Source: an uncultured Gammaproteobacteria bacterium (GTDB taxonomy: Bacteria; Patescibacteriota; Patescibacteriia; UBA9934; GWF2-40-263). Taken from it: a stretch of 55,113 nt of DNA. Positions 1 to 55,113 of the stretch are shown piece after piece. The stretch spans positions 1 to 55,113 of the forward strand of contig CAYNRK010000007.1 of assembly GCA_964399675.1 (NCBI GenBank). Reading direction: 5' to 3'. Under the pieces are notes generated by a model. That model was not told the DNA's origin and did not search any database. It worked only from the letters and a program-made list of their open reading frames with translations. The position numbers and the translations under genes were made by a program. Each line of letters opens with the position of its first letter. Position 1 is the first letter of the stretch.

Positions 1-70
1 CAAAGGTGACATTTCTAAATCCCTGAGAAGGGGACATTTCTACTTCCCGTTGACAAGACCCTTTCATAAA

Positions 71-99
71 TTGACAAAAAACGATTTTTGTGGTAGATT
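71..99 (+). promoter_or_regulatory. sigma70-type promoter for the 180..977 gene
   Basis: TTGACA (71-76), 17-nt spacer, TGn-TAGATT (91-99); GGAGG SD at 171-175. Confidence 0.6.
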
Positions 100-179
100 T
101 TCTCGTTCCGAAGACTCTCTTTGGTTCGATATTTGCGCAAGATTGCGCACAACTTCCATAGCAAAGGCAGGGAGGGCAC

Positions 180-977
180 ATGCCTTATTCCATTGATGGA
201 GGAACGCCCTCCAACCAGCCAGCCGCGCAAATGAACGTCCACACTGGTGTACGTTTCCAGGTGGTATTCGAGGTAGTCGGGGATGACGGTGCGGGTGGTT
301 CGCTCGCAGTACTGAGCGACCAATACGAGATGGCAACACCGCCCGAGGTCGTACTCGACAGCCAGAGACTCGAGATCACGGCTGCCGAACTGACCCCCTC
401 CACAACCACAGGTGGATTCGACTCGGCGACTCTAGTGTTCGGAGGAACTGCTCAGGTGTGTGGTGATCACACGCTCCACATCTTCAAGAGTGGCGAGGTG
501 GCCCCACTCGGAATAGTGCAGGTGCACAGTGGGGTTCAGCCGCAACCTCAGCCGGCTCAGCCGGGACTTCCGCCTCCGCCGCAGCCGCCGGCTCAGCCGC
601 AACCGACCCAACCACAACCTCTGCCGCAGCCACCGGCTCCGCCGACTCCGCTGAGCAAAGGGGGCAAGATTGTCGCCTGGGGGCTCATCATCGTAGTGGG
701 CCTTACCGCAGCGTACCTTCTTGCCCAGCTCTTCGGCAGCTTCAACTGGGGCGTGGTCAACATGGGAACGGCCGCAACCGACCAAGAGAAGCGGGATCTC
801 GTGGTCGATCGTGCCAAGTACGTGGTCACGAATAAGCTGGACGCGAAGGAGAAGGAAAAGGCCGATGCTGAGGAGGCTCGTGACAAGGCTGTCGAAGCCA
901 AGGACAAGGCCGAGGCCGAAAACGAGCGCCTGAAGAAGGAGCTCAAAGCGGCCAAGAAGGCTGCCAAGGTTCCTTGA
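180..977 (+). CDS. hypothetical membrane protein (Pro/Gln-rich linker, one TM helix, C-terminal coiled coil), atypically GC-rich
   Basis: 265-aa ORF with SD, upstream promoter and downstream terminator; TM IVAWGLIIVVGLTAAYLLA; no family recognised. Confidence 0.7.
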   Translation: MPYSIDGGTPSNQPAAQMNVHTGVRFQVVFEVVGDDGAGGSLAVLSDQYEMATPPEVVLDSQRLEITAAELTPSTTTGGFDSATLVFGGTAQVCGDHTLHIFKSGEVAPLGIVQVHSGVQPQPQPAQPGLPPPPQPPAQPQPTQPQPLPQPPAPPTPLSKGGKIVAWGLIIVVGLTAAYLLAQLFGSFNWGVVNMGTAATDQEKRDLVVDRAKYVVTNKLDAKEKEKADAEEARDKAVEAKDKAEAENERLKKELKAAKKAAKVP

Positions 978-996
978 CCCTTCGACACAACAACGA

Positions 997-1057
997 CACG
1001 GCAGGATCGCAGTCCCCATCTCAAATGGGGGCTGTTGATCCGGCCGTGGTTTCTTTT
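997..1057 (+). terminator. long hairpin plus U-tract, intrinsic terminator
   Basis: cacggc-ggatc-gcagtccccat pairs with atgggggctgt-gatcc-gccgtg, followed by tttctttt. Confidence 0.6.
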
Positions 1058-1076
1058 ATGGTAAGATAATTTTAAT

Positions 1077-1814
1077 ATGGAAAAAATCCGAATTAATAAA
1101 TATTTATCTGAACACGGATACTGTTCAAGACGTGAAGCTGATCGGCTGATTAAAGCAGGTCGTGTTTTTGTTAATAATAAAAAAGCAAAACTGGGTGACA
1201 AAGTTTCAGAAAATGACTTAGTTCGAGTTGAAGGTCGAGACAAAAAACGACCGCCCAAAAAAGTTTATATAATGTTAAACAAACCCGTTGGTTTAATCTC
1301 AACAACAGACAAACGATCAAAAGATAATATAATTGATTTTGTTGATTACCCAGAACGCCTCTTCCCTGTTGGCAGATTGGATGTTAAAAGCGAAGGGCTC
1401 ATTCTCCTCACCAACGACGGTGTACTTGCCAACCGACTCATGCACCCTCGTTATGAACACGACAAAGAATATGTAGTAATGGTAGACAAACAAATGCCAA
1501 GATCCGATATTGCAAAAATGCAGCGTGGTGTTGAACTAGACGATGGCATAACCCTCCCAGCCAAAGTACGCGCAATGACTCCGGATAAATTTGCAATTAT
1601 TTTAAAAGAAGGTCGCAACAAACAAATCCGTCGAATGTGCAAAGCTCTGGGTTATGAGGCGGTTTCGCTCAAACGAACCAGGATCCTTACACTCAAAATG
1701 CCAACCAGTTATCCAACCGGCAATTGGCGACATTTGACTCAGTCTGAGGTAAGGCAGTTAAAACGAGCTGTTGGAATGGAAGAAAAAAAGGTTAGTAAGA
1801 AAAAGAATAGGTAA
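1077..1814 (+). CDS. rluF: RsuA-family rRNA pseudouridine synthase (RluF/RluB-like)
   Basis: S4 domain RINKYLSEHGYCSRREAD, LNKPVG, catalytic VGRLD, EGRNKQIRRM. Confidence 0.85.
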   Translation: MEKIRINKYLSEHGYCSRREADRLIKAGRVFVNNKKAKLGDKVSENDLVRVEGRDKKRPPKKVYIMLNKPVGLISTTDKRSKDNIIDFVDYPERLFPVGRLDVKSEGLILLTNDGVLANRLMHPRYEHDKEYVVMVDKQMPRSDIAKMQRGVELDDGITLPAKVRAMTPDKFAIILKEGRNKQIRRMCKALGYEAVSLKRTRILTLKMPTSYPTGNWRHLTQSEVRQLKRAVGMEEKKVSKKKNR

Positions 1815-1822
1815 ATAATTTT

Positions 1823-2632
1823 ATGATCGAGCCTTTTGATCGAACAAACAAAAATCACATAGCAGCCATGCGCAAACTGCCTTTTGCGTTTATGTCCAGT
1901 GAGTTTGCGCTTTCACATTCTGCACATGTTATTGAGCGCAATGGTGAGTACATCCCAGTATCACAAGATCTTATTTCCCCACATGAATTTCCTGCCCTTT
2001 ACCTACCGCACAAAAAGAAGAACTGGGAATATCTTGCTGTTACCTTTGCGACTGAAAAAGATGTGGAAACTTTGAAAAAAAGTGGTAATCGTATTGTTGT
2101 AGAAAATCCGATCTCTACTGAGTTCTTTTACTCAACTGATCAATTTGTTAATCCAACTGGTTCCTTTCGTAAAAAAATCAATAGTTTTAAAAATAAACAC
2201 AACTTTGAAGTAACAAATGAATGTGATGAAGCTGAGGTTCGAAAATTTTACAAATTTTGGAAAACACAAATAAAAGAAAAGACACTGACTTTTGATGAAT
2301 CTGAATCTTTCTTTTTCTTTGGGCTTGAAAATCTAAAAGCTTTTGGCATTAAGCAGGTTTGTGTCAAAATTGATGGAAAGCTTGCAGGTCTTGCCTGGGG
2401 CCTTGATCATTGGAGTGGTAATTGGGTGGGCATGAGTCTGAAAGTTAATCGGAAGTATCGCGACCTGTCACGATTCCTTCATCACGAACGCGCAAAGCTA
2501 TTTGCAGATCGACCAACTTTCACACTGGGCACAGACGCTTTTAAAAAAGGCATACGGCAATATAAACAAGAACTTAAACCTATCGAGGAAAGGAAATACA
2601 CATATATACTCACAGGCGAAAAAGAGAAATAA
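1823..2632 (+). CDS. hypothetical protein, possible GNAT/DUF2156-like acyltransferase fold
   Basis: 269-aa ORF coupled to the upstream gene; C-terminal KIDGKLAG...LK.NRKYR.L...GIRQYKQELKP resembles DUF2156. Confidence 0.5.
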   Translation: MIEPFDRTNKNHIAAMRKLPFAFMSSEFALSHSAHVIERNGEYIPVSQDLISPHEFPALYLPHKKKNWEYLAVTFATEKDVETLKKSGNRIVVENPISTEFFYSTDQFVNPTGSFRKKINSFKNKHNFEVTNECDEAEVRKFYKFWKTQIKEKTLTFDESESFFFFGLENLKAFGIKQVCVKIDGKLAGLAWGLDHWSGNWVGMSLKVNRKYRDLSRFLHHERAKLFADRPTFTLGTDAFKKGIRQYKQELKPIEERKYTYILTGEKEK

Positions 2633-2677
2633 TATAAAAGACCCTCAGCAAAAAGTGAGGGCTTTGTTGCTGGTTTA

Positions 2678-2920
2678 TTACATAAGTCGTTTTCTCGAAA
2701 ACGCGTGGCCAGACGGTGTCTTTAAATATTTTTCAAAATTCATTGCCTTTTCTCTGTTTCTAAACACACCAACCCAAACCAGCTTCCAAGGACGCAACTT
2801 CTTTGTATAAGAAGATTTGCCATCATTGTGTTCTTTTAGCCGTGTCTCTGCTGTTTGTGTTGTGTATCCGTAATAGTACGTTTGACTTAATTTGCTTTGT
2901 AGAATGTAGACGTAGAACAT
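2678..2920 (-). CDS. small GIY-YIG nuclease
   Basis: YVYILQS...YYGYT...RLKEHN.G...YTKKLRPWKLV...EKYLK. Confidence 0.9.
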   Translation of the reverse strand: MFYVYILQSKLSQTYYYGYTTQTAETRLKEHNDGKSSYTKKLRPWKLVWVGVFRNREKAMNFEKYLKTPSGHAFSRKRLM

Positions 2921-2940
2921 AGACTCTTGCAGTATAACAG

Positions 2941-2966
2941 AAAGACACCCTACGGAGGTGTCTTTT
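2941..2966. terminator. intrinsic terminator hairpin downstream of tRNA-Asp
   Basis: aaagacacc-ctacgga-ggtgtcttt. Confidence 0.55.
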
Positions 2967-2969
2967 GCG

Positions 2970-3102
2970 GCCCCACTTCGCTCAGAGAGCTACGTTAGGG
3001 GCATCCCTACTTCACCCTTTGTGCTGTTGTTGAAGAGTTCCCTTGCGTAATCCAGCAAGTGGAACCCATCCCCAACGTAGCCCAAAGGGCGAAGTGGGAT
3101 GG
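2970..3102. repeat. inverted pair of REP-like palindromes (2970-3002 and 3066-3102)
   Basis: cccacttcgc-N-gctacgtt(a)gggg and its reverse complement, with different loops. Confidence 0.6.
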
Positions 3103-3176
3103 CGGACCGGACGGGACTCGAACCCGCAACTTTCGCCGTGACAGGGCGATGCTCTAGCCAATTGAACTACCGGTCC
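3100..3176 (-). tRNA. tRNA-Asp (GTC)
   Basis: GGACCGG acceptor stem, TAGTTCAATTGG D arm, anticodon loop CTGTCAC, GGTTCGAGTCC T arm, encoded CCA. Confidence 0.97.
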
Positions 3177-3244
3177 AAAATAACGACAAAATATTATCAC
3201 AGCCTCTTAACAAGTGCAAGACTCTGGGCTAAACTACCGATCAT

Positions 3245-3943
3245 ATGAAACACAATAAATTTCCTCGCATTTTAACCTTTATTTTCTTGATTCTTTTAGT
3301 TCTTCTTATTGTCTTTTTCGCTACCCACTCAAATATTGATCCAAAAATAATCGATGATTCCTATCATAAAGATTTTTATACTCAAGCAGAAAATACTTGG
3401 GCAGCCAAACTTGAAGCTCAAAAATTTAGAGAACAAGCACTTGGCGAACTAACTTTTGGATCTTCATCATATGTATCACTTAATTGGCAAAAACCTCGTT
3501 ATAAATATAACCACTTTTTAATCACAGTTTCTAATCCTGAAACCGGATGGACCAGAACTGAAAGCGGTAATCACGACAGAGACATGCTTGATCTTTCTGA
3601 TCTTAAACCAGCTACAGAATACACATTTGTTGTTCAGGTGTGTTTTGATCCTGAATGTAAAAAGTGGGATGTTACTGAAACTGAAGCAAAAGAAACAACA
3701 AGCCCACTTGTTTGGGAAATTGATACTAACGTTAACAACTTAATTGACGAACCTTTCACACGATACACAGAACAAGAAAATTGGGAGGAGCGTTATGATT
3801 TCACAACCGCTCGTTTTTTCAAAAACGAAAAAGAAGTTGCTTTTGATGACATTGAGATTCAAACAGCTTTTGAATTTGAAATATACAGCAGCAAACAACT
3901 CTTGAAACTAAAAAACGGATTCGCAAGATTCATGAATCCGTAA
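3245..3943 (+). CDS. membrane-anchored protein with a fibronectin type III-like domain
   Basis: N-terminal TM; LNWQKP...LSDLKPATEYTFVVQ FN3 signature. Confidence 0.7.
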   Translation: MKHNKFPRILTFIFLILLVLLIVFFATHSNIDPKIIDDSYHKDFYTQAENTWAAKLEAQKFREQALGELTFGSSSYVSLNWQKPRYKYNHFLITVSNPETGWTRTESGNHDRDMLDLSDLKPATEYTFVVQVCFDPECKKWDVTETEAKETTSPLVWEIDTNVNNLIDEPFTRYTEQENWEERYDFTTARFFKNEKEVAFDDIEIQTAFEFEIYSSKQLLKLKNGFARFMNP

Positions 3944-3948
3944 TTCAT

Positions 3949-5343
3949 TTACACAGTAATGATATCTGCACCCTTACCATGTTCAGCACCGATCACGACA
4001 ACAAGTCGTGATCCTTTTTTTATAAGTTTTTCTTTTTTAAGCTTTACAATCGCGCGTTTTAAAAAAGTTTTTGGGTTTTGTTTTTTTTGAATAAACGGTG
4101 TGACTCCCCATTGAATCGCGTTTTGTCGAGCCGTTGTCTCGTTTTCACACGCAAGAAATAATCTTGTTTCTGCGCGAGATCGCAGTAGTCCTTCAGACCA
4201 AGGTGCGATTGCATGTGAAGCAATAATGCCATCAATCTGCCCACTCAAAGAAAAAAGTTTAATGGCTTGACCAACCGCTGCCTCAGGGCTTATTTCAACA
4301 AGCCCGGCAAAGACATCGTCGTATGGTGACTCCTCGGACTCTTCTGCAATCTTTGTCATAATCTCTACAGCCTTAAGTGGATACTTCCCTGTTGCAGATT
4401 CACCTGAAAGCATCACAGCATCAGTGTGATCAAAAACTGCATTTGCAACATCGGAAACCTCTGCGCGAGTTGGTCTGGGATTACGAATCATTGAATCCAG
4501 CATCTGTGTTGCCACAATAACCGGCTTTCCAGCCTGCCTACATTTTTCAATAATTTCTTTTTGTCTTACAGGAACCTCTTCTGCCGGAATCTCAATTCCC
4601 AAATCTCCACGCGCAACCATAACTCCATCAACAACTTTTAAAATCTCATCAAAATGATCAATGGCCTCATGCTTTTCAATTTTCACAATAATCCTTGGCA
4701 AAATCTGTCCTTTCTTTGCATATTTCTTAATAAGCCTGCGAAGTTTCAAAACATCTTTCTTGTCTGTTACAAAAGACAAGGCAATCCAATCCACACCTTG
4801 TTCAACTCCAAATTTCGTATCAACAATATCCTTTTTTGTAATTGCAGAAACTTTTAAAGAAGTATGTGGAAAATTCATGCCTTTGTGGGACTTGAGTATT
4901 CCGCCTGTTATCATTTTTGCATGAATCTGCTTACCAACAACTTTTTTGATTTTTGCTTCAAACAAACCATCATCCATTAAAAAAGTATTGCCCGCTTTTA
5001 CATCTTTGTGAAGCTTTTTATAAGTAACAGGGAAAACTTTGTTTTTGTATTTATTAACTGCTGTTGAAAAAATAACCGATTCACCAGCCTTAACATTCAC
5101 CCCCTCTTCCGGAAGCTCTCCAAGTCTAATTTTTGGCCCTTGCAAATCTCCAATAATCGGCACATGCTTATTTGCTTTCTTTGCTGCTGACCGAACTGCT
5201 CGTATCAATTTTTTGTGTGCTGTGTGTGTGCTGTGAGAAAAATTAAGTCTTGCAACATCCATACCTGCTTTCATCATTGAGACAAGAGCTGATGGTTTTT
5301 CACTGGCAGGGCCAATGGTGCACACAATTTTTGTTCGTTTCAT
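3949..5343 (-). CDS. pyk: pyruvate kinase
   Basis: KRTKIVCTIGPAS, ARLNFSH, DLQGPKIR, MVARGDLG, ATQMLDSM, MLSGESA; start set at the ATG at 5343. Confidence 0.97.
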   Translation of the reverse strand: MKRTKIVCTIGPASEKPSALVSMMKAGMDVARLNFSHSTHTAHKKLIRAVRSAAKKANKHVPIIGDLQGPKIRLGELPEEGVNVKAGESVIFSTAVNKYKNKVFPVTYKKLHKDVKAGNTFLMDDGLFEAKIKKVVGKQIHAKMITGGILKSHKGMNFPHTSLKVSAITKKDIVDTKFGVEQGVDWIALSFVTDKKDVLKLRRLIKKYAKKGQILPRIIVKIEKHEAIDHFDEILKVVDGVMVARGDLGIEIPAEEVPVRQKEIIEKCRQAGKPVIVATQMLDSMIRNPRPTRAEVSDVANAVFDHTDAVMLSGESATGKYPLKAVEIMTKIAEESEESPYDDVFAGLVEISPEAAVGQAIKLFSLSGQIDGIIASHAIAPWSEGLLRSRAETRLFLACENETTARQNAIQWGVTPFIQKKQNPKTFLKRAIVKLKKEKLIKKGSRLVVVIGAEHGKGADIITV

Positions 5344-5344
5344 A

Positions 5345-6565
5345 TTATTGTTCTGTATACTCCGCAAGTGTGACATCTGTTTCAAACAACACACCCTCGC
5401 GTAATACTTTTATTGTAACAACATCGTTGGGTCGATAAGAAGATATAATTTCTGCAAGCGCCTTATCCTGACTAAGCTGAACACTGTCTATGGCAATTAT
5501 GATATCGCGCTCTTTAAGCCCAGCAAGGTCAGCTGGACTTCCTTTAAACACTGCGATTTGATCCGCTTCATTACCAGCAACGATCATTGCACCAACGTCA
5601 TAATCATAACTGATGTCTGCTTGCTCATTTGGCATTACAAGTACATATCTTACACCAAGCCATGGTCGAATGATTCTTCCGTACTTGCGCACATCATCAA
5701 TAGAGCGCTTTGCATGATTAACAGGAATTGCAAATGCCACTGACTCGCCTTCATAACTTACAGCAGTGTTAATACCTATCACTTCTCCAAGCAGGTTAAT
5801 AAGAGGCCCGCCTGAATTTCCCGGATTGATTGCTGCGTCTGTTTGAATGGCTTTTTCAATCACTTCTGTGCTCACAGTATCCCCCGCAGTTACACGGCGA
5901 TCAATCCCAGAGACCACACCTTTAGTAACTGTGTTTCGAAATTCAGATAAGGTATTCCCAATTGCAATCACTGTCTGTCCAATACGAATGGCATCAGAGT
6001 CTCCAAAACGCACACAAGGAAACGCCTGGCCTTCTACCTTTAAAATAGCCAGGTCCTGAAACGGATCCATATCAACAAGTTCAGCAGCAATTTCATTTCC
6101 TTCATTTGTAACAATGAAATACTCAACATCTGTCTGATTTACAACATGTCTGTTTGTTAATAGATATCCATCCTCTGAGACAAAAAAGCCTGTGCCACTG
6201 CCAACCTCAACCAATTCCTCTTTTTGTTCAGATGTTAAATCTTGTTCAAAAAAGAGTGGGCTTGTAAACGAATTTCCTAAAAATACAGTTTGTGTAATTA
6301 ATCCTCGCGGTTTTTTTACAATCACGCTCACAACAGCTGGAGTAACATTTTCAACAACAGCAATTGTTGCGCTTTCTTCTTCAATAAGTTCAACAATTTT
6401 TGAATCAACTTCTTTTGTGTTCATCGTCTGTGTGGCCAAAGGAGAAATTCCAAATGCATTTGAAAACGTCACATAACTTACAGCCCCAACAATACCACCC
6501 ACAATAGCGGCGATGGCAATCGCAAACATGATAAGAGATTGTTGGTTTTGTGGTTGCAGATTCAT
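5345..6565 (-). CDS. htrA: HtrA/DegP-family serine protease with PDZ domain
   Basis: N-terminal TM, GSGTGF, TNRHV, IQTDAAINPGNSGGPL, C-terminal PDZ. Confidence 0.93.
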   Translation of the reverse strand: MNLQPQNQQSLIMFAIAIAAIVGGIVGAVSYVTFSNAFGISPLATQTMNTKEVDSKIVELIEEESATIAVVENVTPAVVSVIVKKPRGLITQTVFLGNSFTSPLFFEQDLTSEQKEELVEVGSGTGFFVSEDGYLLTNRHVVNQTDVEYFIVTNEGNEIAAELVDMDPFQDLAILKVEGQAFPCVRFGDSDAIRIGQTVIAIGNTLSEFRNTVTKGVVSGIDRRVTAGDTVSTEVIEKAIQTDAAINPGNSGGPLINLLGEVIGINTAVSYEGESVAFAIPVNHAKRSIDDVRKYGRIIRPWLGVRYVLVMPNEQADISYDYDVGAMIVAGNEADQIAVFKGSPADLAGLKERDIIIAIDSVQLSQDKALAEIISSYRPNDVVTIKVLREGVLFETDVTLAEYTEQ

Positions 6566-7062
6566 GATTTTTTATTTTTCGTTTTCTTTTTCGTTTTCTT
6601 TTTTGTGCGACTTCGCGAAAGAAGTTTTCTAAGTTCTGTTTCAAATGATTTCACATCTTCAAAAGATCGGTAAACGGATGCAAATCGAATATAGGCAACC
6701 TTGTCAAAAGATTTTAAATGTTTCATGACAATATCACCGAGCTCACCTGATGTAAGCTGGCCACGTTTTTTCTTTTGAATGTCCCTTTCTATTTTGTGAA
6801 CTAGCCTATGAAATTTTGAATCCGTATAAGGACGTTTTTCCAAAGCCTTTTCAAGTCCACGAATAAGTTTGTCTCGTGAATAATTCTCACGACGCCCATC
6901 GCGCTTAACAACGTTTAAATCTAAAAGTTCCACCTCTTCATTTGTTGAAAATCTAAATCCACACTTTTCACACTCCCGCCTTCGCCTCACACTTGCCCCA
7001 TCGCTTGAGACTCTTGAGTCAATAACTTTTGTGTCTTTATGATTACAAACCGCACACCACAT
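6562..7062 (-). CDS. nrdR: transcriptional repressor NrdR
   Basis: CxxC...KVIDSR...RRRRECxxC zinc ribbon, ATP cone, VAYIRFASVYRSF. Confidence 0.96.
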   Translation of the reverse strand: MWCAVCNHKDTKVIDSRVSSDGASVRRRRECEKCGFRFSTNEEVELLDLNVVKRDGRRENYSRDKLIRGLEKALEKRPYTDSKFHRLVHKIERDIQKKKRGQLTSGELGDIVMKHLKSFDKVAYIRFASVYRSFEDVKSFETELRKLLSRSRTKKKTKKKTKNKKS

Positions 7063-7120
7063 ATATCGTTTTATCAAAATAATAGTTGCATTATAGCAGA
7101 AAAACAGTGCTACACCAGAA

Positions 7121-7867
7121 TCACTCGTGTTTCTTTACAGCCTCCCGATAGGCGCAATAGTCACAGTCCTTTGATGTTTTTGGGATCTTTTTTGATTCAA
7201 GTGTTTTCTTAATCTTAAGCAATGTTGGCTCAACCCAATCGTCCTTTCCTGTGTAAGGAATAAGATGCACATCAAACTCAAGTTTTCCATCAAACGCCTT
7301 TTCATCCAGCCGGCCTGTGCAGTACACAAAATAACCGGTATCAGAAACTTTGAGTTTGTTTTGACGCAACAGCCACTGATAGATTTCCATTTGTCTTTTA
7401 TAACCATCCTGCCAATCCTGATTAAGTTCTGTCACAGGTTCGCTTTTTGCAGTAGCTTTATAATCCACAACAATATACTCACCCTTTTTGTTTTGCCAAA
7501 GATCATCAATCGCACCTGAGATGAGCATTTTGGTTGGTTTGTGAAGATGTTGAATACCCACAAAATTCTCACGCCACTCATCAATCTTCTCATGCTTTGC
7601 CGGAACAGCATTAATTTTATACTGCTTCTGAATCGGATGCTTAGTCCCCTTTGCACGATGCACATCAAACTCTTGTTTCAAAAGCGCATCCACAGCAGAG
7701 TTAAGATTAAACGGAAACCCCGGCGGCCGCTTTGTTCCAAGTTTATTGTCCAAATAAAAACATCTCGGACAGGAAAGAAAAAGATCAATCTTCGATCGAC
7801 TCAGTTTCCACTTGTCACCGCCGTAGTTCCAGGAGGCAGCGCGGTTGGGGTTGTAGTATTGGGGCAT
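7121..7867 (-). CDS. PD-(D/E)XK nuclease (Cas4/AddB-like, four Cys)
   Basis: LSRSKIDLFLSCPRC, GAIDD...VVDYK, QMEIY, C-terminal CDYC. Confidence 0.85.
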   Translation of the reverse strand: MPQYYNPNRAASWNYGGDKWKLSRSKIDLFLSCPRCFYLDNKLGTKRPPGFPFNLNSAVDALLKQEFDVHRAKGTKHPIQKQYKINAVPAKHEKIDEWRENFVGIQHLHKPTKMLISGAIDDLWQNKKGEYIVVDYKATAKSEPVTELNQDWQDGYKRQMEIYQWLLRQNKLKVSDTGYFVYCTGRLDEKAFDGKLEFDVHLIPYTGKDDWVEPTLLKIKKTLESKKIPKTSKDCDYCAYREAVKKHE

Positions 7868-7872
7868 AGGTT

Positions 7873-8145
7873 TTATTTGTAAATACTTTCAAGTAACTCC
7901 AGCGTTGCCTTAACAGATGGATTGTTTGAATCAAGTAAAACAAGACGATCTTTAAATTCATTCTTTAAATTTGTAAGCACCTCATCGCCCCAAGAAGGAG
8001 AAAACGTAACCACCCCTTCAAAGTCAACCTCAATCTTTTCGTCTGACGCCAGATCCATAAGCATAGGGCGAATTGCATTGTACGCCTCACGTCCAGATTG
8101 TCTTGAAGAAAGTGTTGTGCCGAATTTGCTTAAATGTAATTTCAT
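7873..8145 (-). CDS. DUF4325 STAS-like protein
   Basis: LSSRQSG...IEVDFEGV.TFSPSWGDE. Confidence 0.75.
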   Translation of the reverse strand: MKLHLSKFGTTLSSRQSGREAYNAIRPMLMDLASDEKIEVDFEGVVTFSPSWGDEVLTNLKNEFKDRLVLLDSNNPSVKATLELLESIYK

Positions 8146-8149
8146 ATTC

Positions 8150-8887
8150 TTAAAATGATAAAATGGCTAAGCAGCCAGTGATTGATTTTTTTGTTTCAGT
8201 AATATTTAAATTTTCATCTCCTTTGCCTAATTCAAGAAGTGCATTACCTGTTTTAAATTTTAGTGAAAAAGCGTTGCTGGTTACGATCTTTCTGACAAAT
8301 TTTAAACCGTTTCCTCTATGCTCTGGAGCACGACCTGTTAGTACTTCTGTAAACACAACTTTCAATGCTTTCGCGTGCGTTTGTAACGATGGTCTGACTC
8401 GTGAAATTGTTACCAATACCCCTTGCCCACGATCAGCTAGCACAATTTTTCTGCGCCTCTTGTCAAAACCAAAAAAAATTCCAGGCACATCTTGCCAATT
8501 CCCCAAGTTGTGATCAAAAGAATTATTTCCCATTTCTCCAACCGATGCTGTTATGAGTGAAAAAGTCTGCTCAATATCCGCTATGTTTTGGAGTTGCTGT
8601 TCAAGTGTTTGCAGTCGCAACTGAAAAATATTATTTGATGAGCAATACAAAGTATCAAGAGGCTGCTGTGGGTCATTGTCTAAAACCCATCCCTCAGCAA
8701 TCTTTTCGAGATCTGGCTCATGATCTTGTAAAATAGATTCCAAATCCTGGCGTGAATAATAACGAAAACCACCCTCCTTATTTCTTTTGCTTAAAAGCAG
8801 CCCGGAATCATCCCAACGACGAAGAGTTTGCGCTGAAACCCCAAGCAATCTCGCGGCTTCTGAAATTGTCAGATTGTTATTTTCCAC
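8150..8887 (-). CDS. MerR-type HTH fused to an HATPase-like domain
   Basis: LTISEAARLLGVSAQTLRRWD; EMGNNSFDH (N box), D.GQG, RGNGL. Confidence 0.8.
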   Translation of the reverse strand: MENNNLTISEAARLLGVSAQTLRRWDDSGLLLSKRNKEGGFRYYSRQDLESILQDHEPDLEKIAEGWVLDNDPQQPLDTLYCSSNNIFQLRLQTLEQQLQNIADIEQTFSLITASVGEMGNNSFDHNLGNWQDVPGIFFGFDKRRRKIVLADRGQGVLVTISRVRPSLQTHAKALKVVFTEVLTGRAPEHRGNGLKFVRKIVTSNAFSLKFKTGNALLELGKGDENLNITETKKSITGCLAILSF

Positions 8888-9058
8888 AACTTATACATTT
8901 ACTACTTCTAATTTAGCTGAATTTAGCATAATATATAAACAATTCTCTGTCAAACTTATACATTTTTAAAATTAAAGACAAGAGAGTTCAAAAATTTTTG
9001 TAAACCAAAGGAATTTTATTGTCAACCTTTTGTAAACCCCTACAGCTAGAGATCTTTG

Positions 9059-9202
9059 TCATCTTTTGCCTTTACCCGCATTGTCCAAATAAAAACATTT
9101 CGGACAAGAAAGAAAAAGATCAATCTCCAACCGACTTAGTTTCCGGTTGTTGCCACCGTAGTTCCAGGAGGCCGCGCGGTTGGGGTTATAGTATTGGGGC
9201 AT
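9059..9202 (-). pseudogene. truncated 5' copy 1 of the PD-(D/E)XK nuclease gene
   Basis: 9080-9202 aligns ungapped to 7745-7867, 13 mismatches in 123 bp; reads MPQYYNPNRAASWNYGGNNRKLSRLEIDLFLSCPKCFYLDN. Confidence 0.92.
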
Positions 9203-9244
9203 AATTAAATTTGTTTCATTTTTAGGTGTGCACTAGACCTAACT

Positions 9245-9886
9245 CTACGAATTGTAATATTTAATAGCGACTCCATTATATCGATCAATCAACCCGTCAT
9301 AGACCAATTCAACCAATGGCTCAAAATCTTCATGCTGGTCTATTTGCGCCAATGCTTTCCGGTAACTGTTTTTATTTTGTTGTTCAACCTTGATGGAAAG
9401 ACCAACAAGCCCATGGCTTTCCAGAATCAAATTCGCGGCAAGACGTGCTGTGCGCCCATTTCCATCTCTGAAAGGATGAACGAACGTAATCAAATGATGC
9501 AACCAGGCAGCAACACGAATAACCTGATCAATCAATTCAATTTCTAGATTCTCATCTTGTATACTGTTTTGAATAATCCCTTCCGCCCTTTCAATTTTTT
9601 TCAACCGTTCCTGCAAATCTTCTTCTGCCTTCTTCATAAAATTTGGAACTTCTGAAAAATGCGGAGGATGATGCGATGAATCTGTAATCTTTAAATTTTC
9701 CTCGCGATAGATGCCCGCGATATCCGGCCATGCCTTTTTGAAAATCTCTTGACGAATCTCACAAATCGTCCCTATTGTTATCGGTTTGCGAGATCGAGAA
9801 TGTTTACGAACAAAACGAGAGGCACGGATTACTCCAATCGCCTCTCGCTTCTGTAACTCTTGTTTATCTGAAGGACGCACTGCCAT
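9245..9886 (-). CDS. Fic-domain toxin (class I)
   Basis: canonical HPFRDGNGRTAR motif. Confidence 0.9.
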   Translation of the reverse strand: MAVRPSDKQELQKREAIGVIRASRFVRKHSRSRKPITIGTICEIRQEIFKKAWPDIAGIYREENLKITDSSHHPPHFSEVPNFMKKAEEDLQERLKKIERAEGIIQNSIQDENLEIELIDQVIRVAAWLHHLITFVHPFRDGNGRTARLAANLILESHGLVGLSIKVEQQNKNSYRKALAQIDQHEDFEPLVELVYDGLIDRYNGVAIKYYNS

Positions 9887-9891
9887 AAAAT

Positions 9892-10095
9892 CTAAGAAAT
9901 TTTTTCACCCAATTCATCAAAGTCCTTCCTATCCACCTTACTACCTTCAAGAACACTTGAATAATAAGCATGCTCAATATCCCAACCCTTCTCAAGGGCG
10001 GCTTTTTGTTCCTTACTAAGCACCTCTATTTGTTTACGTGCCGCCTGCATCGTCTCAAAAAGCTGCGCTTTTTTGTCAGTTTTCTGCGTTTTCAT
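9892..10095 (-). CDS. Fic antitoxin (VbhA/FicA-like inhibitory helix)
   Basis: small ORF directly upstream of Fic with YSSVLEGS matching (S/T)xxxE(G/N). Confidence 0.75.
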   Translation of the reverse strand: MKTQKTDKKAQLFETMQAARKQIEVLSKEQKAALEKGWDIEHAYYSSVLEGSKVDRKDFDELGEKIS

Positions 10096-10165
10096 ATAGC
10101 TTACGCTTAAACTTACACACATTACTGCAAAAATCAATGGTTAACACTATTATACCCCAAATATC

Positions 10166-10291
10166 TTATTTGCCTTGTAGATATCTATAATCCCCTCCAA
10201 GAAGAAAACCAATCTTCGACCGACTTAGTTTCCAGTTGTTGCCACCATAGTTCCAGGAGGTAGCGCGGTTGGGGTTGTGGTATTGGGGCAT
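10166..10291 (-). pseudogene. truncated 5' copy 2 of the PD-(D/E)XK nuclease gene
   Basis: 10199-10291 ungapped, 12 mismatches in 93 bp; MPQYHNPNRATSWNYGGNNWKLSRSKI. Confidence 0.9.
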
Positions 10292-10341
10292 ATTATTCTT
10301 GTTCAATATACTTAACATTGACTTTTGAAATTTGCACAGTT

Positions 10342-10758
10342 CTATAACGCGATCAAATATTTTTTTAAAAATTTTTCTGTTCCCTTAATAGCCTCATCCT
10401 TTAATGCAGCAGGGCTACTAGCAATCCAGATAGCAAAATTGTAAAACTCCTGTTGGTCAACTTTCAACCATTTTTTATTTAGGTATAAAAAAGTTAGCAG
10501 TGTTGTAATGGCAATACGTTTGTTGCCATTTTGAAATGGGTGATTTTTAACCATCAGATAAAAAAGCACCGAGGCTTTGCCAATTAAACCACGGTACACA
10601 AACCTGCTATTAAATTTCTGAAAAGGCGCTGCAACGCACCCCTTTAGAATACCTGTAAATCGTGAGCTGAAATCAGGAATCGGTTCATCCTTGGTCATGA
10701 CATCATTAGCGACCTTAAACGCAATGTATTCAACCTCTTTTACAGAAATTAATCTCAT
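10342..10758 (-). CDS. Doc (death-on-curing) family toxin
   Basis: KNHPFQNGNKRIA degenerate Fic motif; 138 aa. Confidence 0.88.
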   Translation of the reverse strand: MRLISVKEVEYIAFKVANDVMTKDEPIPDFSSRFTGILKGCVAAPFQKFNSRFVYRGLIGKASVLFYLMVKNHPFQNGNKRIAITTLLTFLYLNKKWLKVDQQEFYNFAIWIASSPAALKDEAIKGTEKFLKKYLIAL

Positions 10759-10761
10759 ACA

Positions 10762-11034
10762 CTAATTATGCGCGAGCATTTTAAGTGTTGTTCCAAATTC
10801 TTCTATTGTCTTTTCCACAGCAGCATTGATCAGCTCTTTATCAGATTGACGCAATTCTTTACCAAGCAAAGCAGCCACCTCTGATCTAGGAATAGCATAA
10901 TTACGACCAATCTTCTCGGCCCGAAGTTTCCCAGTCTTTATCCGTTTATTTACCGCAACAACACTAATACCCAAAAGCCCAGCAACCTCAGTTGTCGAGT
11001 AAAACCGCTTCTTTTGATCAATTTCTTTTCCCAT
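10762..11034 (-). CDS. excisionase-like HTH protein, probable antitoxin of Doc
   Basis: FYSTTEVAGLLGIS...IKTGKLRAEKIGRNYAI; C-terminal helix ending TLKMLA; coupled to doc. Confidence 0.75.
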   Translation of the reverse strand: MGKEIDQKKRFYSTTEVAGLLGISVVAVNKRIKTGKLRAEKIGRNYAIPRSEVAALLGKELRQSDKELINAAVEKTIEEFGTTLKMLAHN

Positions 11035-11061
11035 ATAGTATATTAACTACTCATAAGTAGG

Positions 11062-11166
11062 TTAATCTATATAAACCAAAAAATCAATCTTCAACTGACT
11101 TGGTTGCCAGTTGTTGGCATAGTGGTTCCAGGAGGTAGTGTGGTTGGGGTTGTGGTAGGGGGGCAT
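11062..11166 (-). pseudogene. truncated 5' copy 3 (most diverged) of the PD-(D/E)XK nuclease gene
   Basis: 11077-11166 ungapped, 22 mismatches in 90 bp; MPPYHNPNHTTSWNHYANNWQPSQLKID. Confidence 0.85.
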
Positions 11167-11185
11167 GTTATTCGATTCAAAAAAT

Positions 11186-12409
11186 TTAATCTGCGGACTG
11201 CATGTCTTTTCCAATTTTTCCTTCAATCATAGCAACCGCGCACTTTCCAATGTGATAACCAAGATTAACAGGAACCGCGTTTCCAATCTGTCGATATTTA
11301 GAAGCAGTTGAACCTTCGAATTGCCAACCGTCTGGAAAGGTTTGAATTCTTGCATATTCCCTAACAGACAAAGGTCTTGTTTTGTCTGGATGACATCTTT
11401 CGGTCTGCTTTTGTGCAGGACTACAAGTTAAAGTTAAAGATGGTTCATTCCAAGAAAGCCTCCTTGCCATACCCGTCCTACCTCCACCATGATAATAACT
11501 TGCGCCCATATATTCCTTTTGTTTTGTTACAGGCAAATCTCTCCAATATCCACCAGGAGGTACCAATTTCAAAATTTCTTTTTTGTGTTGTGGATATTCC
11601 TGACCTTCTGACACAGGACAACCTTTCAATGCTTCCCGCATTGATATTATGTAATTCCGTTCTCTTGGAAAAAGAATTGGCGTGTCCAAATCTTTTCTTA
11701 CGCCAACAATAACAATTCGTTCACGTTTTTGAGGCACATCAAGATACTGTGCCCGGAGAAGTTTCCACGCAACTCTATACCCCAACTCATCAAGTGTTCT
11801 AAGCATCGTTCTCAAAGTCCTTCCGTCATCATGCCTAATCAATCCGCGCACATTTTCTCCGATTGCAATTTTAGGCTGAACTTCTTTAACACATCTAGCA
11901 AATTCATAAAACAAGGTTCCGCGCGTGTCAGTAAATCCTAAACGTTTACCAGCATAGCTGAAAGATTGGCATGGAAAACCACCTTCTACCAAATCAATTT
12001 TTCCAGCAAATTCTGAAAAGTTTATTTTTGAAATATCTTCCTCGATCACATTCCATTTTGGACGATTCAGAGTCAGTGTTCCGCAAGCATTTTTATCAAT
12101 TTCAACAAGCAACTCGTGCCTAAATCCAGAATTCTCCAACCCAAGCGCAGTTCCACCCGCCCCGGCAAAAAGATCAATTGAAGTAAGGTCACTCTTTTTT
12201 GATTTTAAAATCTTGTATTTGCTTTTTTGAAAAACACCGTTAATTTTATTGTTCAATTGTTTGACCGATTCAAGTTCAAACAACCTATGATTGTTGTTAT
12301 CCCTTGCCGCTTGAATCAAGCCTTTCTTTTCCCACCTTCTGATTGTATCAACGGAAACACCAAGAATTTCTGCAGCGTTGTGAACTAATAAAAATTTTTC
12401 CTCGTTCAT
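11186..12409 (-). CDS. DNA (cytosine-5) methyltransferase with N-terminal MerR-like HTH (Eco47II/Sau96I-like)
   Basis: DLFAGAGG, GGFPCQSFS, ENVRG, QKRER, RQIGNAVP; N-terminal AAEILGVSVDTIRRWE. Confidence 0.93.
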   Translation of the reverse strand: MNEEKFLLVHNAAEILGVSVDTIRRWEKKGLIQAARDNNNHRLFELESVKQLNNKINGVFQKSKYKILKSKKSDLTSIDLFAGAGGTALGLENSGFRHELLVEIDKNACGTLTLNRPKWNVIEEDISKINFSEFAGKIDLVEGGFPCQSFSYAGKRLGFTDTRGTLFYEFARCVKEVQPKIAIGENVRGLIRHDDGRTLRTMLRTLDELGYRVAWKLLRAQYLDVPQKRERIVIVGVRKDLDTPILFPRERNYIISMREALKGCPVSEGQEYPQHKKEILKLVPPGGYWRDLPVTKQKEYMGASYYHGGGRTGMARRLSWNEPSLTLTCSPAQKQTERCHPDKTRPLSVREYARIQTFPDGWQFEGSTASKYRQIGNAVPVNLGYHIGKCAVAMIEGKIGKDMQSAD

Positions 12410-12419
12410 ATAAAAAATA

Positions 12420-12454
12420 AATAACCATTGCATTATGCAATGGTTATTATATCA
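12420..12454 (-). promoter_or_regulatory. perfect 14-bp inverted repeat operator overlapping an extended -10 promoter of the MTase
   Basis: aataaccattgcat-t-atgcaatggttatt (12420-12448); minus-strand TGA-TATAAT at 12454-12446. Confidence 0.7.
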
Positions 12455-12466
12455 TGCCTAAATTTT

Positions 12467-13183
12467 TTACATATCCACACCAAATGCCCTTGAAAATAAT
12501 TTCTTAAATTCCGTGTCGTGTGTTGCATTCTGTTCAACGCCTTCAACCAATTCCGCCACAACTTCTGGCAAGGCTCTATACACATCTCGTAAAGCATCTT
12601 TCTTTTTTGATGCCAATTCATAGAATGAATAACCATCGATTACTCTTATTCTTTCATTAACCGGTCTTCTTGTACCCGTTCTGTTATCAGATGGTACAAA
12701 AGGTTTATCATAACGATTTGCTTTTTTTGGAATTATTTCTACATAATATCCAACGTATCCCTTTTCCTCGTTTATTATTTTTTCCAAATCATCATAAATA
12801 CTCGTCTTATGATTCCCCTTTGTTGTGTTGTACTTATTTTTTACCTCAGCAACAATTTTTCTTGCCTTGTTTCGAATATCAACAACATCGCCCCTACCCA
12901 AATCCTCCCATCCAGAAATATGCCCAAGTAGTTTTTGATGAAATTCTCCAATGCTATTTTGCATTGTTTTCTGAATTTGTCTTGCTTGCTCTTTTTTTAA
13001 CCACTCGGTCAAACTTAAATTTGAGTATACTGATTCAAAAACCGCAGAAAAAGGGTCTAATACATTGCTGTAAATTTTTTCTTCTGATTCTTCTTCTGCT
13101 TTTCTGATCGCATCAAGTACAAACTGAACAGCATCTGAAAAATCTGAACTGGAAATAAAGCTGACAAATTTAGAACTACTCAT
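12467..13183 (-). CDS. Type II restriction endonuclease, Eco47II family
   Basis: N.LDPFS, QIQKTMQNSIGEFHQ, VDI...AEVKNKYNT; adjacent to a C5 MTase. Confidence 0.85.
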   Translation of the reverse strand: MSSSKFVSFISSSDFSDAVQFVLDAIRKAEEESEEKIYSNVLDPFSAVFESVYSNLSLTEWLKKEQARQIQKTMQNSIGEFHQKLLGHISGWEDLGRGDVVDIRNKARKIVAEVKNKYNTTKGNHKTSIYDDLEKIINEEKGYVGYYVEIIPKKANRYDKPFVPSDNRTGTRRPVNERIRVIDGYSFYELASKKKDALRDVYRALPEVVAELVEGVEQNATHDTEFKKLFSRAFGVDM

Positions 13184-13233
13184 AAAATAATCTTCTAACA
13201 AAACCCAGCCTTAAGAGCTGGGATCGTAATAAA

Positions 13234-13262
13234 AGTTTATCGATTTTCTAGGGCATGGTCAA
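13234..13262 (-). promoter_or_regulatory. sigma70-type promoter of the REase gene
   Basis: TTGACC, 17 nt, TAAACT on the minus strand. Confidence 0.5.
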
Positions 13263-13331
13263 GCAAATTTTTGACGTAAAAGCGTCTTAGGTTGGGGATT
13301 GGAAGTCTAAACGCTACAATTAACGACCCCT

Positions 13332-13676
13332 CTATTTTTCAATAACAGATTTTATGATTTTACCAACTGCATCCAAAGCATTGAGCGACAAACGGGGCAA
13401 GAATCCAACAATTCCAAAAACACCGAATGCTAGTAAAAACAAATGTGCGAAGTTAAAAACGACTGAATCAGACAAAAAAAGTAAGTCTACAAAAGTGTAA
13501 ATTGCGAGCCACCCAACTAAAGCACTGGAAAAACTGATCCAAAATTTTATCAAGCACGAAACCGGTTTAACGCAAAATTTAAATTGCAAACCAACACCAA
13601 AACCAACAAACACTGAAAAAAACAGAACGATGAAAATGTAGTTCTCTAAAAGAATCGAAATGAATATGTGTTGCAT
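13332..13676 (-). CDS. small hydrophobic membrane protein (about 3 TM)
   Basis: 114-aa ORF directly downstream of hsdR. Confidence 0.6.
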   Translation of the reverse strand: MQHIFISILLENYIFIVLFFSVFVGFGVGLQFKFCVKPVSCLIKFWISFSSALVGWLAIYTFVDLLFLSDSVVFNFAHLFLLAFGVFGIVGFLPRLSLNALDAVGKIIKSVIEK

Positions 13677-13702
13677 AATATTTTGATTTACTTAAAAGTA
13701 AT

Positions 13703-16498
13703 TTACCACTCAAACACATCAACGATATTTTCAATCGCGCTTTTGATTCGTTTAACAATCCCTGATCGTTCAAGAATTCTTGGTTGCTCTGGCATTAAAT
13801 CAACAATGTCCTGACTACGAGGCAGGCGTTGGGTGTACAAATAGTCCCCAATCAATTGCTCAATATTATCAAGTGGAATTTTCTCATCTTTTGCAAGAGC
13901 TTTCAAATTATCAGAACGCTTGCTTGCCCAAAATTTACTAAAGGCCTTTTCAACATCATCTGCCTTTTTAATATTTGGTAAATTCTCTTCAATAAACTTT
14001 CTAATCAAATCTTTCTTTTTTCTAAGCTTCACATCACGATCAAAAATTCGCAAAATATCTTCTGTCTTTTTTTCTCGAACTGCGTCAGAACTAATATTTT
14101 TAAGTCCTGCTATTAGCAAGATAATGTAATCAAAATTTATAATATCTCGAACCGTAAGCTCAAGCTCAAAATCAATCTGATCAAGAATAGATTCATCTTC
14201 GCTTTCATTATTCTTGCGATCTTCATGAACATCTAAATATTTACTTTGATAGTCATAAAATTCTTGTTCTGTAATTCCAAGCTCGACAAATGAAAACTCT
14301 GCAAAAGTTTCAAGCGACGACTTAATGCGCAACAAGTCACGAAATGTTCTCACAAACTCAGCCTTTTCTTCTTCACCCTGCAGAGAATCAACGGACTCCA
14401 CAGTCGGAACCTTTTCGCGCAACTCTTTCAATTTACTCTCAAATTCTTTTTTCTGATCTTCATAAGGCTTCTTAAAAACAACCTCTTTTGCATTTTCATC
14501 TCCATACAAAGCAAGGGCCTTATCAGTAGCTAATTTCAAATTTCTAAATGAGACAATGTTTCCATGTGGCTTGTCAGAATTCAACAAACGGTTGGTACGT
14601 GAATAAGCTTGGATAAGCCCGTGATAACGCAAATTCTTGTCCACATACAACGTATTAAGTCTTGGACTATCAAACCCTGTTAAAAACATATTCACCACAA
14701 GCACAAGATCAACTTCCTTATCTTTGATCCGTTTTTGCAAATCCCTGTAGTAATCATAAAATCGATCTGTTGAAAAATTGGTTGCAAACGTTTTGTTGTA
14801 ATCCTTTATGCAATCTTCCAAAAAATCACGCGAGTGTTTATTTCCAGGAGTTCCCTCACCTGCAAACACATCCACATCAAGCATGTCCGAACTGTCGTCT
14901 TCATTTGCGTGATATGTAAAAATAGTTGCGATTTTAAAATCATCAGACTTTTTCTTTTTAAACAAAGTATAATACTTTTTCAAAACCTCAATACTTGTCA
15001 CTGCAAAAAGTGCATTGAACTTTCCTTTCTTTGTTTTCCGCTTCCAATCCGCCAACACATATTCTGTGATTTTATTAAGGCGATCACTGCTCTCGAGTAC
15101 TTCTTTTGTATCAATTCCCTCAACAAGAGTTTCGGCAAAAATATCCGCATCCACTACATCAGAATCCTTTTGCGTGTATTTGCCAACATACTCAACCGCA
15201 AAGCCAAGCACATTATTATCAGAGATTGCATGAGTGATGATATACCTGTGCAAACATTCATTAAACACATCAGCTGTTGTTACTCCTCCAACATTGTTAT
15301 CAGCAAAAATCGGCGTTCCAGTAAAGCCAAAAAGTTGGGCCTGTTTAAAAAATGTTTCTATTCGTTTATGTGTTTGACCAAATTGACTGCGGTGACATTC
15401 GTCAAAAATGATTATCACTTTTTCATTTTCCAAGTAGTTAAATTGTTTTAAATAAGACTCTCGCCCAATTGCAATATCGAGCTTTTGAATTGTGGTGACA
15501 ATGAGTTTTCTTTTCTTATCTTTCAATTGCTTTACAAGATTACGAGTATTATCAGTTCCATCAACCGATCCGTCAGAAAATGAATTGAACTCTTTTGTTG
15601 TTTGAATATCTAGATCTTTTCTATCAACAACAAACAAGACTTTTTTAACCTCGGGGATTTGTGAAAGAATCTGACTTGTCTTAAATGAAGTTAATGTTTT
15701 ACCAGATCCTGTTGTATGCCAAATGTAACCATTCTTACTTGATTCAAGCACGCGCTTCTCAATGGCTTTGACAGCAAAGTATTGATAAGGACGAAGAACC
15801 ATTGGAATTTTCTTTGATTCAGCAAGAACAATATGCTCAGCAATCATTTCTGAAATAGAACATTTTTCCAAGAATGCTTCCGCAAACTCATCAAGCTTTG
15901 TAATCTTTCTATTATCTACATCCGTCCAAAAAAATGTTTGTTCAAATGATTGCTTTGGATTGTTTGAAAAATACTTCGTATTCACCCCATTTGAAATAAC
16001 AAAAATTTGCACGTATTCAAAAAGTGTTCCAGCAAATGAATGTTTATGATATCGCTGAATCTGATTAAACGCTTCCTTCATTTCCACCCCTCGACGCTTT
16101 AATTCAATCTGAACAAGCGGCAGCCCATTGATTAAAAGCGTAACGTCATACCGATTCTCATACCGACCAACCTGTGTAATCTGCTGGGTAACTTGATATC
16201 GATTCTTACACCACTTATCCATGCAGAAAAAAACAATATACTTGGTACTCTCATCATCTCTTTTCAAAAGAAACCGATCCCGCAAGGTTTTCGCCTTTTC
16301 AAACCGATCGCCTTTTTTAAGATGATTCAAAATTTTCTTAAACTCACCATCAGAAAAAGTCGTTTCATTCAAAAGCTCAAGCTGCACTTTTAAATTTCCA
16401 ATCATTTCTTCCTGATCTTTTATTGTCACCCCTAAAAATCCCAACTGATTAAGTTGTTTGATGAGAGTGTTTTCAAGTTGTTGTTCGGATTGGGGCAT
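13703..16498 (-). CDS. hsdR: Type I restriction enzyme R subunit (EcoR124I-like)
   Basis: RYDV.LLINGLPLVQIELK, WHTTGSGKT, DECHRS, FTGTP, MFLTGFD, QAYSRTNR. Confidence 0.96.
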   Translation of the reverse strand: MPQSEQQLENTLIKQLNQLGFLGVTIKDQEEMIGNLKVQLELLNETTFSDGEFKKILNHLKKGDRFEKAKTLRDRFLLKRDDESTKYIVFFCMDKWCKNRYQVTQQITQVGRYENRYDVTLLINGLPLVQIELKRRGVEMKEAFNQIQRYHKHSFAGTLFEYVQIFVISNGVNTKYFSNNPKQSFEQTFFWTDVDNRKITKLDEFAEAFLEKCSISEMIAEHIVLAESKKIPMVLRPYQYFAVKAIEKRVLESSKNGYIWHTTGSGKTLTSFKTSQILSQIPEVKKVLFVVDRKDLDIQTTKEFNSFSDGSVDGTDNTRNLVKQLKDKKRKLIVTTIQKLDIAIGRESYLKQFNYLENEKVIIIFDECHRSQFGQTHKRIETFFKQAQLFGFTGTPIFADNNVGGVTTADVFNECLHRYIITHAISDNNVLGFAVEYVGKYTQKDSDVVDADIFAETLVEGIDTKEVLESSDRLNKITEYVLADWKRKTKKGKFNALFAVTSIEVLKKYYTLFKKKKSDDFKIATIFTYHANEDDSSDMLDVDVFAGEGTPGNKHSRDFLEDCIKDYNKTFATNFSTDRFYDYYRDLQKRIKDKEVDLVLVVNMFLTGFDSPRLNTLYVDKNLRYHGLIQAYSRTNRLLNSDKPHGNIVSFRNLKLATDKALALYGDENAKEVVFKKPYEDQKKEFESKLKELREKVPTVESVDSLQGEEEKAEFVRTFRDLLRIKSSLETFAEFSFVELGITEQEFYDYQSKYLDVHEDRKNNESEDESILDQIDFELELTVRDIINFDYIILLIAGLKNISSDAVREKKTEDILRIFDRDVKLRKKKDLIRKFIEENLPNIKKADDVEKAFSKFWASKRSDNLKALAKDEKIPLDNIEQLIGDYLYTQRLPRSQDIVDLMPEQPRILERSGIVKRIKSAIENIVDVFEW

Positions 16499-16693
16499 AT
16501 AAGCCTGTTTTAATTGTGTATAAATATCTTGACAAAATGACAGTTTTCTGCCAACATATAAGCATCAATACGAGAAGGGATCCGAATGGCTAACTACCTA
16601 AGGAGCCCTTTTCTTTTTGAATTTTAGCCTTTATTGCTTCTTGATCGAGGTGATCAAAATACTCCGATCCAAGTTTTTTATTTTCCATATTTT

Positions 16694-16768
16694 TCATCTC
16701 AAAAACCCCAATCGGTTAAGTTGTTTGATGAGGGTGTTTTCGAGTTGTTGTTCGGATTGGTGAAGCAT
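16694..16768 (-). pseudogene. truncated 5' copy A of hsdR
   Basis: MLHQSEQQLENTLIKQLNRLGFLR* versus HsdR MPQSEQQLENTLIKQLNQLGFL; 7 mismatches in 60 bp. Confidence 0.92.
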
Positions 16769-16770
16769 AA

Positions 16771-17298
16771 TCAATTTAGCAGACCCATACTTTTTGCTTT
16801 ATCGCTGTCGATTTTTAATAAGGCAACTGAACAATAGCACTTACCCTCATCAATTGGATAGACATGAATCATGTCAAATAAAAATGATGGGAAGTCTTTT
16901 AAATTTAATGTTGCTATGCAAAGGTTTTCTGCATGCCGTAAGGCAAACGCGGTTATAACACAATCTACAAGAGAGGCGCCGCTCAGATCCCTTACCGCAT
17001 ATTCGTAAGCCACCTTTTCCGCTAAATCCATAAGTTCCGCATCTGATGGACGACTAGGCAACGTAACCAATCCTAAATTTTCCCAAAACTCATCCCTTAA
17101 CTTCTTATGTTCAGGAGATTTTGCGCCTTTCATAAACTCAAAACGCACAAACGGAAATGACACTGGGGTGCAACCTGCTTCTTTTAAATCAGAAAAAAAA
17201 CGCGCTGCTTCCTTTGCGTTTTTAAATCCTCGAAGCAGAACGCCTGTATCGATCAAAAGTGAATTTTTGTTAAGTTGTTGTTTCCAATTCACTGTCAT
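16771..17298 (-). CDS. PIN-domain (VapC-like) ribonuclease
   Basis: LLIDTGVL, conserved E, SLVDCVI, IATLNLKDF. Confidence 0.8.
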   Translation of the reverse strand: MTVNWKQQLNKNSLLIDTGVLLRGFKNAKEAARFFSDLKEAGCTPVSFPFVRFEFMKGAKSPEHKKLRDEFWENLGLVTLPSRPSDAELMDLAEKVAYEYAVRDLSGASLVDCVITAFALRHAENLCIATLNLKDFPSFLFDMIHVYPIDEGKCYCSVALLKIDSDKAKSMGLLN

Positions 17299-17419
17299 AT
17301 TGAACCTGACCTTTCTTTTCTTCTTCTGTCAACCGCTCAATCTTTACAGCCAATTCCGCCAATTTCTCAAAATTGGGTTTTTCTGTAGAGATATTTTGTT
17401 TATTTTCTTCCTTCTCCAT
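17270..17419 (-). CDS. small acidic protein, putative antitoxin of the PIN protein
   Basis: 49-aa ORF overlapping the PIN start; inferred from position only. Confidence 0.45.
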   Translation of the reverse strand: MEKEENKQNISTEKPNFEKLAELAVKIERLTEEEKKGQVQYDSELETTT

Positions 17420-17435
17420 ACGTCTATATAATAGC

Positions 17436-17507
17436 TTATTCTTTTCGCTCTGCACAACCTCGCTCAAACACACTCTTTTCAAGTTGTTGTTCGGATTGGT
17501 GGAGCAT
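17436..17507 (-). pseudogene. truncated 5' copy B of hsdR
   Basis: MLHQSEQQLE...; caatccgaacaacaacttgaaaa is identical to the hsdR start region. Confidence 0.85.
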
Positions 17508-17509
17508 GG

Positions 17510-18202
17510 TTAAGATGTAGCCAACTCAGCCAATGCTTTCACGTGTTCCCAGGCTATTCCCATAAAAATATTACTCGTAGCTTGCGGCCCATTTGACACA
17601 ACCCCCACAAGTCTATTTTGCTCTTCTTTCAACACAACTGGAGAGCCGCTAAACCCACCAACAACAGCGCCTGATATTTGCACCTGTTTTTTATTGACAT
17701 CTTGTTTCTTGCTGACACCAACAACGCCTTCAGCATAGGTTGGGGAATGCAGCTCATCTAACAACTTGTCTCCCAATGGAAAACCCGCATATGCCACCTG
17801 GGTTCCAACCAAAGGATATTGCTCCGCAAGCTCAAGACCTTTTGAAGCCTCGCGCTTCAACTCGTCACCTGACAAAAAACTATTGTCGTTCGCTAGAACA
17901 CGCAAAACGGCCAAGTCATGACGCATGTCAATTTGATCAACCATTGCTCTACGATAATTCCCAGCCTCACCAACAACAAGCAATCCAGCCACCTCAAGAG
18001 GAGCAACTAATAAACCACGGACAACATGCTCACAAGTAATCATAACCTCATATTCTTTTAGCCAGAAAGCTGTTCCTATAACATTTAGTTCATCCGAGAA
18101 AATCTTTCCGTCTCGCGGGTTAAATTTAGGCTTAAATATCCCTACAGCCCGCACACTTCCATATACATAAGGATTAACATCACTTGAAGTTGTTTCTGTC
18201 AT
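17510..18202 (-). CDS. trypsin-like serine protease, no signal peptide
   Basis: GTAF, TCEHV (His), DLAVL (Asp), GFSGSPV (Ser). Confidence 0.85.
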   Translation of the reverse strand: MTETTSSDVNPYVYGSVRAVGIFKPKFNPRDGKIFSDELNVIGTAFWLKEYEVMITCEHVVRGLLVAPLEVAGLLVVGEAGNYRRAMVDQIDMRHDLAVLRVLANDNSFLSGDELKREASKGLELAEQYPLVGTQVAYAGFPLGDKLLDELHSPTYAEGVVGVSKKQDVNKKQVQISGAVVGGFSGSPVVLKEEQNRLVGVVSNGPQATSNIFMGIAWEHVKALAELATS

Positions 18203-18219
18203 ATAATACTTAAACTTAA

Positions 18220-18891
18220 TCAAAGATCATTATTTCTTTTTTCAATCCTATCTTTTTCAATTTCCGGCAAAGTCTCGAAAAGGCCCTCCACTTCTTTTTG
18301 TTCCGTGATCATCTTCTCGGCAATAAAATTAATGACATCAAATAACTTTTCAGCAATCTGTTTATCATCCTCAAAATCAATATATCCGGGATGGACTGCA
18401 TGATTTCCAGTCACCCTTACAAAATCAAGTCCTTTTTGAATTGTAGGATTTAAACCCTTGCCTATAAGACTCTTGATATCATTATTAATGTTATCACCTT
18501 TTTCCCCGAGCTGTTTCAATAATTTTTGAAGAGCGAGACGCAATAGAGCAGCCGCTCCTCTTGGTGACTTGTTTAAAATTTTAGCCGCTTCATTGTAATC
18601 GTTTTTTACATCCTCAGACAGATCTTCATTTGGTTCACTGACAGAAATCTCGTCAGGAAAAATTACCTGATCTGAAAACCAAATCATAAATTTTCCACAA
18701 TGACTACATTTGGACATTCGCCATTCTGCATCCAAATTTTCCTGAAACTTAGATAAACGATCGATTGATTCGTCACCCCAAATATGTTTAGCACCAATAT
18801 GGGCCCAAGATTGCATCGCAAAAACCAAACAATGAGGACAATGAAATTGCCCCTCTAAAAGTGTTGGTGGATAATGTTTTTCTTTTTTCAT
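18220..18891 (-). CDS. DUF4145 (HEPN-like) protein with N-terminal zinc ribbon
   Basis: CPHC...CSHC, DYNEA...SPRGAAALLR, R..GNHAVH. Confidence 0.85.
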   Translation of the reverse strand: MKKEKHYPPTLLEGQFHCPHCLVFAMQSWAHIGAKHIWGDESIDRLSKFQENLDAEWRMSKCSHCGKFMIWFSDQVIFPDEISVSEPNEDLSEDVKNDYNEAAKILNKSPRGAAALLRLALQKLLKQLGEKGDNINNDIKSLIGKGLNPTIQKGLDFVRVTGNHAVHPGYIDFEDDKQIAEKLFDVINFIAEKMITEQKEVEGLFETLPEIEKDRIEKRNNDL

Positions 18892-18898
18892 AGTGTTT

Positions 18899-20170
18899 TT
18901 ACACAAACAAACCTTGCATTAACCCCTTCTTCCACTCCTCCGCCTTCACAATCTGCTTTTGCTTTGATTCTATCAACTTATCAAGACTCGTCAAAAATTC
19001 TGCAATTTTTTGTTGTTCCGAGAGTGATGGAATTTTAAATTTCAAATTAGAAAAATCTTTCTTATTTAACATTTGCATGCCACCGGCACCAGCAAACCGA
19101 ATAAGTACATTTTTATTTTTTTCTAATAAGAAATAAAGAAAATTAACTATGTTGGCTTTATTGGGTGTAATAGAATTAATTTGCTGATTGCAACTTCCAT
19201 CAACTTTCAAAACAACATTTTTTCCAATACTAGCAATACAAGTAACTAATAAGCTATCTTTTGGAATAAATCGGCCCTTATCAATTCCTTTCTTTGTTAA
19301 AGACTTGGCTGATACGTAAATATCTTTTTCAGCGCCAATGTCAGTCGGAGTTATCCATGGAAAATCATCGCCATAGTATTTTTTGTTTTTAGTAGACGGT
19401 GTACTACCTGTAATAATCTCACCAACCTCCCCCAACCTCTTCTCCTCCCACTCCCCAAACTCCTCCCCACCCTCATCCTTAAACCCCACCTCTTGCGAAA
19501 AGATTTTTTGCATCATTCCTTTTTTATAAGATTCCAAAGATTCTTTTTGAGACCGCAAATTTTTAATCCATTCATCAACTGATGTCAAAAACTCCGCAAT
19601 CTTTTTTTGTTCCGTTTTTTTGGGTAGATAAAAACTCAACTTTTGAATGTACGATTTAGAAACCCCTAACACCTTTGTTCCCTGAGCTATACGTTTTACA
19701 CCCAACCTGAAAGTCGGACTCTTCAGAAGATGCCCCACAAAGCCCAAAGCCACATTATTGCACTTTCGTTTTAACAATAGAGTGTGCAGACCAGATAAAA
19801 CTTTCTGATTGCCGACATGACAAACTTCAATACCTTTTCCAATATCGGCATAATCCTCTGATGCATCAGCAAGAACCAAGTCGCCGCATTCTACAAAATT
19901 ATTATTAGAATGTTTTGGCTCTTCTCCCGAATTAATAAAAGGAACTCTTTCTCTATTGAGATCAAAATGACTTCTAAACTTTTTGTGAATATCACCATAA
20001 TGGATATTTTTGATTTCGCCAGACTCGTAATTCAACTTATCCCGAGATAAAGAATTCGTTACTCGAAACGAATACACCTCCCCCAACCTTTTTTCCTCCC
20101 ACTCACCAGAAAAACCCGGGAATCTTAATTCCGGAATCATTTTTTTTTGTTTTTCGACCTTTTGTGTCAT
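18899..20170 (-). CDS. hsdS: Type I RM specificity subunit
   Basis: PELRFPGF..EWEEKRLG, two TRDs, duplicated P...EQ.KIAEFLTS.D. Confidence 0.95.
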   Translation of the reverse strand: MTQKVEKQKKMIPELRFPGFSGEWEEKRLGEVYSFRVTNSLSRDKLNYESGEIKNIHYGDIHKKFRSHFDLNRERVPFINSGEEPKHSNNNFVECGDLVLADASEDYADIGKGIEVCHVGNQKVLSGLHTLLLKRKCNNVALGFVGHLLKSPTFRLGVKRIAQGTKVLGVSKSYIQKLSFYLPKKTEQKKIAEFLTSVDEWIKNLRSQKESLESYKKGMMQKIFSQEVGFKDEGGEEFGEWEEKRLGEVGEIITGSTPSTKNKKYYGDDFPWITPTDIGAEKDIYVSAKSLTKKGIDKGRFIPKDSLLVTCIASIGKNVVLKVDGSCNQQINSITPNKANIVNFLYFLLEKNKNVLIRFAGAGGMQMLNKKDFSNLKFKIPSLSEQQKIAEFLTSLDKLIESKQKQIVKAEEWKKGLMQGLFV

Positions 20171-20254
20171 AATGGCTTTTGTAAAAGTAAATCCTTCTGT
20201 GTTGGGATACCGGATGGCGTCTCGTTAAAGCAGAGGGTTTTTTATTTCCCAATG

Positions 20255-21094
20255 TTATTCCAGTTCCTTTTTTTCTTCTCCTCCCCCTAAATAATTTTCA
20301 TCACTTACAACACTTTCATCTGTAGCTTCTTCAAGTTGCTGTCTGGCACTCTTTGCAATGCTGCCACCTTTTTTAGCAGATTGCGCATTTTCATTATAAC
20401 CATGAGACTCATCTTTCTTAGCAATCTTTGTAGTTGACAATTCCGCTAGTGCTGTAAAAATCAATTCAGCTTCTGTCATGGCATCGCGCAAATTTTCTTT
20501 ATCAAGATCTTTCAAATCCTTATGCTGGCCAGTAGTCAAACCGCTCCATTCTTTATGAATGATATTTGTTAACTTTGCATATTCCAAACCTTTTTGAACT
20601 CCACTCTCCTGCCAATAATCAGTCAGCTTATTTCTAATTTCCTGCCCACGCATTCTTTGCTCAATCCATTTTTCAGGCGCACCCATTTTCTTCCAATTCT
20701 CCCTAGCTCTATTTACTGCTATTTCAGGATTAACTATTTCTTGCAATCTCTCATACCCAACCTTAGCCAACCAAAGTTTAAATGGTTCAGCTTTCTTTGA
20801 TGGAACCGACTGAATAATTCTAAAAATTCCCTCAACATGAGAACAATTCACTTTTTGAGGACCGCCTTTTGTTTCAATCGTAAGGGGGGTGGCAATTTGC
20901 CCCCACCCTTCTGAAAGTCCTTCATCACGACGTCTCATGTCCTTAATATAACCGGAAGGATCTTTGCTTTCTGTTAAAACCTCAACAATATCAACAATGG
21001 CAAAATACCATTTTTCTTCTTTTTCTATCCACTTCCTACGCACAGGAAAATCTTCGAATAGGACAATTGTTTTATTTGAATTTTGATCTGACAT
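20255..21094 (-). CDS. Bro-N/antirepressor-like DNA-binding protein
   Basis: WYFAIVDIVEVLT, GIFRIIQSVPSKKAEPFKLWLA, ENLRDAMT. Confidence 0.8.
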   Translation of the reverse strand: MSDQNSNKTIVLFEDFPVRRKWIEKEEKWYFAIVDIVEVLTESKDPSGYIKDMRRRDEGLSEGWGQIATPLTIETKGGPQKVNCSHVEGIFRIIQSVPSKKAEPFKLWLAKVGYERLQEIVNPEIAVNRARENWKKMGAPEKWIEQRMRGQEIRNKLTDYWQESGVQKGLEYAKLTNIIHKEWSGLTTGQHKDLKDLDKENLRDAMTEAELIFTALAELSTTKIAKKDESHGYNENAQSAKKGGSIAKSARQQLEEATDESVVSDENYLGGGEEKKELE

Positions 21095-21105
21095 ATTTTA
21101 TATAT

Positions 21106-22683
21106 TTAAAAAGGCTTTTCGATTTTAAGCTCATCACAAAACTCGGAAATCCTTTTTTGCAAATCCTCTTCTTCTGCACTGAACTTCTTAATCTTGTTTG
21201 CAACCTCTTCAATGTTAATCGCCTCCTCTTCCTCAAAAGTGTCAACATATCGAGGAATGTTTAGGTTGTATTCGTTTTCTTTAATCTCATCCAAACTTGC
21301 GCGATGTGAATACTTCTCAATCTCTTTGCGCCCTTTATACGTTTCAAAAATCTTTTCAATATTCTCATCAGATAACTTGTTTTGATTCTTTCCCTTTTCA
21401 AATTCTTTTGACGCATCAATAAATAAAATGTCATCGTCGTCTTTACGGCACTTTTTAAAAACTAAAACTGTTACGGGAATAGAGGTGCCGTAAAAAATAT
21501 TTGGAGGTAATCCAATCACTGCATCAAGATAATTTTGTTTTTCTATAATATATTTTCTAATCTGTCCCTCTGCTCCTGATCTAAACAGAGCACCGTGAGG
21601 TAAAACTATTGCCATTGTTCCGTTGTCTGCAAGGTGATAAAGCATGTGCGTTACAAACGCATAATCTGCCTTGTTCTTTGGTGCAAGTCTTCCGTATTGA
21701 GAAAACCTATCATCGTGTGCGAGCTGTGGATCTGCATCACCTTTCCATTTTGCTGAAAACGGAGGATTGGCAACGATCGCATCAGCCTTCAGATCTGCAT
21801 GCATGTCATCTTGTAAAGTATCGCCCTGGCGAATATCAAAATGATCAAAATGCACCCCATGCAAAATCATGTTCATTCGCGCAAGGTTGTAAGTGGTTCT
21901 ATTAAGTTCTTGCCCAAAATATTCTACTACTTCTGCAAAATCTCTAATACGCAACAAAAGTGAACCAGAGCCACATGTTGGGTCGTAAACTGATCGCACA
22001 CGTTTTTTATCTTGTGACACTATCTGAGCTAACAGCTGTGACACTTGTGGAGGAGTATAAAACTCTCCGCCCTTTTTACCGGCACCGGCTGCAAACTCTC
22101 CAATCAAATATTCATAAGCATCTCCAAGAAGATCGCTCTTTGTATCTTCAAGCTTAAAATCTATTTCGCTTAAAAGAGAAAGAACCTCAACAACAACTTC
22201 ATTCTTTTGATTCTCACGAGAACCGAGTTTTGTAGATGTTAAATCAACATCGTCAAAAAGACCTTTAAAATCATCCTCACTTGCCGTGCCCATTGAAGTA
22301 CTTTCAATAGTGTTAAGAACATTTTTGAGATCCTCGAGAATAAAAGTGTTTTGACCTTTAATATTACCCTTACCTTTTTTAATAAGATAAGAAAAAAGTT
22401 CAGTTGGTTTTAAGAAAAAACCAAGATGACCAATGCAACCTTTTCTAACTTCTTCCAAAATCTTTTTGCCTTCTTCGGTCTTTTCCTTTATTTCTGCAAA
22501 TTTAAAATCTTCACGAGCAAGAAGCTTTTCGTCAACGTAGCGCTCTAACCTTTCAGAAAGATACTTATAAAAAATAAAACCGAGAATATAATTCTTGTAT
22601 TCATCGGCATTTATTTTACCGCGAAGCGCGTTTGCAACACCCCACAATTGTTTCTCTAATAATCGTTTTTGTTCTTCTGACAT
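21106..22683 (-). CDS. hsdM: Type I RM methyltransferase subunit
   Basis: LGDAYEYLI, GEFYTP, YDPTCGSGSLL, ANPPFS, NLNIPRYV. Confidence 0.96.
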   Translation of the reverse strand: MSEEQKRLLEKQLWGVANALRGKINADEYKNYILGFIFYKYLSERLERYVDEKLLAREDFKFAEIKEKTEEGKKILEEVRKGCIGHLGFFLKPTELFSYLIKKGKGNIKGQNTFILEDLKNVLNTIESTSMGTASEDDFKGLFDDVDLTSTKLGSRENQKNEVVVEVLSLLSEIDFKLEDTKSDLLGDAYEYLIGEFAAGAGKKGGEFYTPPQVSQLLAQIVSQDKKRVRSVYDPTCGSGSLLLRIRDFAEVVEYFGQELNRTTYNLARMNMILHGVHFDHFDIRQGDTLQDDMHADLKADAIVANPPFSAKWKGDADPQLAHDDRFSQYGRLAPKNKADYAFVTHMLYHLADNGTMAIVLPHGALFRSGAEGQIRKYIIEKQNYLDAVIGLPPNIFYGTSIPVTVLVFKKCRKDDDDILFIDASKEFEKGKNQNKLSDENIEKIFETYKGRKEIEKYSHRASLDEIKENEYNLNIPRYVDTFEEEEAINIEEVANKIKKFSAEEEDLQKRISEFCDELKIEKPF

Positions 22684-22724
22684 ATGACGACATTTTACCT
22701 TTATTGAGATAAAAATCAAGAAAT

Positions 22725-22757
22725 AAAAAACCGCGGAATGAGCCGCGGATCTTTTTT
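22725..22757. terminator. terminator hairpin downstream of ftsZ
   Basis: aaaaaa-ccgcgg-aatgag-ccgcgg-atcttttt. Confidence 0.55.
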
Positions 22758-23969
22758 TTACATCATCTTCTTCCTAATAAAAGCCGGGATCTCTATTTCG
22801 TCTTCTTCCTGTTTCTGAGCTGTTGGTGCTTTCATGATTGGTTTTGGTTTTTGAATTGGTGCTGGAGCTTGATCTTCTTTTTTTGGTGCAAAGTTTGATG
22901 CAGGTGCTTTTGATCTAACTGGCTGCTCTTCATCTCTAACTCTTAAAAGCGATGATGGCGCCCATGTTCCTTGAGCTTGAACTTCAACTGCACCAGGCGA
23001 AGCTTTTCGACGTTCTCGTGAATCAAACCCTGTTGCAACAACTGTAATGCGCACCTCTTCGCTCATGTCGTCATCAATATTAGCACCGAAAATAACTTTT
23101 GCATCTTCATCTGCTGAACTTGTGATAATCTTTGCGGCTTCTGCCACTTCGTGCATTCCTAAATTCATATCTCCTGTGATTGTAAAAAGAACACCTTTTG
23201 CCCCATCAATTGATAACTCAAGTAAAGGACTTGCTATTGCTTGTTTGGCTGCTTCAACAGCTCGATTTTCTCCCTCAGCTTTTCCAATTCCCATTAAAGC
23301 TGAACCGGATGATTCCATAATTGCTTTAATGTCAGCATAGTCAACGTTGATAAGGCCCGGGACTGTAATAAGCTCAGCAATCCCTTGCACACCTTGCCGC
23401 AACACATCATCCACTACTGTAAAGGCTTCCATTAAAGAAGTTTTCTTATCAATGATTTGTAAAACTCGATCGTTTGGAATTGTGATTATTGCATCAACGT
23501 GTTGAAGCAATCGATCAAATCCTTCATCTGCAATGCGCCTACGCTGAGCCCCTTCAAACGTAAACGGTTTTGTAACAACAGCGATTGTGAGTGCGCCAAT
23601 GTCTTTTGCAAGTTTGGCCACCTCTGGAACAGCGCCTGTTCCGGTTCCTCCTCCAAGTCCGCAAGTTAAAAATACCATGTCTGCTCCATTGAGAACCTCG
23701 CGAATTTCATTTTGATTCTCCTCAGCAGCTCTGCACCCAACTTCTGGATCCATACCTGCACCCAGACCACGTGTAATGGTTTTCCCTATTGGAATTTTTT
23801 TCTGGGCCAAATTTTGATTAAGAGCTTGTACGTCTGTGTTGACGACAATAAACTCAACACCCTTAATATTATCGCTGATCATTCTATTGATTGCAGCGCC
23901 TCCACCACCTCCTATGCCAACCACTTTGATCTTGGCAAACGTTTCGATCTCTGGTTTTACTTGAGCCAT
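22758..23969 (-). CDS. ftsZ: cell division protein FtsZ
   Basis: GLGAG, GLGGGTGTG, GLINVDYAD, C-terminal IEIPAFIR. Confidence 0.98.
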   Translation of the reverse strand: MAQVKPEIETFAKIKVVGIGGGGGAAINRMISDNIKGVEFIVVNTDVQALNQNLAQKKIPIGKTITRGLGAGMDPEVGCRAAEENQNEIREVLNGADMVFLTCGLGGGTGTGAVPEVAKLAKDIGALTIAVVTKPFTFEGAQRRRIADEGFDRLLQHVDAIITIPNDRVLQIIDKKTSLMEAFTVVDDVLRQGVQGIAELITVPGLINVDYADIKAIMESSGSALMGIGKAEGENRAVEAAKQAIASPLLELSIDGAKGVLFTITGDMNLGMHEVAEAAKIITSSADEDAKVIFGANIDDDMSEEVRITVVATGFDSRERRKASPGAVEVQAQGTWAPSSLLRVRDEEQPVRSKAPASNFAPKKEDQAPAPIQKPKPIMKAPTAQKQEEDEIEIPAFIRKKMM

Positions 23970-24120
23970 ATTTTTTTCCTTGAACACTTTAATTGTTCAA
24001 TTTGTACTTTCTTGAACACTAAATTCATTCACACTTTAGCACTCTCGAAATTAGTGTCAAGAAAACAAAAAGAAGATATACACATCTTCCTTTCTTATCA
24101 TCTTGACCGAGTATTATTAT

Positions 24121-24255
24121 GTCATTTCGACCGGAGGCCCGTCAGACGGGCCGGAGCGGAGAAATCTCGCGCCATGTTTCGAGATCCCTCGCGTAAAGCG
24201 ACGTGGTCGCCACGCGACTTTACGTCGGCTCGGCTTTGCCTCGCTCGGGATGACA
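24121..24255. repeat. composite REP-like palindromic element (GTCAT...ATGAC) with nested modules
   Basis: gtcatttcgac...gagaaatctc / gagatccct...cgggatgac; GC-rich intergenic. Confidence 0.75.
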
Positions 24256-24266
24256 TGGTGTGGTGT

Positions 24267-25526
24267 CTACGGCTTAATGGATTTGAAAATTCTTTTTAAT
24301 CCTTCTGACAACTTATCTGTACTTCCCAGTTTTGAGAAAATTTTTCCCAGAGCTCCTGATCCACCAATTCCCTTAATATGATGTCCCCAAAGGACAAGCC
24401 CTATTGCAGTGCTCATTCCGGGATCACCTGTGCGATCGATCACAGATGTTATCCCAATTGGACTTCCTAAAGTAACAGGCAATCGAAGTGACAACTTAGC
24501 AGCATCAAGTATTCCAGCAAGTTTTGCACCTCCACCGGTTAACACTACGCCAGCCGGCAACATACCTGATCGATCAATTTTTTCCAGTTCCTTATCTACG
24601 TGTTCAAATATCTCCTGCACTCGAGCTTCGGTTATATCAGCGACAAATCGTTTCCCAACAACCTCATCATCAGGTGCTCCAAGCTCACCAAGATTAACAT
24701 CTTCTTTTTTAGCAACTTCTTTAGGAAGTGCGGTTGCATGTTGGAGCTTAACCTGTTCTGCAACTTCAATTGATGTTCGCAAGCCAATGGCAAGATCAGA
24801 AGTAACATGATCAGAACCAATTGGCAAAACCGCTGTGTGCATTACATCCCCCTCTTCATACACAACCATGCTTGTTGTTGAAGCACCAATGTTTACTACA
24901 CAAACACCTAATTCTTTTTGCCTGTCAGAAATAACCGCCTCAGCTGTTGCAAGAATTGAAAATACCAAATCCTCTATATCAAGCCCTGTTCTATAAACGG
25001 ACTTTGTTAAATTTTTAATCTGTGAACCAAGACCTTGAATGATAAGCGCATCAACCTCAAGCCTGATTCCATTCATTCCAACAGGATCCTTTACTCCACG
25101 CTGCCCGTCCACAGTAAACACTTTTGGAATAACATGGATAATTTCATAGTTGGTTGGTGTTGCAACAGTTCGAGCCGCTTCAATAGATCGCTCCACATCT
25201 TCATCTCTAATCTCACCATCGTTTCTTGCCACACCAATAACACCTCGAGATTCTTGCGCAATAATATGACTTCCACTAATCCCAACCCAAGCCTTGTTAA
25301 GTGCAAGGCCTGTGATTCGCTCAGCTTGCTCAAGAGCTCTGGAAACTGAAGAAACAGCGTCTTCCAGATTCGTAATTGTGCCTTTGCTTACGCCAGCAGA
25401 AGGTACTTCAACAGCACCAATAATATGTATTTGTTCCCTCCCATCGGGCGATGGCACTAGTTTTCCAACTGCCACCCGGACCGCATAGGATCCAATATCA
25501 AGCCCTGTGTAAATTTCTTCACTCAT
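24267..25526 (-). CDS. ftsA: cell division protein FtsA
   Basis: GLDIGS, VNIGASTT, VVLTGGGAKL; directly upstream of ftsZ. Confidence 0.96.
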   Translation of the reverse strand: MSEEIYTGLDIGSYAVRVAVGKLVPSPDGREQIHIIGAVEVPSAGVSKGTITNLEDAVSSVSRALEQAERITGLALNKAWVGISGSHIIAQESRGVIGVARNDGEIRDEDVERSIEAARTVATPTNYEIIHVIPKVFTVDGQRGVKDPVGMNGIRLEVDALIIQGLGSQIKNLTKSVYRTGLDIEDLVFSILATAEAVISDRQKELGVCVVNIGASTTSMVVYEEGDVMHTAVLPIGSDHVTSDLAIGLRTSIEVAEQVKLQHATALPKEVAKKEDVNLGELGAPDDEVVGKRFVADITEARVQEIFEHVDKELEKIDRSGMLPAGVVLTGGGAKLAGILDAAKLSLRLPVTLGSPIGITSVIDRTGDPGMSTAIGLVLWGHHIKGIGGSGALGKIFSKLGSTDKLSEGLKRIFKSIKP

Positions 25527-25531
25527 AGATT

Positions 25532-25909
25532 TCATGCAACTCTAGTATAAAGCAGATAAACATAAGGGGCAAAAATTATTAAACCAACAAACAATGCCAT
25601 AAGCGAACCAACCAGCACTGTACCAGCCATTATGTCCTTAATATCCTTAACAATCGGATGAATCCTTGGCTTGAAAGTATCAATAATTCTTTCAAAAATA
25701 CTGTTAATCATCTCAAGTGACAGAATTGAACCAACTAACAAAATAAGGACTATCATTTCAAAATCTGTCACTTCAACATATACAGCAAACAAAAGCACAA
25801 TGATTGCCACAATTACCTGAATACGAAAACTTTGCTCAGATTGAAAAACAACTTTTACGCCATGAACAGCGTGCAGGAAACTTTTTTTAAGTTGTTTTAA
25901 ATTAATCAT
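25532..25909 (-). CDS. dgkA: prokaryotic diacylglycerol/undecaprenol kinase
   Basis: SF.HA..G, EMINSIFERIID, KDIMAGTVL. Confidence 0.88.
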   Translation of the reverse strand: MINLKQLKKSFLHAVHGVKVVFQSEQSFRIQVIVAIIVLLFAVYVEVTDFEMIVLILLVGSILSLEMINSIFERIIDTFKPRIHPIVKDIKDIMAGTVLVGSLMALFVGLIIFAPYVYLLYTRVA

Positions 25910-26337
25910 AAGTGTGGATCAATATTGAGCTCTGTAAGGATTTTTGTTTGTTTTGCAAACATTTTGGCTTTGTCCTTAGTTTTTTCGTGATCATATCCGA
26001 AAAGATGTAGTAGGCCATGAACCATAAGAAAGACTACTTCCTTTCTTGTTGAGTGCCCAATTTCTTTTGCTTGACGTTTTGCTTGAACATACGAGATAAG
26101 AATCTCGCCTTCGTTGTCATTTAGATTAAACGACAAAACATCTGTTACACAATCCTCTCCTCTGTACAACTTGTTTAATTTCTTTATTTCTTTATTGCTT
26201 ACAAACGCTATTGAAGCGCTCATCTTTTTTTTGTTCTTTACTGCTTTATTGGTAATGCGCGCAACTTTATTAATGACGGCTTGAGGCAACCGTTGCCCTC
26301 CTTTGAGCATAGTTTGATTCACCTCGGTTTTGATCAT
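25906..26337 (-). CDS. ybeY: rRNA maturation RNase YbeY
   Basis: LNKLYRG...TDVLSF, HGLLHLFGYDH. Confidence 0.95.
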   Translation of the reverse strand: MIKTEVNQTMLKGGQRLPQAVINKVARITNKAVKNKKKMSASIAFVSNKEIKKLNKLYRGEDCVTDVLSFNLNDNEGEILISYVQAKRQAKEIGHSTRKEVVFLMVHGLLHLFGYDHEKTKDKAKMFAKQTKILTELNIDPHL

Positions 26338-27440
26338 AATTCTTCCTTGACCTCTTCGCCCAGACTAAAGTCTGGGGCTACCTCCTCTTCTCCCCTTTCT
26401 ACCCCTTCTCCCTTTTCCACCCTCACAATACTATTCAACATCATTTGAAAAGTTTGCAAATAATCAATACGGGCCTTTATCCCTGGATCATAAGTGACAT
26501 CAACTCTAATAGATCCAAGGTTTACAAAAGCTCTTAACTGATTCTGTGATGCAAACATTTGGAATCCATTTTTTGTCTTGGTTTCAGTAAAAATTTCATT
26601 TGGAAGTATTTGACCCAAATATTCTTTCATTAAGTCAGCTTCTGCACGTTCATTTGAAATCATTTCAAATGATTCCCCGCTTGAAGCCAAGAAAACAAAA
26701 GTTGTTTTACCTTCCTCTGTTGGTTTTTCTGAAACTGTCCAGCTTGAAGGATAAACAAGCTTAAAATTATCTGCTGTATACGCCTTTACAATACCTGACT
26801 CCAAAAGTGTGCCACCTGTGGCAGTTCCGTTTGGATTGTAACGATGAAAGACTTCATTCCCGTCCAAGAATCCATCGCTGTCTGAATCCGGAAGCTTTGG
26901 ATTTGTTGAATAAATGAGTTGCTCCTCAAGATCGGTAAGGCCATCAGAATCAGAATCTATTCCAGGAACTGGTTCTATTGCAAATGGTTCTGCTTCTTTC
27001 TCGACCTCTTCGCCCAGGCTTAAGCCTGCGGCTACCTCTTCCTCTTCCACCTCTCCAACTTCTCGGACCTCTCGGACCTCTTCGACTTCTTCTACCTCTC
27101 CAACCTCTTGCTGCCCCACACTACGCACCACAAGATATCCACCAATTACAAGAACAACCAACAGCACGCCACCAACAATCAAAATTAGTTTGGTTGTTTT
27201 TGACTTGGCTTTTGTTTTCATTGGTTTGCCAATAGCAGGTGGTTTTGGAGCCGGTGCTTTTGGTTTTGGAGCTGAGGGAGCTTTTACAAGCTTTGGCTTT
27301 TCTTGTTTCTGAGGTTCAACAAGCTTTGCTTCAGCACCATGCCTATATCTTTGCGGCATGCTAAAAATCCGCAACTCAGACCCTTTTGGTTTCTGAGCAC
27401 TTGCACCCGGTTGTTCGATTTTTGTTTCATTATCCGGCAT
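26334..27440 (-). CDS. membrane-anchored surface protein with DxDxDG Ca-binding (TSP3-like) repeats
   Basis: single TM, acidic linker, DSDSDGLTD..TNPKLPDSDSDGFLDG. Confidence 0.8.
   Translation of the reverse strand: MPDNETKIEQPGASAQKPKGSELRIFSMPQRYRHGAEAKLVEPQKQEKPKLVKAPSAPKPKAPAPKPPAIGKPMKTKAKSKTTKLILIVGGVLLVVLVIGGYLVVRSVGQQEVGEVEEVEEVREVREVGEVEEEEVAAGLSLGEEVEKEAEPFAIEPVPGIDSDSDGLTDLEEQLIYSTNPKLPDSDSDGFLDGNEVFHRYNPNGTATGGTLLESGIVKAYTADNFKLVYPSSWTVSEKPTEEGKTTFVFLASSGESFEMISNERAEADLMKEYLGQILPNEIFTETKTKNGFQMFASQNQLRAFVNLGSIRVDVTYDPGIKARIDYLQTFQMMLNSIVRVEKGEGVERGEEEVAPDFSLGEEVKEEL
26358..26381 (-). repeat. GTAG-type REP palindrome, in-frame inside a CDS
   Basis: GTAGCCCCAGACTTTAGTCTGGGC. Confidence 0.8.
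27012..27035 (-). repeat. GTAG-type REP palindrome, in-frame inside a CDS
   Basis: GTAGCCGCAGGCTTAAGCCTGGGC; stem change A>G compensated by T>C. Confidence 0.75.
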
Positions 27441-27483
27441 AACTTAAAGTCATTTTTTAACAACGCTTTTCATAAACATCCGA

Positions 27484-27662
27484 TGTGACTGTCTCCCAAA
27501 ATCCTCCGACGAACACTCAGTCTACCATCAACAGGTACGTTGTATATAATTTCGCCAGCACGGAACGATAGTGAGTACTGCCGAAATTATATACAACGTG
27601 ACTGTCCCCCAAAGTTCTCTACGGAGATTGCTTCGGCCCGTCTGACGGGCCTCGCAATGACA
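27484..27662. repeat. intergenic composite: direct repeats, an 18-bp perfect inverted repeat and a REP half-element
   Basis: gtgactgtcYcccaaa twice; acgttgtatataatttcg IR at 27537-27554/27582-27599; gagattgcttcg...cctcgcaatgac. Confidence 0.65.
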
Positions 27663-27716
27663 CAGGGGGAAAAGTAATGACACAAGGTGAAAAGACAAAA
27701 CAAAGACGCAGTGTGA

Positions 27717-28385
27717 TTATTCAATTGGTAATTCAAGTAATTTCCCTTCACCATTTGGATTATAACCGGCTTCCACTTCAGCTCCATCTGGATAAGTATC
27801 GCCATCTGTATCAGGGTTAAGTGGATTGGTTGTGTACACCTCAACTTCTTCTCTGTCTGACAAACCATCGCTGTCTGAATCTGTACTAAGCGGACTGGTT
27901 CCGATCTCAGCTTCTTGAACATCAGAAAGTCCGTCTTTGTCTGTATCTATTTCAGGTTGTGGTTCTTCAACAACTTCTTCGCCCAGACTGAAGTCTGGGG
28001 CTACCTCTACAACCTCTTCAACCTCTCGGACTTCTTCCACTTCTCGAACCTCTTCGACTTCTTCTACCTCTACAACCGGCCCCTCAGGAGTTGCTGGGGT
28101 TCGAGATCCCAGAATCTTTGTTGAAAGCAAAAAAGCAATGCCAATGAGAACAAGAATTGCAACAACCAAAACTATTGCTTTCCAAGGCAACCCTTTCTTT
28201 GTTGCTTCAAGACTTGCTATCTGTTCTGCAACAGGAGAAGGTGCTGCTGGCTGAGAAGGTGCTTGGGCTGGAGGCATATCAGCTTGCGGTGGAGCTGCTG
28301 GCTTTGTTGGTGGAGCAACTTGAGGAGCTGCTTTGTCTGTTTCTTCAAACATGTCCTCAGGTTCTTTTTTAACGTCATCAAACAT
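27717..28385 (-). CDS. membrane-anchored protein with DxDxDG Ca-binding repeats
   Basis: Pro/Ala-rich N-terminus, TM, DTDKDGLSD, DSDSDGLSD, TNPLNPDTDGD. Confidence 0.8.
   Translation of the reverse strand: MFDDVKKEPEDMFEETDKAAPQVAPPTKPAAPPQADMPPAQAPSQPAAPSPVAEQIASLEATKKGLPWKAIVLVVAILVLIGIAFLLSTKILGSRTPATPEGPVVEVEEVEEVREVEEVREVEEVVEVAPDFSLGEEVVEEPQPEIDTDKDGLSDVQEAEIGTSPLSTDSDSDGLSDREEVEVYTTNPLNPDTDGDTYPDGAEVEAGYNPNGEGKLLELPIE
27981..28004 (-). repeat. GTAG-type REP palindrome, in-frame inside a CDS
   Basis: GTAGCCCCAGACTTCAGTCTGGGC. Confidence 0.8.
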
Positions 28386-28400
28386 AGGTTTTTGATTTTT

Positions 28401-28511
28401 TAGAAATATGTAGAAATAGATAGAAATACAGTGGAAATAAGGTTGCATTCAACCTATCTCTACCTATTTCTACCTATTTCCATAAATTTTTATTTATTTC
28501 TACTAATTTCA
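28401..28511. repeat. inverted array of 10-bp periodic repeats
   Basis: TAGAAATA x4, central aggttg-catt-caacct, TATTTCTA-like x5-6. Confidence 0.75.
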
Positions 28512-28513
28512 AA

Positions 28514-29311
28514 TTATAACCTCCCCTCTCCGGCTGGATTATACCCTGCTTCAACCTCATCGCCATCTGAAAATCCATCCCCGTCTGTGTCTGGATTATG
28601 TGGATCGGTTCCATAGCCAGCCTCTGACTCTGATGAAAGACCATCAAAATCCGGATCATCAACATCAACGAACTCTAAACATTCCGTTAATAATGTTTCG
28701 TCTTCAATTTGTTCACAAATACTTTTATCTTGCTTTTCTGCCGCAATTCCACCAACAGCAAGCATTTGGCAATAAGCTGCGTCTTTTCCTCGTTCCTGAC
28801 AATTCTCAGTTGTAATAGAGCCTAAAATTACATTTTTGCATCCTTCTTGTCCGGTTGGATTAGTGATATTTAAACAAATTCCAACATCTGATTCTTTTAA
28901 AGCAACTACTCTGTAAAGCTCGTTAAAACAATTTATTTTTCGTTTATCCTCTGCTATTTGTCCGCACAGCTCTGGTTTCTCTGTCTCGCGTGCAACACCC
29001 CAAATACAATTTCCAAGAGCCAGACCTTCAAGCGTCTGACACATCTCAACATCACCGTTCATCATTGCGATCTCATCTGTTTTGTTTTTAAGACATTCTT
29101 CAACATCTTTAGCATCATCACATTCAGAAACTATTCTGCTTGTTTCTTGCTGTGCAACTTGTTGAATCAAAACCTGTTCACTTTTACTGCCTGTAATTCG
29201 AAAAACAATTGCGACAATTATAATCACCAACAAAACCCCACCACCAATTATTCCAATTAACTTCCAAGGAATTTGCCGTTCTTCAGTTGTTGGGTAATCG
29301 GATAAATTCAT
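28514..29311 (-). CDS. membrane-anchored Cys-rich protein with a C-terminal DxDxDG repeat
   Basis: TM, periodic C..I......C repeats, TDPHNPDTDGDGFSDG. Confidence 0.8.
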   Translation of the reverse strand: MNLSDYPTTEERQIPWKLIGIIGGGVLLVIIIVAIVFRITGSKSEQVLIQQVAQQETSRIVSECDDAKDVEECLKNKTDEIAMMNGDVEMCQTLEGLALGNCIWGVARETEKPELCGQIAEDKRKINCFNELYRVVALKESDVGICLNITNPTGQEGCKNVILGSITTENCQERGKDAAYCQMLAVGGIAAEKQDKSICEQIEDETLLTECLEFVDVDDPDFDGLSSESEAGYGTDPHNPDTDGDGFSDGDEVEAGYNPAGEGRL

Positions 29312-29322
29312 ACTATTTCTGC

Positions 29323-29404
29323 GTCATTGCGAGACCCGTCAGACGGGCCGAAGCAATCTCCGTTAATACGAGGATTGCTTCGTCGCTTTGCTCCTCGCAA
29401 TGAC
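29323..29404. repeat. REP-like doublet GTCATTGCGAG...CTCGCAATGAC
   Basis: inverted arms gtcattgcgag..gaagcaatc / gattgcttcg..ctcgcaatgac. Confidence 0.8.
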
Positions 29405-29413
29405 ACGAGAGCA

Positions 29414-32400
29414 TTAATAAGGACAATATGTAAATTCAACATTACTAAAGTTCAAGGGTCCGGTTGCGTTAAAGGTTGTTCGAAGTGGAATCTCAAATGG
29501 CTTTCCTACATTTTCTGCATCTGTTGGACAACTGAAACCGTCTGGAAATGGTAGTGCCACATCACTTCCTATCTTTACTGCACCCTGAGTTGACTGCCCT
29601 GCAACGGTTGTTGTGACATTGTTGCCAATAATTGAACTGACAATATTTTCATACATGCTTGTAACCTGATCTGCTGTTGAAGCAACGTACGCATAAAATC
29701 CATCAGCATCACAATCATTCACCCGAGCAATTCCATTTGGAGGATCCTCAAATGCACATTGGTTGCTTGACATGTGCGCCATATAACCTTTAAGAGAATT
29801 GTTTGTTGTAATGGCTGCTGAATAAAATGACACATCATTGTTGGAAGGCTCTTTTACAATTAGTTTGTCAATATACGCAACGCAAGCAGGTGTATTCCTT
29901 ACTAAATCTGTAGCAGGATTGTTATCATGGTCAATTTGTGCAGGATAATTATGTCCATTAAAATTTGTTGCTGGACACTCAACATTTCCACCATGATTGT
30001 CAACATAAGTATGTGTTGGATCACCGTCTGAAAGTAAGATTACGAATTTGAGTGCGTTTGGATCATTATTTGCTTCATCTGAAAATACTTTCATTGCTTG
30101 CTTAAGACCGTTGTATGTTGGCGTGCCCCAAGACGCACAATCTAAATAAGTATTCACTCTTGCAATCAAATCATTTTCTTGATTAACACCTGCAAAACTT
30201 CTATCACCGGAAATTTTCTCTGCCCATGAACCGTTAATGGTAATATTCTTTTTCTTATCAACATTGCACCAGCCCGCATCATCAGAATCTGCATATGTGT
30301 ACCGTGAAGTGTATGAAACAAGGGCGATACGGATGTTGTTTTCTGCACTGTTTGCTTCATAAACATCAAATAAATCTGAAATAGCCTTCTTTGTTGATTC
30401 AACAACAACTTCAATTCGTTCCTGTCCACTTATATCGTGTCCCATGCTTCCTGATAAGTCAGTTACAAAAACGATGTCCACCTTTGGCAATTCATAATCA
30501 GATCCTTTTTTCACATCTGCTTTTAACCAGGTTCCAACTGTGCAAGCTGGAATTTGAAGAGTTGCTGTGTCAGGGCTATTGTGTTCTTTGTTTAAGAAAC
30601 TGAAAAGATTGAGCGAGTTCACTGGCAAAGCACCGGGTTCTTCGCTTTTTATTTTAATCTGGTCGCTAATAAAGTTTTTTGGGCAAGCTCCTGCACAATT
30701 TGAAAAACACTTTGGAAGAACACAATCTCCGCCTCCAGCACAATCACCGTTATCCTCACACTCCAAACCATTGTCTGTTCCTCCATTACAAGTTCCAACA
30801 GTTGGAACATCACTACCATCACAAAATTCATTGCCATTCCTCACCCCATCTCCACAATATGCCCCGCTGTATGTTTTGTATTGACATAGGGCGTTACAGT
30901 AATTACATGTTCCATTATACGGAGGCGCACAAGGATCTTCATTGGATGTTGGATCAAAATTTGAAGCACCTGCATCACAGGACTCAACTCCAACATACAA
31001 ATGATCATCTCCACAAATATTCTTTTTGCACGAATTCAAACAACTGTCGTTGTTTGACTTGTTTCCATCATCACAAACCTCTGTTCCTTCTTTGATTCCA
31101 TTTCCACAATATTGCGGACCACCAATGCATATTGACCATACCGGCCATGTGCAGGCATCACATTTTCGTGTGCGATACAATTCATAAGTGTACTCTCCAC
31201 AATCACATTCATTATTTACACAGCTATTTGAATCACAATCGTTGTTATTTTCACATTCATCTCCAGCGTCCTCATATTCACCACAAACCCTTCCTGTTCC
31301 ACAAGCAGCGTTTAAATCACATGCACCTGCTGAACAATCTGCATCAACAGCACATGGCGTTCCGTCTTGACACATGGCACCTGCATATTTTTCAAATCCC
31401 CCATCACAATCCTCGCCACCATTTACAAATCCATCTCCACAAGTTGGACCTGGATTTTTACAGTCAAACGAACAAGAATTCGCGCTATTTGGATTATAAA
31501 TTCCATTAGGCAATCTTATTAACTGCCCACCGGCATTATAGGAACAGTTATTTCCCAATCTTGCCCAGCTGTTGTTTGGTAAATTATTGTAATTCTGAAC
31601 AGTTCCACAATCACACTGCTCTGAGCCTGAAAGATATCCATCACCACACGTGATCGCGTTTGTTAGCGAACAATTATCATCACAATGACCGTAGGTTCCA
31701 TTGAGCCCACCATCGTCACATACTTCGCCTGCGTCCGGCTCAATTACTCCGTTTCCACATCGATAAGGAACACACGCTGCACCAGCACCTAAAGCATCAG
31801 CAGCAGACTGGAACCCATTACAGTTAGCATTACACGCGATTGGGATAAGACCGTTTCGACATTTCCCTGCTTCTCCGTCCACATCACAATCTGCGCCAAC
31901 ATCAACATTACAAGTTCCAAGAGCTATTCCTTCTCCATCAACACAAACCTTACAGTCTGTTGTGCTGGAATCGCCAATTTCACAAACCTCGCCTTGTCCT
32001 AAAACACTATCACCACAAATTTCGCTCGAGCCTACTAGCCCTCCATCACATACATAATTGGATGTTCTAAATCCTGTGGGTCTGTTGCGCGGAGAATTCC
32101 TCGAAGACTCATAGGCTGCCCGAATGTTTGCGTTATCATTGTTTGGCATGTCAATCCTGTTACTCCATGGATGATCCTCGTATTCAAGAGTTGTGTAAAA
32201 GTAAAAATCGTCTCTTATAACTCGATAAGAATAAATACGCGATTTTCTGTCACATCTAAATTGTCCTTCTGCTCCATTCCAACAAGATGCCTGGTCATAT
32301 CCAGGACCGTAATCTCGACAAGAAAGCCAAAATTCATTGATTGGATCAACAGGAATACTTGATCCAAGCTCATTTCCTAAAACTGAATTCCATGAACCCC

Positions 32401-35400
32401 ATGTACTTAGCGAATAAGAAGGAACAAAAGATCCTGAAGCAAGACTTGGTACATTTGGAACACATGTTTCCTCTCCTGGACAATGCACATCTTGAGTACA
32501 TGCCTGGTTTTTTGTTACTGCGCAATGCCCATTTGAACTACCATAATCATGAACGATCTCAACAAACTCAGTAATATCTGTAAGTCGCTTCATGTCGCGT
32601 CGCAACTTGTCTTTATCACTATCACAAAATGCATTAACGTTTTCCTTAAGTGTACACTCGTTATTATTCTCACAAGACTTTCCACTAATATCACAAGTTC
32701 CGTTTGTACAAAGCTCAACACAATCACCATTCCATCTGCAAGAAATAAAATTCTCGTCTTTGTCTTTTAGATAATTACCTCCAGCCTTACACAAGTTTAC
32801 ATCGGTGATTTCATCTGTGTTGGAATTAAATCTAAAATTCTTAAGAATTTTTTCAAAAACTTGTTTTGAAGCATTCTTAGCATCATTGTTGTAGGAGATA
32901 ACGTAAATGTTTGGAAATATCTTTGTAATACCACCCACCTCTCCAATATTTGTTGCTGCAGCATAAATGGTATTTCCCGCACGAACCGCTTCATAACCAT
33001 CAAGTTCTGTTGGAGTTGCAGAACCTGTAAAACCTTGTTCCTTAAACCATTTGGCTGGTGTTAAATATTCTGGATTTTGAAGAACACGAACACCAATAGC
33101 ATCATTTGTACCTGAGACTTTAAAGATAAGCTCTTGAATAATATTCTGTCCTGCAAGAGATGTGACATCAATTTCTGTTTCAAGGGCTGGTAAGTCATCA
33201 TCTGTTCCATCCTCTCCTTCATCACGACAATAATAGAATGAGAAATTGGAAATATCATCTTTGTAAGGGAAATCAACATTTGGCGCAATGGCTGGCCATG
33301 AATTTTCACACAACAAAGCAAGGACCTGCAGCTGTCCATCTGTGTCATCTCCTTGTGTTGACGGTAAATTCACTGTGTCAGCTGAGATACCGGCGGTTGC
33401 AATTACATTTTCCTGACCATCATTACCTACTGCTGAATACTCTGAATCTTCATTAGCTGGATTATTTCCAACACCATCCCCTTGAACAGAAACCTCATCT
33501 ACTTCGATCTTAACCACATCGGCCACATTATCATCAGCCGTCTCAGAACCCCATGCCCATTCCCAAGAATAGATATTGTTTAGTGGTGTGATTTCTTCAT
33601 ATGCTGCAAGTACCTGCCTGAACGTAAGTGGAATTGAAATAAATTCATGACGCTCATTTGTTGCAGTGAAAAATTCCACGCTCTTACTTTCAAATTGTGC
33701 TGTTCCTAATTTACCCAAATCTTTAACTTCAACTTTATCAAGCGTACAAATTTCTTCACCAACAGCAAACGGCATAACAACTTGCGCATTTGCACAATTC
33801 CCTCCACTGCAAAGTGTTACACCAAACTCACTTAGCACGCCGTCTTTGGTTAAATTATTTGGAGTGTTGTCAGCTTTCAGAACAACTCGATACTCTGCGT
33901 TAGCCTTTAAAAGTTCATTGTAACGAAGATAGACTCTTTGATTATTTTCACCATTAACCACTTCGTAATTAATTGGCATGTAACAACCAAAGGCTTCAGA
34001 CGCAATCACAGGCTGTCCGAAAAAGGACAACATAAAACCCTTAAACCAACCCCAAGCGCGTGCAAACACGTTTTGGTCTTGTGTGTTAAGTGCTAGTTTA
34101 AGATAGTTGTTTGGACAGTCGTCTTCTGCCTGTACTTCGATTGTTTGACAAGATGAGCCCTGCTGACAATCTGCATTGTTGTTACATGCATTTGATTGCT
34201 CGTTTGTGTTATCTTCTACACAAACTTTATATTCAACCAGATCAAGATAAAGGTTTGGATTTTTATTCTTAGGGTTAAGTGTTGTAGGATCCATTTTCTG
34301 ATCAAACTCAACCCAGACAGCTGTGTTACGACAATGTCCAACTCCGCCATTTGTATTATCATCAGGTTTATTAACACCTTTGGTTGGTCTTATAAAACAA
34401 CAGTTTGATTGACCACAACCGTTAGTGGCTGCACCGTCTGCATTACAAGACAAATCTGTTGAACATGAACACTGAAGTTGCAACGAAGCCTTACCGATCA
34501 CTGCGCTTTCTGCAGCAAAAATTTCTGAAATAGCATAACCACTTTCTTCATCAACTTCAAAAACCGCATTTGCTCTAACTTCTGCTACTCCAAAAGCTCC
34601 TGTCTCTGATGGTGAGTTTGCCGCTGCTTCACATTCTTCCCCTGTTCCCACAACTCCATCCATACAATACGAAGCTGTTGGATAATGAATGGAAGAACCT
34701 TCATTCAAACAAGCTGATGAACACCCATCACCATCCTCTGTGTTTCCATCATCACAATCTTCTCGGGCATTTAGTTCAGCTTCTACGATGTTATTTCCGC
34801 AACACTTTGGATTTACAAACTCACAAGCCTCACCATCATCACAGTCAGCAGGGCCGTTACAAGCATTTTCACTATTTTCACATTGTTTTACACAAACCGG
34901 CGTACCTTCGTTTTGACAGGATGATGAACAACCATCTCCATCTACTATGTTTCCATCTTCACAATCCTCACCTAATTCAGGCTCCCCTCCATTTCCACAA
35001 ATCGAAACTCCCACTTGCGCTATTGCACCTTCAAAAAGACATTCACTGGAACACCCATCTCCATCAATCACGTTTCCATCATCACAATCTTCTCCACCTG
35101 CGTTTGGTGCATGATCAATTTGCCCATCACCACAAAATGCATTAACAGCGCTTGAACCATTATTAAGACAACTGTTTGAACATCCATCACCATTTATTTC
35201 ATTTCCATCATCACATTCTTCCCCAGCTTCTGATGCACCGTTTCCACAACAATTTACTGCTCCCTGTGGAATCTCACAAACACCAGCACCTTCTCCGCAA
35301 AGAACATCTTCATTACAAGCATCACCTGAAATACTGCAAGTCTTTGCGCATCTTGCAATTGGTTCAGTCAAACATTTTGGCGAACACCCATCCCCTGCAA

Positions 35401-38400
35401 CAATATTTCCATCATCACATTCTTCTGCAACAACAACATCGTCGATTGACAAAATAATATTGTCACCACAAATTGGATCAGTGGTTTTGTGTTGTGTTCC
35501 TGCGTTTGTACAAGCTGCTGTGCAATATGGAGGAGGATTTTCAGCAAACTTAATCACCCCTGATGGTTCTGCGTCTGGTGACTTAAGCATTAAAGCCACA
35601 TCTGAGACTGTTCCGCCATTAGCCACTTCAAAATTATCTGGATTGTCTAATGAACTCCAAGGCAACCAATCAAAATCTCCCGCTTGCAATGCCTGGCCAT
35701 TAATACTGCACTCGTCCGGTGCTCCAAAAGGATATGCATGAAAATCTTGCCTTTGCCCAACATAAGTCATGTTTGCAACAAAAGGCAAAACTTTTATCTT
35801 ATCTATTGCACAACTTACGTTTGAATTTTTCGTTTTAAATATCCATGAAAAATCTCCTGGATTAAACATGTTGTGATCTTGTCCAAAATTTGATCCACTG
35901 TCCCCAAGCGAAACACCTGATTCAGATTGAATGCCGTTTGCTTTCTGAGCAAGGGTCACACCCCCTTTGATGATAACGCGATGCCATTTGTCTGGATTCA
36001 ATTTAATTGTGTTTCCCTGATTATTTATTGGCAAATTTATAGTAATCCGTTTATTGCCAGGGTCATAGGCCGAATTAACAGCAATTGGCTGACCGAATTC
36101 CTGCGGAGCGCAAATTGTATCCTGACATTCAAATAATTGAACACTTGCAACCCCAACACTTTGCGGATCTATCCTCGTATTAAATTGAGCAAGCGGCAAT
36201 GCATTAACACACGCTGCCATGCAATCAGGGGAAAAGAAAGTTACTTTTGGATCAGTAAATAAAATTGTAAGATCGGCATTGTCGTCAGGATTGTTGTCAG
36301 CATTGGAAACGGTTGCATTAATCTTTGCAGGAATCTGAGGAGGAGTTTCAGATCTTGCTGTCACAATATTAGTACACACTCCGGCATCTGGATTAGCATT
36401 TGCAAGTTCTGCACCTGCAAAATTGGCATCATTCAATTTAGAAGTCCAGGCTAGCTGGTAATTTCCACCATCTGGTTTTTTGTTACATGCAAGTGTTACA
36501 CAAGAATCATTTTGAGCAATAAGCTGAGCTTTATAATTAACAGTTTCATCTTGCTCCACTGCCGTGAACCTGGCTGGTGTTACGTTAACATTACCAACTT
36601 CACAGAACTGCTCGTTGTTTTTTGTTTTAAATTGAAAAACGTACTCCTCTTCCAAGTATCCACCACCCTCATTTGGATGGGCAGCGATTCCACCGGCTTC
36701 TTTTGTGGCCCTGATTGTAACTTTATAATCTGTGTTTACTTCTAGATTTAATAAAGTTTGATTTTCAGCTCTTAAAGCTGAGAATCCTGTTTGATTTGGT
36801 GTTATTGTAATTGTCTGATTCTGCCATGCTGAGCAAATTCCTTCATCATAATCAATACATTTTTCTAAAACAATATTATCTGGAACAAATGTGCTTTGAT
36901 TCATGCTCATTGAAAAAGTCGCTGTAATTTCTGCGTTCACACACACGTCTTCTGGATCGCTCCAACTCTCCCAAGGACTTGGTGAAATAACATTGGCATC
37001 ACAAGCCTCCAGTACCACTGGTTTTTGTGGAATAATTCCTGTTGTTATTATGTATGCAAAATGTGACTCTGGTGGCGGAAGCTCGCACTCACCCACAAGA
37101 GCACATGAACCATTATTACAACACTCTTCATTTTGTTCACACACAAGTTCTCCTGTCTGACAATCACCAACCTTAAAATTCACTGCGTTTGAGCTCTTTC
37201 CGGTATTGTTATTCATGCTCATTGGGCCAGTTATTGCTGCTTCTGGAATTTCTACTTTACTAATCAACTCAGAAGTCCAAATTTCTTCACCTCCGACTGC
37301 GTGCACTCCGTTGTAAAAAGTAACTTTTCCTGGATTACCAAAATTCTCACCAATAAGTTTTACTTTTAATCCAGCTGGCCCTGCTGTTGGATTTGTTGCG
37401 CAAATACTTGGACCAGGGCTTCCTTCAATAACGGAAAAATCAACAAGATTTGATTTGTCGTTTACAGGATGACCGGGATGTCTAATTACAAAAAGCTGGT
37501 GCAACACCTCTGCAATTGCTTCAACCGGATCTGTTTGATATTCAGCTGGAACCTTCACTATTATTGAATTGTTTGTCCATTGATTTCCACCACACTGATC
37601 AGGAAAATCTGAGTCACCAAGAGCTATTTTGTCTTCAGTGTCATGTAAAAATCGAACTGTTCCCGGTGTAAATCCAAACCTTGTTCCAAGAATTGTCACG
37701 TACTGACCAACAGGCCCCCAATTAGGACGGCTAACACAAGACTCACCATCTGCACAATCATCATCGTCACCACAAACCAAACCACTATTTTCACAAGCCT
37801 TCCAACCTGTGCTTACTTCAGAAATATTTGGCGGATCAAGATCAACGTCACGAGCAAGAACAGTAAACCTCATCTTATTGGAACCAACCCGGACTGACTG
37901 ACAGCTTCCAGCGTCAACACAATCATTATCATCTGAACAGTAAGCCAAGCTTTCAGAGCACCATGCTGTTGCACATGTTTCTCCGCCTTCACAATCATCA
38001 TTATTATTACAAACAATTCCAACAGGATTTCCAGCATCATCTTCTCCAGTCAAATTTCCTTGACCATCAATACAAACGTAATCCCCTGTGAACACACGAG
38101 CTTGGTGCTTAAGAGCAGATAAAGATGGAACAACAAAATCAATTTCAGTATTTGCCCAACCAGAAGTATCAGTCTCCCCGTTTGACAAGAAAAGTTTTGA
38201 TGAACCTTTTGTGTTTCCAAAACCAATTCCAGTTGCCGTAGCAGCACTTGTTGGCTGCCCAAGTGATGGATCTAGATCACAAAGACCTGGACGGACAATT
38301 AGATTCACATCAAAGTCAGCAATACGCGGACCAAAATTATCGTCTGTTGAGTCAATGGTTGCGTTCGCACCAGCCGTTTCAACGCGAACGGGCCCGTCAA

Positions 38401-39970
38401 CAGCACTGTTTGGTATCTGAACTATTATTTCCGTTGGTGACCATTTTGGAGCTTCTCCACCAATACAAACAAAAGGGTCTGCTTGTACCTCATCACCCTC
38501 GTCATCAGAACCTAAAAACCTAACCACTCCTATGGCATCTCCAAAACCTTTTCCAGAAATCGTTACAAGGTTTCCAATTGCACCATCGCCTGGAGAAACC
38601 TCTTCAATCTTTGCAACTTCAACACAAACGTTATTTTGACAAAGTCCGGAAGCACAATCACCATTCTCATCACATTGGTTTCCATTACATTCTTTACAAT
38701 AATATTCACTTGCCGGATCGCCTCCGCAATCAATTCCTGTTTCAAGGAATGGATCTTCTGCATCTTGAACGCCATTAAAACATTGTGCTGCTAAGATAGA
38801 CGTGGTAATTGCTGCAGAAGTTGTTGTGTTTCCGGCACAGTCTGATCCTCTTGCTGAAATTTCGTAATTTCTGTTTGTTGGATATCCAGCTGTATCCCAT
38901 TCCTCAAGATCATCAGTAAAAAAGAAAACATGACCAGCATCTTCAAACGACTGTTCAATACCAACTGAATCAATACGATCATCTTCAACAAAGAAGTCAA
39001 CACTTGAAAGACCGGTGTCGTCTGTTGTATCAGCTTGTAATTTTACAATATCTCCAATTGCAGAATTTGAACCATCATCCGGAGCATCCATTACAACAGT
39101 TGGAGGCAAAACATCCACACCATCGCCTGTTGTAAATGAATATTCGCAAGGTGTGAAATTTGTGCATTTTAATTTTTTATCTGTTGCACTTTTTAGAACT
39201 GTCCTGTCCAGATTAACTACAAACTTTGTGTTTTCATCAAAACATTTATGAGCTGCGTTTGGAGCAGGACATTCAGCTGACGGAGTGAAAGTCACCTTGT
39301 CCCCATCAACAACAAAGACGCCTGGAACTGCTTGACCTGGATTTTGTTGTTCTGTTAATGCCCTTCTTACCAGAATTCCATTTTCTACTGTTTCTTCTTT
39401 TACACTTGCTGAAAATACAAATTGAAGTTGTAAATTTCGTAGCTCTCCATCACATTCCTCATTAACAGGGGGGCCTTCAAGATAAAAACCTGATTTGAAA
39501 TCATTACAACCCGCACCAACACAAACACATGGTCTTGGTGTACCATCCGGACAAAGACTGTCGTCTCCTTCAAGACCTCCACCAAGAGCACCTGTCATAA
39601 TGCCAACAATAAAGTTTACAATAAGGAATGCACTCAATGTAATAATCAATCCAATACCAGCATTAATTATAATCTTTTTTGCCTTTTCAACTTTTTGCGG
39701 ATTTCCAGCTGCAGTCATGAACATCCACCCACCATATATAACCAGAATCACGGAAACGATTCCCAAAAATCCCAAAAAGGTTCTAATGAGCCTTGCAATG
39801 ATAACAATCACACTGCCCTGAGTACTAAATCCTGCATCAGCTGCAAAATTAGCCAAGCTGTTTGTTGGATCAACAGCTTGAGCTAATACTGGGCCAACTA
39901 ACAAAAACGTGCCCGCTGTTACAATCGCGAGAAGAATGCCGAGTAAAAATGTATTTCGAGAATTACGCAT
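29414..39970 (-). CDS. giant (3518 aa) surface protein: signal peptide and pilin-like TM pair, Ig-like and IPT/TIG domains, DUF4215-type Cys-rich repeats, C-terminal vWA
   Basis: IYGGWMFMTAAGNPQKVEKAKKII pilin motif; VTISGKGFG IPT repeats; CG.G...EECDDGN...GDGCS repeats; DIVFVTDLSGSM MIDAS, ILLSDG. Confidence 0.88.
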   Translation of the reverse strand: MRNSRNTFLLGILLAIVTAGTFLLVGPVLAQAVDPTNSLANFAADAGFSTQGSVIVIIARLIRTFLGFLGIVSVILVIYGGWMFMTAAGNPQKVEKAKKIIINAGIGLIITLSAFLIVNFIVGIMTGALGGGLEGDDSLCPDGTPRPCVCVGAGCNDFKSGFYLEGPPVNEECDGELRNLQLQFVFSASVKEETVENGILVRRALTEQQNPGQAVPGVFVVDGDKVTFTPSAECPAPNAAHKCFDENTKFVVNLDRTVLKSATDKKLKCTNFTPCEYSFTTGDGVDVLPPTVVMDAPDDGSNSAIGDIVKLQADTTDDTGLSSVDFFVEDDRIDSVGIEQSFEDAGHVFFFTDDLEEWDTAGYPTNRNYEISARGSDCAGNTTTSAAITTSILAAQCFNGVQDAEDPFLETGIDCGGDPASEYYCKECNGNQCDENGDCASGLCQNNVCVEVAKIEEVSPGDGAIGNLVTISGKGFGDAIGVVRFLGSDDEGDEVQADPFVCIGGEAPKWSPTEIIVQIPNSAVDGPVRVETAGANATIDSTDDNFGPRIADFDVNLIVRPGLCDLDPSLGQPTSAATATGIGFGNTKGSSKLFLSNGETDTSGWANTEIDFVVPSLSALKHQARVFTGDYVCIDGQGNLTGEDDAGNPVGIVCNNNDDCEGGETCATAWCSESLAYCSDDNDCVDAGSCQSVRVGSNKMRFTVLARDVDLDPPNISEVSTGWKACENSGLVCGDDDDCADGESCVSRPNWGPVGQYVTILGTRFGFTPGTVRFLHDTEDKIALGDSDFPDQCGGNQWTNNSIIVKVPAEYQTDPVEAIAEVLHQLFVIRHPGHPVNDKSNLVDFSVIEGSPGPSICATNPTAGPAGLKVKLIGENFGNPGKVTFYNGVHAVGGEEIWTSELISKVEIPEAAITGPMSMNNNTGKSSNAVNFKVGDCQTGELVCEQNEECCNNGSCALVGECELPPPESHFAYIITTGIIPQKPVVLEACDANVISPSPWESWSDPEDVCVNAEITATFSMSMNQSTFVPDNIVLEKCIDYDEGICSAWQNQTITITPNQTGFSALRAENQTLLNLEVNTDYKVTIRATKEAGGIAAHPNEGGGYLEEEYVFQFKTKNNEQFCEVGNVNVTPARFTAVEQDETVNYKAQLIAQNDSCVTLACNKKPDGGNYQLAWTSKLNDANFAGAELANANPDAGVCTNIVTARSETPPQIPAKINATVSNADNNPDDNADLTILFTDPKVTFFSPDCMAACVNALPLAQFNTRIDPQSVGVASVQLFECQDTICAPQEFGQPIAVNSAYDPGNKRITINLPINNQGNTIKLNPDKWHRVIIKGGVTLAQKANGIQSESGVSLGDSGSNFGQDHNMFNPGDFSWIFKTKNSNVSCAIDKIKVLPFVANMTYVGQRQDFHAYPFGAPDECSINGQALQAGDFDWLPWSSLDNPDNFEVANGGTVSDVALMLKSPDAEPSGVIKFAENPPPYCTAACTNAGTQHKTTDPICGDNIILSIDDVVVAEECDDGNIVAGDGCSPKCLTEPIARCAKTCSISGDACNEDVLCGEGAGVCEIPQGAVNCCGNGASEAGEECDDGNEINGDGCSNSCLNNGSSAVNAFCGDGQIDHAPNAGGEDCDDGNVIDGDGCSSECLFEGAIAQVGVSICGNGGEPELGEDCEDGNIVDGDGCSSSCQNEGTPVCVKQCENSENACNGPADCDDGEACEFVNPKCCGNNIVEAELNAREDCDDGNTEDGDGCSSACLNEGSSIHYPTASYCMDGVVGTGEECEAAANSPSETGAFGVAEVRANAVFEVDEESGYAISEIFAAESAVIGKASLQLQCSCSTDLSCNADGAATNGCGQSNCCFIRPTKGVNKPDDNTNGGVGHCRNTAVWVEFDQKMDPTTLNPKNKNPNLYLDLVEYKVCVEDNTNEQSNACNNNADCQQGSSCQTIEVQAEDDCPNNYLKLALNTQDQNVFARAWGWFKGFMLSFFGQPVIASEAFGCYMPINYEVVNGENNQRVYLRYNELLKANAEYRVVLKADNTPNNLTKDGVLSEFGVTLCSGGNCANAQVVMPFAVGEEICTLDKVEVKDLGKLGTAQFESKSVEFFTATNERHEFISIPLTFRQVLAAYEEITPLNNIYSWEWAWGSETADDNVADVVKIEVDEVSVQGDGVGNNPANEDSEYSAVGNDGQENVIATAGISADTVNLPSTQGDDTDGQLQVLALLCENSWPAIAPNVDFPYKDDISNFSFYYCRDEGEDGTDDDLPALETEIDVTSLAGQNIIQELIFKVSGTNDAIGVRVLQNPEYLTPAKWFKEQGFTGSATPTELDGYEAVRAGNTIYAAATNIGEVGGITKIFPNIYVISYNNDAKNASKQVFEKILKNFRFNSNTDEITDVNLCKAGGNYLKDKDENFISCRWNGDCVELCTNGTCDISGKSCENNNECTLKENVNAFCDSDKDKLRRDMKRLTDITEFVEIVHDYGSSNGHCAVTKNQACTQDVHCPGEETCVPNVPSLASGSFVPSYSLSTWGSWNSVLGNELGSSIPVDPINEFWLSCRDYGPGYDQASCWNGAEGQFRCDRKSRIYSYRVIRDDFYFYTTLEYEDHPWSNRIDMPNNDNANIRAAYESSRNSPRNRPTGFRTSNYVCDGGLVGSSEICGDSVLGQGEVCEIGDSSTTDCKVCVDGEGIALGTCNVDVGADCDVDGEAGKCRNGLIPIACNANCNGFQSAADALGAGAACVPYRCGNGVIEPDAGEVCDDGGLNGTYGHCDDNCSLTNAITCGDGYLSGSEQCDCGTVQNYNNLPNNSWARLGNNCSYNAGGQLIRLPNGIYNPNSANSCSFDCKNPGPTCGDGFVNGGEDCDGGFEKYAGAMCQDGTPCAVDADCSAGACDLNAACGTGRVCGEYEDAGDECENNNDCDSNSCVNNECDCGEYTYELYRTRKCDACTWPVWSICIGGPQYCGNGIKEGTEVCDDGNKSNNDSCLNSCKKNICGDDHLYVGVESCDAGASNFDPTSNEDPCAPPYNGTCNYCNALCQYKTYSGAYCGDGVRNGNEFCDGSDVPTVGTCNGGTDNGLECEDNGDCAGGGDCVLPKCFSNCAGACPKNFISDQIKIKSEEPGALPVNSLNLFSFLNKEHNSPDTATLQIPACTVGTWLKADVKKGSDYELPKVDIVFVTDLSGSMGHDISGQERIEVVVESTKKAISDLFDVYEANSAENNIRIALVSYTSRYTYADSDDAGWCNVDKKKNITINGSWAEKISGDRSFAGVNQENDLIARVNTYLDCASWGTPTYNGLKQAMKVFSDEANNDPNALKFVILLSDGDPTHTYVDNHGGNVECPATNFNGHNYPAQIDHDNNPATDLVRNTPACVAYIDKLIVKEPSNNDVSFYSAAITTNNSLKGYMAHMSSNQCAFEDPPNGIARVNDCDADGFYAYVASTADQVTSMYENIVSSIIGNNVTTTVAGQSTQGAVKIGSDVALPFPDGFSCPTDAENVGKPFEIPLRTTFNATGPLNFSNVEFTYCPY

Positions 39971-39973
39971 GAC

Positions 39974-41839
39974 TTATTCTCCTTGTGGTGCATTATTTGG
40001 AAGTTCAATTCCTAAACTTGTTGTACATTTATTTGCACTTTTTACCCCAGAACAACAATAAGGATTGTCTACATCTGCATCTAAACACTGACTTCCGGGA
40101 GTATCTACAACAACCGGGTGCATACAAATCTGATAAGCGCTTTTAACATCATTGGTCACAACAGGCCAATACTCTGCTCCACCTTCAGTGCTTACAAATG
40201 TTTCATGATCAATAGATATGGTTGACTTGTTGTTCACCAGTGAATCCGACTTACCAACATAAAACCACATATAATAAAATTCATCCGGCCAAAGTGAAGC
40301 ACTGGTAGAGTTCACGGTTGAACCTTTCAAAAGAGCGCTAAATTCAATTGCAATATCATTAGTTTGACTTATTTCTTCAGCGCCAATAACAGGCGAAAGA
40401 TTGGTAATATGCGGCACTGTTGTATTGATCTCATTGGTTGTTGAAAAACCGTATTCATAATTATCATCAGTTGGGACATTGCCTTCTCCGTCTTCAGGAC
40501 AGGCAACATCGTCATTTTCAGAACCACAGGCAACCCCGTCATCATTTCCATCAAGCGAGTTTCCAGACGCATCCACAATTCCATCTGCTGGAATCTGAAG
40601 AGGATCACTTTGCGGAATGTTTGCCGGATCAAGTGACGCTGCCTTTGCAACCACGTTCAATATCTCAGGGCCTGGTAAGCAATAAATTGCGTCTCCGCAA
40701 GGATCTTCTCCACAAGCAACGGTTGTTGTGAAGTCTACTGTTTTGTAACCATTGCTAATTTTAAATGTGCCTTCAATATTATTTCCTGCCTGATTCTTTA
40801 CACTAACATTGGTAAAGCCGGCATTGTCCGCAAACGTGCCTGTTGCAGCGGTTGGATCAATTGGTTCGCTAAACGTCAACTCAACGGTTACATTGCGCGG
40901 TTCTTGCGAATCTTGCTTTGGAAGCGAAGAGAAAACTGTTGGTGGGGTTAAATCAATAGTTGTTCCAACTTCAAATACCCAGCCGTATCCACCTGAATAT
41001 GGGCCAGCAAACGCCGGCTTTCCATTGGCTTTTAGAATTCCGGATTTAAGAACAATCGAGTAATTTGTATCTTCACTATTACTACCCATGAAATCAACTG
41101 TTTTCATAACAACAATCGTCCTTGTTTCATCTAATCCAACAATGACCTGATCTGAACTGAGTGCTTCACTTTCACCATCTTCTGTTTTAAAGATTAAAAC
41201 ATTGTCTGTATTAAGTTGTGTTGTGTCATTGTTTGGATCGTTATCAACAAGAGTTGCCGGATCATAATTTTTAACAAAGGACTCTGGATCCATAACTTCT
41301 TTAAACGTAATGAAAACTTTTGTGTTACGAGGAATATCAACTGCATTGCGCCTAGGATAATGATCATCAATAATTCCAGATCCAAGGGATGCGCTAAGCG
41401 GCTCATTGAATTGTGGTGCAGGTGTTGATCTTGTGGTCCCGGTTCCCCCTCCTAAAATAGCGTTGATCACAAACGTTGCAATCGCATACGATGACAAAAT
41501 AATCAAAAGACCTATCACAGCCTGTTTGATCAACTTCTTTGCTTTTTTTGCTTTCTCTGCTTCTCCACCGGCTGTCATGTAGAGATAGCCGGCGTAGATA
41601 ATCAAAATGGTAAAGATGATTCCAAGAAAAGAAAGAAAGATACGAATCAACCGAGCAACAATTAGTATGGGGCTTTCTGTTGACAGTCCGGATGATTGAC
41701 CAAATTGTTCAAACGCTGTTTGCGCATTTACAAAATCTACTTGCGCAAAAAATAAAACTAAAGCACTAAACAACAGCACGCACAAGGCGGCCGCGTAAAC
41801 AGCGACGTATTTTGTAATTGTGTGTTTGCTACGCATCAT
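39974..41839 (-). CDS. surface protein with pilin-like TM pair and Ig-like (Big_5-type) domains
   Basis: IYAGYLYMTAGGEAEKAKKAKK; DLTPPTV...PRNVTVELTFSEPID. Confidence 0.8.
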   Translation of the reverse strand: MMRSKHTITKYVAVYAAALCVLLFSALVLFFAQVDFVNAQTAFEQFGQSSGLSTESPILIVARLIRIFLSFLGIIFTILIIYAGYLYMTAGGEAEKAKKAKKLIKQAVIGLLIILSSYAIATFVINAILGGGTGTTRSTPAPQFNEPLSASLGSGIIDDHYPRRNAVDIPRNTKVFITFKEVMDPESFVKNYDPATLVDNDPNNDTTQLNTDNVLIFKTEDGESEALSSDQVIVGLDETRTIVVMKTVDFMGSNSEDTNYSIVLKSGILKANGKPAFAGPYSGGYGWVFEVGTTIDLTPPTVFSSLPKQDSQEPRNVTVELTFSEPIDPTAATGTFADNAGFTNVSVKNQAGNNIEGTFKISNGYKTVDFTTTVACGEDPCGDAIYCLPGPEILNVVAKAASLDPANIPQSDPLQIPADGIVDASGNSLDGNDDGVACGSENDDVACPEDGEGNVPTDDNYEYGFSTTNEINTTVPHITNLSPVIGAEEISQTNDIAIEFSALLKGSTVNSTSASLWPDEFYYMWFYVGKSDSLVNNKSTISIDHETFVSTEGGAEYWPVVTNDVKSAYQICMHPVVVDTPGSQCLDADVDNPYCCSGVKSANKCTTSLGIELPNNAPQGE

Positions 41840-41927
41840 GCGAGTTAGCAACTGTACGAATATTGTACCGTATTTATTGAAAATTGTGATGTGGATAGTG
41901 GGATGAAAAAAATGTAAAAATTAAAAG

Positions 41928-42015
41928 GATAAGTTTAGATAAGTATTGATAAGGGTAGATAAGTATTGTGTTTACAATCCTTATCCATGCTTATCCTCAC
42001 TTATCAATCCTTATC
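41928..42015. repeat. inverted array of 10-bp periodic repeats
   Basis: GATAAG at 41928/38/48/58; CTTATC at 41980/90, 42000/10. Confidence 0.8.
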
Positions 42016-42023
42016 CTTACCAT

Positions 42024-42773
42024 CTACATCTTTTGCAAAAACACCGAGGTTACACTAAAAAGACCCACAACAATAATGACCCCGATGATTCCGGTTGTCA
42101 TTTTTGAAAGCGCATTAGTGCGAGAATCGTTTCTATAACATGCAAAAGAATATTCAAAACTTCCGCGTAAAATAGAAACTATTGCAAAAATTCCACCCCA
42201 CAAAAGAAGAATTCGGAAAATCCTAAGTCCTGAATCAAGAAGTGGAAACACTTGCGTTGGTTCAGTGGTCAAAGGAATCTGTGCAAAAACAGGTTCAGCT
42301 GCTGCCACACCAAAAACCACAAGAGCGAAAACACTCAAAAGCTGCTCAACCATATTTTTTACACGATTGCCATCTGCTTTTCCTTGAACTGATTTCATTG
42401 CAGCACCCATCACCTTCCCCATATCTGCCTTGCTTTCCGCCCCTGTCTCATTGATTGTTTTTTGCACAATTACTTTTAACTCATCATCGGACATTTCTGC
42501 TGGCAAATATACTTCCAAAACCTTGATCTCTTTTTTAACAGGCTCTGCTAAATCTTGACGACCAGCCTGTTCAAATGAGACAAGAGAATCCTTCAGTTGT
42601 TTAACTTGCGCTTTTACAACATTTAATACTTCTTCATCAGACAATTCGTGTTGAACATCGATCTCTTTGTTCTTAATAGCCGAACGCAACATACGCAACG
42701 TTGAAAGTGTTGCGCTGTCTTTTGTTTTCATGGCCTCTTTGGTGGCGTTTGTAAGCTCGTCTTTAAGTGACAT
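42024..42773 (-). CDS. GatB/YqeY-domain protein with a C-terminal pilin-like membrane extension
   Basis: AMK.KD...TLRML.SAIKNKEI...YLPAEMS...DMGKVMG...GKADG, then about 100 extra hydrophobic residues. Confidence 0.85.
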   Translation of the reverse strand: MSLKDELTNATKEAMKTKDSATLSTLRMLRSAIKNKEIDVQHELSDEEVLNVVKAQVKQLKDSLVSFEQAGRQDLAEPVKKEIKVLEVYLPAEMSDDELKVIVQKTINETGAESKADMGKVMGAAMKSVQGKADGNRVKNMVEQLLSVFALVVFGVAAAEPVFAQIPLTTEPTQVFPLLDSGLRIFRILLLWGGIFAIVSILRGSFEYSFACYRNDSRTNALSKMTTGIIGVIIVVGLFSVTSVFLQKM

Positions 42774-42783
42774 AAATCGACTC

Positions 42784-42816
42784 AAAAGGCTGGAAGATTC
42801 CTCTTTCCAGCCTTTT
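42784..42816. terminator. terminator hairpin downstream of rpsU
   Basis: aaaaggctggaa / ttccagcctttt. Confidence 0.65.
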
Positions 42817-42836
42817 TATTTTAACACAGAAGGCAG

Positions 42837-43082
42837 TTATCGTCTTCGTCGGCTGCGTCGTTTGTCTTCAACCAGTTGACCTACTTTAATGAGATACTCT
42901 CGCTTTTCTGAAACCTTGATTCTTCGAAGAGCACTCTCCTTTCGTTTGTTCTTACTTGGCTTTGCATTGTAAAATCTGTACTTTCGTGCTTCAAGCATTC
43001 GTCCGCTTTGCTGCAAACGTCTACCAAATCTACGCAAAAGCCCTTCAAAGCTTTCGCCTTTTTTTCGTTTTGTTTCTACCAC
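42837..43082 (-). CDS. rpsU: 30S ribosomal protein S21
   Basis: GESFEGLLRRF...FYNAKPS; upstream of yqeY. Confidence 0.88.
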   Translation of the reverse strand: MVETKRKKGESFEGLLRRFGRRLQQSGRMLEARKYRFYNAKPSKNKRKESALRRIKVSEKREYLIKVGQLVEDKRRSRRRR

Positions 43083-43169
43083 AAATTTTCACTTTCTTTC
43101 TATATGATTTAATTGCGCTCGAATTATGTTCAAAATCCCCAATTTTGTCAAGCAACAATCCCCCTCCCC

Positions 43170-44588
43170 TTATTTGATGTCAGAGACTGGCGATTGTTTT
43201 ACCACCTCATTGCTTTCTGTGCCTTTCAACTTCTTTTGAACAACAGAGACAATCTTTTTTGCATCAATTATTTCTTGAGCACCGGAATCCATATCTCTAA
43301 TAATAATCGTTTCATCAAGAACTTCTTTTTGCCCCAAAATTAGTGTGAGTTTTACACCAAGTTTGTTCGCAACTTCAAGTTGACTTTTAAGTGCATTTTT
43401 CCCAAACGCCTCTGCAATTGGAATACCTGCTTGTCGAAACTCCTCAAATAACTTTAAGCCGACTCTACGAGAAGCATCTCCAAGCTGTGCAAAAAAGACA
43501 AGTGGTTGTGGGTACTGAGGAGGGTTAATACCTTTCTTTGCCAAAGCTGCCACAACTCTTTCAAGACCAATTGCAAAACCTGAACCTGGTGTTTCTTCCC
43601 TACCACCAATTGTTTCAATCAATCCGTCATATCGCCCACCCCCAGCTAATGAATTCTGCGCTTTTGAATCGTCGTCATCAGCCAACAAAAACTCAAATAC
43701 TGTACGAGTGTAATAATCAAGACCGCGAACAAGATACGGATTAAGTTCATATGGGATATCAACCTCATCCAAAAACTCCAACACCTTCATGAAGTGGTCT
43801 TTTGACTTGTCATCAAGCCAATCTAGAATCTGCGGTGCTTCTTCTAACAAAGCAACCGCTGCTTCATCTTTACTATCAAGAAGACGCAATGGATTCTTTA
43901 GCAATCGTTTTTTGTCATCATCACACAACTTACTACGAAATTGTCTAAAATAACTTGTGAGCTCAGCCAGATAAGCCTGCCTGCAATCAAAAGTTCCAAT
44001 TGAGTTGAGTTGCACTTTTACATCAAGTCCAAGTTCTTTAAAAATTTGCATTCCTATAACAATGAGCTGGGCGTCAACAATTGGTTCATCAACACCAAAA
44101 CTTTCAAAACCGGCTTGATGAAATTGTCTGTATCTACCTGCTTGTGGTCTGTCATAACGAAACATTGGTCCTATGTACCACATCTTTACTGGTTGCGGAC
44201 GATCAAGCATTCCATGATTAATATAAGCACGCGCTGCTGAAGCTGTTGCCTCTGGACGCAGGGCAACGTTGCGATTCGATGGATCTGTAAATGTATACAT
44301 CTCCTTATCAACAACATCAGTTCCTTTTCCAATTGATCGCAAAAACAATTCTGTCTTTTCCAAAATCGGCAGATCAATTCGATCAAAACTATAAGCTTCT
44401 GCAACATTTCTTATTACATCTCGGACAAAATTCCACCTACCCTGCTCTTCTGGCAAAAGGTCCCGAAATCCTCTTAAAAGCTCAGGGGTTGGTTTTACTT
44501 TTTTTACTGGCTCCTCCTCTTTTGAAGCAACTGTCTTTTTTGAAACGGCTGTTTTTTTTGCCGGTTTCTTTTCGTTTTTCTTAAACAT
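43170..44588 (-). CDS. hisS: histidine--tRNA ligase
   Basis: RGFRD, KEMYTF, LRPEATA, FRYDRPQAGRYRQFHQ, VRGLDYY, GGRYDGL. Confidence 0.98.
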   Translation of the reverse strand: MFKKNEKKPAKKTAVSKKTVASKEEEPVKKVKPTPELLRGFRDLLPEEQGRWNFVRDVIRNVAEAYSFDRIDLPILEKTELFLRSIGKGTDVVDKEMYTFTDPSNRNVALRPEATASAARAYINHGMLDRPQPVKMWYIGPMFRYDRPQAGRYRQFHQAGFESFGVDEPIVDAQLIVIGMQIFKELGLDVKVQLNSIGTFDCRQAYLAELTSYFRQFRSKLCDDDKKRLLKNPLRLLDSKDEAAVALLEEAPQILDWLDDKSKDHFMKVLEFLDEVDIPYELNPYLVRGLDYYTRTVFEFLLADDDDSKAQNSLAGGGRYDGLIETIGGREETPGSGFAIGLERVVAALAKKGINPPQYPQPLVFFAQLGDASRRVGLKLFEEFRQAGIPIAEAFGKNALKSQLEVANKLGVKLTLILGQKEVLDETIIIRDMDSGAQEIIDAKKIVSVVQKKLKGTESNEVVKQSPVSDIK

Positions 44589-44593
44589 ATTAT

Positions 44594-45202
44594 CTAGAGG
44601 TTATATAAAGGAAGGTCAAATGTTCCAAGACGCGAAAGTGGCAATCCTCGCACCCACACGCGCCCAAGAATATGCTGTGAAGTTAGCACACCAAAGCTTC
44701 TGGAGTCCAGACTTTCATCCCGGTTATCACCAAGTACATAATATTCATCCGAGCTCAGTGTTACACGCTTATTTCCGCGCGTATGATCCTCTGTAAGATA
44801 AGATTCCTGCAACAGCCGTCCGTTTGGATGATCTTCGTTGTAAATAATTACTTGACCCTTTGAAATCTCGATCGTTTCTCCGGGAAGGCCAACAACGCGT
44901 TTTATAAAATATTGTTTTGGATCTCTTGGATATTTAAATACAACAATTTCTCCTCTTGACGGCTCGCGAAACCGATACGAAATCTCATCTATAACAAGGT
45001 ATTCATGATCATAAAAGTTTGGCTCCATTGATGCACCTTTAACATAAAACGGTTGAATCAGGAAAAATCTAATGGGAATAATAATGGCAGACGAGATAAT
45101 GACAATTTGAAGCACTTCAGCAATAAACATTGCAATAGCTCCAGCGGTTGGACCCAGGTATTTTTTAAGACAATTTTCAAATTCCAGCTTTTTTTCTGAC
45201 AT
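44594..45202 (-). CDS. lepB: signal peptidase I
   Basis: GASMEP, RGEIVVF, IKRVVGLPGE, GDNR..SLDSR. Confidence 0.95.
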   Translation of the reverse strand: MSEKKLEFENCLKKYLGPTAGAIAMFIAEVLQIVIISSAIIIPIRFFLIQPFYVKGASMEPNFYDHEYLVIDEISYRFREPSRGEIVVFKYPRDPKQYFIKRVVGLPGETIEISKGQVIIYNEDHPNGRLLQESYLTEDHTRGNKRVTLSSDEYYVLGDNRDESLDSRSFGVLTSQHILGRVWVRGLPLSRLGTFDLPLYNL

Positions 45203-45272
45203 AGAATTGCTTTCAGCATAGCAAATATTTGAGATTAGATCAAGCCTCAAACGTGGCCAAAGTAAGTAGCAT

Positions 45273-45304
45273 CCCGCGCTCTAGGCGCGGGCTCTAGGCG
45301 CGGG
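45273..45304. terminator. GC hairpin with a tandem 13-bp duplication
   Basis: cccgcg-ctctagg-cgcggg; ctctaggcgcggg occurs twice. Confidence 0.4.
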
Positions 45305-45323
45305 AAACTGAAAAGTCCGGGAG

Positions 45324-45647
45324 TTATCCGGACTTCGTTCCAGCGGCAATGACTTCGCCTGCTGGGCTGATGATCTCCTCGATCACGGCAGCGGCGGCAG
45401 TGAGATTCACGAACCCGCTGAGCATTCCCCTTTGGGTTGCCTGCACTGCATCCGCGACCTTCTTGCGCGCTCGCACAGGAATGTAGCAGTCCACAGTGTG
45501 AGAGATGAGCTCTTGCGCCTTTGCTCGGAGCACGGTTCTTCTCATGCTCTCTGTCTCGCCCGAGCTTGCAAACTCAGCGACAAGCTCCTCCAGTCTCCTG
45601 ATCGTCACCTCGTGTGACGGTGGCTTTCGACCTGTTTTCTTGGCCAT
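45324..45647 (-). CDS. hypothetical GC-rich orphan
   Basis: 107-aa ORF with AGGGAG SD; no family recognised. Confidence 0.55.
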   Translation of the reverse strand: MAKKTGRKPPSHEVTIRRLEELVAEFASSGETESMRRTVLRAKAQELISHTVDCYIPVRARKKVADAVQATQRGMLSGFVNLTAAAAVIEEIISPAGEVIAAGTKSG

Positions 45648-45756
45648 GTTGTATCTCCCTGTTGGGATTGCTACGTACTCCCGCGCATATAGCAATAGCA
45701 TACAATGTCACAAAAAACCAAGATTGTCAAGGTGAAATCAAAGACCTTTAAATGAC

Positions 45757-45785
45757 TTGAAATACATAGGAACTCTCTTTATAAT
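45757..45785 (+). promoter_or_regulatory. sigma70-type promoter of the LCP gene
   Basis: TTGAAA, 17 nt, TATAAT; places the start at ATG 45796. Confidence 0.65.
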
Positions 45786-45795
45786 GGCTCCAGAT

Positions 45796-47451
45796 ATGGA
45801 GAAGCCAAAAATCGATCTTCTGAAAAAGAAATATGAATTGCACACGCCGAAAAAATCGCCGTTTGTTTTTTTTGGAAAGCCGCTTATTATTGGAATTGTA
45901 ATTGCTGCAACAGTTGGAACTATTTTTTCTTATCAAGTCAATTCAACACAAGAATTCAACACAACCCCGGAAGAAACCGGATCTTTTTTTTCAACCATTA
46001 AAAGACTTGTTCAATCAAACGATCGAGCCTTGGCAGGCGAAGATGACGGCCGGGTTAATTTTCTTTTAATGGGAATTGGTGGCAAAGGTCATGAAGGGCC
46101 ACAACTTACTGACACAATGCTCTTTGCAAGCTTTAAGCCGTCAGAAGGAAATATCGGCCTTATGTCTTTGCCTCGAGACCTGAGTGCTCCAATCCCAGGT
46201 TATGGTTATAAAAAAATCAATCATGCAAATGCATATGGTGAGGTGGCAAAAGAAGACGGCGGACCCATTCTTGCCTCTCGTGTGGTTGGTGATGTATTGG
46301 ATCAAGATGTTCATTATTACGTACGAGTTGACTTTGATGGTTTTGCGCAACTGGTAGACGCGATTAATGGTTTGGATGTTTATGTTGAAAGATCGTTCAC
46401 AGATTTAGAATATCCAACACTTGGAAAAGAATTGGCAGAGTGTGGAGAGGTCCGAGAGGTTGAAGAGGTCCGAGAGGAGGGAGAGGATGGTTTTAGTTTA
46501 AAGAAGTTGTTTGGGGTTGATGAAGAGGTGGGAGAGGTAGCCCCAGACTTTAGTCTGGGCGAAGAAGTCGAAGAGGTTGCAACAGTAGCTCCACAAGATT
46601 ACAGTTGTCGATTTGAAGTACTCAATTTCCAAGAAGGTTGGACTCACATGGATGGTGACACAGCGCTTAAATTTGTACGCTCAAGACATGGAAACAATGG
46701 AGAGGGATCAGACTTTGCGCGCTCAGCCAGACAACAAAAAATCTTGCTTGCTGTAAAAGACAAAGTCTTCTCAGCTTCAACGCTTTTGAATCCATCACGT
46801 ATTAACAAGATTCTTAACACGCTTGATGAAAACATCTCAACTAATTTGTCAGTGTGGCAAATTGTACGGCTGGCAAAAGAACTTAAAGAACTTGATACAA
46901 CTAATATCACCCATCATGTGATTGATGGTTCAGAGACCTCCCCTGTTTTCGCAACAGTACTAAACGGTGAATATGTTCTCCTTCCAAAAAACGATGATTG
47001 GACACCGCTTCAATCTATTGCTGAGCAAATCTTTGTTCCTGCTGAAGATCAAAGGCGCGTGTTTGCAAGTAACTCAGATGAAAAGCCTAGATTTGTAAAA
47101 ATTGAAATTCAAAACGGGACAAATGTTACAGGCCTTGCGTTTCGAACTTCACAACTTCTAGACGGCTATGGATTTGAAGTATCAAAAATTGGCAATGCAG
47201 CAAGCCGTGGATATAAACACACAGTGATCTACGATCTTACAGATGGCCAACAACCAAAAGAACTTAAAGCCCTTCGAGATTTTCTAGGAGCAGAAGTTAC
47301 CTTGTCTGCAACCGGATGGCTTATAAGTGGCGACATTGTTCCACGCGAAATTTCTGTTTCATCTGACCAATACGAAAAACTTGCAACAGATAGAAACATT
47401 GACTTTTTGATCATTTTAGGTGAGAATTCGTCAAACTTGGCTAGAAGATAA
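45796..47451 (+). CDS. LCP (LytR-CpsA-Psr) family protein with LytR_C domain
   Basis: NFLLMG, LTDTM, SLPRDL, KINHA, ALKFVRSR, SDFARSARQQ, IEIQNGT..GLA. Confidence 0.92.
   Translation: MEKPKIDLLKKKYELHTPKKSPFVFFGKPLIIGIVIAATVGTIFSYQVNSTQEFNTTPEETGSFFSTIKRLVQSNDRALAGEDDGRVNFLLMGIGGKGHEGPQLTDTMLFASFKPSEGNIGLMSLPRDLSAPIPGYGYKKINHANAYGEVAKEDGGPILASRVVGDVLDQDVHYYVRVDFDGFAQLVDAINGLDVYVERSFTDLEYPTLGKELAECGEVREVEEVREEGEDGFSLKKLFGVDEEVGEVAPDFSLGEEVEEVATVAPQDYSCRFEVLNFQEGWTHMDGDTALKFVRSRHGNNGEGSDFARSARQQKILLAVKDKVFSASTLLNPSRINKILNTLDENISTNLSVWQIVRLAKELKELDTTNITHHVIDGSETSPVFATVLNGEYVLLPKNDDWTPLQSIAEQIFVPAEDQRRVFASNSDEKPRFVKIEIQNGTNVTGLAFRTSQLLDGYGFEVSKIGNAASRGYKHTVIYDLTDGQQPKELKALRDFLGAEVTLSATGWLISGDIVPREISVSSDQYEKLATDRNIDFLIILGENSSNLARR
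46537..46560 (+). repeat. GTAG-type REP palindrome, in-frame inside the LCP gene
   Basis: GTAGCCCCAGACTTTAGTCTGGGC, identical to the 26358-26381 copy. Confidence 0.8.
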
Positions 47452-47460
47452 ATACCCCCG

Positions 47461-47584
47461 CGTCTTTGCGAGGAGGCCGCTAGGCCGACGACGTAAAGTC
47501 GCGTGGCGACCACGTCGCTTTACGCGAAGCAATCTCCGTATACGGAGATTGCTTCGGCCAGTTCAACTTGGCCTCGCAACGACG
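47461..47584. repeat. REP-like doublet carrying a nested 34-bp palindrome
   Basis: cgtctttgcgagg...gaagcaatctccg / cggagattgcttcg...cctcgcaacgacg. Confidence 0.8.
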
Positions 47585-47600
47585 CAAATAGAATTTTTTT

Positions 47601-48968
47601 GTGGAAATAAAAAAAATCCCAACAATCGCTCTTGTTGGTAGAACAAATGTTGGAAAATCTACATTGTTCAATCGACTTATAGAACAACCCAAGGCCTTGG
47701 TATCCAAGGTTCATGGCACAACTCGCGACCGAAATGAAGGCGAGTGTCTTTGGCGTGGTAAGCAAATCCGCATTGTGGATACCGGCGGAATAGACGTGGA
47801 TCCTAATGATGAAATTGATGCCAAAACACTTTCACAAGCAATGCAGGGTATTGAAAAGGCGGATGTAATTCTTTTTTTGCTGGACATGAAATCCGGCCCG
47901 CTCCCACAAGATCACGATATTGCCAAAATGTTACGAGATCTTGATAAACCTGTTTTGGTTATTGCAAATAAAACCGAACGTGCCTCAGAAAGAAATCGTG
48001 TTCTGGAACCACAGTGGAGACTTGAAGGTCTTCCATCGCCATTTCCAATTTCTTCCATTCGTGGAACAGGCGTCGGCGACATGCTCGATCTTATTTACGA
48101 TACTCTTAACGATCTTGGTGTTTCCCCGGTTGAACCTTATGAAATTGACGCCCTCAAAATCGCTGTAATTGGAAAACCAAATGTTGGAAAATCTTCAATC
48201 TTAAACGAGATAATGGGTGAAGAGCGATTCATCACAAGCCCGATTGCACACACAACACGCGAACCAAACGACACATTGATTGAAATTGATGACAAAAAAT
48301 ATTTGTTCATTGACACAGCAGGAATGCGCAAACGTTCAAAAGTAAAAAGAACCGGAGGACTTGAAGCGCAGGCTGTGCGTCGAAGTGAAAAAATGGTTCA
48401 AAAAGCCGATATCACATTATTTGTAATCGATGCAAATGAACCAATTGGAACTCAGGAAAGAACACTGGCGGGTTTTTTAAAAAAGTCAGATTCCGGAATT
48501 ATAGCAATGGTTAACAAGTGGGATTTGGTTAAAGACAAAACAACAGGCACAATGAATCAATACAGAGATTACATTGCTGCACATCTTCCCTTTTTGAAAT
48601 GGGCACCTGTAATGTTTGTCTCAGCACTAACAGGACAAAGAATTAAAAACGTGTTTGAATGGATTGAAAAAGTGGAAAAGCACAGAACACGACAATTTAG
48701 TGAAGAAGAGCTTTCTGATTTTATTCAACTTGCCGCATACAAACACAAACCAACCAAAGGCAAAGGTCCAAAGCCACCAAAAATTCTTGGGCTTACGCAA
48801 ACATCTACAAAACCACCAACGTTTGATTTAACCATCAAAGCAAAACGAACAGATGTTTTGCACCCAAGTTATGTCAGCTATCTACAAAACCGAATGCGCG
48901 AACACTTTGGACTCATTGGCACACCTATTCACATCCATGTCCGAACAGCTTCGTCTGTTAGCAAATAA
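47601..48968 (+). CDS. der: ribosome biogenesis GTPase Der (EngA)
   Basis: tandem G domains GRTNVGKST/DTGG/NKTE and GKPNVGKSS/DTAG/NKWD, plus KH-like tail. Confidence 0.96.
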   Translation: MEIKKIPTIALVGRTNVGKSTLFNRLIEQPKALVSKVHGTTRDRNEGECLWRGKQIRIVDTGGIDVDPNDEIDAKTLSQAMQGIEKADVILFLLDMKSGPLPQDHDIAKMLRDLDKPVLVIANKTERASERNRVLEPQWRLEGLPSPFPISSIRGTGVGDMLDLIYDTLNDLGVSPVEPYEIDALKIAVIGKPNVGKSSILNEIMGEERFITSPIAHTTREPNDTLIEIDDKKYLFIDTAGMRKRSKVKRTGGLEAQAVRRSEKMVQKADITLFVIDANEPIGTQERTLAGFLKKSDSGIIAMVNKWDLVKDKTTGTMNQYRDYIAAHLPFLKWAPVMFVSALTGQRIKNVFEWIEKVEKHRTRQFSEEELSDFIQLAAYKHKPTKGKGPKPPKILGLTQTSTKPPTFDLTIKAKRTDVLHPSYVSYLQNRMREHFGLIGTPIHIHVRTASSVSK

Positions 48969-48983
48969 TTTCACTCACATCGT

Positions 48984-49170
48984 GTCATTGCGAGGAGCGA
49001 AGCGACGAAGCAATCTCCGTGCAGCTATTTTGCTCTGTCATCTCGACTAAGTGAGCAAAGCGAGCGCACGGAGAGATCTCGCATATTCGAGATCCCTCCG
49101 CTCGCTTCGCTCGGTCGGGATGACATAACAACACGGGGGCTGCTTCGTCGCTTCGCTCCTCGCAAAGACG
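48984..49170. repeat. nested REP-like doublets (outer GTCATTGCGAG family, inner 49036-49125)
   Basis: outer gtcattgcgaggagcgaagcgacgaagca / tgcttcgtcgcttcgctcctcgcaaagac; inner tgtcatctcgac / gtcgggatgaca. Confidence 0.8.
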
Positions 49171-49183
49171 CAAAAAAGAAAAT

Positions 49184-49714
49184 ATGAAACTAATTGTTGG
49201 TCTGGGCAATCCAGGAAAATCATACAAGCAAACGCGTCACAATATAGGATCTCTTGTGCTTGATTTTTTGGCTGAGCAAATGGAGGTTAAATTTAAAAAC
49301 AAACGTTCATTTGAATCATTGGTGGCAGAAGGCACGCTTGGTGAAGAGCGAGTTGTTTTGCTTAAACCACAAACTTTTATGAATGTGAGTGGAAGAGCTG
49401 TTTGTGCTGTAATGAAAAATAAACCAATTGAGCCAAAAGATGTTTTGGTGGTTTATGATGATGCGGATTTGCCGTTTGCTGATGTGCGAATAAAAACAGG
49501 CGGCTCATCAGCCGGACATAAAGGCGTGCAATCAATTATGGATTCTCTTGGTGCATCAGCTGAATTTTTCCGAGTTCGTGTTGGAATTGGCAGGCCAAAT
49601 CATCCGGATATTCAACTGGAAGATTTTGTCTTACAACCATGGACAAAACAAGAGGAGGAAAAATTAGATTCTGTAATTACTTCTGCTATCACAGAAATTA
49701 AAAACTGGTTATGA
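49184..49714 (+). CDS. pth: peptidyl-tRNA hydrolase
   Basis: LIVGLGNPG..Y..TRHNIG, KPQTFMN.SG, GHKG, RVRVGIGRP. Confidence 0.96.
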   Translation: MKLIVGLGNPGKSYKQTRHNIGSLVLDFLAEQMEVKFKNKRSFESLVAEGTLGEERVVLLKPQTFMNVSGRAVCAVMKNKPIEPKDVLVVYDDADLPFADVRIKTGGSSAGHKGVQSIMDSLGASAEFFRVRVGIGRPNHPDIQLEDFVLQPWTKQEEEKLDSVITSAITEIKNWL

Positions 49715-50790
49715 ATGATCTGGGAGCATGGATCGGACTTGTTAGATTTCAAAAGTTTGGACCAAAAGGATTGGCGCGTCTTGCGTTACGTTTTTCTGAC
49801 ATGAACCAAGCATTCGAAGCTTCGGCTTCGGATTTTTTAGATGTTGGTATTAAACCGGAAATTGCAAATCGTTTTTTACAAGAGCGGGCTCATATTGATC
49901 GAGATCGTGAATCCGAACTGGTTCAAAAACATAACATCAGTGTAATCACCATTAATGATGAGCTCTATCCAAAATCTCTTAAAGAGATCTATGATCCTCC
50001 GGCTGTTCTTTTTGTTAAAGGAACACTCCCTTTATCTTCAAAAAAACATGTTGCTGTGGTTGGATCACGCAAAGCATCAGCATATGGCAGGCGTGTGGTT
50101 CAGGACCTGATTGGCCCACTTGCAAAAACAGATTCTGTAATTGTAAGCGGTTTGGCGTACGGCGTTGATTCAATGGCGCATGTCACAACAATTGAATCTA
50201 AGGGCACAACAGTTGCGGTATTGGGCTCAGGTCTTGATGATGACAATATTTATCCATCACAAAATAGAACTCTGGCCTCTCGCATTATTGCCTCTGGCGG
50301 AGCTATTATAAGTGAATTTCCAGTTGGAACACCGCCACTTGGTTATCATTTTCCAATGCGCAATCGAATAATTGCCGGGCTATGTGACTCCACAATAGTT
50401 GTTGAAGCTGCAAAAAAGTCCGGATCACTTATTACGGCCAGACTTGCTCTTGAACACAACCGCGATGTTTTTGCTGTTCCAGGCCCAATCCATGCACCTC
50501 TGAGCTTTGGTCCAAATCTGTTAATCAAAGACGGCGCAATCCCACTTACATGTGTTGAAGACTTGATCGGACAAACCCAACAGAAAAAAAGAAAAGAACA
50601 TACGTATGAACCATCAACCGAAGAAGAGAGTGTTATTTTTGATCTTCTTTCGTCTGTTCCAATGCATGTTGACGAGATCATTACACAATCAAAACTGCCT
50701 GCAACTAAAGTACTTCAGACCATCTCGCTTATGGAAATGAAAGGCGGAGCAGAGGACCAAGGGGGGCGTCATTTTATAAATGCAGCTTGA
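49711..50790 (+). CDS. dprA: DNA processing protein DprA
   Basis: AVVGSR, IVSGLAYGVD, FPMRNRIIAG, SGSLITA, VFAVPG. Confidence 0.96.
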   Translation: MNDLGAWIGLVRFQKFGPKGLARLALRFSDMNQAFEASASDFLDVGIKPEIANRFLQERAHIDRDRESELVQKHNISVITINDELYPKSLKEIYDPPAVLFVKGTLPLSSKKHVAVVGSRKASAYGRRVVQDLIGPLAKTDSVIVSGLAYGVDSMAHVTTIESKGTTVAVLGSGLDDDNIYPSQNRTLASRIIASGGAIISEFPVGTPPLGYHFPMRNRIIAGLCDSTIVVEAAKKSGSLITARLALEHNRDVFAVPGPIHAPLSFGPNLLIKDGAIPLTCVEDLIGQTQQKKRKEHTYEPSTEEESVIFDLLSSVPMHVDEIITQSKLPATKVLQTISLMEMKGGAEDQGGRHFINAA

Positions 50791-50822
50791 CGGATTATTT
50801 ACAATCGTTCATTATCAAAACC

Positions 50823-53123
50823 ATGTCAAAGAAACTTGTAATTGTTGAGTCACCAACAAAAGCAAAAACTATCACAAAATTTTTAAACGAGGATTATCAA
50901 ATCCTTTCCTCTTTTGGTCATGTAAGAGATTTGCCGAAAAGCCAGATTGGCGTTGATGTGGAAAATGATTTTGAACCAACCTACACTGTTCCAACTAAAA
51001 GCAAAAAGCATGTCACAGAACTTAAGCGCGCTGCAAAACAAGCAGATGAGGTTTTACTTGCAACTGATGAAGATCGCGAAGGTGAAGCAATAGCATGGCA
51101 TGTTGCAAGTCTTTTAAAAATAAAACCGGAAAAAATAAAAAGGATTGCGTTTCACGAAATCACTCGCCATGCAATTCTGAACGCTCTTGAAAGCCCTAGA
51201 GATTTGAACCAAAATCTTGTTGATGCTCAGCAAGCGCGTCGTATTTTAGACAGGCTTGTTGGATACGAACTCTCACCCTTTTTATGGCAAAAAGTAAGAA
51301 GAGGGTTGTCAGCAGGACGCGTTCAATCAGTGGCTGTAAGACTTATTGTTGAGCGTGAGCGTGAACGAATGGCATTTAATGTAGAAGAGTTTTGGACAGT
51401 TGATGCTGAATTTGAAAAACAAAACCTAGTCTTCCCTGCCAAGCTCACAACAGTGGATGGGAAAAAGTTGGAAAAGCTTGATATTAAAAATGAAAAAGAA
51501 GCCCACAAAATTGCAGAAGATCTTAAGGGTGCAGAAGCAAAAGTTCTTTCTATTAATAAAAAGCAGGTGAGCAAAGCGCCGCCAACACCTTACACAACCT
51601 CAACCTTGCAGATTGATGCTCACAACAAACTTTCAATGAGTGCAAAACAGATAATGGCTCTTGCGCAACAGCTTTATGAAACCGGGCGAATTACATACAT
51701 GCGCACGGATTCCATGAATCTTTCAGAAAAATTTCTCACTGAAGCGCAAAAGTATATTAAAGGAACTTTTGGCGAAAAATACACAGAAGGACCAAAACGA
51801 TATAAAACAAAAAAGAAAGGCGCACAAGAGGCTCATGAAGCTATCCGTCCAACCAGCGCATCAGTTGAACCCGAATCATTAAAAGGAACGCTTGATGACA
51901 GGCAGTGGAAAATTTACAACTTGATTTGGCAACGAAGCATTGCTTCCCAAATGCCTGCTGCAAAACTTGATCGCACTGGAATTGATCTTAAAGCAAAACA
52001 ATATGTTTTCCGCGCAAACGGTAGCACCATTTCGTTTGATGGATTCATGAAAGTTTATCACTCAGCAAAAGAAAAAATCTTACCTGAACTTAAAGAAGGT
52101 GACGATGTTAAAACAAAATCAATCACACCAAATCAACACTTTACTGAACCACCTGCCCGCTATTCAGATGCCAGTCTTGTAAAAGTGCTTGAAGAGCACG
52201 AGATTGGTCGACCATCAACTTATGCACCAACCATTAGCACAATTATTGATCGTGAATATGTTGAGCGTGATGATAATAAAAAACTGGCTCCAACAGACAT
52301 TGCAATGATTGTGAATGATTTACTTGTTGATCATTTCAAAAACGTTGTTGATTACGAGTTTACTGCAAACCTTGAAAAACAACTTGATGATATTGCAGAA
52401 GGCTCAATTGAATGGGCTCCAATGCTTAAAGCTTTTTACAAACCGTTTCACGACAATCTTGAAGTGAAAACAAAAGAGCTTGATCGGGAAGATATTATGC
52501 CGGATAGGCATTTGGGAGAGGATCCAAAAACTAAACTTCCGGTAATTGTTCGGTCCGGACGATTTGGAGGATATGTACAATTAGGTGAATGGCCGGAAGA
52601 AGATCGAAAAGCAAAAATCAATAAACCAAAAAGTGCGTCCTTGCTCAAAGGCATGCACATTGAATCTGTTACTCTTGAGCAAGCACTTAGCTGTCTTGTC
52701 TTTCCAAAATCTCTTGGCAAAAATGAATCCAATGATGAGATCATGGTGGCCATTGGTCGATTTGGACCTTATATAAAAGCCGGAGAAGTTACTGCATCCA
52801 TAAAAGAACCTCTCAGTCCTGCAACAATTACAAAAGAAGAAGCAATTGAACTTTTAAAAACTTCCGCAGAGCTGAAAAAGAAAATGGCCACACCAATTAA
52901 AGAGTTTGGAAATGATCCAGAAAGCGGAGAACAGATTTTGATAAAACACGGCAGGTATGGCCCATACATTACTGATGGAACAACAAACGCTTCTCTTGGG
53001 AAAAAACTTGAACCAGAAGAAGTAACAGAAGAGATAGCAATTGAAATGCTAAAAAAGAAACGAGAAAAAGGTCCGGGACGAGGAGCTAAGAAAAAGACTA
53101 AAGCAAAAACAAAAGAAAAATAA
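50823..53123 (+). CDS. topA: DNA topoisomerase I
   Basis: LVIVESPTKAKTI, ATDEDREGE, SAGRVQS, ITYMRTDS, GRPSTYA, C-terminal GRFGPY repeats. Confidence 0.97.
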   Translation: MSKKLVIVESPTKAKTITKFLNEDYQILSSFGHVRDLPKSQIGVDVENDFEPTYTVPTKSKKHVTELKRAAKQADEVLLATDEDREGEAIAWHVASLLKIKPEKIKRIAFHEITRHAILNALESPRDLNQNLVDAQQARRILDRLVGYELSPFLWQKVRRGLSAGRVQSVAVRLIVERERERMAFNVEEFWTVDAEFEKQNLVFPAKLTTVDGKKLEKLDIKNEKEAHKIAEDLKGAEAKVLSINKKQVSKAPPTPYTTSTLQIDAHNKLSMSAKQIMALAQQLYETGRITYMRTDSMNLSEKFLTEAQKYIKGTFGEKYTEGPKRYKTKKKGAQEAHEAIRPTSASVEPESLKGTLDDRQWKIYNLIWQRSIASQMPAAKLDRTGIDLKAKQYVFRANGSTISFDGFMKVYHSAKEKILPELKEGDDVKTKSITPNQHFTEPPARYSDASLVKVLEEHEIGRPSTYAPTISTIIDREYVERDDNKKLAPTDIAMIVNDLLVDHFKNVVDYEFTANLEKQLDDIAEGSIEWAPMLKAFYKPFHDNLEVKTKELDREDIMPDRHLGEDPKTKLPVIVRSGRFGGYVQLGEWPEEDRKAKINKPKSASLLKGMHIESVTLEQALSCLVFPKSLGKNESNDEIMVAIGRFGPYIKAGEVTASIKEPLSPATITKEEAIELLKTSAELKKKMATPIKEFGNDPESGEQILIKHGRYGPYITDGTTNASLGKKLEPEEVTEEIAIEMLKKKREKGPGRGAKKKTKAKTKEK

Positions 53124-53134
53124 AAACGGGCTTA

Positions 53135-53234
53135 AGAGGCTGTCCCATTACTCCAAATTTTGATGATTTTTGAAAATTTTATCGTTTACCTCAGCGACGA
53201 GAATTTTAGAAAATTGAGTTTTGGGACAGCCTCT
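53135..53234. mobile_element. 100-bp MITE with IS1182-like ends
   Basis: TIR agaggctgtccca / tgggacagcctct, TTA direct repeats, inside an aaaaacgg...ccgttttt hairpin. Confidence 0.75.
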
Positions 53235-53250
53235 TTAGGCCGTTTTTTTA

Positions 53251-54537
53251 CTATGCCGCTGCTTCTTCTTCTGCAGCTTGAACTGCTTGTTCCTGCCTTT
53301 CTACTAATTCCTTTGCTTGTTTGAAAATTGGATGATCATCCTCAATCTCCAATTGTCCTATAGTTACATTAAGATTATATAATTCTGTTTCAAACCCTGA
53401 TCTTTCGCGTTGATAACGTCTATTGGTTTCCCTTGTTCTTTCATTTGCTCTGTCTAATTCATTAATAATTGGACCCAATCTTCCATTCAAAGCCTCTACA
53501 AGTTTGGTAGATTTTGCTGCGCTTTCTTGTTTTTGATCAATACCCTCTTGAAGTTTCTTCTGGGCTACAACAAGTTCTTTTTGCAAACTCTCAACTTCTT
53601 TTCTTTCTTTTGTTAATACGTCAAGCTTGTCTTCTGTTCCTTTTTTTCGTGCTTCCCAATCTTTTAGTTTTTGTCCTTTGCCAATCAAAGCCTTTTTTGG
53701 TTTATCTTTTTCCATGGACACAATATCAGCTTTTTTGGCTTCAATCTCTTTATCAATATCTTCAAAAACTTCTCCGTCAATCACTTGTTCAACAATGTAT
53801 CTTTTACCTCTAGGACCAGGGCGGTCATATCCTTTTTGTAATAAATGTTCGCTTTGTCTCTCCACTGCTTCACGAGACAAACGAGTGTTTTCAGTGCGTT
53901 CGCCGCGTGCTCTTTCAACAGCGTTTGATAAAAGGGCTTGGAGATTTCCTTCTGCCTCACTTGAAATTGTTAAAGCTGGTTTTTGTTCTGATAAATCTTC
54001 ATCATCAATTTCTCTAACGGTTGTATCAAGCGCTTCTGATATTTCTGTAATTAGTGCTTCAATTTCTGCAATCTCTTCTTTTTCTTTATCTCCCATTTCT
54101 TGAAGCCGATACTCTACTAATTGCACACTTTCCTCGATAGCAGCAACCGCGTCGTCTTTTCGATTATCAAGAGCTGCTTTTTCAGCTGCCAAAGAAAGAA
54201 GTCTTGCCTCTATTGGTCTAAGTCGCGACATGGCGTCTTGAAGTCTTAACCTCAAATTTAACACTGTTCCATCTAATTCACCGCATTGCTTCTTAATCGC
54301 CTTATCATCTCCTGCAAGTTCTTTTAAGCGACTAAGTTTTTCAGATACAATATCCAACTCTTGTTGCATTCTTTCAACATCTGTTCTTTGTCTATCATAT
54401 TGTGGATACAACTCTTCCATGGTTTCTAATAAATACTCTCTTCTTTTGCCAAGATCCTTAGCTAATTCAGTATCGCGCGTAATTTCTGTTTCATGGCGTT
54501 CTGGTTTTTCAACCCTTGTTTTTGGTTCTGCTGACAT
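53251..54537 (-). CDS. hypothetical long coiled-coil protein
   Basis: 428 aa, E/K/R/L-rich heptads, no motif recognised. Confidence 0.7.
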   Translation of the reverse strand: MSAEPKTRVEKPERHETEITRDTELAKDLGKRREYLLETMEELYPQYDRQRTDVERMQQELDIVSEKLSRLKELAGDDKAIKKQCGELDGTVLNLRLRLQDAMSRLRPIEARLLSLAAEKAALDNRKDDAVAAIEESVQLVEYRLQEMGDKEKEEIAEIEALITEISEALDTTVREIDDEDLSEQKPALTISSEAEGNLQALLSNAVERARGERTENTRLSREAVERQSEHLLQKGYDRPGPRGKRYIVEQVIDGEVFEDIDKEIEAKKADIVSMEKDKPKKALIGKGQKLKDWEARKKGTEDKLDVLTKERKEVESLQKELVVAQKKLQEGIDQKQESAAKSTKLVEALNGRLGPIINELDRANERTRETNRRYQRERSGFETELYNLNVTIGQLEIEDDHPIFKQAKELVERQEQAVQAAEEEAAA

Positions 54538-54607
54538 AGTTTTTATTGAAAAAAATTGTTATACTAATAAAAAGATTATACCAATTACTAATATAATGGC
54601 AAATTTT

Positions 54608-54826
54608 ATGGCAATTAAAATCACAAAGGCTCGACATAAAAAAAACGTGGAAAAAGTCAAAAAAGAACTGGAAGAACTTGAAAAAAATCTTAAAGAAGCA
54701 ATGAAAATTAAAACAACACTTCTTAAAAAAATCACAGAAGTTGAAAAAAAGATTTTAGAGAGCAAGAAAAAGAAGGAAAAAGAAAAAGTCAAAAAAGCTC
54801 GAGCAAAAGCAAAAAAGAAAAAATAG
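54608..54826 (+). CDS. small Lys-rich coiled-coil protein
   Basis: ATG 10 nt after TATAAT (54592-97); 72 aa. Confidence 0.5.
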   Translation: MAIKITKARHKKNVEKVKKELEELEKNLKEAMKIKTTLLKKITEVEKKILESKKKKEKEKVKKARAKAKKKK

Positions 54827-54847
54827 CTTTTAAAAACACCTGGTAAG

Positions 54848-55065
54848 AGAGGCTGTCCCAAAACTAAAAACACTCTCACTCAATGTGAGAGTGTTTTGGT
54901 ATAATGTAGGTAATAACAGTGATATTTTCTATGAATTTCAAAACCCACAATCGTTCTCAAAACATACTTCTTCCACCTAACTACTCTTCATTTCTCGGTG
55001 AATCTCATGAAGCTGTTGTTCTTGCAGAACTTCTGGATGAATTAGATCTTTCATCTTTGAGTTAA
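54848..55065 (+). mobile_element. IS1182-family left end with truncated transposase (54931-55065)
   Basis: agaggctgtcccaaaact is an 18-bp match to the MITE end; MNFKTHNRSQNILLPP...HEAVVLAELLDELDLS* resembles IS1182 N-termini. Confidence 0.7.
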
Positions 55066-55113
55066 TAGACATTTAAAGTTGGTAAATCTTCCGCTTCTCT
55101 TCTAAAGTTAGCG

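Follow-up and report, generated by a model that had tools for sequence, protein, structure and literature searches.

Truncated 5' ends of a nuclease gene and of hsdR set small defence cassettes apart in a Patescibacteria genome

The window, i.e., the whole 55,113-nt stretch of DNA analysed here, carries two arrays at different genes (Table 1). In array 1, three truncated and diverged copies of the 5' end of a Cas4-like nuclease gene set apart four cassettes. Array 2 belongs to the adjacent hsdR gene, two 5' remnants of which separate a short insert and a PIN toxin pair. The array 1 cassettes are self-contained units in one orientation, and according to Pfam those lying between remnants are mutually unrelated.

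Table 1. Features of the two arrays and of the adjoining type I module (positions in the window)
Feature	Position	Strand	Details
Intact Cas4-like PD-(D/E)XK nuclease gene, anchor of array 1	7121..7867	-	248 aa; Pfam PDDEXK_1 7e-15; PADLOC Cas4 models down to 8.5e-13
Cassette 1: MerR-HTH/HATPase-like gene (8150-8887) and DUF4325 STAS-like gene (7873-8145)	7873..8887	-	Pfam
Nuclease 5' remnant, copy 1	9080..9202	-	123 nt; 110/123 identical to intact gene
Cassette 2: 81-aa ORF (9892-10137) and Fic-domain gene (9245-9886)	9245..10137	-	Pfam Fic 1.8e-16; PADLOC PDC-S04, SoFic
Nuclease 5' remnant, copy 2	10199..10291	-	93 nt; 81/93 identical
Cassette 3: HTH_17 (excisionase-type DNA-binding) gene (10762-11034) and Doc toxin gene (10342-10758)	10342..11034	-	Pfam/NCBIfam
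Nuclease 5' remnant, copy 3	11078..11166	-	about 89 nt; 68/90 identical
Type II restriction-modification cassette: Eco47II-family endonuclease (12467-13201) and MerR-HTH/C5 methylase (11186-12433)	11186..13201	-	Pfam
114-aa ORF between hsdR and the restriction-modification cassette	13332..13676	-	no family match
Intact type I restriction subunit gene hsdR, anchor of array 2	13703..16498	-	Pfam HSDR_N, SWI2_SNF2, EcoR124_C
Short insert holding a 35-aa ORF (16590-16697)	16499..16700	-	
hsdR 5' remnant 1 (repeat family D6)	16701..16768	-	ATG 16768; 90% identical over 60 nt; reads MLHQSEQQLENTLIKQLNRLGFLR*
PIN/VapC-like toxin gene (16771-17298) and overlapping small upstream ORF (17270-17419)	16771..17419	-	
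hsdR 5' remnant 2	17436..17507	-	ATG 17507; first ~35 nt alike, 24/24 core
Remaining type I module with more inserted genes: Trypsin_2, DUF4145, hsdS, Bro-N, hsdM	17510..22719	-	Pfam

Most of the gene labels given in the initial annotation were backed by Pfam, NCBIfam or PADLOC (PDDEXK_1/Cas4-like, STAS-like DUF4325, MerR HTH, Fic, Doc, HTH_17, C5 methylase with MerR HTH, and Eco47II endonuclease). The 81-aa ORF that had been called “FicA” gave no family match in these three collections, and the “HATPase” label is weak, the gene aligning with a HATPase_c_2 protein at 25% identity (E 2e-4). The PIN/VapC-like gene has matches to Pfam PIN (4e-4) and NCBIfam VapC (2.7e-4), both under their cut-offs.

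A repeat search of the window returned four direct, gap-free copies of one family, D2 (7745-7868, 9080-9203, 10169-10292 and 11044-11167), the first of which is the start of the intact nuclease gene. Our script reproduced exactly the identities that had been counted by hand, as well as the 7 synonymous changes among the 13 that separate copy 1 from the intact gene. Each remnant can be followed without gaps from its ATG (9202, 10291 and 11166), which lies 42, 50 and 19 nt past the preceding stop codon, in agreement with the 19–50 nt originally reported; the intact gene begins 5 nt past the stop of the STAS-like gene. Against a database of ~2 Mb, blastn E-values of copies 1, 2 and 3 were 8e-41, 4e-26 and 2e-11, and no further nuclease 5' copies were found elsewhere in the 1.09-Mb genome. 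Since the copies differ among themselves, and since contigs assembled independently from four public runs (two of which may be the source sample) bridge every copy with zero differences, the array is real and not an assembly artefact.

Of the 401 genomes of the phylum, 166 have nuclease orthologues. Remnants recur at these orthologues: a nucleotide scan found terminal ones at 6 of 95 loci with a full nuclease gene (G000, L036, L043, L061, L080 and L084), and pairwise comparison added L068 as the seventh. The remnant in G204 measures ~270 nt, of which the 245 alignable nt are 95% identical. Beyond the window, seven other contigs or genomes bear remnants, at either gene end. In total, eight 5' remnants (all upstream) and six 3' remnants (all downstream) were counted, every one on the strand of the gene; all 14 are terminal and none is an internal fragment. 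The 5' remnants measure 29, 56, ~81, ~85, ~95, ~96, 123 and ~270 nt, and the 3' remnants ~30 to 107 nt. This variation in length argues against one fixed crossover site. Nevertheless, certain junctions fall close together: in L084, L068 and L061 the short 3' remnants start within ~7 nt of the same Cys codon, near which those of L084 and L068 have a 1-nt deletion in common, and copies 2 and 3 of the window end at about the same place, which hints at a preferred site.

In the relatives, the hsdM-hsdS-hsdR-nuclease junctions are compact, whereas in this genome they are filled with cassettes. L122 (hsdM 84% and hsdR 83% identical to those of the window) has the plain gene order with 55 nt between hsdR and the nuclease gene, and in G033 the nuclease gene directly follows hsdR; judged by gene order, both may be regarded as empty-site-like relatives. 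Neither a conspecific pair of empty and filled sites nor a donor was found, the nearest orthologue being 81% identical in protein. The sister contigs L084 and L068 have nuclease genes 92% identical and a downstream flank 99% identical, with different cassettes on either side of the nuclease gene and a common allele of the outermost 3' remnant. L021 and L052 have homologues of the cassette 1 pair close to the nuclease gene, and in L043 the two are fused into one gene that immediately precedes it; a pair 64–70% identical to cassette 3 is found ~1 kb downstream of it in L035 and L118.

The arrays could have arisen by decay of tandem paralogues, if the nuclease gene or a gene block had been duplicated repeatedly and all copies but one cut to the first ~100 nt. 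Some genomes do have two full nuclease copies (e.g., G018, G334 and G106), and G033 has the genes in the order nuclease/HATPase/STAS, which corresponds to a circular permutation of that in the window. Nevertheless, this origin is hardly credible: the cassettes between remnants are unrelated, and the exclusively terminal pieces, 5' ones always upstream and 3' ones always downstream, would need many independent deletions of matching polarity.

The pattern of cassettes separated by remnants is not peculiar to the nuclease gene. In a control scan, 120-nt pieces of 1519 genes were compared with local extra copies outside long genes: 5' ends gave 48 matches in 28 genes, 3' ends gave 14 matches in 11 genes (all 14 downstream and on the same strand), and two internal pieces gave four and two matches. 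On another contig, far from the nuclease gene, a holA-like gene has a gene-end remnant with a PIN cassette, a weaker case seen at the protein level. At the same time, the nuclease gene is strongly enriched in remnants (7 of 95 loci versus a handful of ~1400 other genes in the same data set), which does not follow from a model in which any conserved gene serves equally well. This enrichment, to which G204 may be added, speaks for the suggestion that the Cas4-like nuclease itself promotes capture, by making breaks in or near its own gene, and perhaps hsdR, in which cassettes become trapped; such a locus would be a platform for acquisition without an integrase. Remnants occur at both ends of the nuclease gene, hsdR is its usual neighbour, and the processing of DNA ends is an activity of Cas4-family enzymes. 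However, nothing in the sequence points to self-targeting, the junctions are variable, 88 of the 95 nuclease-bearing loci have no remnant, and the same architecture at hsdR, the holA-like case and further 3'-end duplications in the genome weaken a nuclease-specific role. A part of the nuclease in capture, which the initial annotation had allowed for, thus has little support, and we consider it very unlikely.

Absence of integrase and attC, as originally claimed, holds for the window: no integrase was found on its contig and no attC-like hairpins were detected. The sole Phage_integrase match of the genome and its two Resolvase matches are all on other contigs, and the 20 neighbouring proteins scanned at other remnant-bearing loci include no recombinase. 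Tandem accretion of integrative elements is known to produce polarised arrays of gene-end repeats. Integrase-less elements, each bringing a copy of the gene terminus as its attachment site, might have been integrated in trans by a recombinase encoded elsewhere, like cis-mobilizable elements beside integrative conjugative elements or ssrA islands. The clustering of some junctions and the tyrosine and two serine recombinases of the other contigs would suit this scheme. It is nonetheless quite unlikely given 5' remnants from 29 to about 270 nt and 3' remnants from about 30 to 107 nt, the lack of a shared junction motif or of a recombinase among those 20 proteins, the small size of the cassettes (0.2–2 kb), and the separate specificity that each of the two unrelated targets in the window would call for.

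As previously noted, copies 1 and 2 do share variants absent from the intact gene. Moreover, the first 87 positions include six where the three remnants have a common state that the intact gene lacks; four of the six are synonymous (~17.7 synonymous sites), versus five copy-1-specific changes in 87 sites, a contrast that reaches Fisher p = 0.045 in a post hoc comparison of few sites. Both hsdR remnants have an MLHQSEQ start, one codon longer than the MPQSEQ type of the intact hsdR; the matching type, MSHQSEQ, is that of the hsdR orthologue in L122, and MPQSEQ also occurs in G033. The remnants thus look like other alleles rather than products of plain decay of the resident 5' end, and the earlier idea that a fresh 5' end arrives with each cassette gains modest support. 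A strict time order of the cassettes is weakened, because copies 2 and 3 group together (three shared states, similar ends near +95, and a few shared bases upstream of the ATG), and because roughly equal distances separate the intact gene, copy 1 and copy 2 (11, 11 and 10 differences in 87 nt).

The same data bear on duplication in place, in which a staggered double-strand break, or paired nicks 30–270 nt apart in the gene terminus, would trap foreign DNA and be filled in, leaving a remnant and a gene start that are identical initially and diverge later. The group that described insertion with long target duplication favours this hypothesis, and Furuta et al. suggest double-strand breakage as the common property (PMC2853133). 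The final anatomy would be identical, the L061 duplication extends beyond the stop codon into the downstream spacer, and at the nucleotide level the closest match of each of the three remnants is the gene of the window itself, ahead of all 87 orthologous 5' ends compared, which would be compatible with duplication followed by divergence. Against it stand the outlying intact 5' end, the codon indel of hsdR that matches a natural allele type, and the G204 remnant, its own intact gene and the orthologue of another species (G298), which are equidistant at 95.1% each. It would also require one break beside the start or stop codon each time, unless selection purges other outcomes. We regard duplication in place as unlikely.

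On balance, we lean towards the arrays being a serial form of “insertion with long target duplication”, homology-anchored in a conserved gene and needing no dedicated recombinase, as suggested by an integrase-free contig, by the absence of attC-like hairpins and by variable remnant length. Gene capture looks like the work of ordinary recombination rather than of a dedicated integrase, and homology in the conserved gene is probably the anchor. The genome encodes ComEC and RecA, and Patescibacteria are described as retaining homologous-recombination genes and importing DNA (PMC12455944). The incoming DNA would derive from related strains in which a different cassette adjoins the same conserved gene. 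It would pair with this gene by homology, and its fixation would result from one crossover of a circularised piece, or else from copying or joining where a break has occurred within the terminal 30–270 nt of the resident gene. Since one-ended homologous recombination alone duplicates no terminus, a circle, an interchromatid event or break-copying must be assumed. In either case, a long direct duplication of the gene terminus would flank the cassette. Upstream of hsdR or the nuclease gene, the resident 5' end would be displaced outward as a dead remnant, and the complete gene would remain beside the newly arrived cassette, with the mirror image at the 3' end of orthologous loci. Event by event, small self-contained defence and toxin–antitoxin cassettes would thus fill the hsdM-hsdS-hsdR-nuclease junctions. 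Long identical repeats would recombine away, so that short or diverged ones persist, and addictive toxin–antitoxin or restriction-modification cargo may also oppose loss. What the data show directly is the anatomy, its recurrence at other genes and loci, the variable junctions, and a contig without integrase or attC; that recombination took this route and that each cassette brought a new allele is what we infer.

Insertion with long target duplication of restriction-modification units was reportedly described by Nobusato et al. in 2000. According to Furuta, Abe and Kobayashi (2010), such units have direct target duplications of 30 bp to about 400 bp, mobility genes are absent, and the process occurs mainly in naturally competent bacteria, its mechanism being given as unsolved (PMC2853133). 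The arrays share with these cases a small defence unit without mobility genes and direct repeats of more than 30 bp with a single-copy target in other genomes (PMC2853133). They differ in that toxin–antitoxin genes and further small genes for defence make up most of the cargo, duplication invariably affects a conserved-gene terminus, events are stacked (up to three in an array), the repeats differ like alleles, and the host is a 1.09-Mb Patescibacteria genome.

Two further processes may be compared with the arrays. In homology-facilitated illegitimate recombination, foreign DNA is fixed via one homologous anchor (PMC3240628), but the classical events usually delete recipient DNA and do not duplicate a gene terminus. 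Transformation is also reported to generate duplications through alternative pairing between sister chromosomes, but the resulting merodiploids span 100–900 kb (PMC3784515).

The “integron-like” nature proposed in the initial annotation stands as an analogy and not beyond it. Like integrons and chromosomal superintegrons, array 1 is a one-way series of small, toxin–antitoxin-rich cassettes with the newest probably beside the fixed anchor; unlike in integrons, intI, attI and attC hairpins are all absent, the cassettes seem to have their own promoter-like sequences, and fragments of a protein-coding gene serve as separators. Examples of tandem accretion are the cis-mobilizable elements next to ICEs at the fda 3' end, SXT at the prfC 5' end and, reportedly, islands at ssrA in Dehalococcoides. 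There, too, a newcomer supplies a replacement terminus, old termini accumulate as direct repeats and members without integrase exist, but the repeats are of fixed length, set by a recombinase, with an integrase nearby or known, whereas the lengths found here vary nine-fold. Orphan toxin/immunity arrays occur downstream of rhs and cdiA genes, and in them displaced termini with short conserved stubs likewise gather beside the intact gene via homologous recombination. The displaced piece of rhs and cdiA provides the anchor protein with an alternative end that is functional, whereas the arrays described here have dead stubs, and their cassettes consist of independent genes.

The intact PD-(D/E)XK nuclease gene is accompanied by three truncated copies of its own first 89-123 nt, which we call stubs. 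Together the four direct copies make up one repeat family, D2, in a repeat search of the window, and they align without gaps. A script returned exactly the identities that had been counted by hand in the initial annotation, and it agreed that 7 of the 13 differences in copy 1 fall in synonymous codons. Chance or artefact as the source of the copies is ruled out by the E-values of a nucleotide search of ~2 Mb, which are much too low for chance matches, and by contigs assembled independently from four public runs (two of which may represent the source sample), which cover the array with zero differences and bridge every copy. The array is therefore real, and it is richer than first described. 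No further copy of the nuclease 5' end occurs elsewhere in the 1.09-Mb, 16-contig genome. No joints indicative of deletion variants or cassette circles were found in the contigs of the four runs over 5500-19000, contigs being blind to rare variants.

Coordinates of the features discussed (positions in the window, which is contig C7, unless another contig of the same genome, C2 or C8, or another locus is named)
Feature	Position	Strand	Remarks
Intact nuclease gene	7867 to 7121	minus	family D2
Nuclease stub, copy 1	start 9202	minus	repeat of 123 nt; 110/123 identical; E 8e-41
Nuclease stub, copy 2	start 10291	minus	repeat of 93 nt; 81/93 identical; E 4e-26
Nuclease stub, copy 3	start 11166	minus	repeat of 89 nt; 68/90 identical; E 2e-11
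Palindrome	12420-12448		perfect, 14 + 14 nt with 1-nt gap, between Eco47II endonuclease and methylase genes
75-nt segment	13193-13267		overlaps Eco47II gene start; GC-rich hairpin at 13204-13222; 96% identical to C2:77084-77158, there just upstream of a Bro-N-like gene
hsdR	13703-16498	minus	type I restriction subunit gene
hsdR stub 1	ATG 16768	minus	directly after PIN/VapC-like gene
hsdR stub 2	ATG 17507	minus	directly after trypsin-like gene
Repeat family D6	16434-16493, 16701-16760, 17440-17499		hsdR start; same window-wide repeat search as D2
Interspersed element	29365-29404, 49130-49169		~35-70 nt
Large ORF	29414-39970	minus	3518 aa; internal repeat families D3, D4, D7, D9, D10
holA-like gene	C8:38156-39127		with cassette and stub, C8:38156-39875
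Tandem duplication	C2:4621-4768		exact, 74 nt; 3' end of gene 4716-5579; nothing inserted
PF00589 match	C8:22813-23340		only one in the genome
str-operon locus	L035:5800-15600		nuclease gene and pair homologous to cassette 3
Spacer, Bro-N-like gene to stub	L115:5940-6780		genome G204; interspersed repeats and a 478-nt block

All array genes lie on the minus strand, and the order across 7121-22719 is hsdM, Bro-N, hsdS, DUF4145, trypsin-like gene, [hsdR stub], small ORF and PIN, [hsdR stub], short insert, hsdR, 114-aa ORF, Eco47II R-M (restriction-modification), [nuclease stub], HTH and Doc, [nuclease stub], ORF and Fic, [nuclease stub], MerR-HATPase-like and STAS-like genes, nuclease. The nuclease stubs thus bound three cassettes (HTH/Doc, ORF/Fic and MerR-HATPase-like/STAS-like), and the Eco47II R-M pair sits outside the outermost stub. 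The initial labels of the cassette genes stand as described, except that two are softer: the 81-aa “FicA” ORF is without a family match in profile searches, and the “HATPase” half of the MerR protein is named from a weak alignment. A functional nuclease-HATPase-STAS trio was considered and rejected; the pair is found near the nuclease gene in only three other loci, on either side of it, and for this reason it is treated here as a cassette. Promoters after each stub were not used as evidence, since promoter-like sites are no more frequent than in shuffled sequence (21 versus 17.5 +/- 3.5). Two smaller elements lie in or at the edge of the Eco47II unit. The palindrome is a possible terminator or operator for a control protein. 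Logan contigs fork at the 75-nt segment, which may represent either a promoter/leader module that is shared or a joint at which cassettes recombined.

The nuclease gene is not the only anchor. According to sequence and ORF reading, hsdR is preceded by two dead 5' starts of its own, 60-68 nt and about 35 nt long, the exact core of stub 2 being just 24 nt. The small ORF and the PIN gene lie between these two stubs, and a 200-nt insert with a 35-aa ORF separates the nearer one from hsdR. The opposite gene end is involved at the holA-like gene, which is followed by an RHH and PIN pair and then by its own C-terminal stub right before the next gene (14/23 residues identical, clear at the protein level and weak at the DNA level). 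A tandem duplication on C2 may represent the bare duplication step without a cassette.

Stubs also recur at nuclease orthologues. In a nucleotide scan, extra gene pieces were detected in 6 of 95 sequences holding a full nuclease gene: the window, L036 (one 5', one 3'), L043 (5'), L061 (3'), L080 (3') and L084 (two 5', two 3'). A short 3' stub in L068 came to light in a pairwise comparison, and among 35 further loci a stub was present only in G204, a locus fetched because a second match had shown up there. The G204 5' stub is ~270 nt long, 95% identical over 245 aligned nt and situated upstream of a Bro-N-like gene. An isolated N-terminal nuclease piece was also found in G073 behind an hsdR-like gene, on a short contig that has no intact gene; judged by eye, what follows resembles an AbiEi/AbiEii pair. 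At the eight nuclease loci all 14 stubs are terminal and on the strand of the gene, with 5' pieces upstream, 3' pieces downstream and none internal; the shortest has 29 nt and the other 13 range from 30 to about 270 nt. Cargo at the other loci includes a C5-methylase and HNH pair, DUF4268, RhuM, a HATPase-DUF4325 fusion, a histidine phosphatase and several unknowns. As a control, 120-nt pieces of 1519 genes were searched for local extra copies outside long genes. The 5' ends gave 48 matches in 28 genes, several of which are paralogue clusters or interspersed repeats, the 3' ends gave 14 matches in 11 genes (all on the same strand and downstream), and two internal pieces gave 4 and 2 matches. 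A protein-level scan had the same polarity and added the holA-like case.

Of 41 related genomes, 20 have the nuclease gene, as do 166 of 401 genomes from the phylum, usually as a single copy. In other genera a single nuclease gene (68-71% identical to that of the window) stands next to hsdR: L122 has hsdM (84% identical), hsdS, hsdR (83%), 55 nt and nuclease (68%), and in G033 the nuclease gene directly follows hsdR. G005 presents hsdM, hsdR and nuclease followed by NrdR-HtrA-pyruvate kinase, the same frame as in the window with the array absent. These plain modules indicate that the window contains a conserved, compact module whose gene junctions have been filled with cassettes. Metagenome, genome-contig and family searches, in which the closest orthologues reached 79%, 81% and 73% protein identity, respectively, revealed no conspecific empty site. 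In L035 and L118 (79% identical orthologues) the nuclease gene, a homologous HTH-Doc pair and small ORFs are flanked by fusA and tuf in the str operon, and no stubs were detected there; the gene and the cassettes thus also change genomic context.

The initial annotation called the array “integron-like”, with neither integrase nor attC. Neither was found at the array, which is not an integron. No intI was found beside it, the only PF00589 match of the genome being located off the contig. An inverted-repeat scan of 7000-13400 revealed no recurring hairpin at cassette ends, in agreement with the first reading; the separators are 5' gene fragments. A Pfam scan of 20 distinct window proteins detected no recombinase domains, and none occurred among the neighbouring proteins scanned at the other stub loci; the one tyrosine and two serine recombinases of the genome are on C8, C11 and C12. 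In CIME/ICE-like tandem accretion the attachment repeats share a core and do not vary in extent, whereas the stubs of the window and of the orthologues vary in length. The array is unlikely to belong to the site-specific accretion systems. The anatomy with its polarity, its recurrence at three genes and eight nuclease loci, the variable junctions, and the lack of attC-like hairpins and of recombinase genes on the contig are direct observations. As to the proposed time order of the array, identity drops with distance (89, 87 and 76%), but copies 2 and 3 group together, and the intact gene and the first two copies lie equally far from one another.

The 5' stubs end at about +29, +56, +81, +85, +95, +96, +123 and +270, the 3' stubs start about 30 to 107 nt before the stop, and in L061 the duplicated stretch runs past the stop codon. 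A single recombinase with a single crossover point would not give such a spread. Nevertheless, the positions are not entirely random: in L084, L068 and L061 the starts of the short 3' stubs fall within about 7 nt of one Cys codon, at which those of L084 and L068 have a common 1-nt deletion despite unrelated cassettes, and copies 2 and 3 terminate at about the same position. No homology of these two copies is claimed past about +95, the alignment being unconvincing in AT-rich sequence. The G204 stub and copies 2 and 3 have a few bases upstream of the ATG in common. L084 and L068 are sister contigs (nuclease genes 92% and downstream flanks 99% identical) which differ in cassettes on both sides and carry an identical outermost 3' stub allele; evidently, cassettes are swapped while gene and stub stay in place as a frame.

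Insertion with long target duplication (Kobayashi group), known since 2000, lacks a mechanism. The array agrees with it in having flanking direct repeats of more than 30 bp and in the absence of transposase, integrase and phage genes in or beside the unit, and it differs in that the cargo of the known units is R and M genes, which is not so for the cassettes between nuclease stubs. PMC2853133 describes R-M units that lack mobility genes, are flanked by direct target duplications of 30 bp to about 400 bp and occur mostly in competent species, and leaves the mechanism open. The array is best filed as a variant of this type, in which the cargo, the gene-terminus targets, the stacked arrays, the use of both gene ends and the patescibacterial host are new. 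In a limited search, gene-end remnant arrays with toxin-antitoxin cargo were undescribed in the literature on long target duplication, homology-facilitated illegitimate recombination and Patescibacteria defence.

It had been proposed that copies 1 and 2 are other alleles of the nuclease gene and not simply decayed duplicates. In the first 87 nt the three stubs agree against the intact gene at 6 sites; private sites number 11 in copy 3, 4 in copy 1 and 2 in copy 2, and 3 sites split the intact gene and copy 1 from copies 2 and 3. The pairwise differences are 11 for intact-copy 1, 11 for intact-copy 2, 10 for copy 1-copy 2, 14 for copy 2-copy 3, 18 for copy 1-copy 3 and 21 for intact-copy 3. Had each stub been copied in place from a gene that was under purifying selection, the smallest divergence would be expected towards the intact gene; instead, of the sequences compared, it lies furthest from copy 3. 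Private synonymous changes of the intact gene number 4 (about 17.7 synonymous sites), versus 5 private changes in 87 sites for copy 1 (p = 0.045, a post hoc comparison of small numbers). Both hsdR stubs start with MLHQSEQ, one codon longer than the intact MPQSEQ; functional hsdR genes start with MSHQSEQ in L122 and MPQSEQ in G033. In G204, identity is 95.1% for each pair among the stub, the intact gene and the orthologue from another species of the genus, and L039 has the GGNNW..KIG motif in common with copy 2 at the protein level. However, in nucleotide comparisons with the window's own gene and 87 orthologues, every window stub is nearest to the former, which rules out a distant donor. Any donors would thus be close kin, and these comparisons make only a modest case that the stubs are imported alleles.

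The following scenario seems the most probable. DNA of a related island, with a cassette adjoining the same conserved gene, would enter the cell and be anchored by homology in that gene. Fixation might then proceed through a circle integrated by one crossover, or through copying or joining at a break in the terminal part of the gene; either route would leave the old terminus outside the cassette and the complete gene inside. Survivorship would account for short or diverged repeats being all that remain; the stub of G204 (95%) is both the youngest and the longest. ComEC and RecA are encoded in the genome. Patescibacteria retain recombination genes and take up DNA, according to the parts of PMC12455944 on this subject, and PMC3784515, where it treats transformation, describes duplications arising through alternative pairing of sister chromosomes.

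The excess of stubs at the nuclease gene may be due either to the strong conservation of this gene within otherwise variable islands or to an activity of its own. Its sequence places the protein in the PDDEXK_1 family, with a likeness to Cas4 that is confined to the Cys motifs, and not among the Cas4 adaptation nucleases: it scores 43 bits against the TIGR00372 cut-off of 65 and 21.9 against 22.7 for Pfam Cas_Cas4, and its neighbours are type I R-M genes, with no cas genes. That the nuclease, perhaps with the adjoining type I enzyme, breaks the borders of its own gene and captures passing defence or toxin-antitoxin cassettes, acting as an active docking platform, seems to us improbable. We keep this idea under consideration because stubs are far commoner at the nuclease gene than elsewhere, affect both of its ends, are spread over several distant lineages and have some recurrent junctions, but hsdR and holA-like genes also carry them. 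If true, it would amount to an integrase-free, integron-like collection of immunity genes in streamlined Patescibacteria.

The locus bears on the open question of how defence islands acquire genes when neither transposases nor integrases are at hand. With its relatives it forms a natural series of events at both ends of one conserved gene in several lineages, in which junction lengths vary and the repeats differ like alleles; this points to homology-anchored capture, with predictions testable in competent model bacteria. It also shows that the ultra-small Patescibacteria, in which classical mobile elements are rare, are nonetheless able to accumulate toxin-antitoxin and restriction cassettes, one behind the other, within a type I restriction operon.

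Several repeats were kept apart from the stubs. The interspersed element recurs on many contigs of the genome and at some other loci (near the nuclease gene in L112 and L108); it caused spurious “stub” matches of 32-47 nt to ~317-372 of the L112/L108 gene region, which were dropped from the 95-locus scan. Also uncounted were “5'-end” matches in tandem lipoprotein-like paralogue clusters, REP-like elements and a GC-rich stretch with doubtful ORFs. The 478-nt block of the G204 spacer is 84% identical to the sequence upstream of the stub-free nuclease gene of L159 (G442).

Follow-up and report, generated by a model that had tools for sequence, protein, structure and literature searches.

Start-codon-anchored hsdR remnants between defence genes of a type I restriction-modification operon and their possible origin by serial insertion

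Two short copies of the hsdR 5′ end, both beginning at a start codon and both lying directly behind a cargo gene, were found upstream of the intact hsdR in the window (the whole stretch of DNA that was analysed, 55,113 nucleotides). Their substitution pattern marks them as diverged functional alleles and not in-situ duplicates. We give about even chances to the reading that serial homology-anchored insertion or replacement with long target duplication made them, by an enzymology that we infer.

The hsd operon and its truncated hsdR starts

The window fits a type I restriction-modification (R-M) operon with embedded defence genes: hsdM, hsdS and hsdR lie on the same strand, with non-hsd genes between them. 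Along that strand the order is hsdM (the operon's first gene, after ftsZ), Bro-N, hsdS, DUF4145/PD-T7-4, protease, antitoxin-like ORF, PIN and hsdR. The features are:

21106..22719, minus strand: hsdM, type I methylase subunit (Pfam N6_Mtase 1e-114, HsdM_N)
20255..21094, minus strand: Bro-N domain cargo gene between hsdM and hsdS (Pfam Bro-N; PADLOC PDC-S13 5e-111)
18899..20170, minus strand: hsdS, specificity subunit (Pfam Methylase_S, 2 stretches)
18220..18906, minus strand: DUF4145 cargo gene, match to the single-gene defence system PD-T7-4 (Pfam DUF4145; PADLOC PD-T7-4 6e-83)
17510..18223, minus strand: trypsin-like serine protease cargo gene (Pfam Trypsin_2 1.6e-14)
17474..17507, minus strand: remnant O3, first 32-34 nt of an hsdR allele (MLHQSEQQLEK; sequence, self-BLAST, alignment)
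17270..17419, minus strand: antitoxin-like small ORF of 49 aa, overlapping the PIN start (sequence)
16771..17298, minus strand: PIN-domain (VapC-like) toxin cargo gene (Pfam PIN 4e-4, NCBIfam VapC 3e-4, both short of the curated cut-offs)
16698..16768, minus strand: remnant O2, first ~71 nt of an hsdR allele (MLHQSEQQLENTLIKQLNRLGFL; sequence, alignment)
16499..16697, minus strand: spacer B, between O2 and intact hsdR, holding a 35-codon ORF (16590-16697)
13703..16498, minus strand: intact hsdR, 931 aa, starting MPQSEQQLEN (Pfam HSDR_N, SWI2_SNF2, T1R_D3-like, EcoR124_C)

All HsdR domains were found with Pfam in the intact product, which shows 75% and 74% identity to its homologues in the genomes G043 and G045, respectively; the first ~71 nt of this gene are the repeat copy named O1 here. 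Several cargo genes in the window match PADLOC models, named or candidate (PD-T7-4, PDC-S13, PDC-S04 and PDC-S23). The 49-aa ORF has no protein-family match in Pfam, PADLOC or NCBIfam, and the pair that it forms with the PIN gene is kept on contig C12 of the genome G052 (36% and 41% identity). For spacer B and its 35-codon ORF no relatives were found in the genome or in the homologous loci compared, and the spacer has no Rfam match; altogether Rfam gave no family at E ≤ 1 except one 13-bit chance match. In addition, the GC and GC3 contents of the cargo do not depart from those of the neighbouring genes, and promoter-like and terminator-like sites are not above those in shuffles.

The sequence-only reading had described two truncated hsdR starts, each 2 nt after the stop codon of the PIN or the protease gene, and both were confirmed by sequence and self-BLAST. 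The ATG of O2 is at 16768, past the PIN stop codon at 16771-16773, and its frame encodes MLHQSEQQLENTLIKQLNRLGFLR up to a stop; the TGA of this 24-codon mini-ORF overlaps with the ATG of the small ORF that follows. The ATG of O3 is at 17507, past the protease stop codon at 17510-17512, and its mini-ORF of 23 codons ends at 17436, with unrelated sequence beyond the eleven residues listed above. O3 and O2 flank the antitoxin-PIN pair, and O2 and O1 flank spacer B, the inserts being 0.7 and 0.2 kb, respectively. No similarity was found among the sequences upstream of the three ATGs. In self-BLAST of the 1.09-Mb genome the 60-nt pair gave E = 9e-15 and the 32-nt pair E = 5e-5; moreover, the 23-nt core CAATCCGAACAACAACTTGAAAA, with at most two mismatches, occurs three times in the window and not once in 100 shuffles, so the copies are not due to chance.

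O1 and O2 differ at 7 of 60 nt, and 6 of these 7 differences fall at third codon positions (binomial P = 0.007), so O2, the longer remnant, diverged while purifying selection acted on it, as an allele that worked elsewhere. Five of the differing codons are synonymous and one is non-synonymous, in agreement with the earlier statement that most differences in the longer copy are silent. O2 encodes the family consensus LNRLGF and the resident hsdR encodes LNQLGF. Between O2 and O3 there are 3 differences in 33 nt, every one of them in a third position.

The remnants are not assembly artefacts, because independent assemblies of four runs from two studies show identical structure. In X1 and X4, which are possible source samples, one 7217-nt Logan contig each spans 15000-19500 with 0 differences. 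In two other samples, identical low-depth pieces were present, one in X8 (record 22, 16023-17023) bridging the hsdR start, the spacer, O2 and PIN, and one in X7 (record 16, 17302-17497) covering most of O3. No contig of these four samples joins across a cassette; contigs drop rare variants, so they are uninformative about excision.

Remnants elsewhere and a second array

A lack of other such remnants in the lineage would have counted against the sequence-only reading, and others do exist: eight more were found in seven other contigs, mostly labelled Patescibacteria (two in an SAG contig and one each in L027, L046, L049, L052, L121 and L078), beside RloB, HNH, RhuM, Fic or Schlafen-type cargo. 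They are 31-62 nt long, or 31-71 nt with the two of the window included, the ten lengths by local alignment being 31, 32, 40, 42, 46, 51, 51, 53, 62 and 71 nt. The conserved core is present in 10/10 remnants and all are ≤71 nt, where the search pattern requires the core and does not impose short length; this clustering at short length would also fit a site-directed process. No breakpoint motif is common to any two remnant classes. In the six cases inspected, the cargo starts 0-40 nt past the remnant mini-ORF, and the compact inserted units resemble cassettes more than random fragments. One of the SAG remnants lies downstream of an intact hsdR, so not every remnant precedes an intact copy. Furthermore, 34 nt of O3 are identical in the metagenome contig L027, which has a GC content of 0.31 and different flanks on both sides.

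Some candidates were rejected. A breakpoint common to O3 and L027 was discarded, as the homology of L027 continues to about nt 53 in the alignment, and so was an end shared by four remnants (after ...TL), for which local alignment gave 40, 46, 51 and 53 nt; three ORFs of 146-340 codons are frameshifted full-length genes. Nine pattern matches in viral contigs were briefly inspected, and by translation none showed a clear hsdR start. The viral contigs L159 and L161 carry M before QSEQQLE, and the L159 match lies inside a 120-aa ORF.

The 21-nt core of the hsdR 5′ end, CAATC[CA]GAACAACAACTTGAA, is nearly invariant at the nucleotide level among 31 sequences from genomes of GC 0.28-0.48. At 16 loci whose intact hsdR is of the same N-terminal type, the distance between the end of the upstream ORF and the hsdR ATG is -4 to +33 nt, and it is -4 to +4 nt in 11/16; the 2-nt gaps at the remnants match these native gaps, so their likeness to true operon junctions holds. 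The survey of genes directly upstream of hsdR homologues, which had been suggested together with that claim, gave HsdS as the abutting ORF at 4/16 loci and varied cargo at the other 12 (SduA, HerA, RT, UvrD-like, AAA_21 and TPR, with six lacking a Pfam match). G043 and G045, from other families of the order, have a single hsdR start, different cargo and no remnant.

The pattern MLHQSEQQLE had no match in 400 other genomes of the phylum or in the genome contig collection, and one match in metagenome contigs, itself a remnant. Among the 45 HsdR proteins closest over residues 1-60, none begins with MLHQ, and none of seven loci with PIN homologues adjoins an hsdR. An intact MLHQ-type hsdR beside the PIN or the protease gene, whose absence would have counted against the sequence-only reading, was not found in the 400 genomes, the genome and metagenome contigs, the 45 proteins or the seven loci. 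No homologue of the protease at E ≤ 1e-10 turned up among 120 other genomes of the order.

The PDDEXK array neighbouring hsdR has the same design, with copies that start at ATG, vary in length and have cargo between them, and its anchor gene is unrelated in sequence to hsdR. The divergence of its copies grows with distance from the intact gene (13/123, 12/93 and 23/93), and the farthest copy shows no third-position bias, as would be seen if each new unit came in beside the intact gene. This array contains Eco47II R and Dcm M; in G045 no PDDEXK remnant follows the MerR-DUF4325 pair. A scan of the genome (self-BLAST of its 16 contigs and every candidate start codon of ORFs of at least 120 aa) revealed, among the inspected candidates, no third array of start-anchored design beyond the two in the window, so the wider occurrence that the proposed genome-wide self-BLAST might have revealed did not appear, and start-anchored remnants are not genome-wide. 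The candidates at C2 67193-71020 and in the C3 and C4 families were rejected as structured intergenic repeats, those of C5 as promoter or leader repeats, and those of C1 and C6 as intragenic repeats or paralogue N-termini. The earlier statement that the two arrays share one design is supported; the claim that the process is not tied to a single site draws on two junctions in one island, because the two anchors probably belong to one ancestral operon, hsdM-hsdS-hsdR-PDDEXK, and no third array was found.

Possible origins of the remnants

No integrase or transposase was found among the 42 window ORFs scanned with Pfam (21 of at least 40 aa at 3949-23987, and 21 at 180-3943 and 24267-54537), and the genome holds a single PF00589 match, a tyrosine recombinase, on contig C8. 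The remnants have no hairpin, no attC-like structure and no dyad symmetry (DNA fold z-scores -1.35 to +0.56). The hsdR array thus does not look like a site-specific element, with no adjacent recombinase, no constant repeat length and no structured site. Part of what homology-facilitated illegitimate recombination calls for is present at the gene level, namely a shared anchor (the core of the 31 sequences) and the genes for ComEC, DprA and RecA; dprA, which had been noticed in the window from the start, lies at 49711-50790. Saccharibacteria are naturally competent, according to PMC10633639 and its preprint.

Illegitimate recombination during transformation is a reasonable mechanism for serial insertion. 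The two fragments would be what is left of two insertions or replacements, one after the other, at the junction of hsdS and hsdR in the type I operon, the incoming DNA each time coming from another type I operon in which one or more cargo genes directly abut hsdR. The donor would pair with the resident hsdR via the conserved 5′ end (the 21-nt core), and an illegitimate joint would attach the non-homologous cargo end to the resident gene a few dozen nucleotides past its start. The outcome would be a long target duplication, in which the resident start (from the ATG to nt 32 or 71) is left behind its old upstream neighbour and is followed by the incoming cargo and a complete hsdR. As to direction and order, we infer that protease-hsdR(a) came first, then antitoxin/PIN-hsdR(b), joined at nt ~34, and then spacer/orf35-hsdR(c), joined at nt ~71. 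Entry would be by natural transformation via ComEC/DprA/RecA, and the joining step may be, for example, the ligation of a heterologous flap to the end of the resident strand after short branch migration, which would account for a duplication that is short and begins exactly where the homology begins.

Four other origins were weighed against serial insertion. The remnants might be attachment sites of integrase-free cassettes, the array being a homology-based analogue of an integron, if RecA loops out the cargo between direct hsdR-start copies as a circle with one copy and the circle reinserts in Campbell style at any hsdR start with the core. Each unit is indeed flanked by direct repeats, the units are compact and promoterless-looking, recA is present, the core is nearly invariant in the 31 sequences across that range of GC, and the 34-nt identity with O3 stands in an unrelated contig between other flanks. 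We nevertheless consider it unlikely: copies of 32-71 nt with about 90% identity would be poor RecA substrates, circle integration favours long homology and the remnants are short, no cassette was found at two places, and an illegitimate event would still have to be invoked for the first duplication. It is just as doubtful that the first ~30 nt of hsdR and the PDDEXK start form a universal recombinase-free landing pad for compact defence cassettes flanked by gene-start copies, which the host homologous-recombination and competence machinery would excise and reinsert and which would move between unrelated small-genome bacteria, the type I R-M operons of Patescibacteria being homology-based 'integrons'. 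Such movement is hinted at by the 34 nt identical to O3 in an organism of GC 0.31 with different neighbours.

At their far end, islands that target dusA or tRNA genes keep an incomplete copy of the target. Small mobilisable elements with a replacement hsdR 5′ end as attP, integrated at the core by a recombinase acting in trans, could do likewise; a duplication from the ATG is expected if the element restores the gene start, integrases tend to use targets conserved across taxa, and every remnant includes the core and ends within 71 nt. This is nonetheless quite unlikely, given the lack of a recombinase in the window and the location of the only tyrosine recombinase on another contig, the remnant length that differs in nearly every case (31-71 nt), the lack of dyad symmetry or hairpin, the same design at the unrelated PDDEXK gene, and the nine viral matches with no clear hsdR start beside an integrase. 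That complete type I operons or hsdR genes once stood in tandem, and that deletions spared only the first nucleotides of each upstream hsdR, would agree with the remnants being diverged functional alleles and with the SAG remnant downstream of an intact hsdR, a place where a second hsdR may have disappeared. Yet none of the ten remnants is of intermediate length, the ORFs of 146-340 codons being frameshifted full-length genes, and each deletion would have to begin no more than ~70 nt past the start codon and stop right in front of the following cargo gene, which makes such relics very unlikely. Slippage, tandem duplication of the resident start or mis-assembly can make close short direct repeats, but the third-position bias and the MLHQ/MPQ difference at the N-terminus show separate allelic histories, and the identical structure in the four runs and the same design in a single-cell genome speak against an artefact; already disfavoured, this origin is barely credible.

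Known systems and significance

Homology-facilitated illegitimate recombination occurs in natural transformation of Acinetobacter, Pseudomonas stutzeri and pneumococcus, where one homologous anchor and one illegitimate joint bring in foreign DNA; classically, recipient DNA is replaced and the anchor is not duplicated. The genome with the hsdR array likewise has comEC, dprA and recA, whereas in the window the hsdR anchor is duplicated. Integron cassette arrays and tandem islands at tRNA genes or dusA consist of compact cargo units separated by copies of one recombination target, and the hsdR units similarly have an incomplete copy of their target at the far end; unlike those, the hsdR array has no integrase, no attC-like site and no fixed repeat length.

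Insertion of R-M units with long target duplication was reportedly described by Nobusato et al. in 2000. It is also described by Furuta, Abe and Kobayashi 2010 (PMC2853133), where the cases in the available text have flanking direct repeats of >30 bp and variable length and no integrase or transposase genes, come mostly from naturally competent species, include insertion into operon-like structures, and have repeats that often span a translation start or stop, so that the target gene stays intact. As in those cases, the hsdR inserts are flanked by target-derived direct repeats of >30 bp (32-71 nt), are shorter than 20 kb (0.2 and 0.7 kb), and have no mobility genes among the scanned window ORFs. 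The operational criterion of that paper asks for homologues of both R and M in the insert, whereas what was inserted at hsdR is cargo of the toxin-antitoxin or defence kind (an antitoxin-like ORF with PIN, and a 35-codon ORF). In contrast to the cases of that paper, moreover, the hsdR target was hit several times in series, which gave an array, each duplication opens with the start codon of the gene downstream, and the same target, the hsdR 5′ end, is struck in several lineages.

Defence genes embedded in type I R-M operons are known from TgvAB on VPI-2 of Vibrio cholerae (PMC11411939) and from Payne et al. 2024 (bioRxiv 10.1101/2024.01.29.577857), and the window likewise has non-hsd defence genes among hsdM, hsdS and hsdR, all in one orientation. 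As far as their available text goes, both papers cover which genes are embedded and not how, no route being described, and the words 'recombination', 'remnant' and 'hsdR' are absent from the main text of Payne et al. 2024; the remnants here would be a footprint of the embedding. Anchored at start codons, they would be a readable record of single embedding events, which suggests the order of events and, for each, an hsdR allele that evolved as a working gene elsewhere, without an integrase encoded nearby. They recur in at least eight contigs, mostly of small-genome Patescibacteria, in which classical mobile elements are few and natural competence is known from the one group tested, as far as the literature considered here reports. 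If the landing-pad reading were true, defence islands would be built without mobile-element genes. Homology-anchored insertion during transformation, if it is the mechanism, would account for the growth of defence islands in such organisms, and it could be tested directly in the genetically tractable Saccharibacteria.

Truncated hsdR starts in the defence island

The window, 55 kb long, is one entire contig of its host genome, which is that of a small-genome Patescibacterium and comprises 1.09 Mb in 16 contigs (GC 0.42, standard code). A defence island lies between nrdR (6562-7077) and ftsZ (22758-23987), with every gene on the minus strand. In transcription order it consists of:

hsdM, minus strand
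Bro-N gene, minus strand, PADLOC PDC-S13
hsdS, minus strand
DUF4145 gene, minus strand, PADLOC PD-T7-4 (6e-83)
trypsin-like protease gene, minus strand
17474-17507, minus strand, hsdR remnant O3
49-aa ORF and PIN gene, minus strand
16698-16768, minus strand, hsdR remnant O2
200-nt spacer containing a 35-codon ORF, minus strand
intact hsdR, minus strand (its 5' end is called O1)
114-aa ORF, minus strand
type II R-M pair Eco47II/Dcm, minus strand
HTH, Doc, Fic and MerR/DUF4325 genes, minus strand, interspersed with three truncated starts of the gene that follows
7121-7867, minus strand, Cas4-like PD-(D/E)XK gene

The truncated hsdR starts noticed in the sequence-only reading, O2 and O3, are confirmed as copies of the hsdR 5' end. 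The repeat pairs gave BLAST E values of 9e-15 and 5e-5 over the whole genome, and a 23-nt core occurs three times in the window versus never in 100 shuffles. Logan assemblies made independently from four runs, which belong to two studies, show the same sequence; two of the runs are a possible source of the window DNA, and the other two contain low-depth pieces bridging hsdR-spacer-O2-PIN and covering most of O3. In addition, a further contig in each of runs X1 (3161 nt) and X4 (1980 nt) shares 62 nt with the O2-hsdR spacer (window 16556-16617; 6 differences), so that these samples also contain sequence related to the spacer in a different setting.

As had been read, each remnant ATG stands exactly 2 nt past the stop of a cargo gene (PIN for O2, protease for O3), both remnants begin MLHQSEQQLE whereas intact HsdR begins MPQSEQQLE, and the longer copy differs mostly synonymously, with five synonymous codon changes and one non-synonymous between O1 and O2. 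The sequences upstream of the three ATGs show no likeness. Third codon positions hold 6 of the 7 differences between O1 and O2 (P = 0.007), the sole amino-acid replacement restoring the family consensus LNRLGF, and all 3 differences in the 33 nt compared between O2 and O3. This bias indicates that every copy spent some time evolving as the 5' end of a functional hsdR. By their sequence, the remnants are alleles of foreign origin rather than copies made locally.

Remnants and hsdR junctions in other genomes

A QSEQQLE pattern scan with one genome per species gave at least 119 loci, among which those listed include 18 intact hsdR genes with this type of N-terminus and three frameshifted full-length ones. 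Outside the window, at least eight remnants were found on seven contigs:

L027 (metagenome contig, GC 0.31): reads MLHQSEQQLEKTLR*, preceded by AAA_21/RloB and followed by a Fic gene
Patescibacteria single-cell genome (SAG) contig, remnant 1: after an HNH gene, followed by a 224-aa gene and intact hsdR
SAG contig, remnant 2: after a RhuM gene, downstream of intact hsdR
L046: 40 nt, followed by a 127-aa gene and intact hsdR
L049, L052, L121 and L078: Schlafen/AlbA_2, DUF5671 and Fic genes are among the cargo nearby

The first 34 nt of the L027 remnant are identical to O3, with unrelated flanks on both sides. The start codon has become ATA in L049 (~899) and L121 (minus strand, oriented ~2449) and is also degraded in L052, where an in-frame CAA is now TAA; these changes are consistent with decay of the remnants. 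By local alignment, ten remnants measure 31, 32, 40, 42, 46, 51, 51, 53, 62 and 71 nt. None longer than 71 nt was seen among the matches listed, and the search pattern requires the core (nt 10-31) in remnants and does not require a short length.

The spacing of PIN and protease from the remnant ATGs had been likened to a real operon junction, and the 16 hsdR loci with a measured upstream gap, among those listed, bear this out: the distance between the end of the preceding ORF and the hsdR ATG ranges from -4 to +33 nt, and at 11 of the loci it lies between -4 and +4 nt. This ORF is HsdS in 4/16 loci and a non-HsdS protein, different at each locus, in the other 12 (Shedu SduA, HerA, reverse transcriptase, UvrD-like helicase, AAA_21, TPR, and six without Pfam match). 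The two close relatives G043 and G045 likewise carry differing unknown genes 3 and 5 nt ahead of hsdR. The tight and varied upstream ORFs thus mark the hsdR start as a general hot spot with closely packed cargo.

A donor, here an intact MLHQ-type hsdR adjoining PIN or protease, did not turn up in the genomes, contigs and protein comparisons searched. Neither 400 other genomes of the phylum nor 185,579 species genomes contain the MLHQ pattern, and its one match in JGI metagenome contigs is itself a remnant. None of the 45 HsdR proteins nearest over the first 60 residues has it (MPQS 16, MTHQ 9, MTTQ 5, MPQT 4, MPHQ 3, MSHQ 3, others 5), nor do any of the 18 intact and three frameshifted starts among the loci listed. 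Of 120 other genomes from the order, five have PIN homologues (seven loci, at most 41% identical), never next to hsdR, and none of the 120 has a protease homologue. Among the sequences searched, MLHQ occurs in remnants alone (window 16766-16768 and 17505-17507; L027 873-902) and lies one transition from the MPHQ type (CCC to CTC); it may represent a family of alleles not yet sampled or a change arising in remnants.

The PD-(D/E)XK array and a probable common operon

The start of the PD-(D/E)XK gene is repeated three times upstream, every copy beginning from ATG; the cargo in between consists of Fic, Doc/HTH and MerR/DUF4325 genes:

7745-7868, 9080-9203, 10169-10292 and 11044-11167, minus strand: first 93-128 nt of the Cas4-like PD-(D/E)XK gene (7121-7867)

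Differences from the intact gene increase with distance (13/123, 12/93 and 23/93), and in the farthest copy the third-position bias has gone, as in neutral decay. This gradient fits the entry of new units beside the intact gene. In four other genomes (G045, L087, G018 and G005) a PD-(D/E)XK homologue of 55-70% identity directly follows hsdR (L022, i.e. G045:C38, 1600-2343; L087 2652-3389; L017; L019). Both arrays of the window therefore probably occupy junctions of what was once a single hsdM-hsdS-hsdR-PDDEXK operon. The homologues of MerR and DUF4325 in G045 stand after the PD-(D/E)XK gene, not before it. The claim that the process is not specific to one site thus rests on two anchor genes whose sites are probably not independent. 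Separately, G035, a relative from the same family, has only an N-terminal PD-(D/E)XK fragment (G035:C4:22120-22218; L177 5124-5219, minus strand; residues 3-34, 64-66% identical). The fragment lacks its ATG, continues the reading frame of a 163-aa ORF and terminates at a stop codon; 1.5 kb upstream there is a Fic gene, and msrB follows.

A genome-wide spread of the design did not hold up: in two scans with inspection of candidates, only the hsdR and PD-(D/E)XK arrays begin at an intact gene's start codon. Repeats of other kinds were met. On contig C2 of the host genome (G000), a GC-rich intergenic repeat of 130-220 nt with a hairpin (GGGCGTGG...CCACGCCC) occurs five times at 67193-71020, separating genes with signal-peptide-like starts; this array is of another kind than the gene-start remnants. 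Short intergenic repeats around ...GCTTCGTCGCTTTGCTCCTCGCAATGAC..., with partial dyad symmetry, lie at 29365-29404, 49130-49169 and 27650-27691 of the window, and such families are also present in C3 60373-72402 and C4 35224-53034. In the SAG contig and in L078, remnants are likewise followed by motifs that end in GGAATGACAAG. At 29414-39970 the window has a 3518-aa ORF whose internal repeats are Cys-rich, and after it comes a 625-aa Big_5/T4SS-pilin-like protein; upstream are bacterial TSP3-repeat proteins bearing 9-nt periodic repeats.

Proposed recombination at the conserved hsdR start

Partly owing to the use of CAA and GAA codons in AT-rich genomes, the core CAATC[CA]GAACAACAACTTGAA is nearly invariant in nucleotides over 31 copies, intact or truncated, whose genomes span GC 0.28-0.48, and is therefore the sole near-identical stretch common to otherwise diverged type I operons. 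As the simplest account of the arrays we propose serial, homology-anchored insertion or replacement, to which we give about an even chance. DNA of another type I operon, with cargo adjoining hsdR, would pair with the resident hsdR; homology would end at the ATG, since the upstream genes differ; the heterologous cargo end would join the resident strand a few dozen nucleotides within hsdR, and the resident hsdR start would stay behind as a remnant. How the ends are joined, how the DNA enters and in which order the events took place are all inferred. The sequence-only reading, which had suggested such recombination, for example during transformation, is partly supported: the foreign alleles, the native-like junctions and the competence genes agree with it, but a donor did not turn up in the sequences searched. 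ComEC, DprA and RecA are encoded in the host genome, and natural competence is reported to have been demonstrated in Saccharibacteria (PMC10633639).

The breakpoints cluster tightly within 71 nt and the inserted units are compact; both features would equally suit a cassette-like process, which we consider improbable, or a site-directed one, which seems slightly more doubtful still. A Pfam scan of 42 window ORFs revealed no integrase or transposase. The single tyrosine recombinase of the genome is on a different contig. No hairpin folding, Rfam family match or promoter or terminator signal above chance was detected in the copies.

Defence genes embedded in type I operons are already known (PMC11411939; Payne et al. 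2024), as are long target duplications around R-M units. What is new here is the start-codon-anchored remnants, standing in arrays that record serial embedding events, the conserved hsdR start as the target, and the recurrence of the remnant pattern across Patescibacteria.
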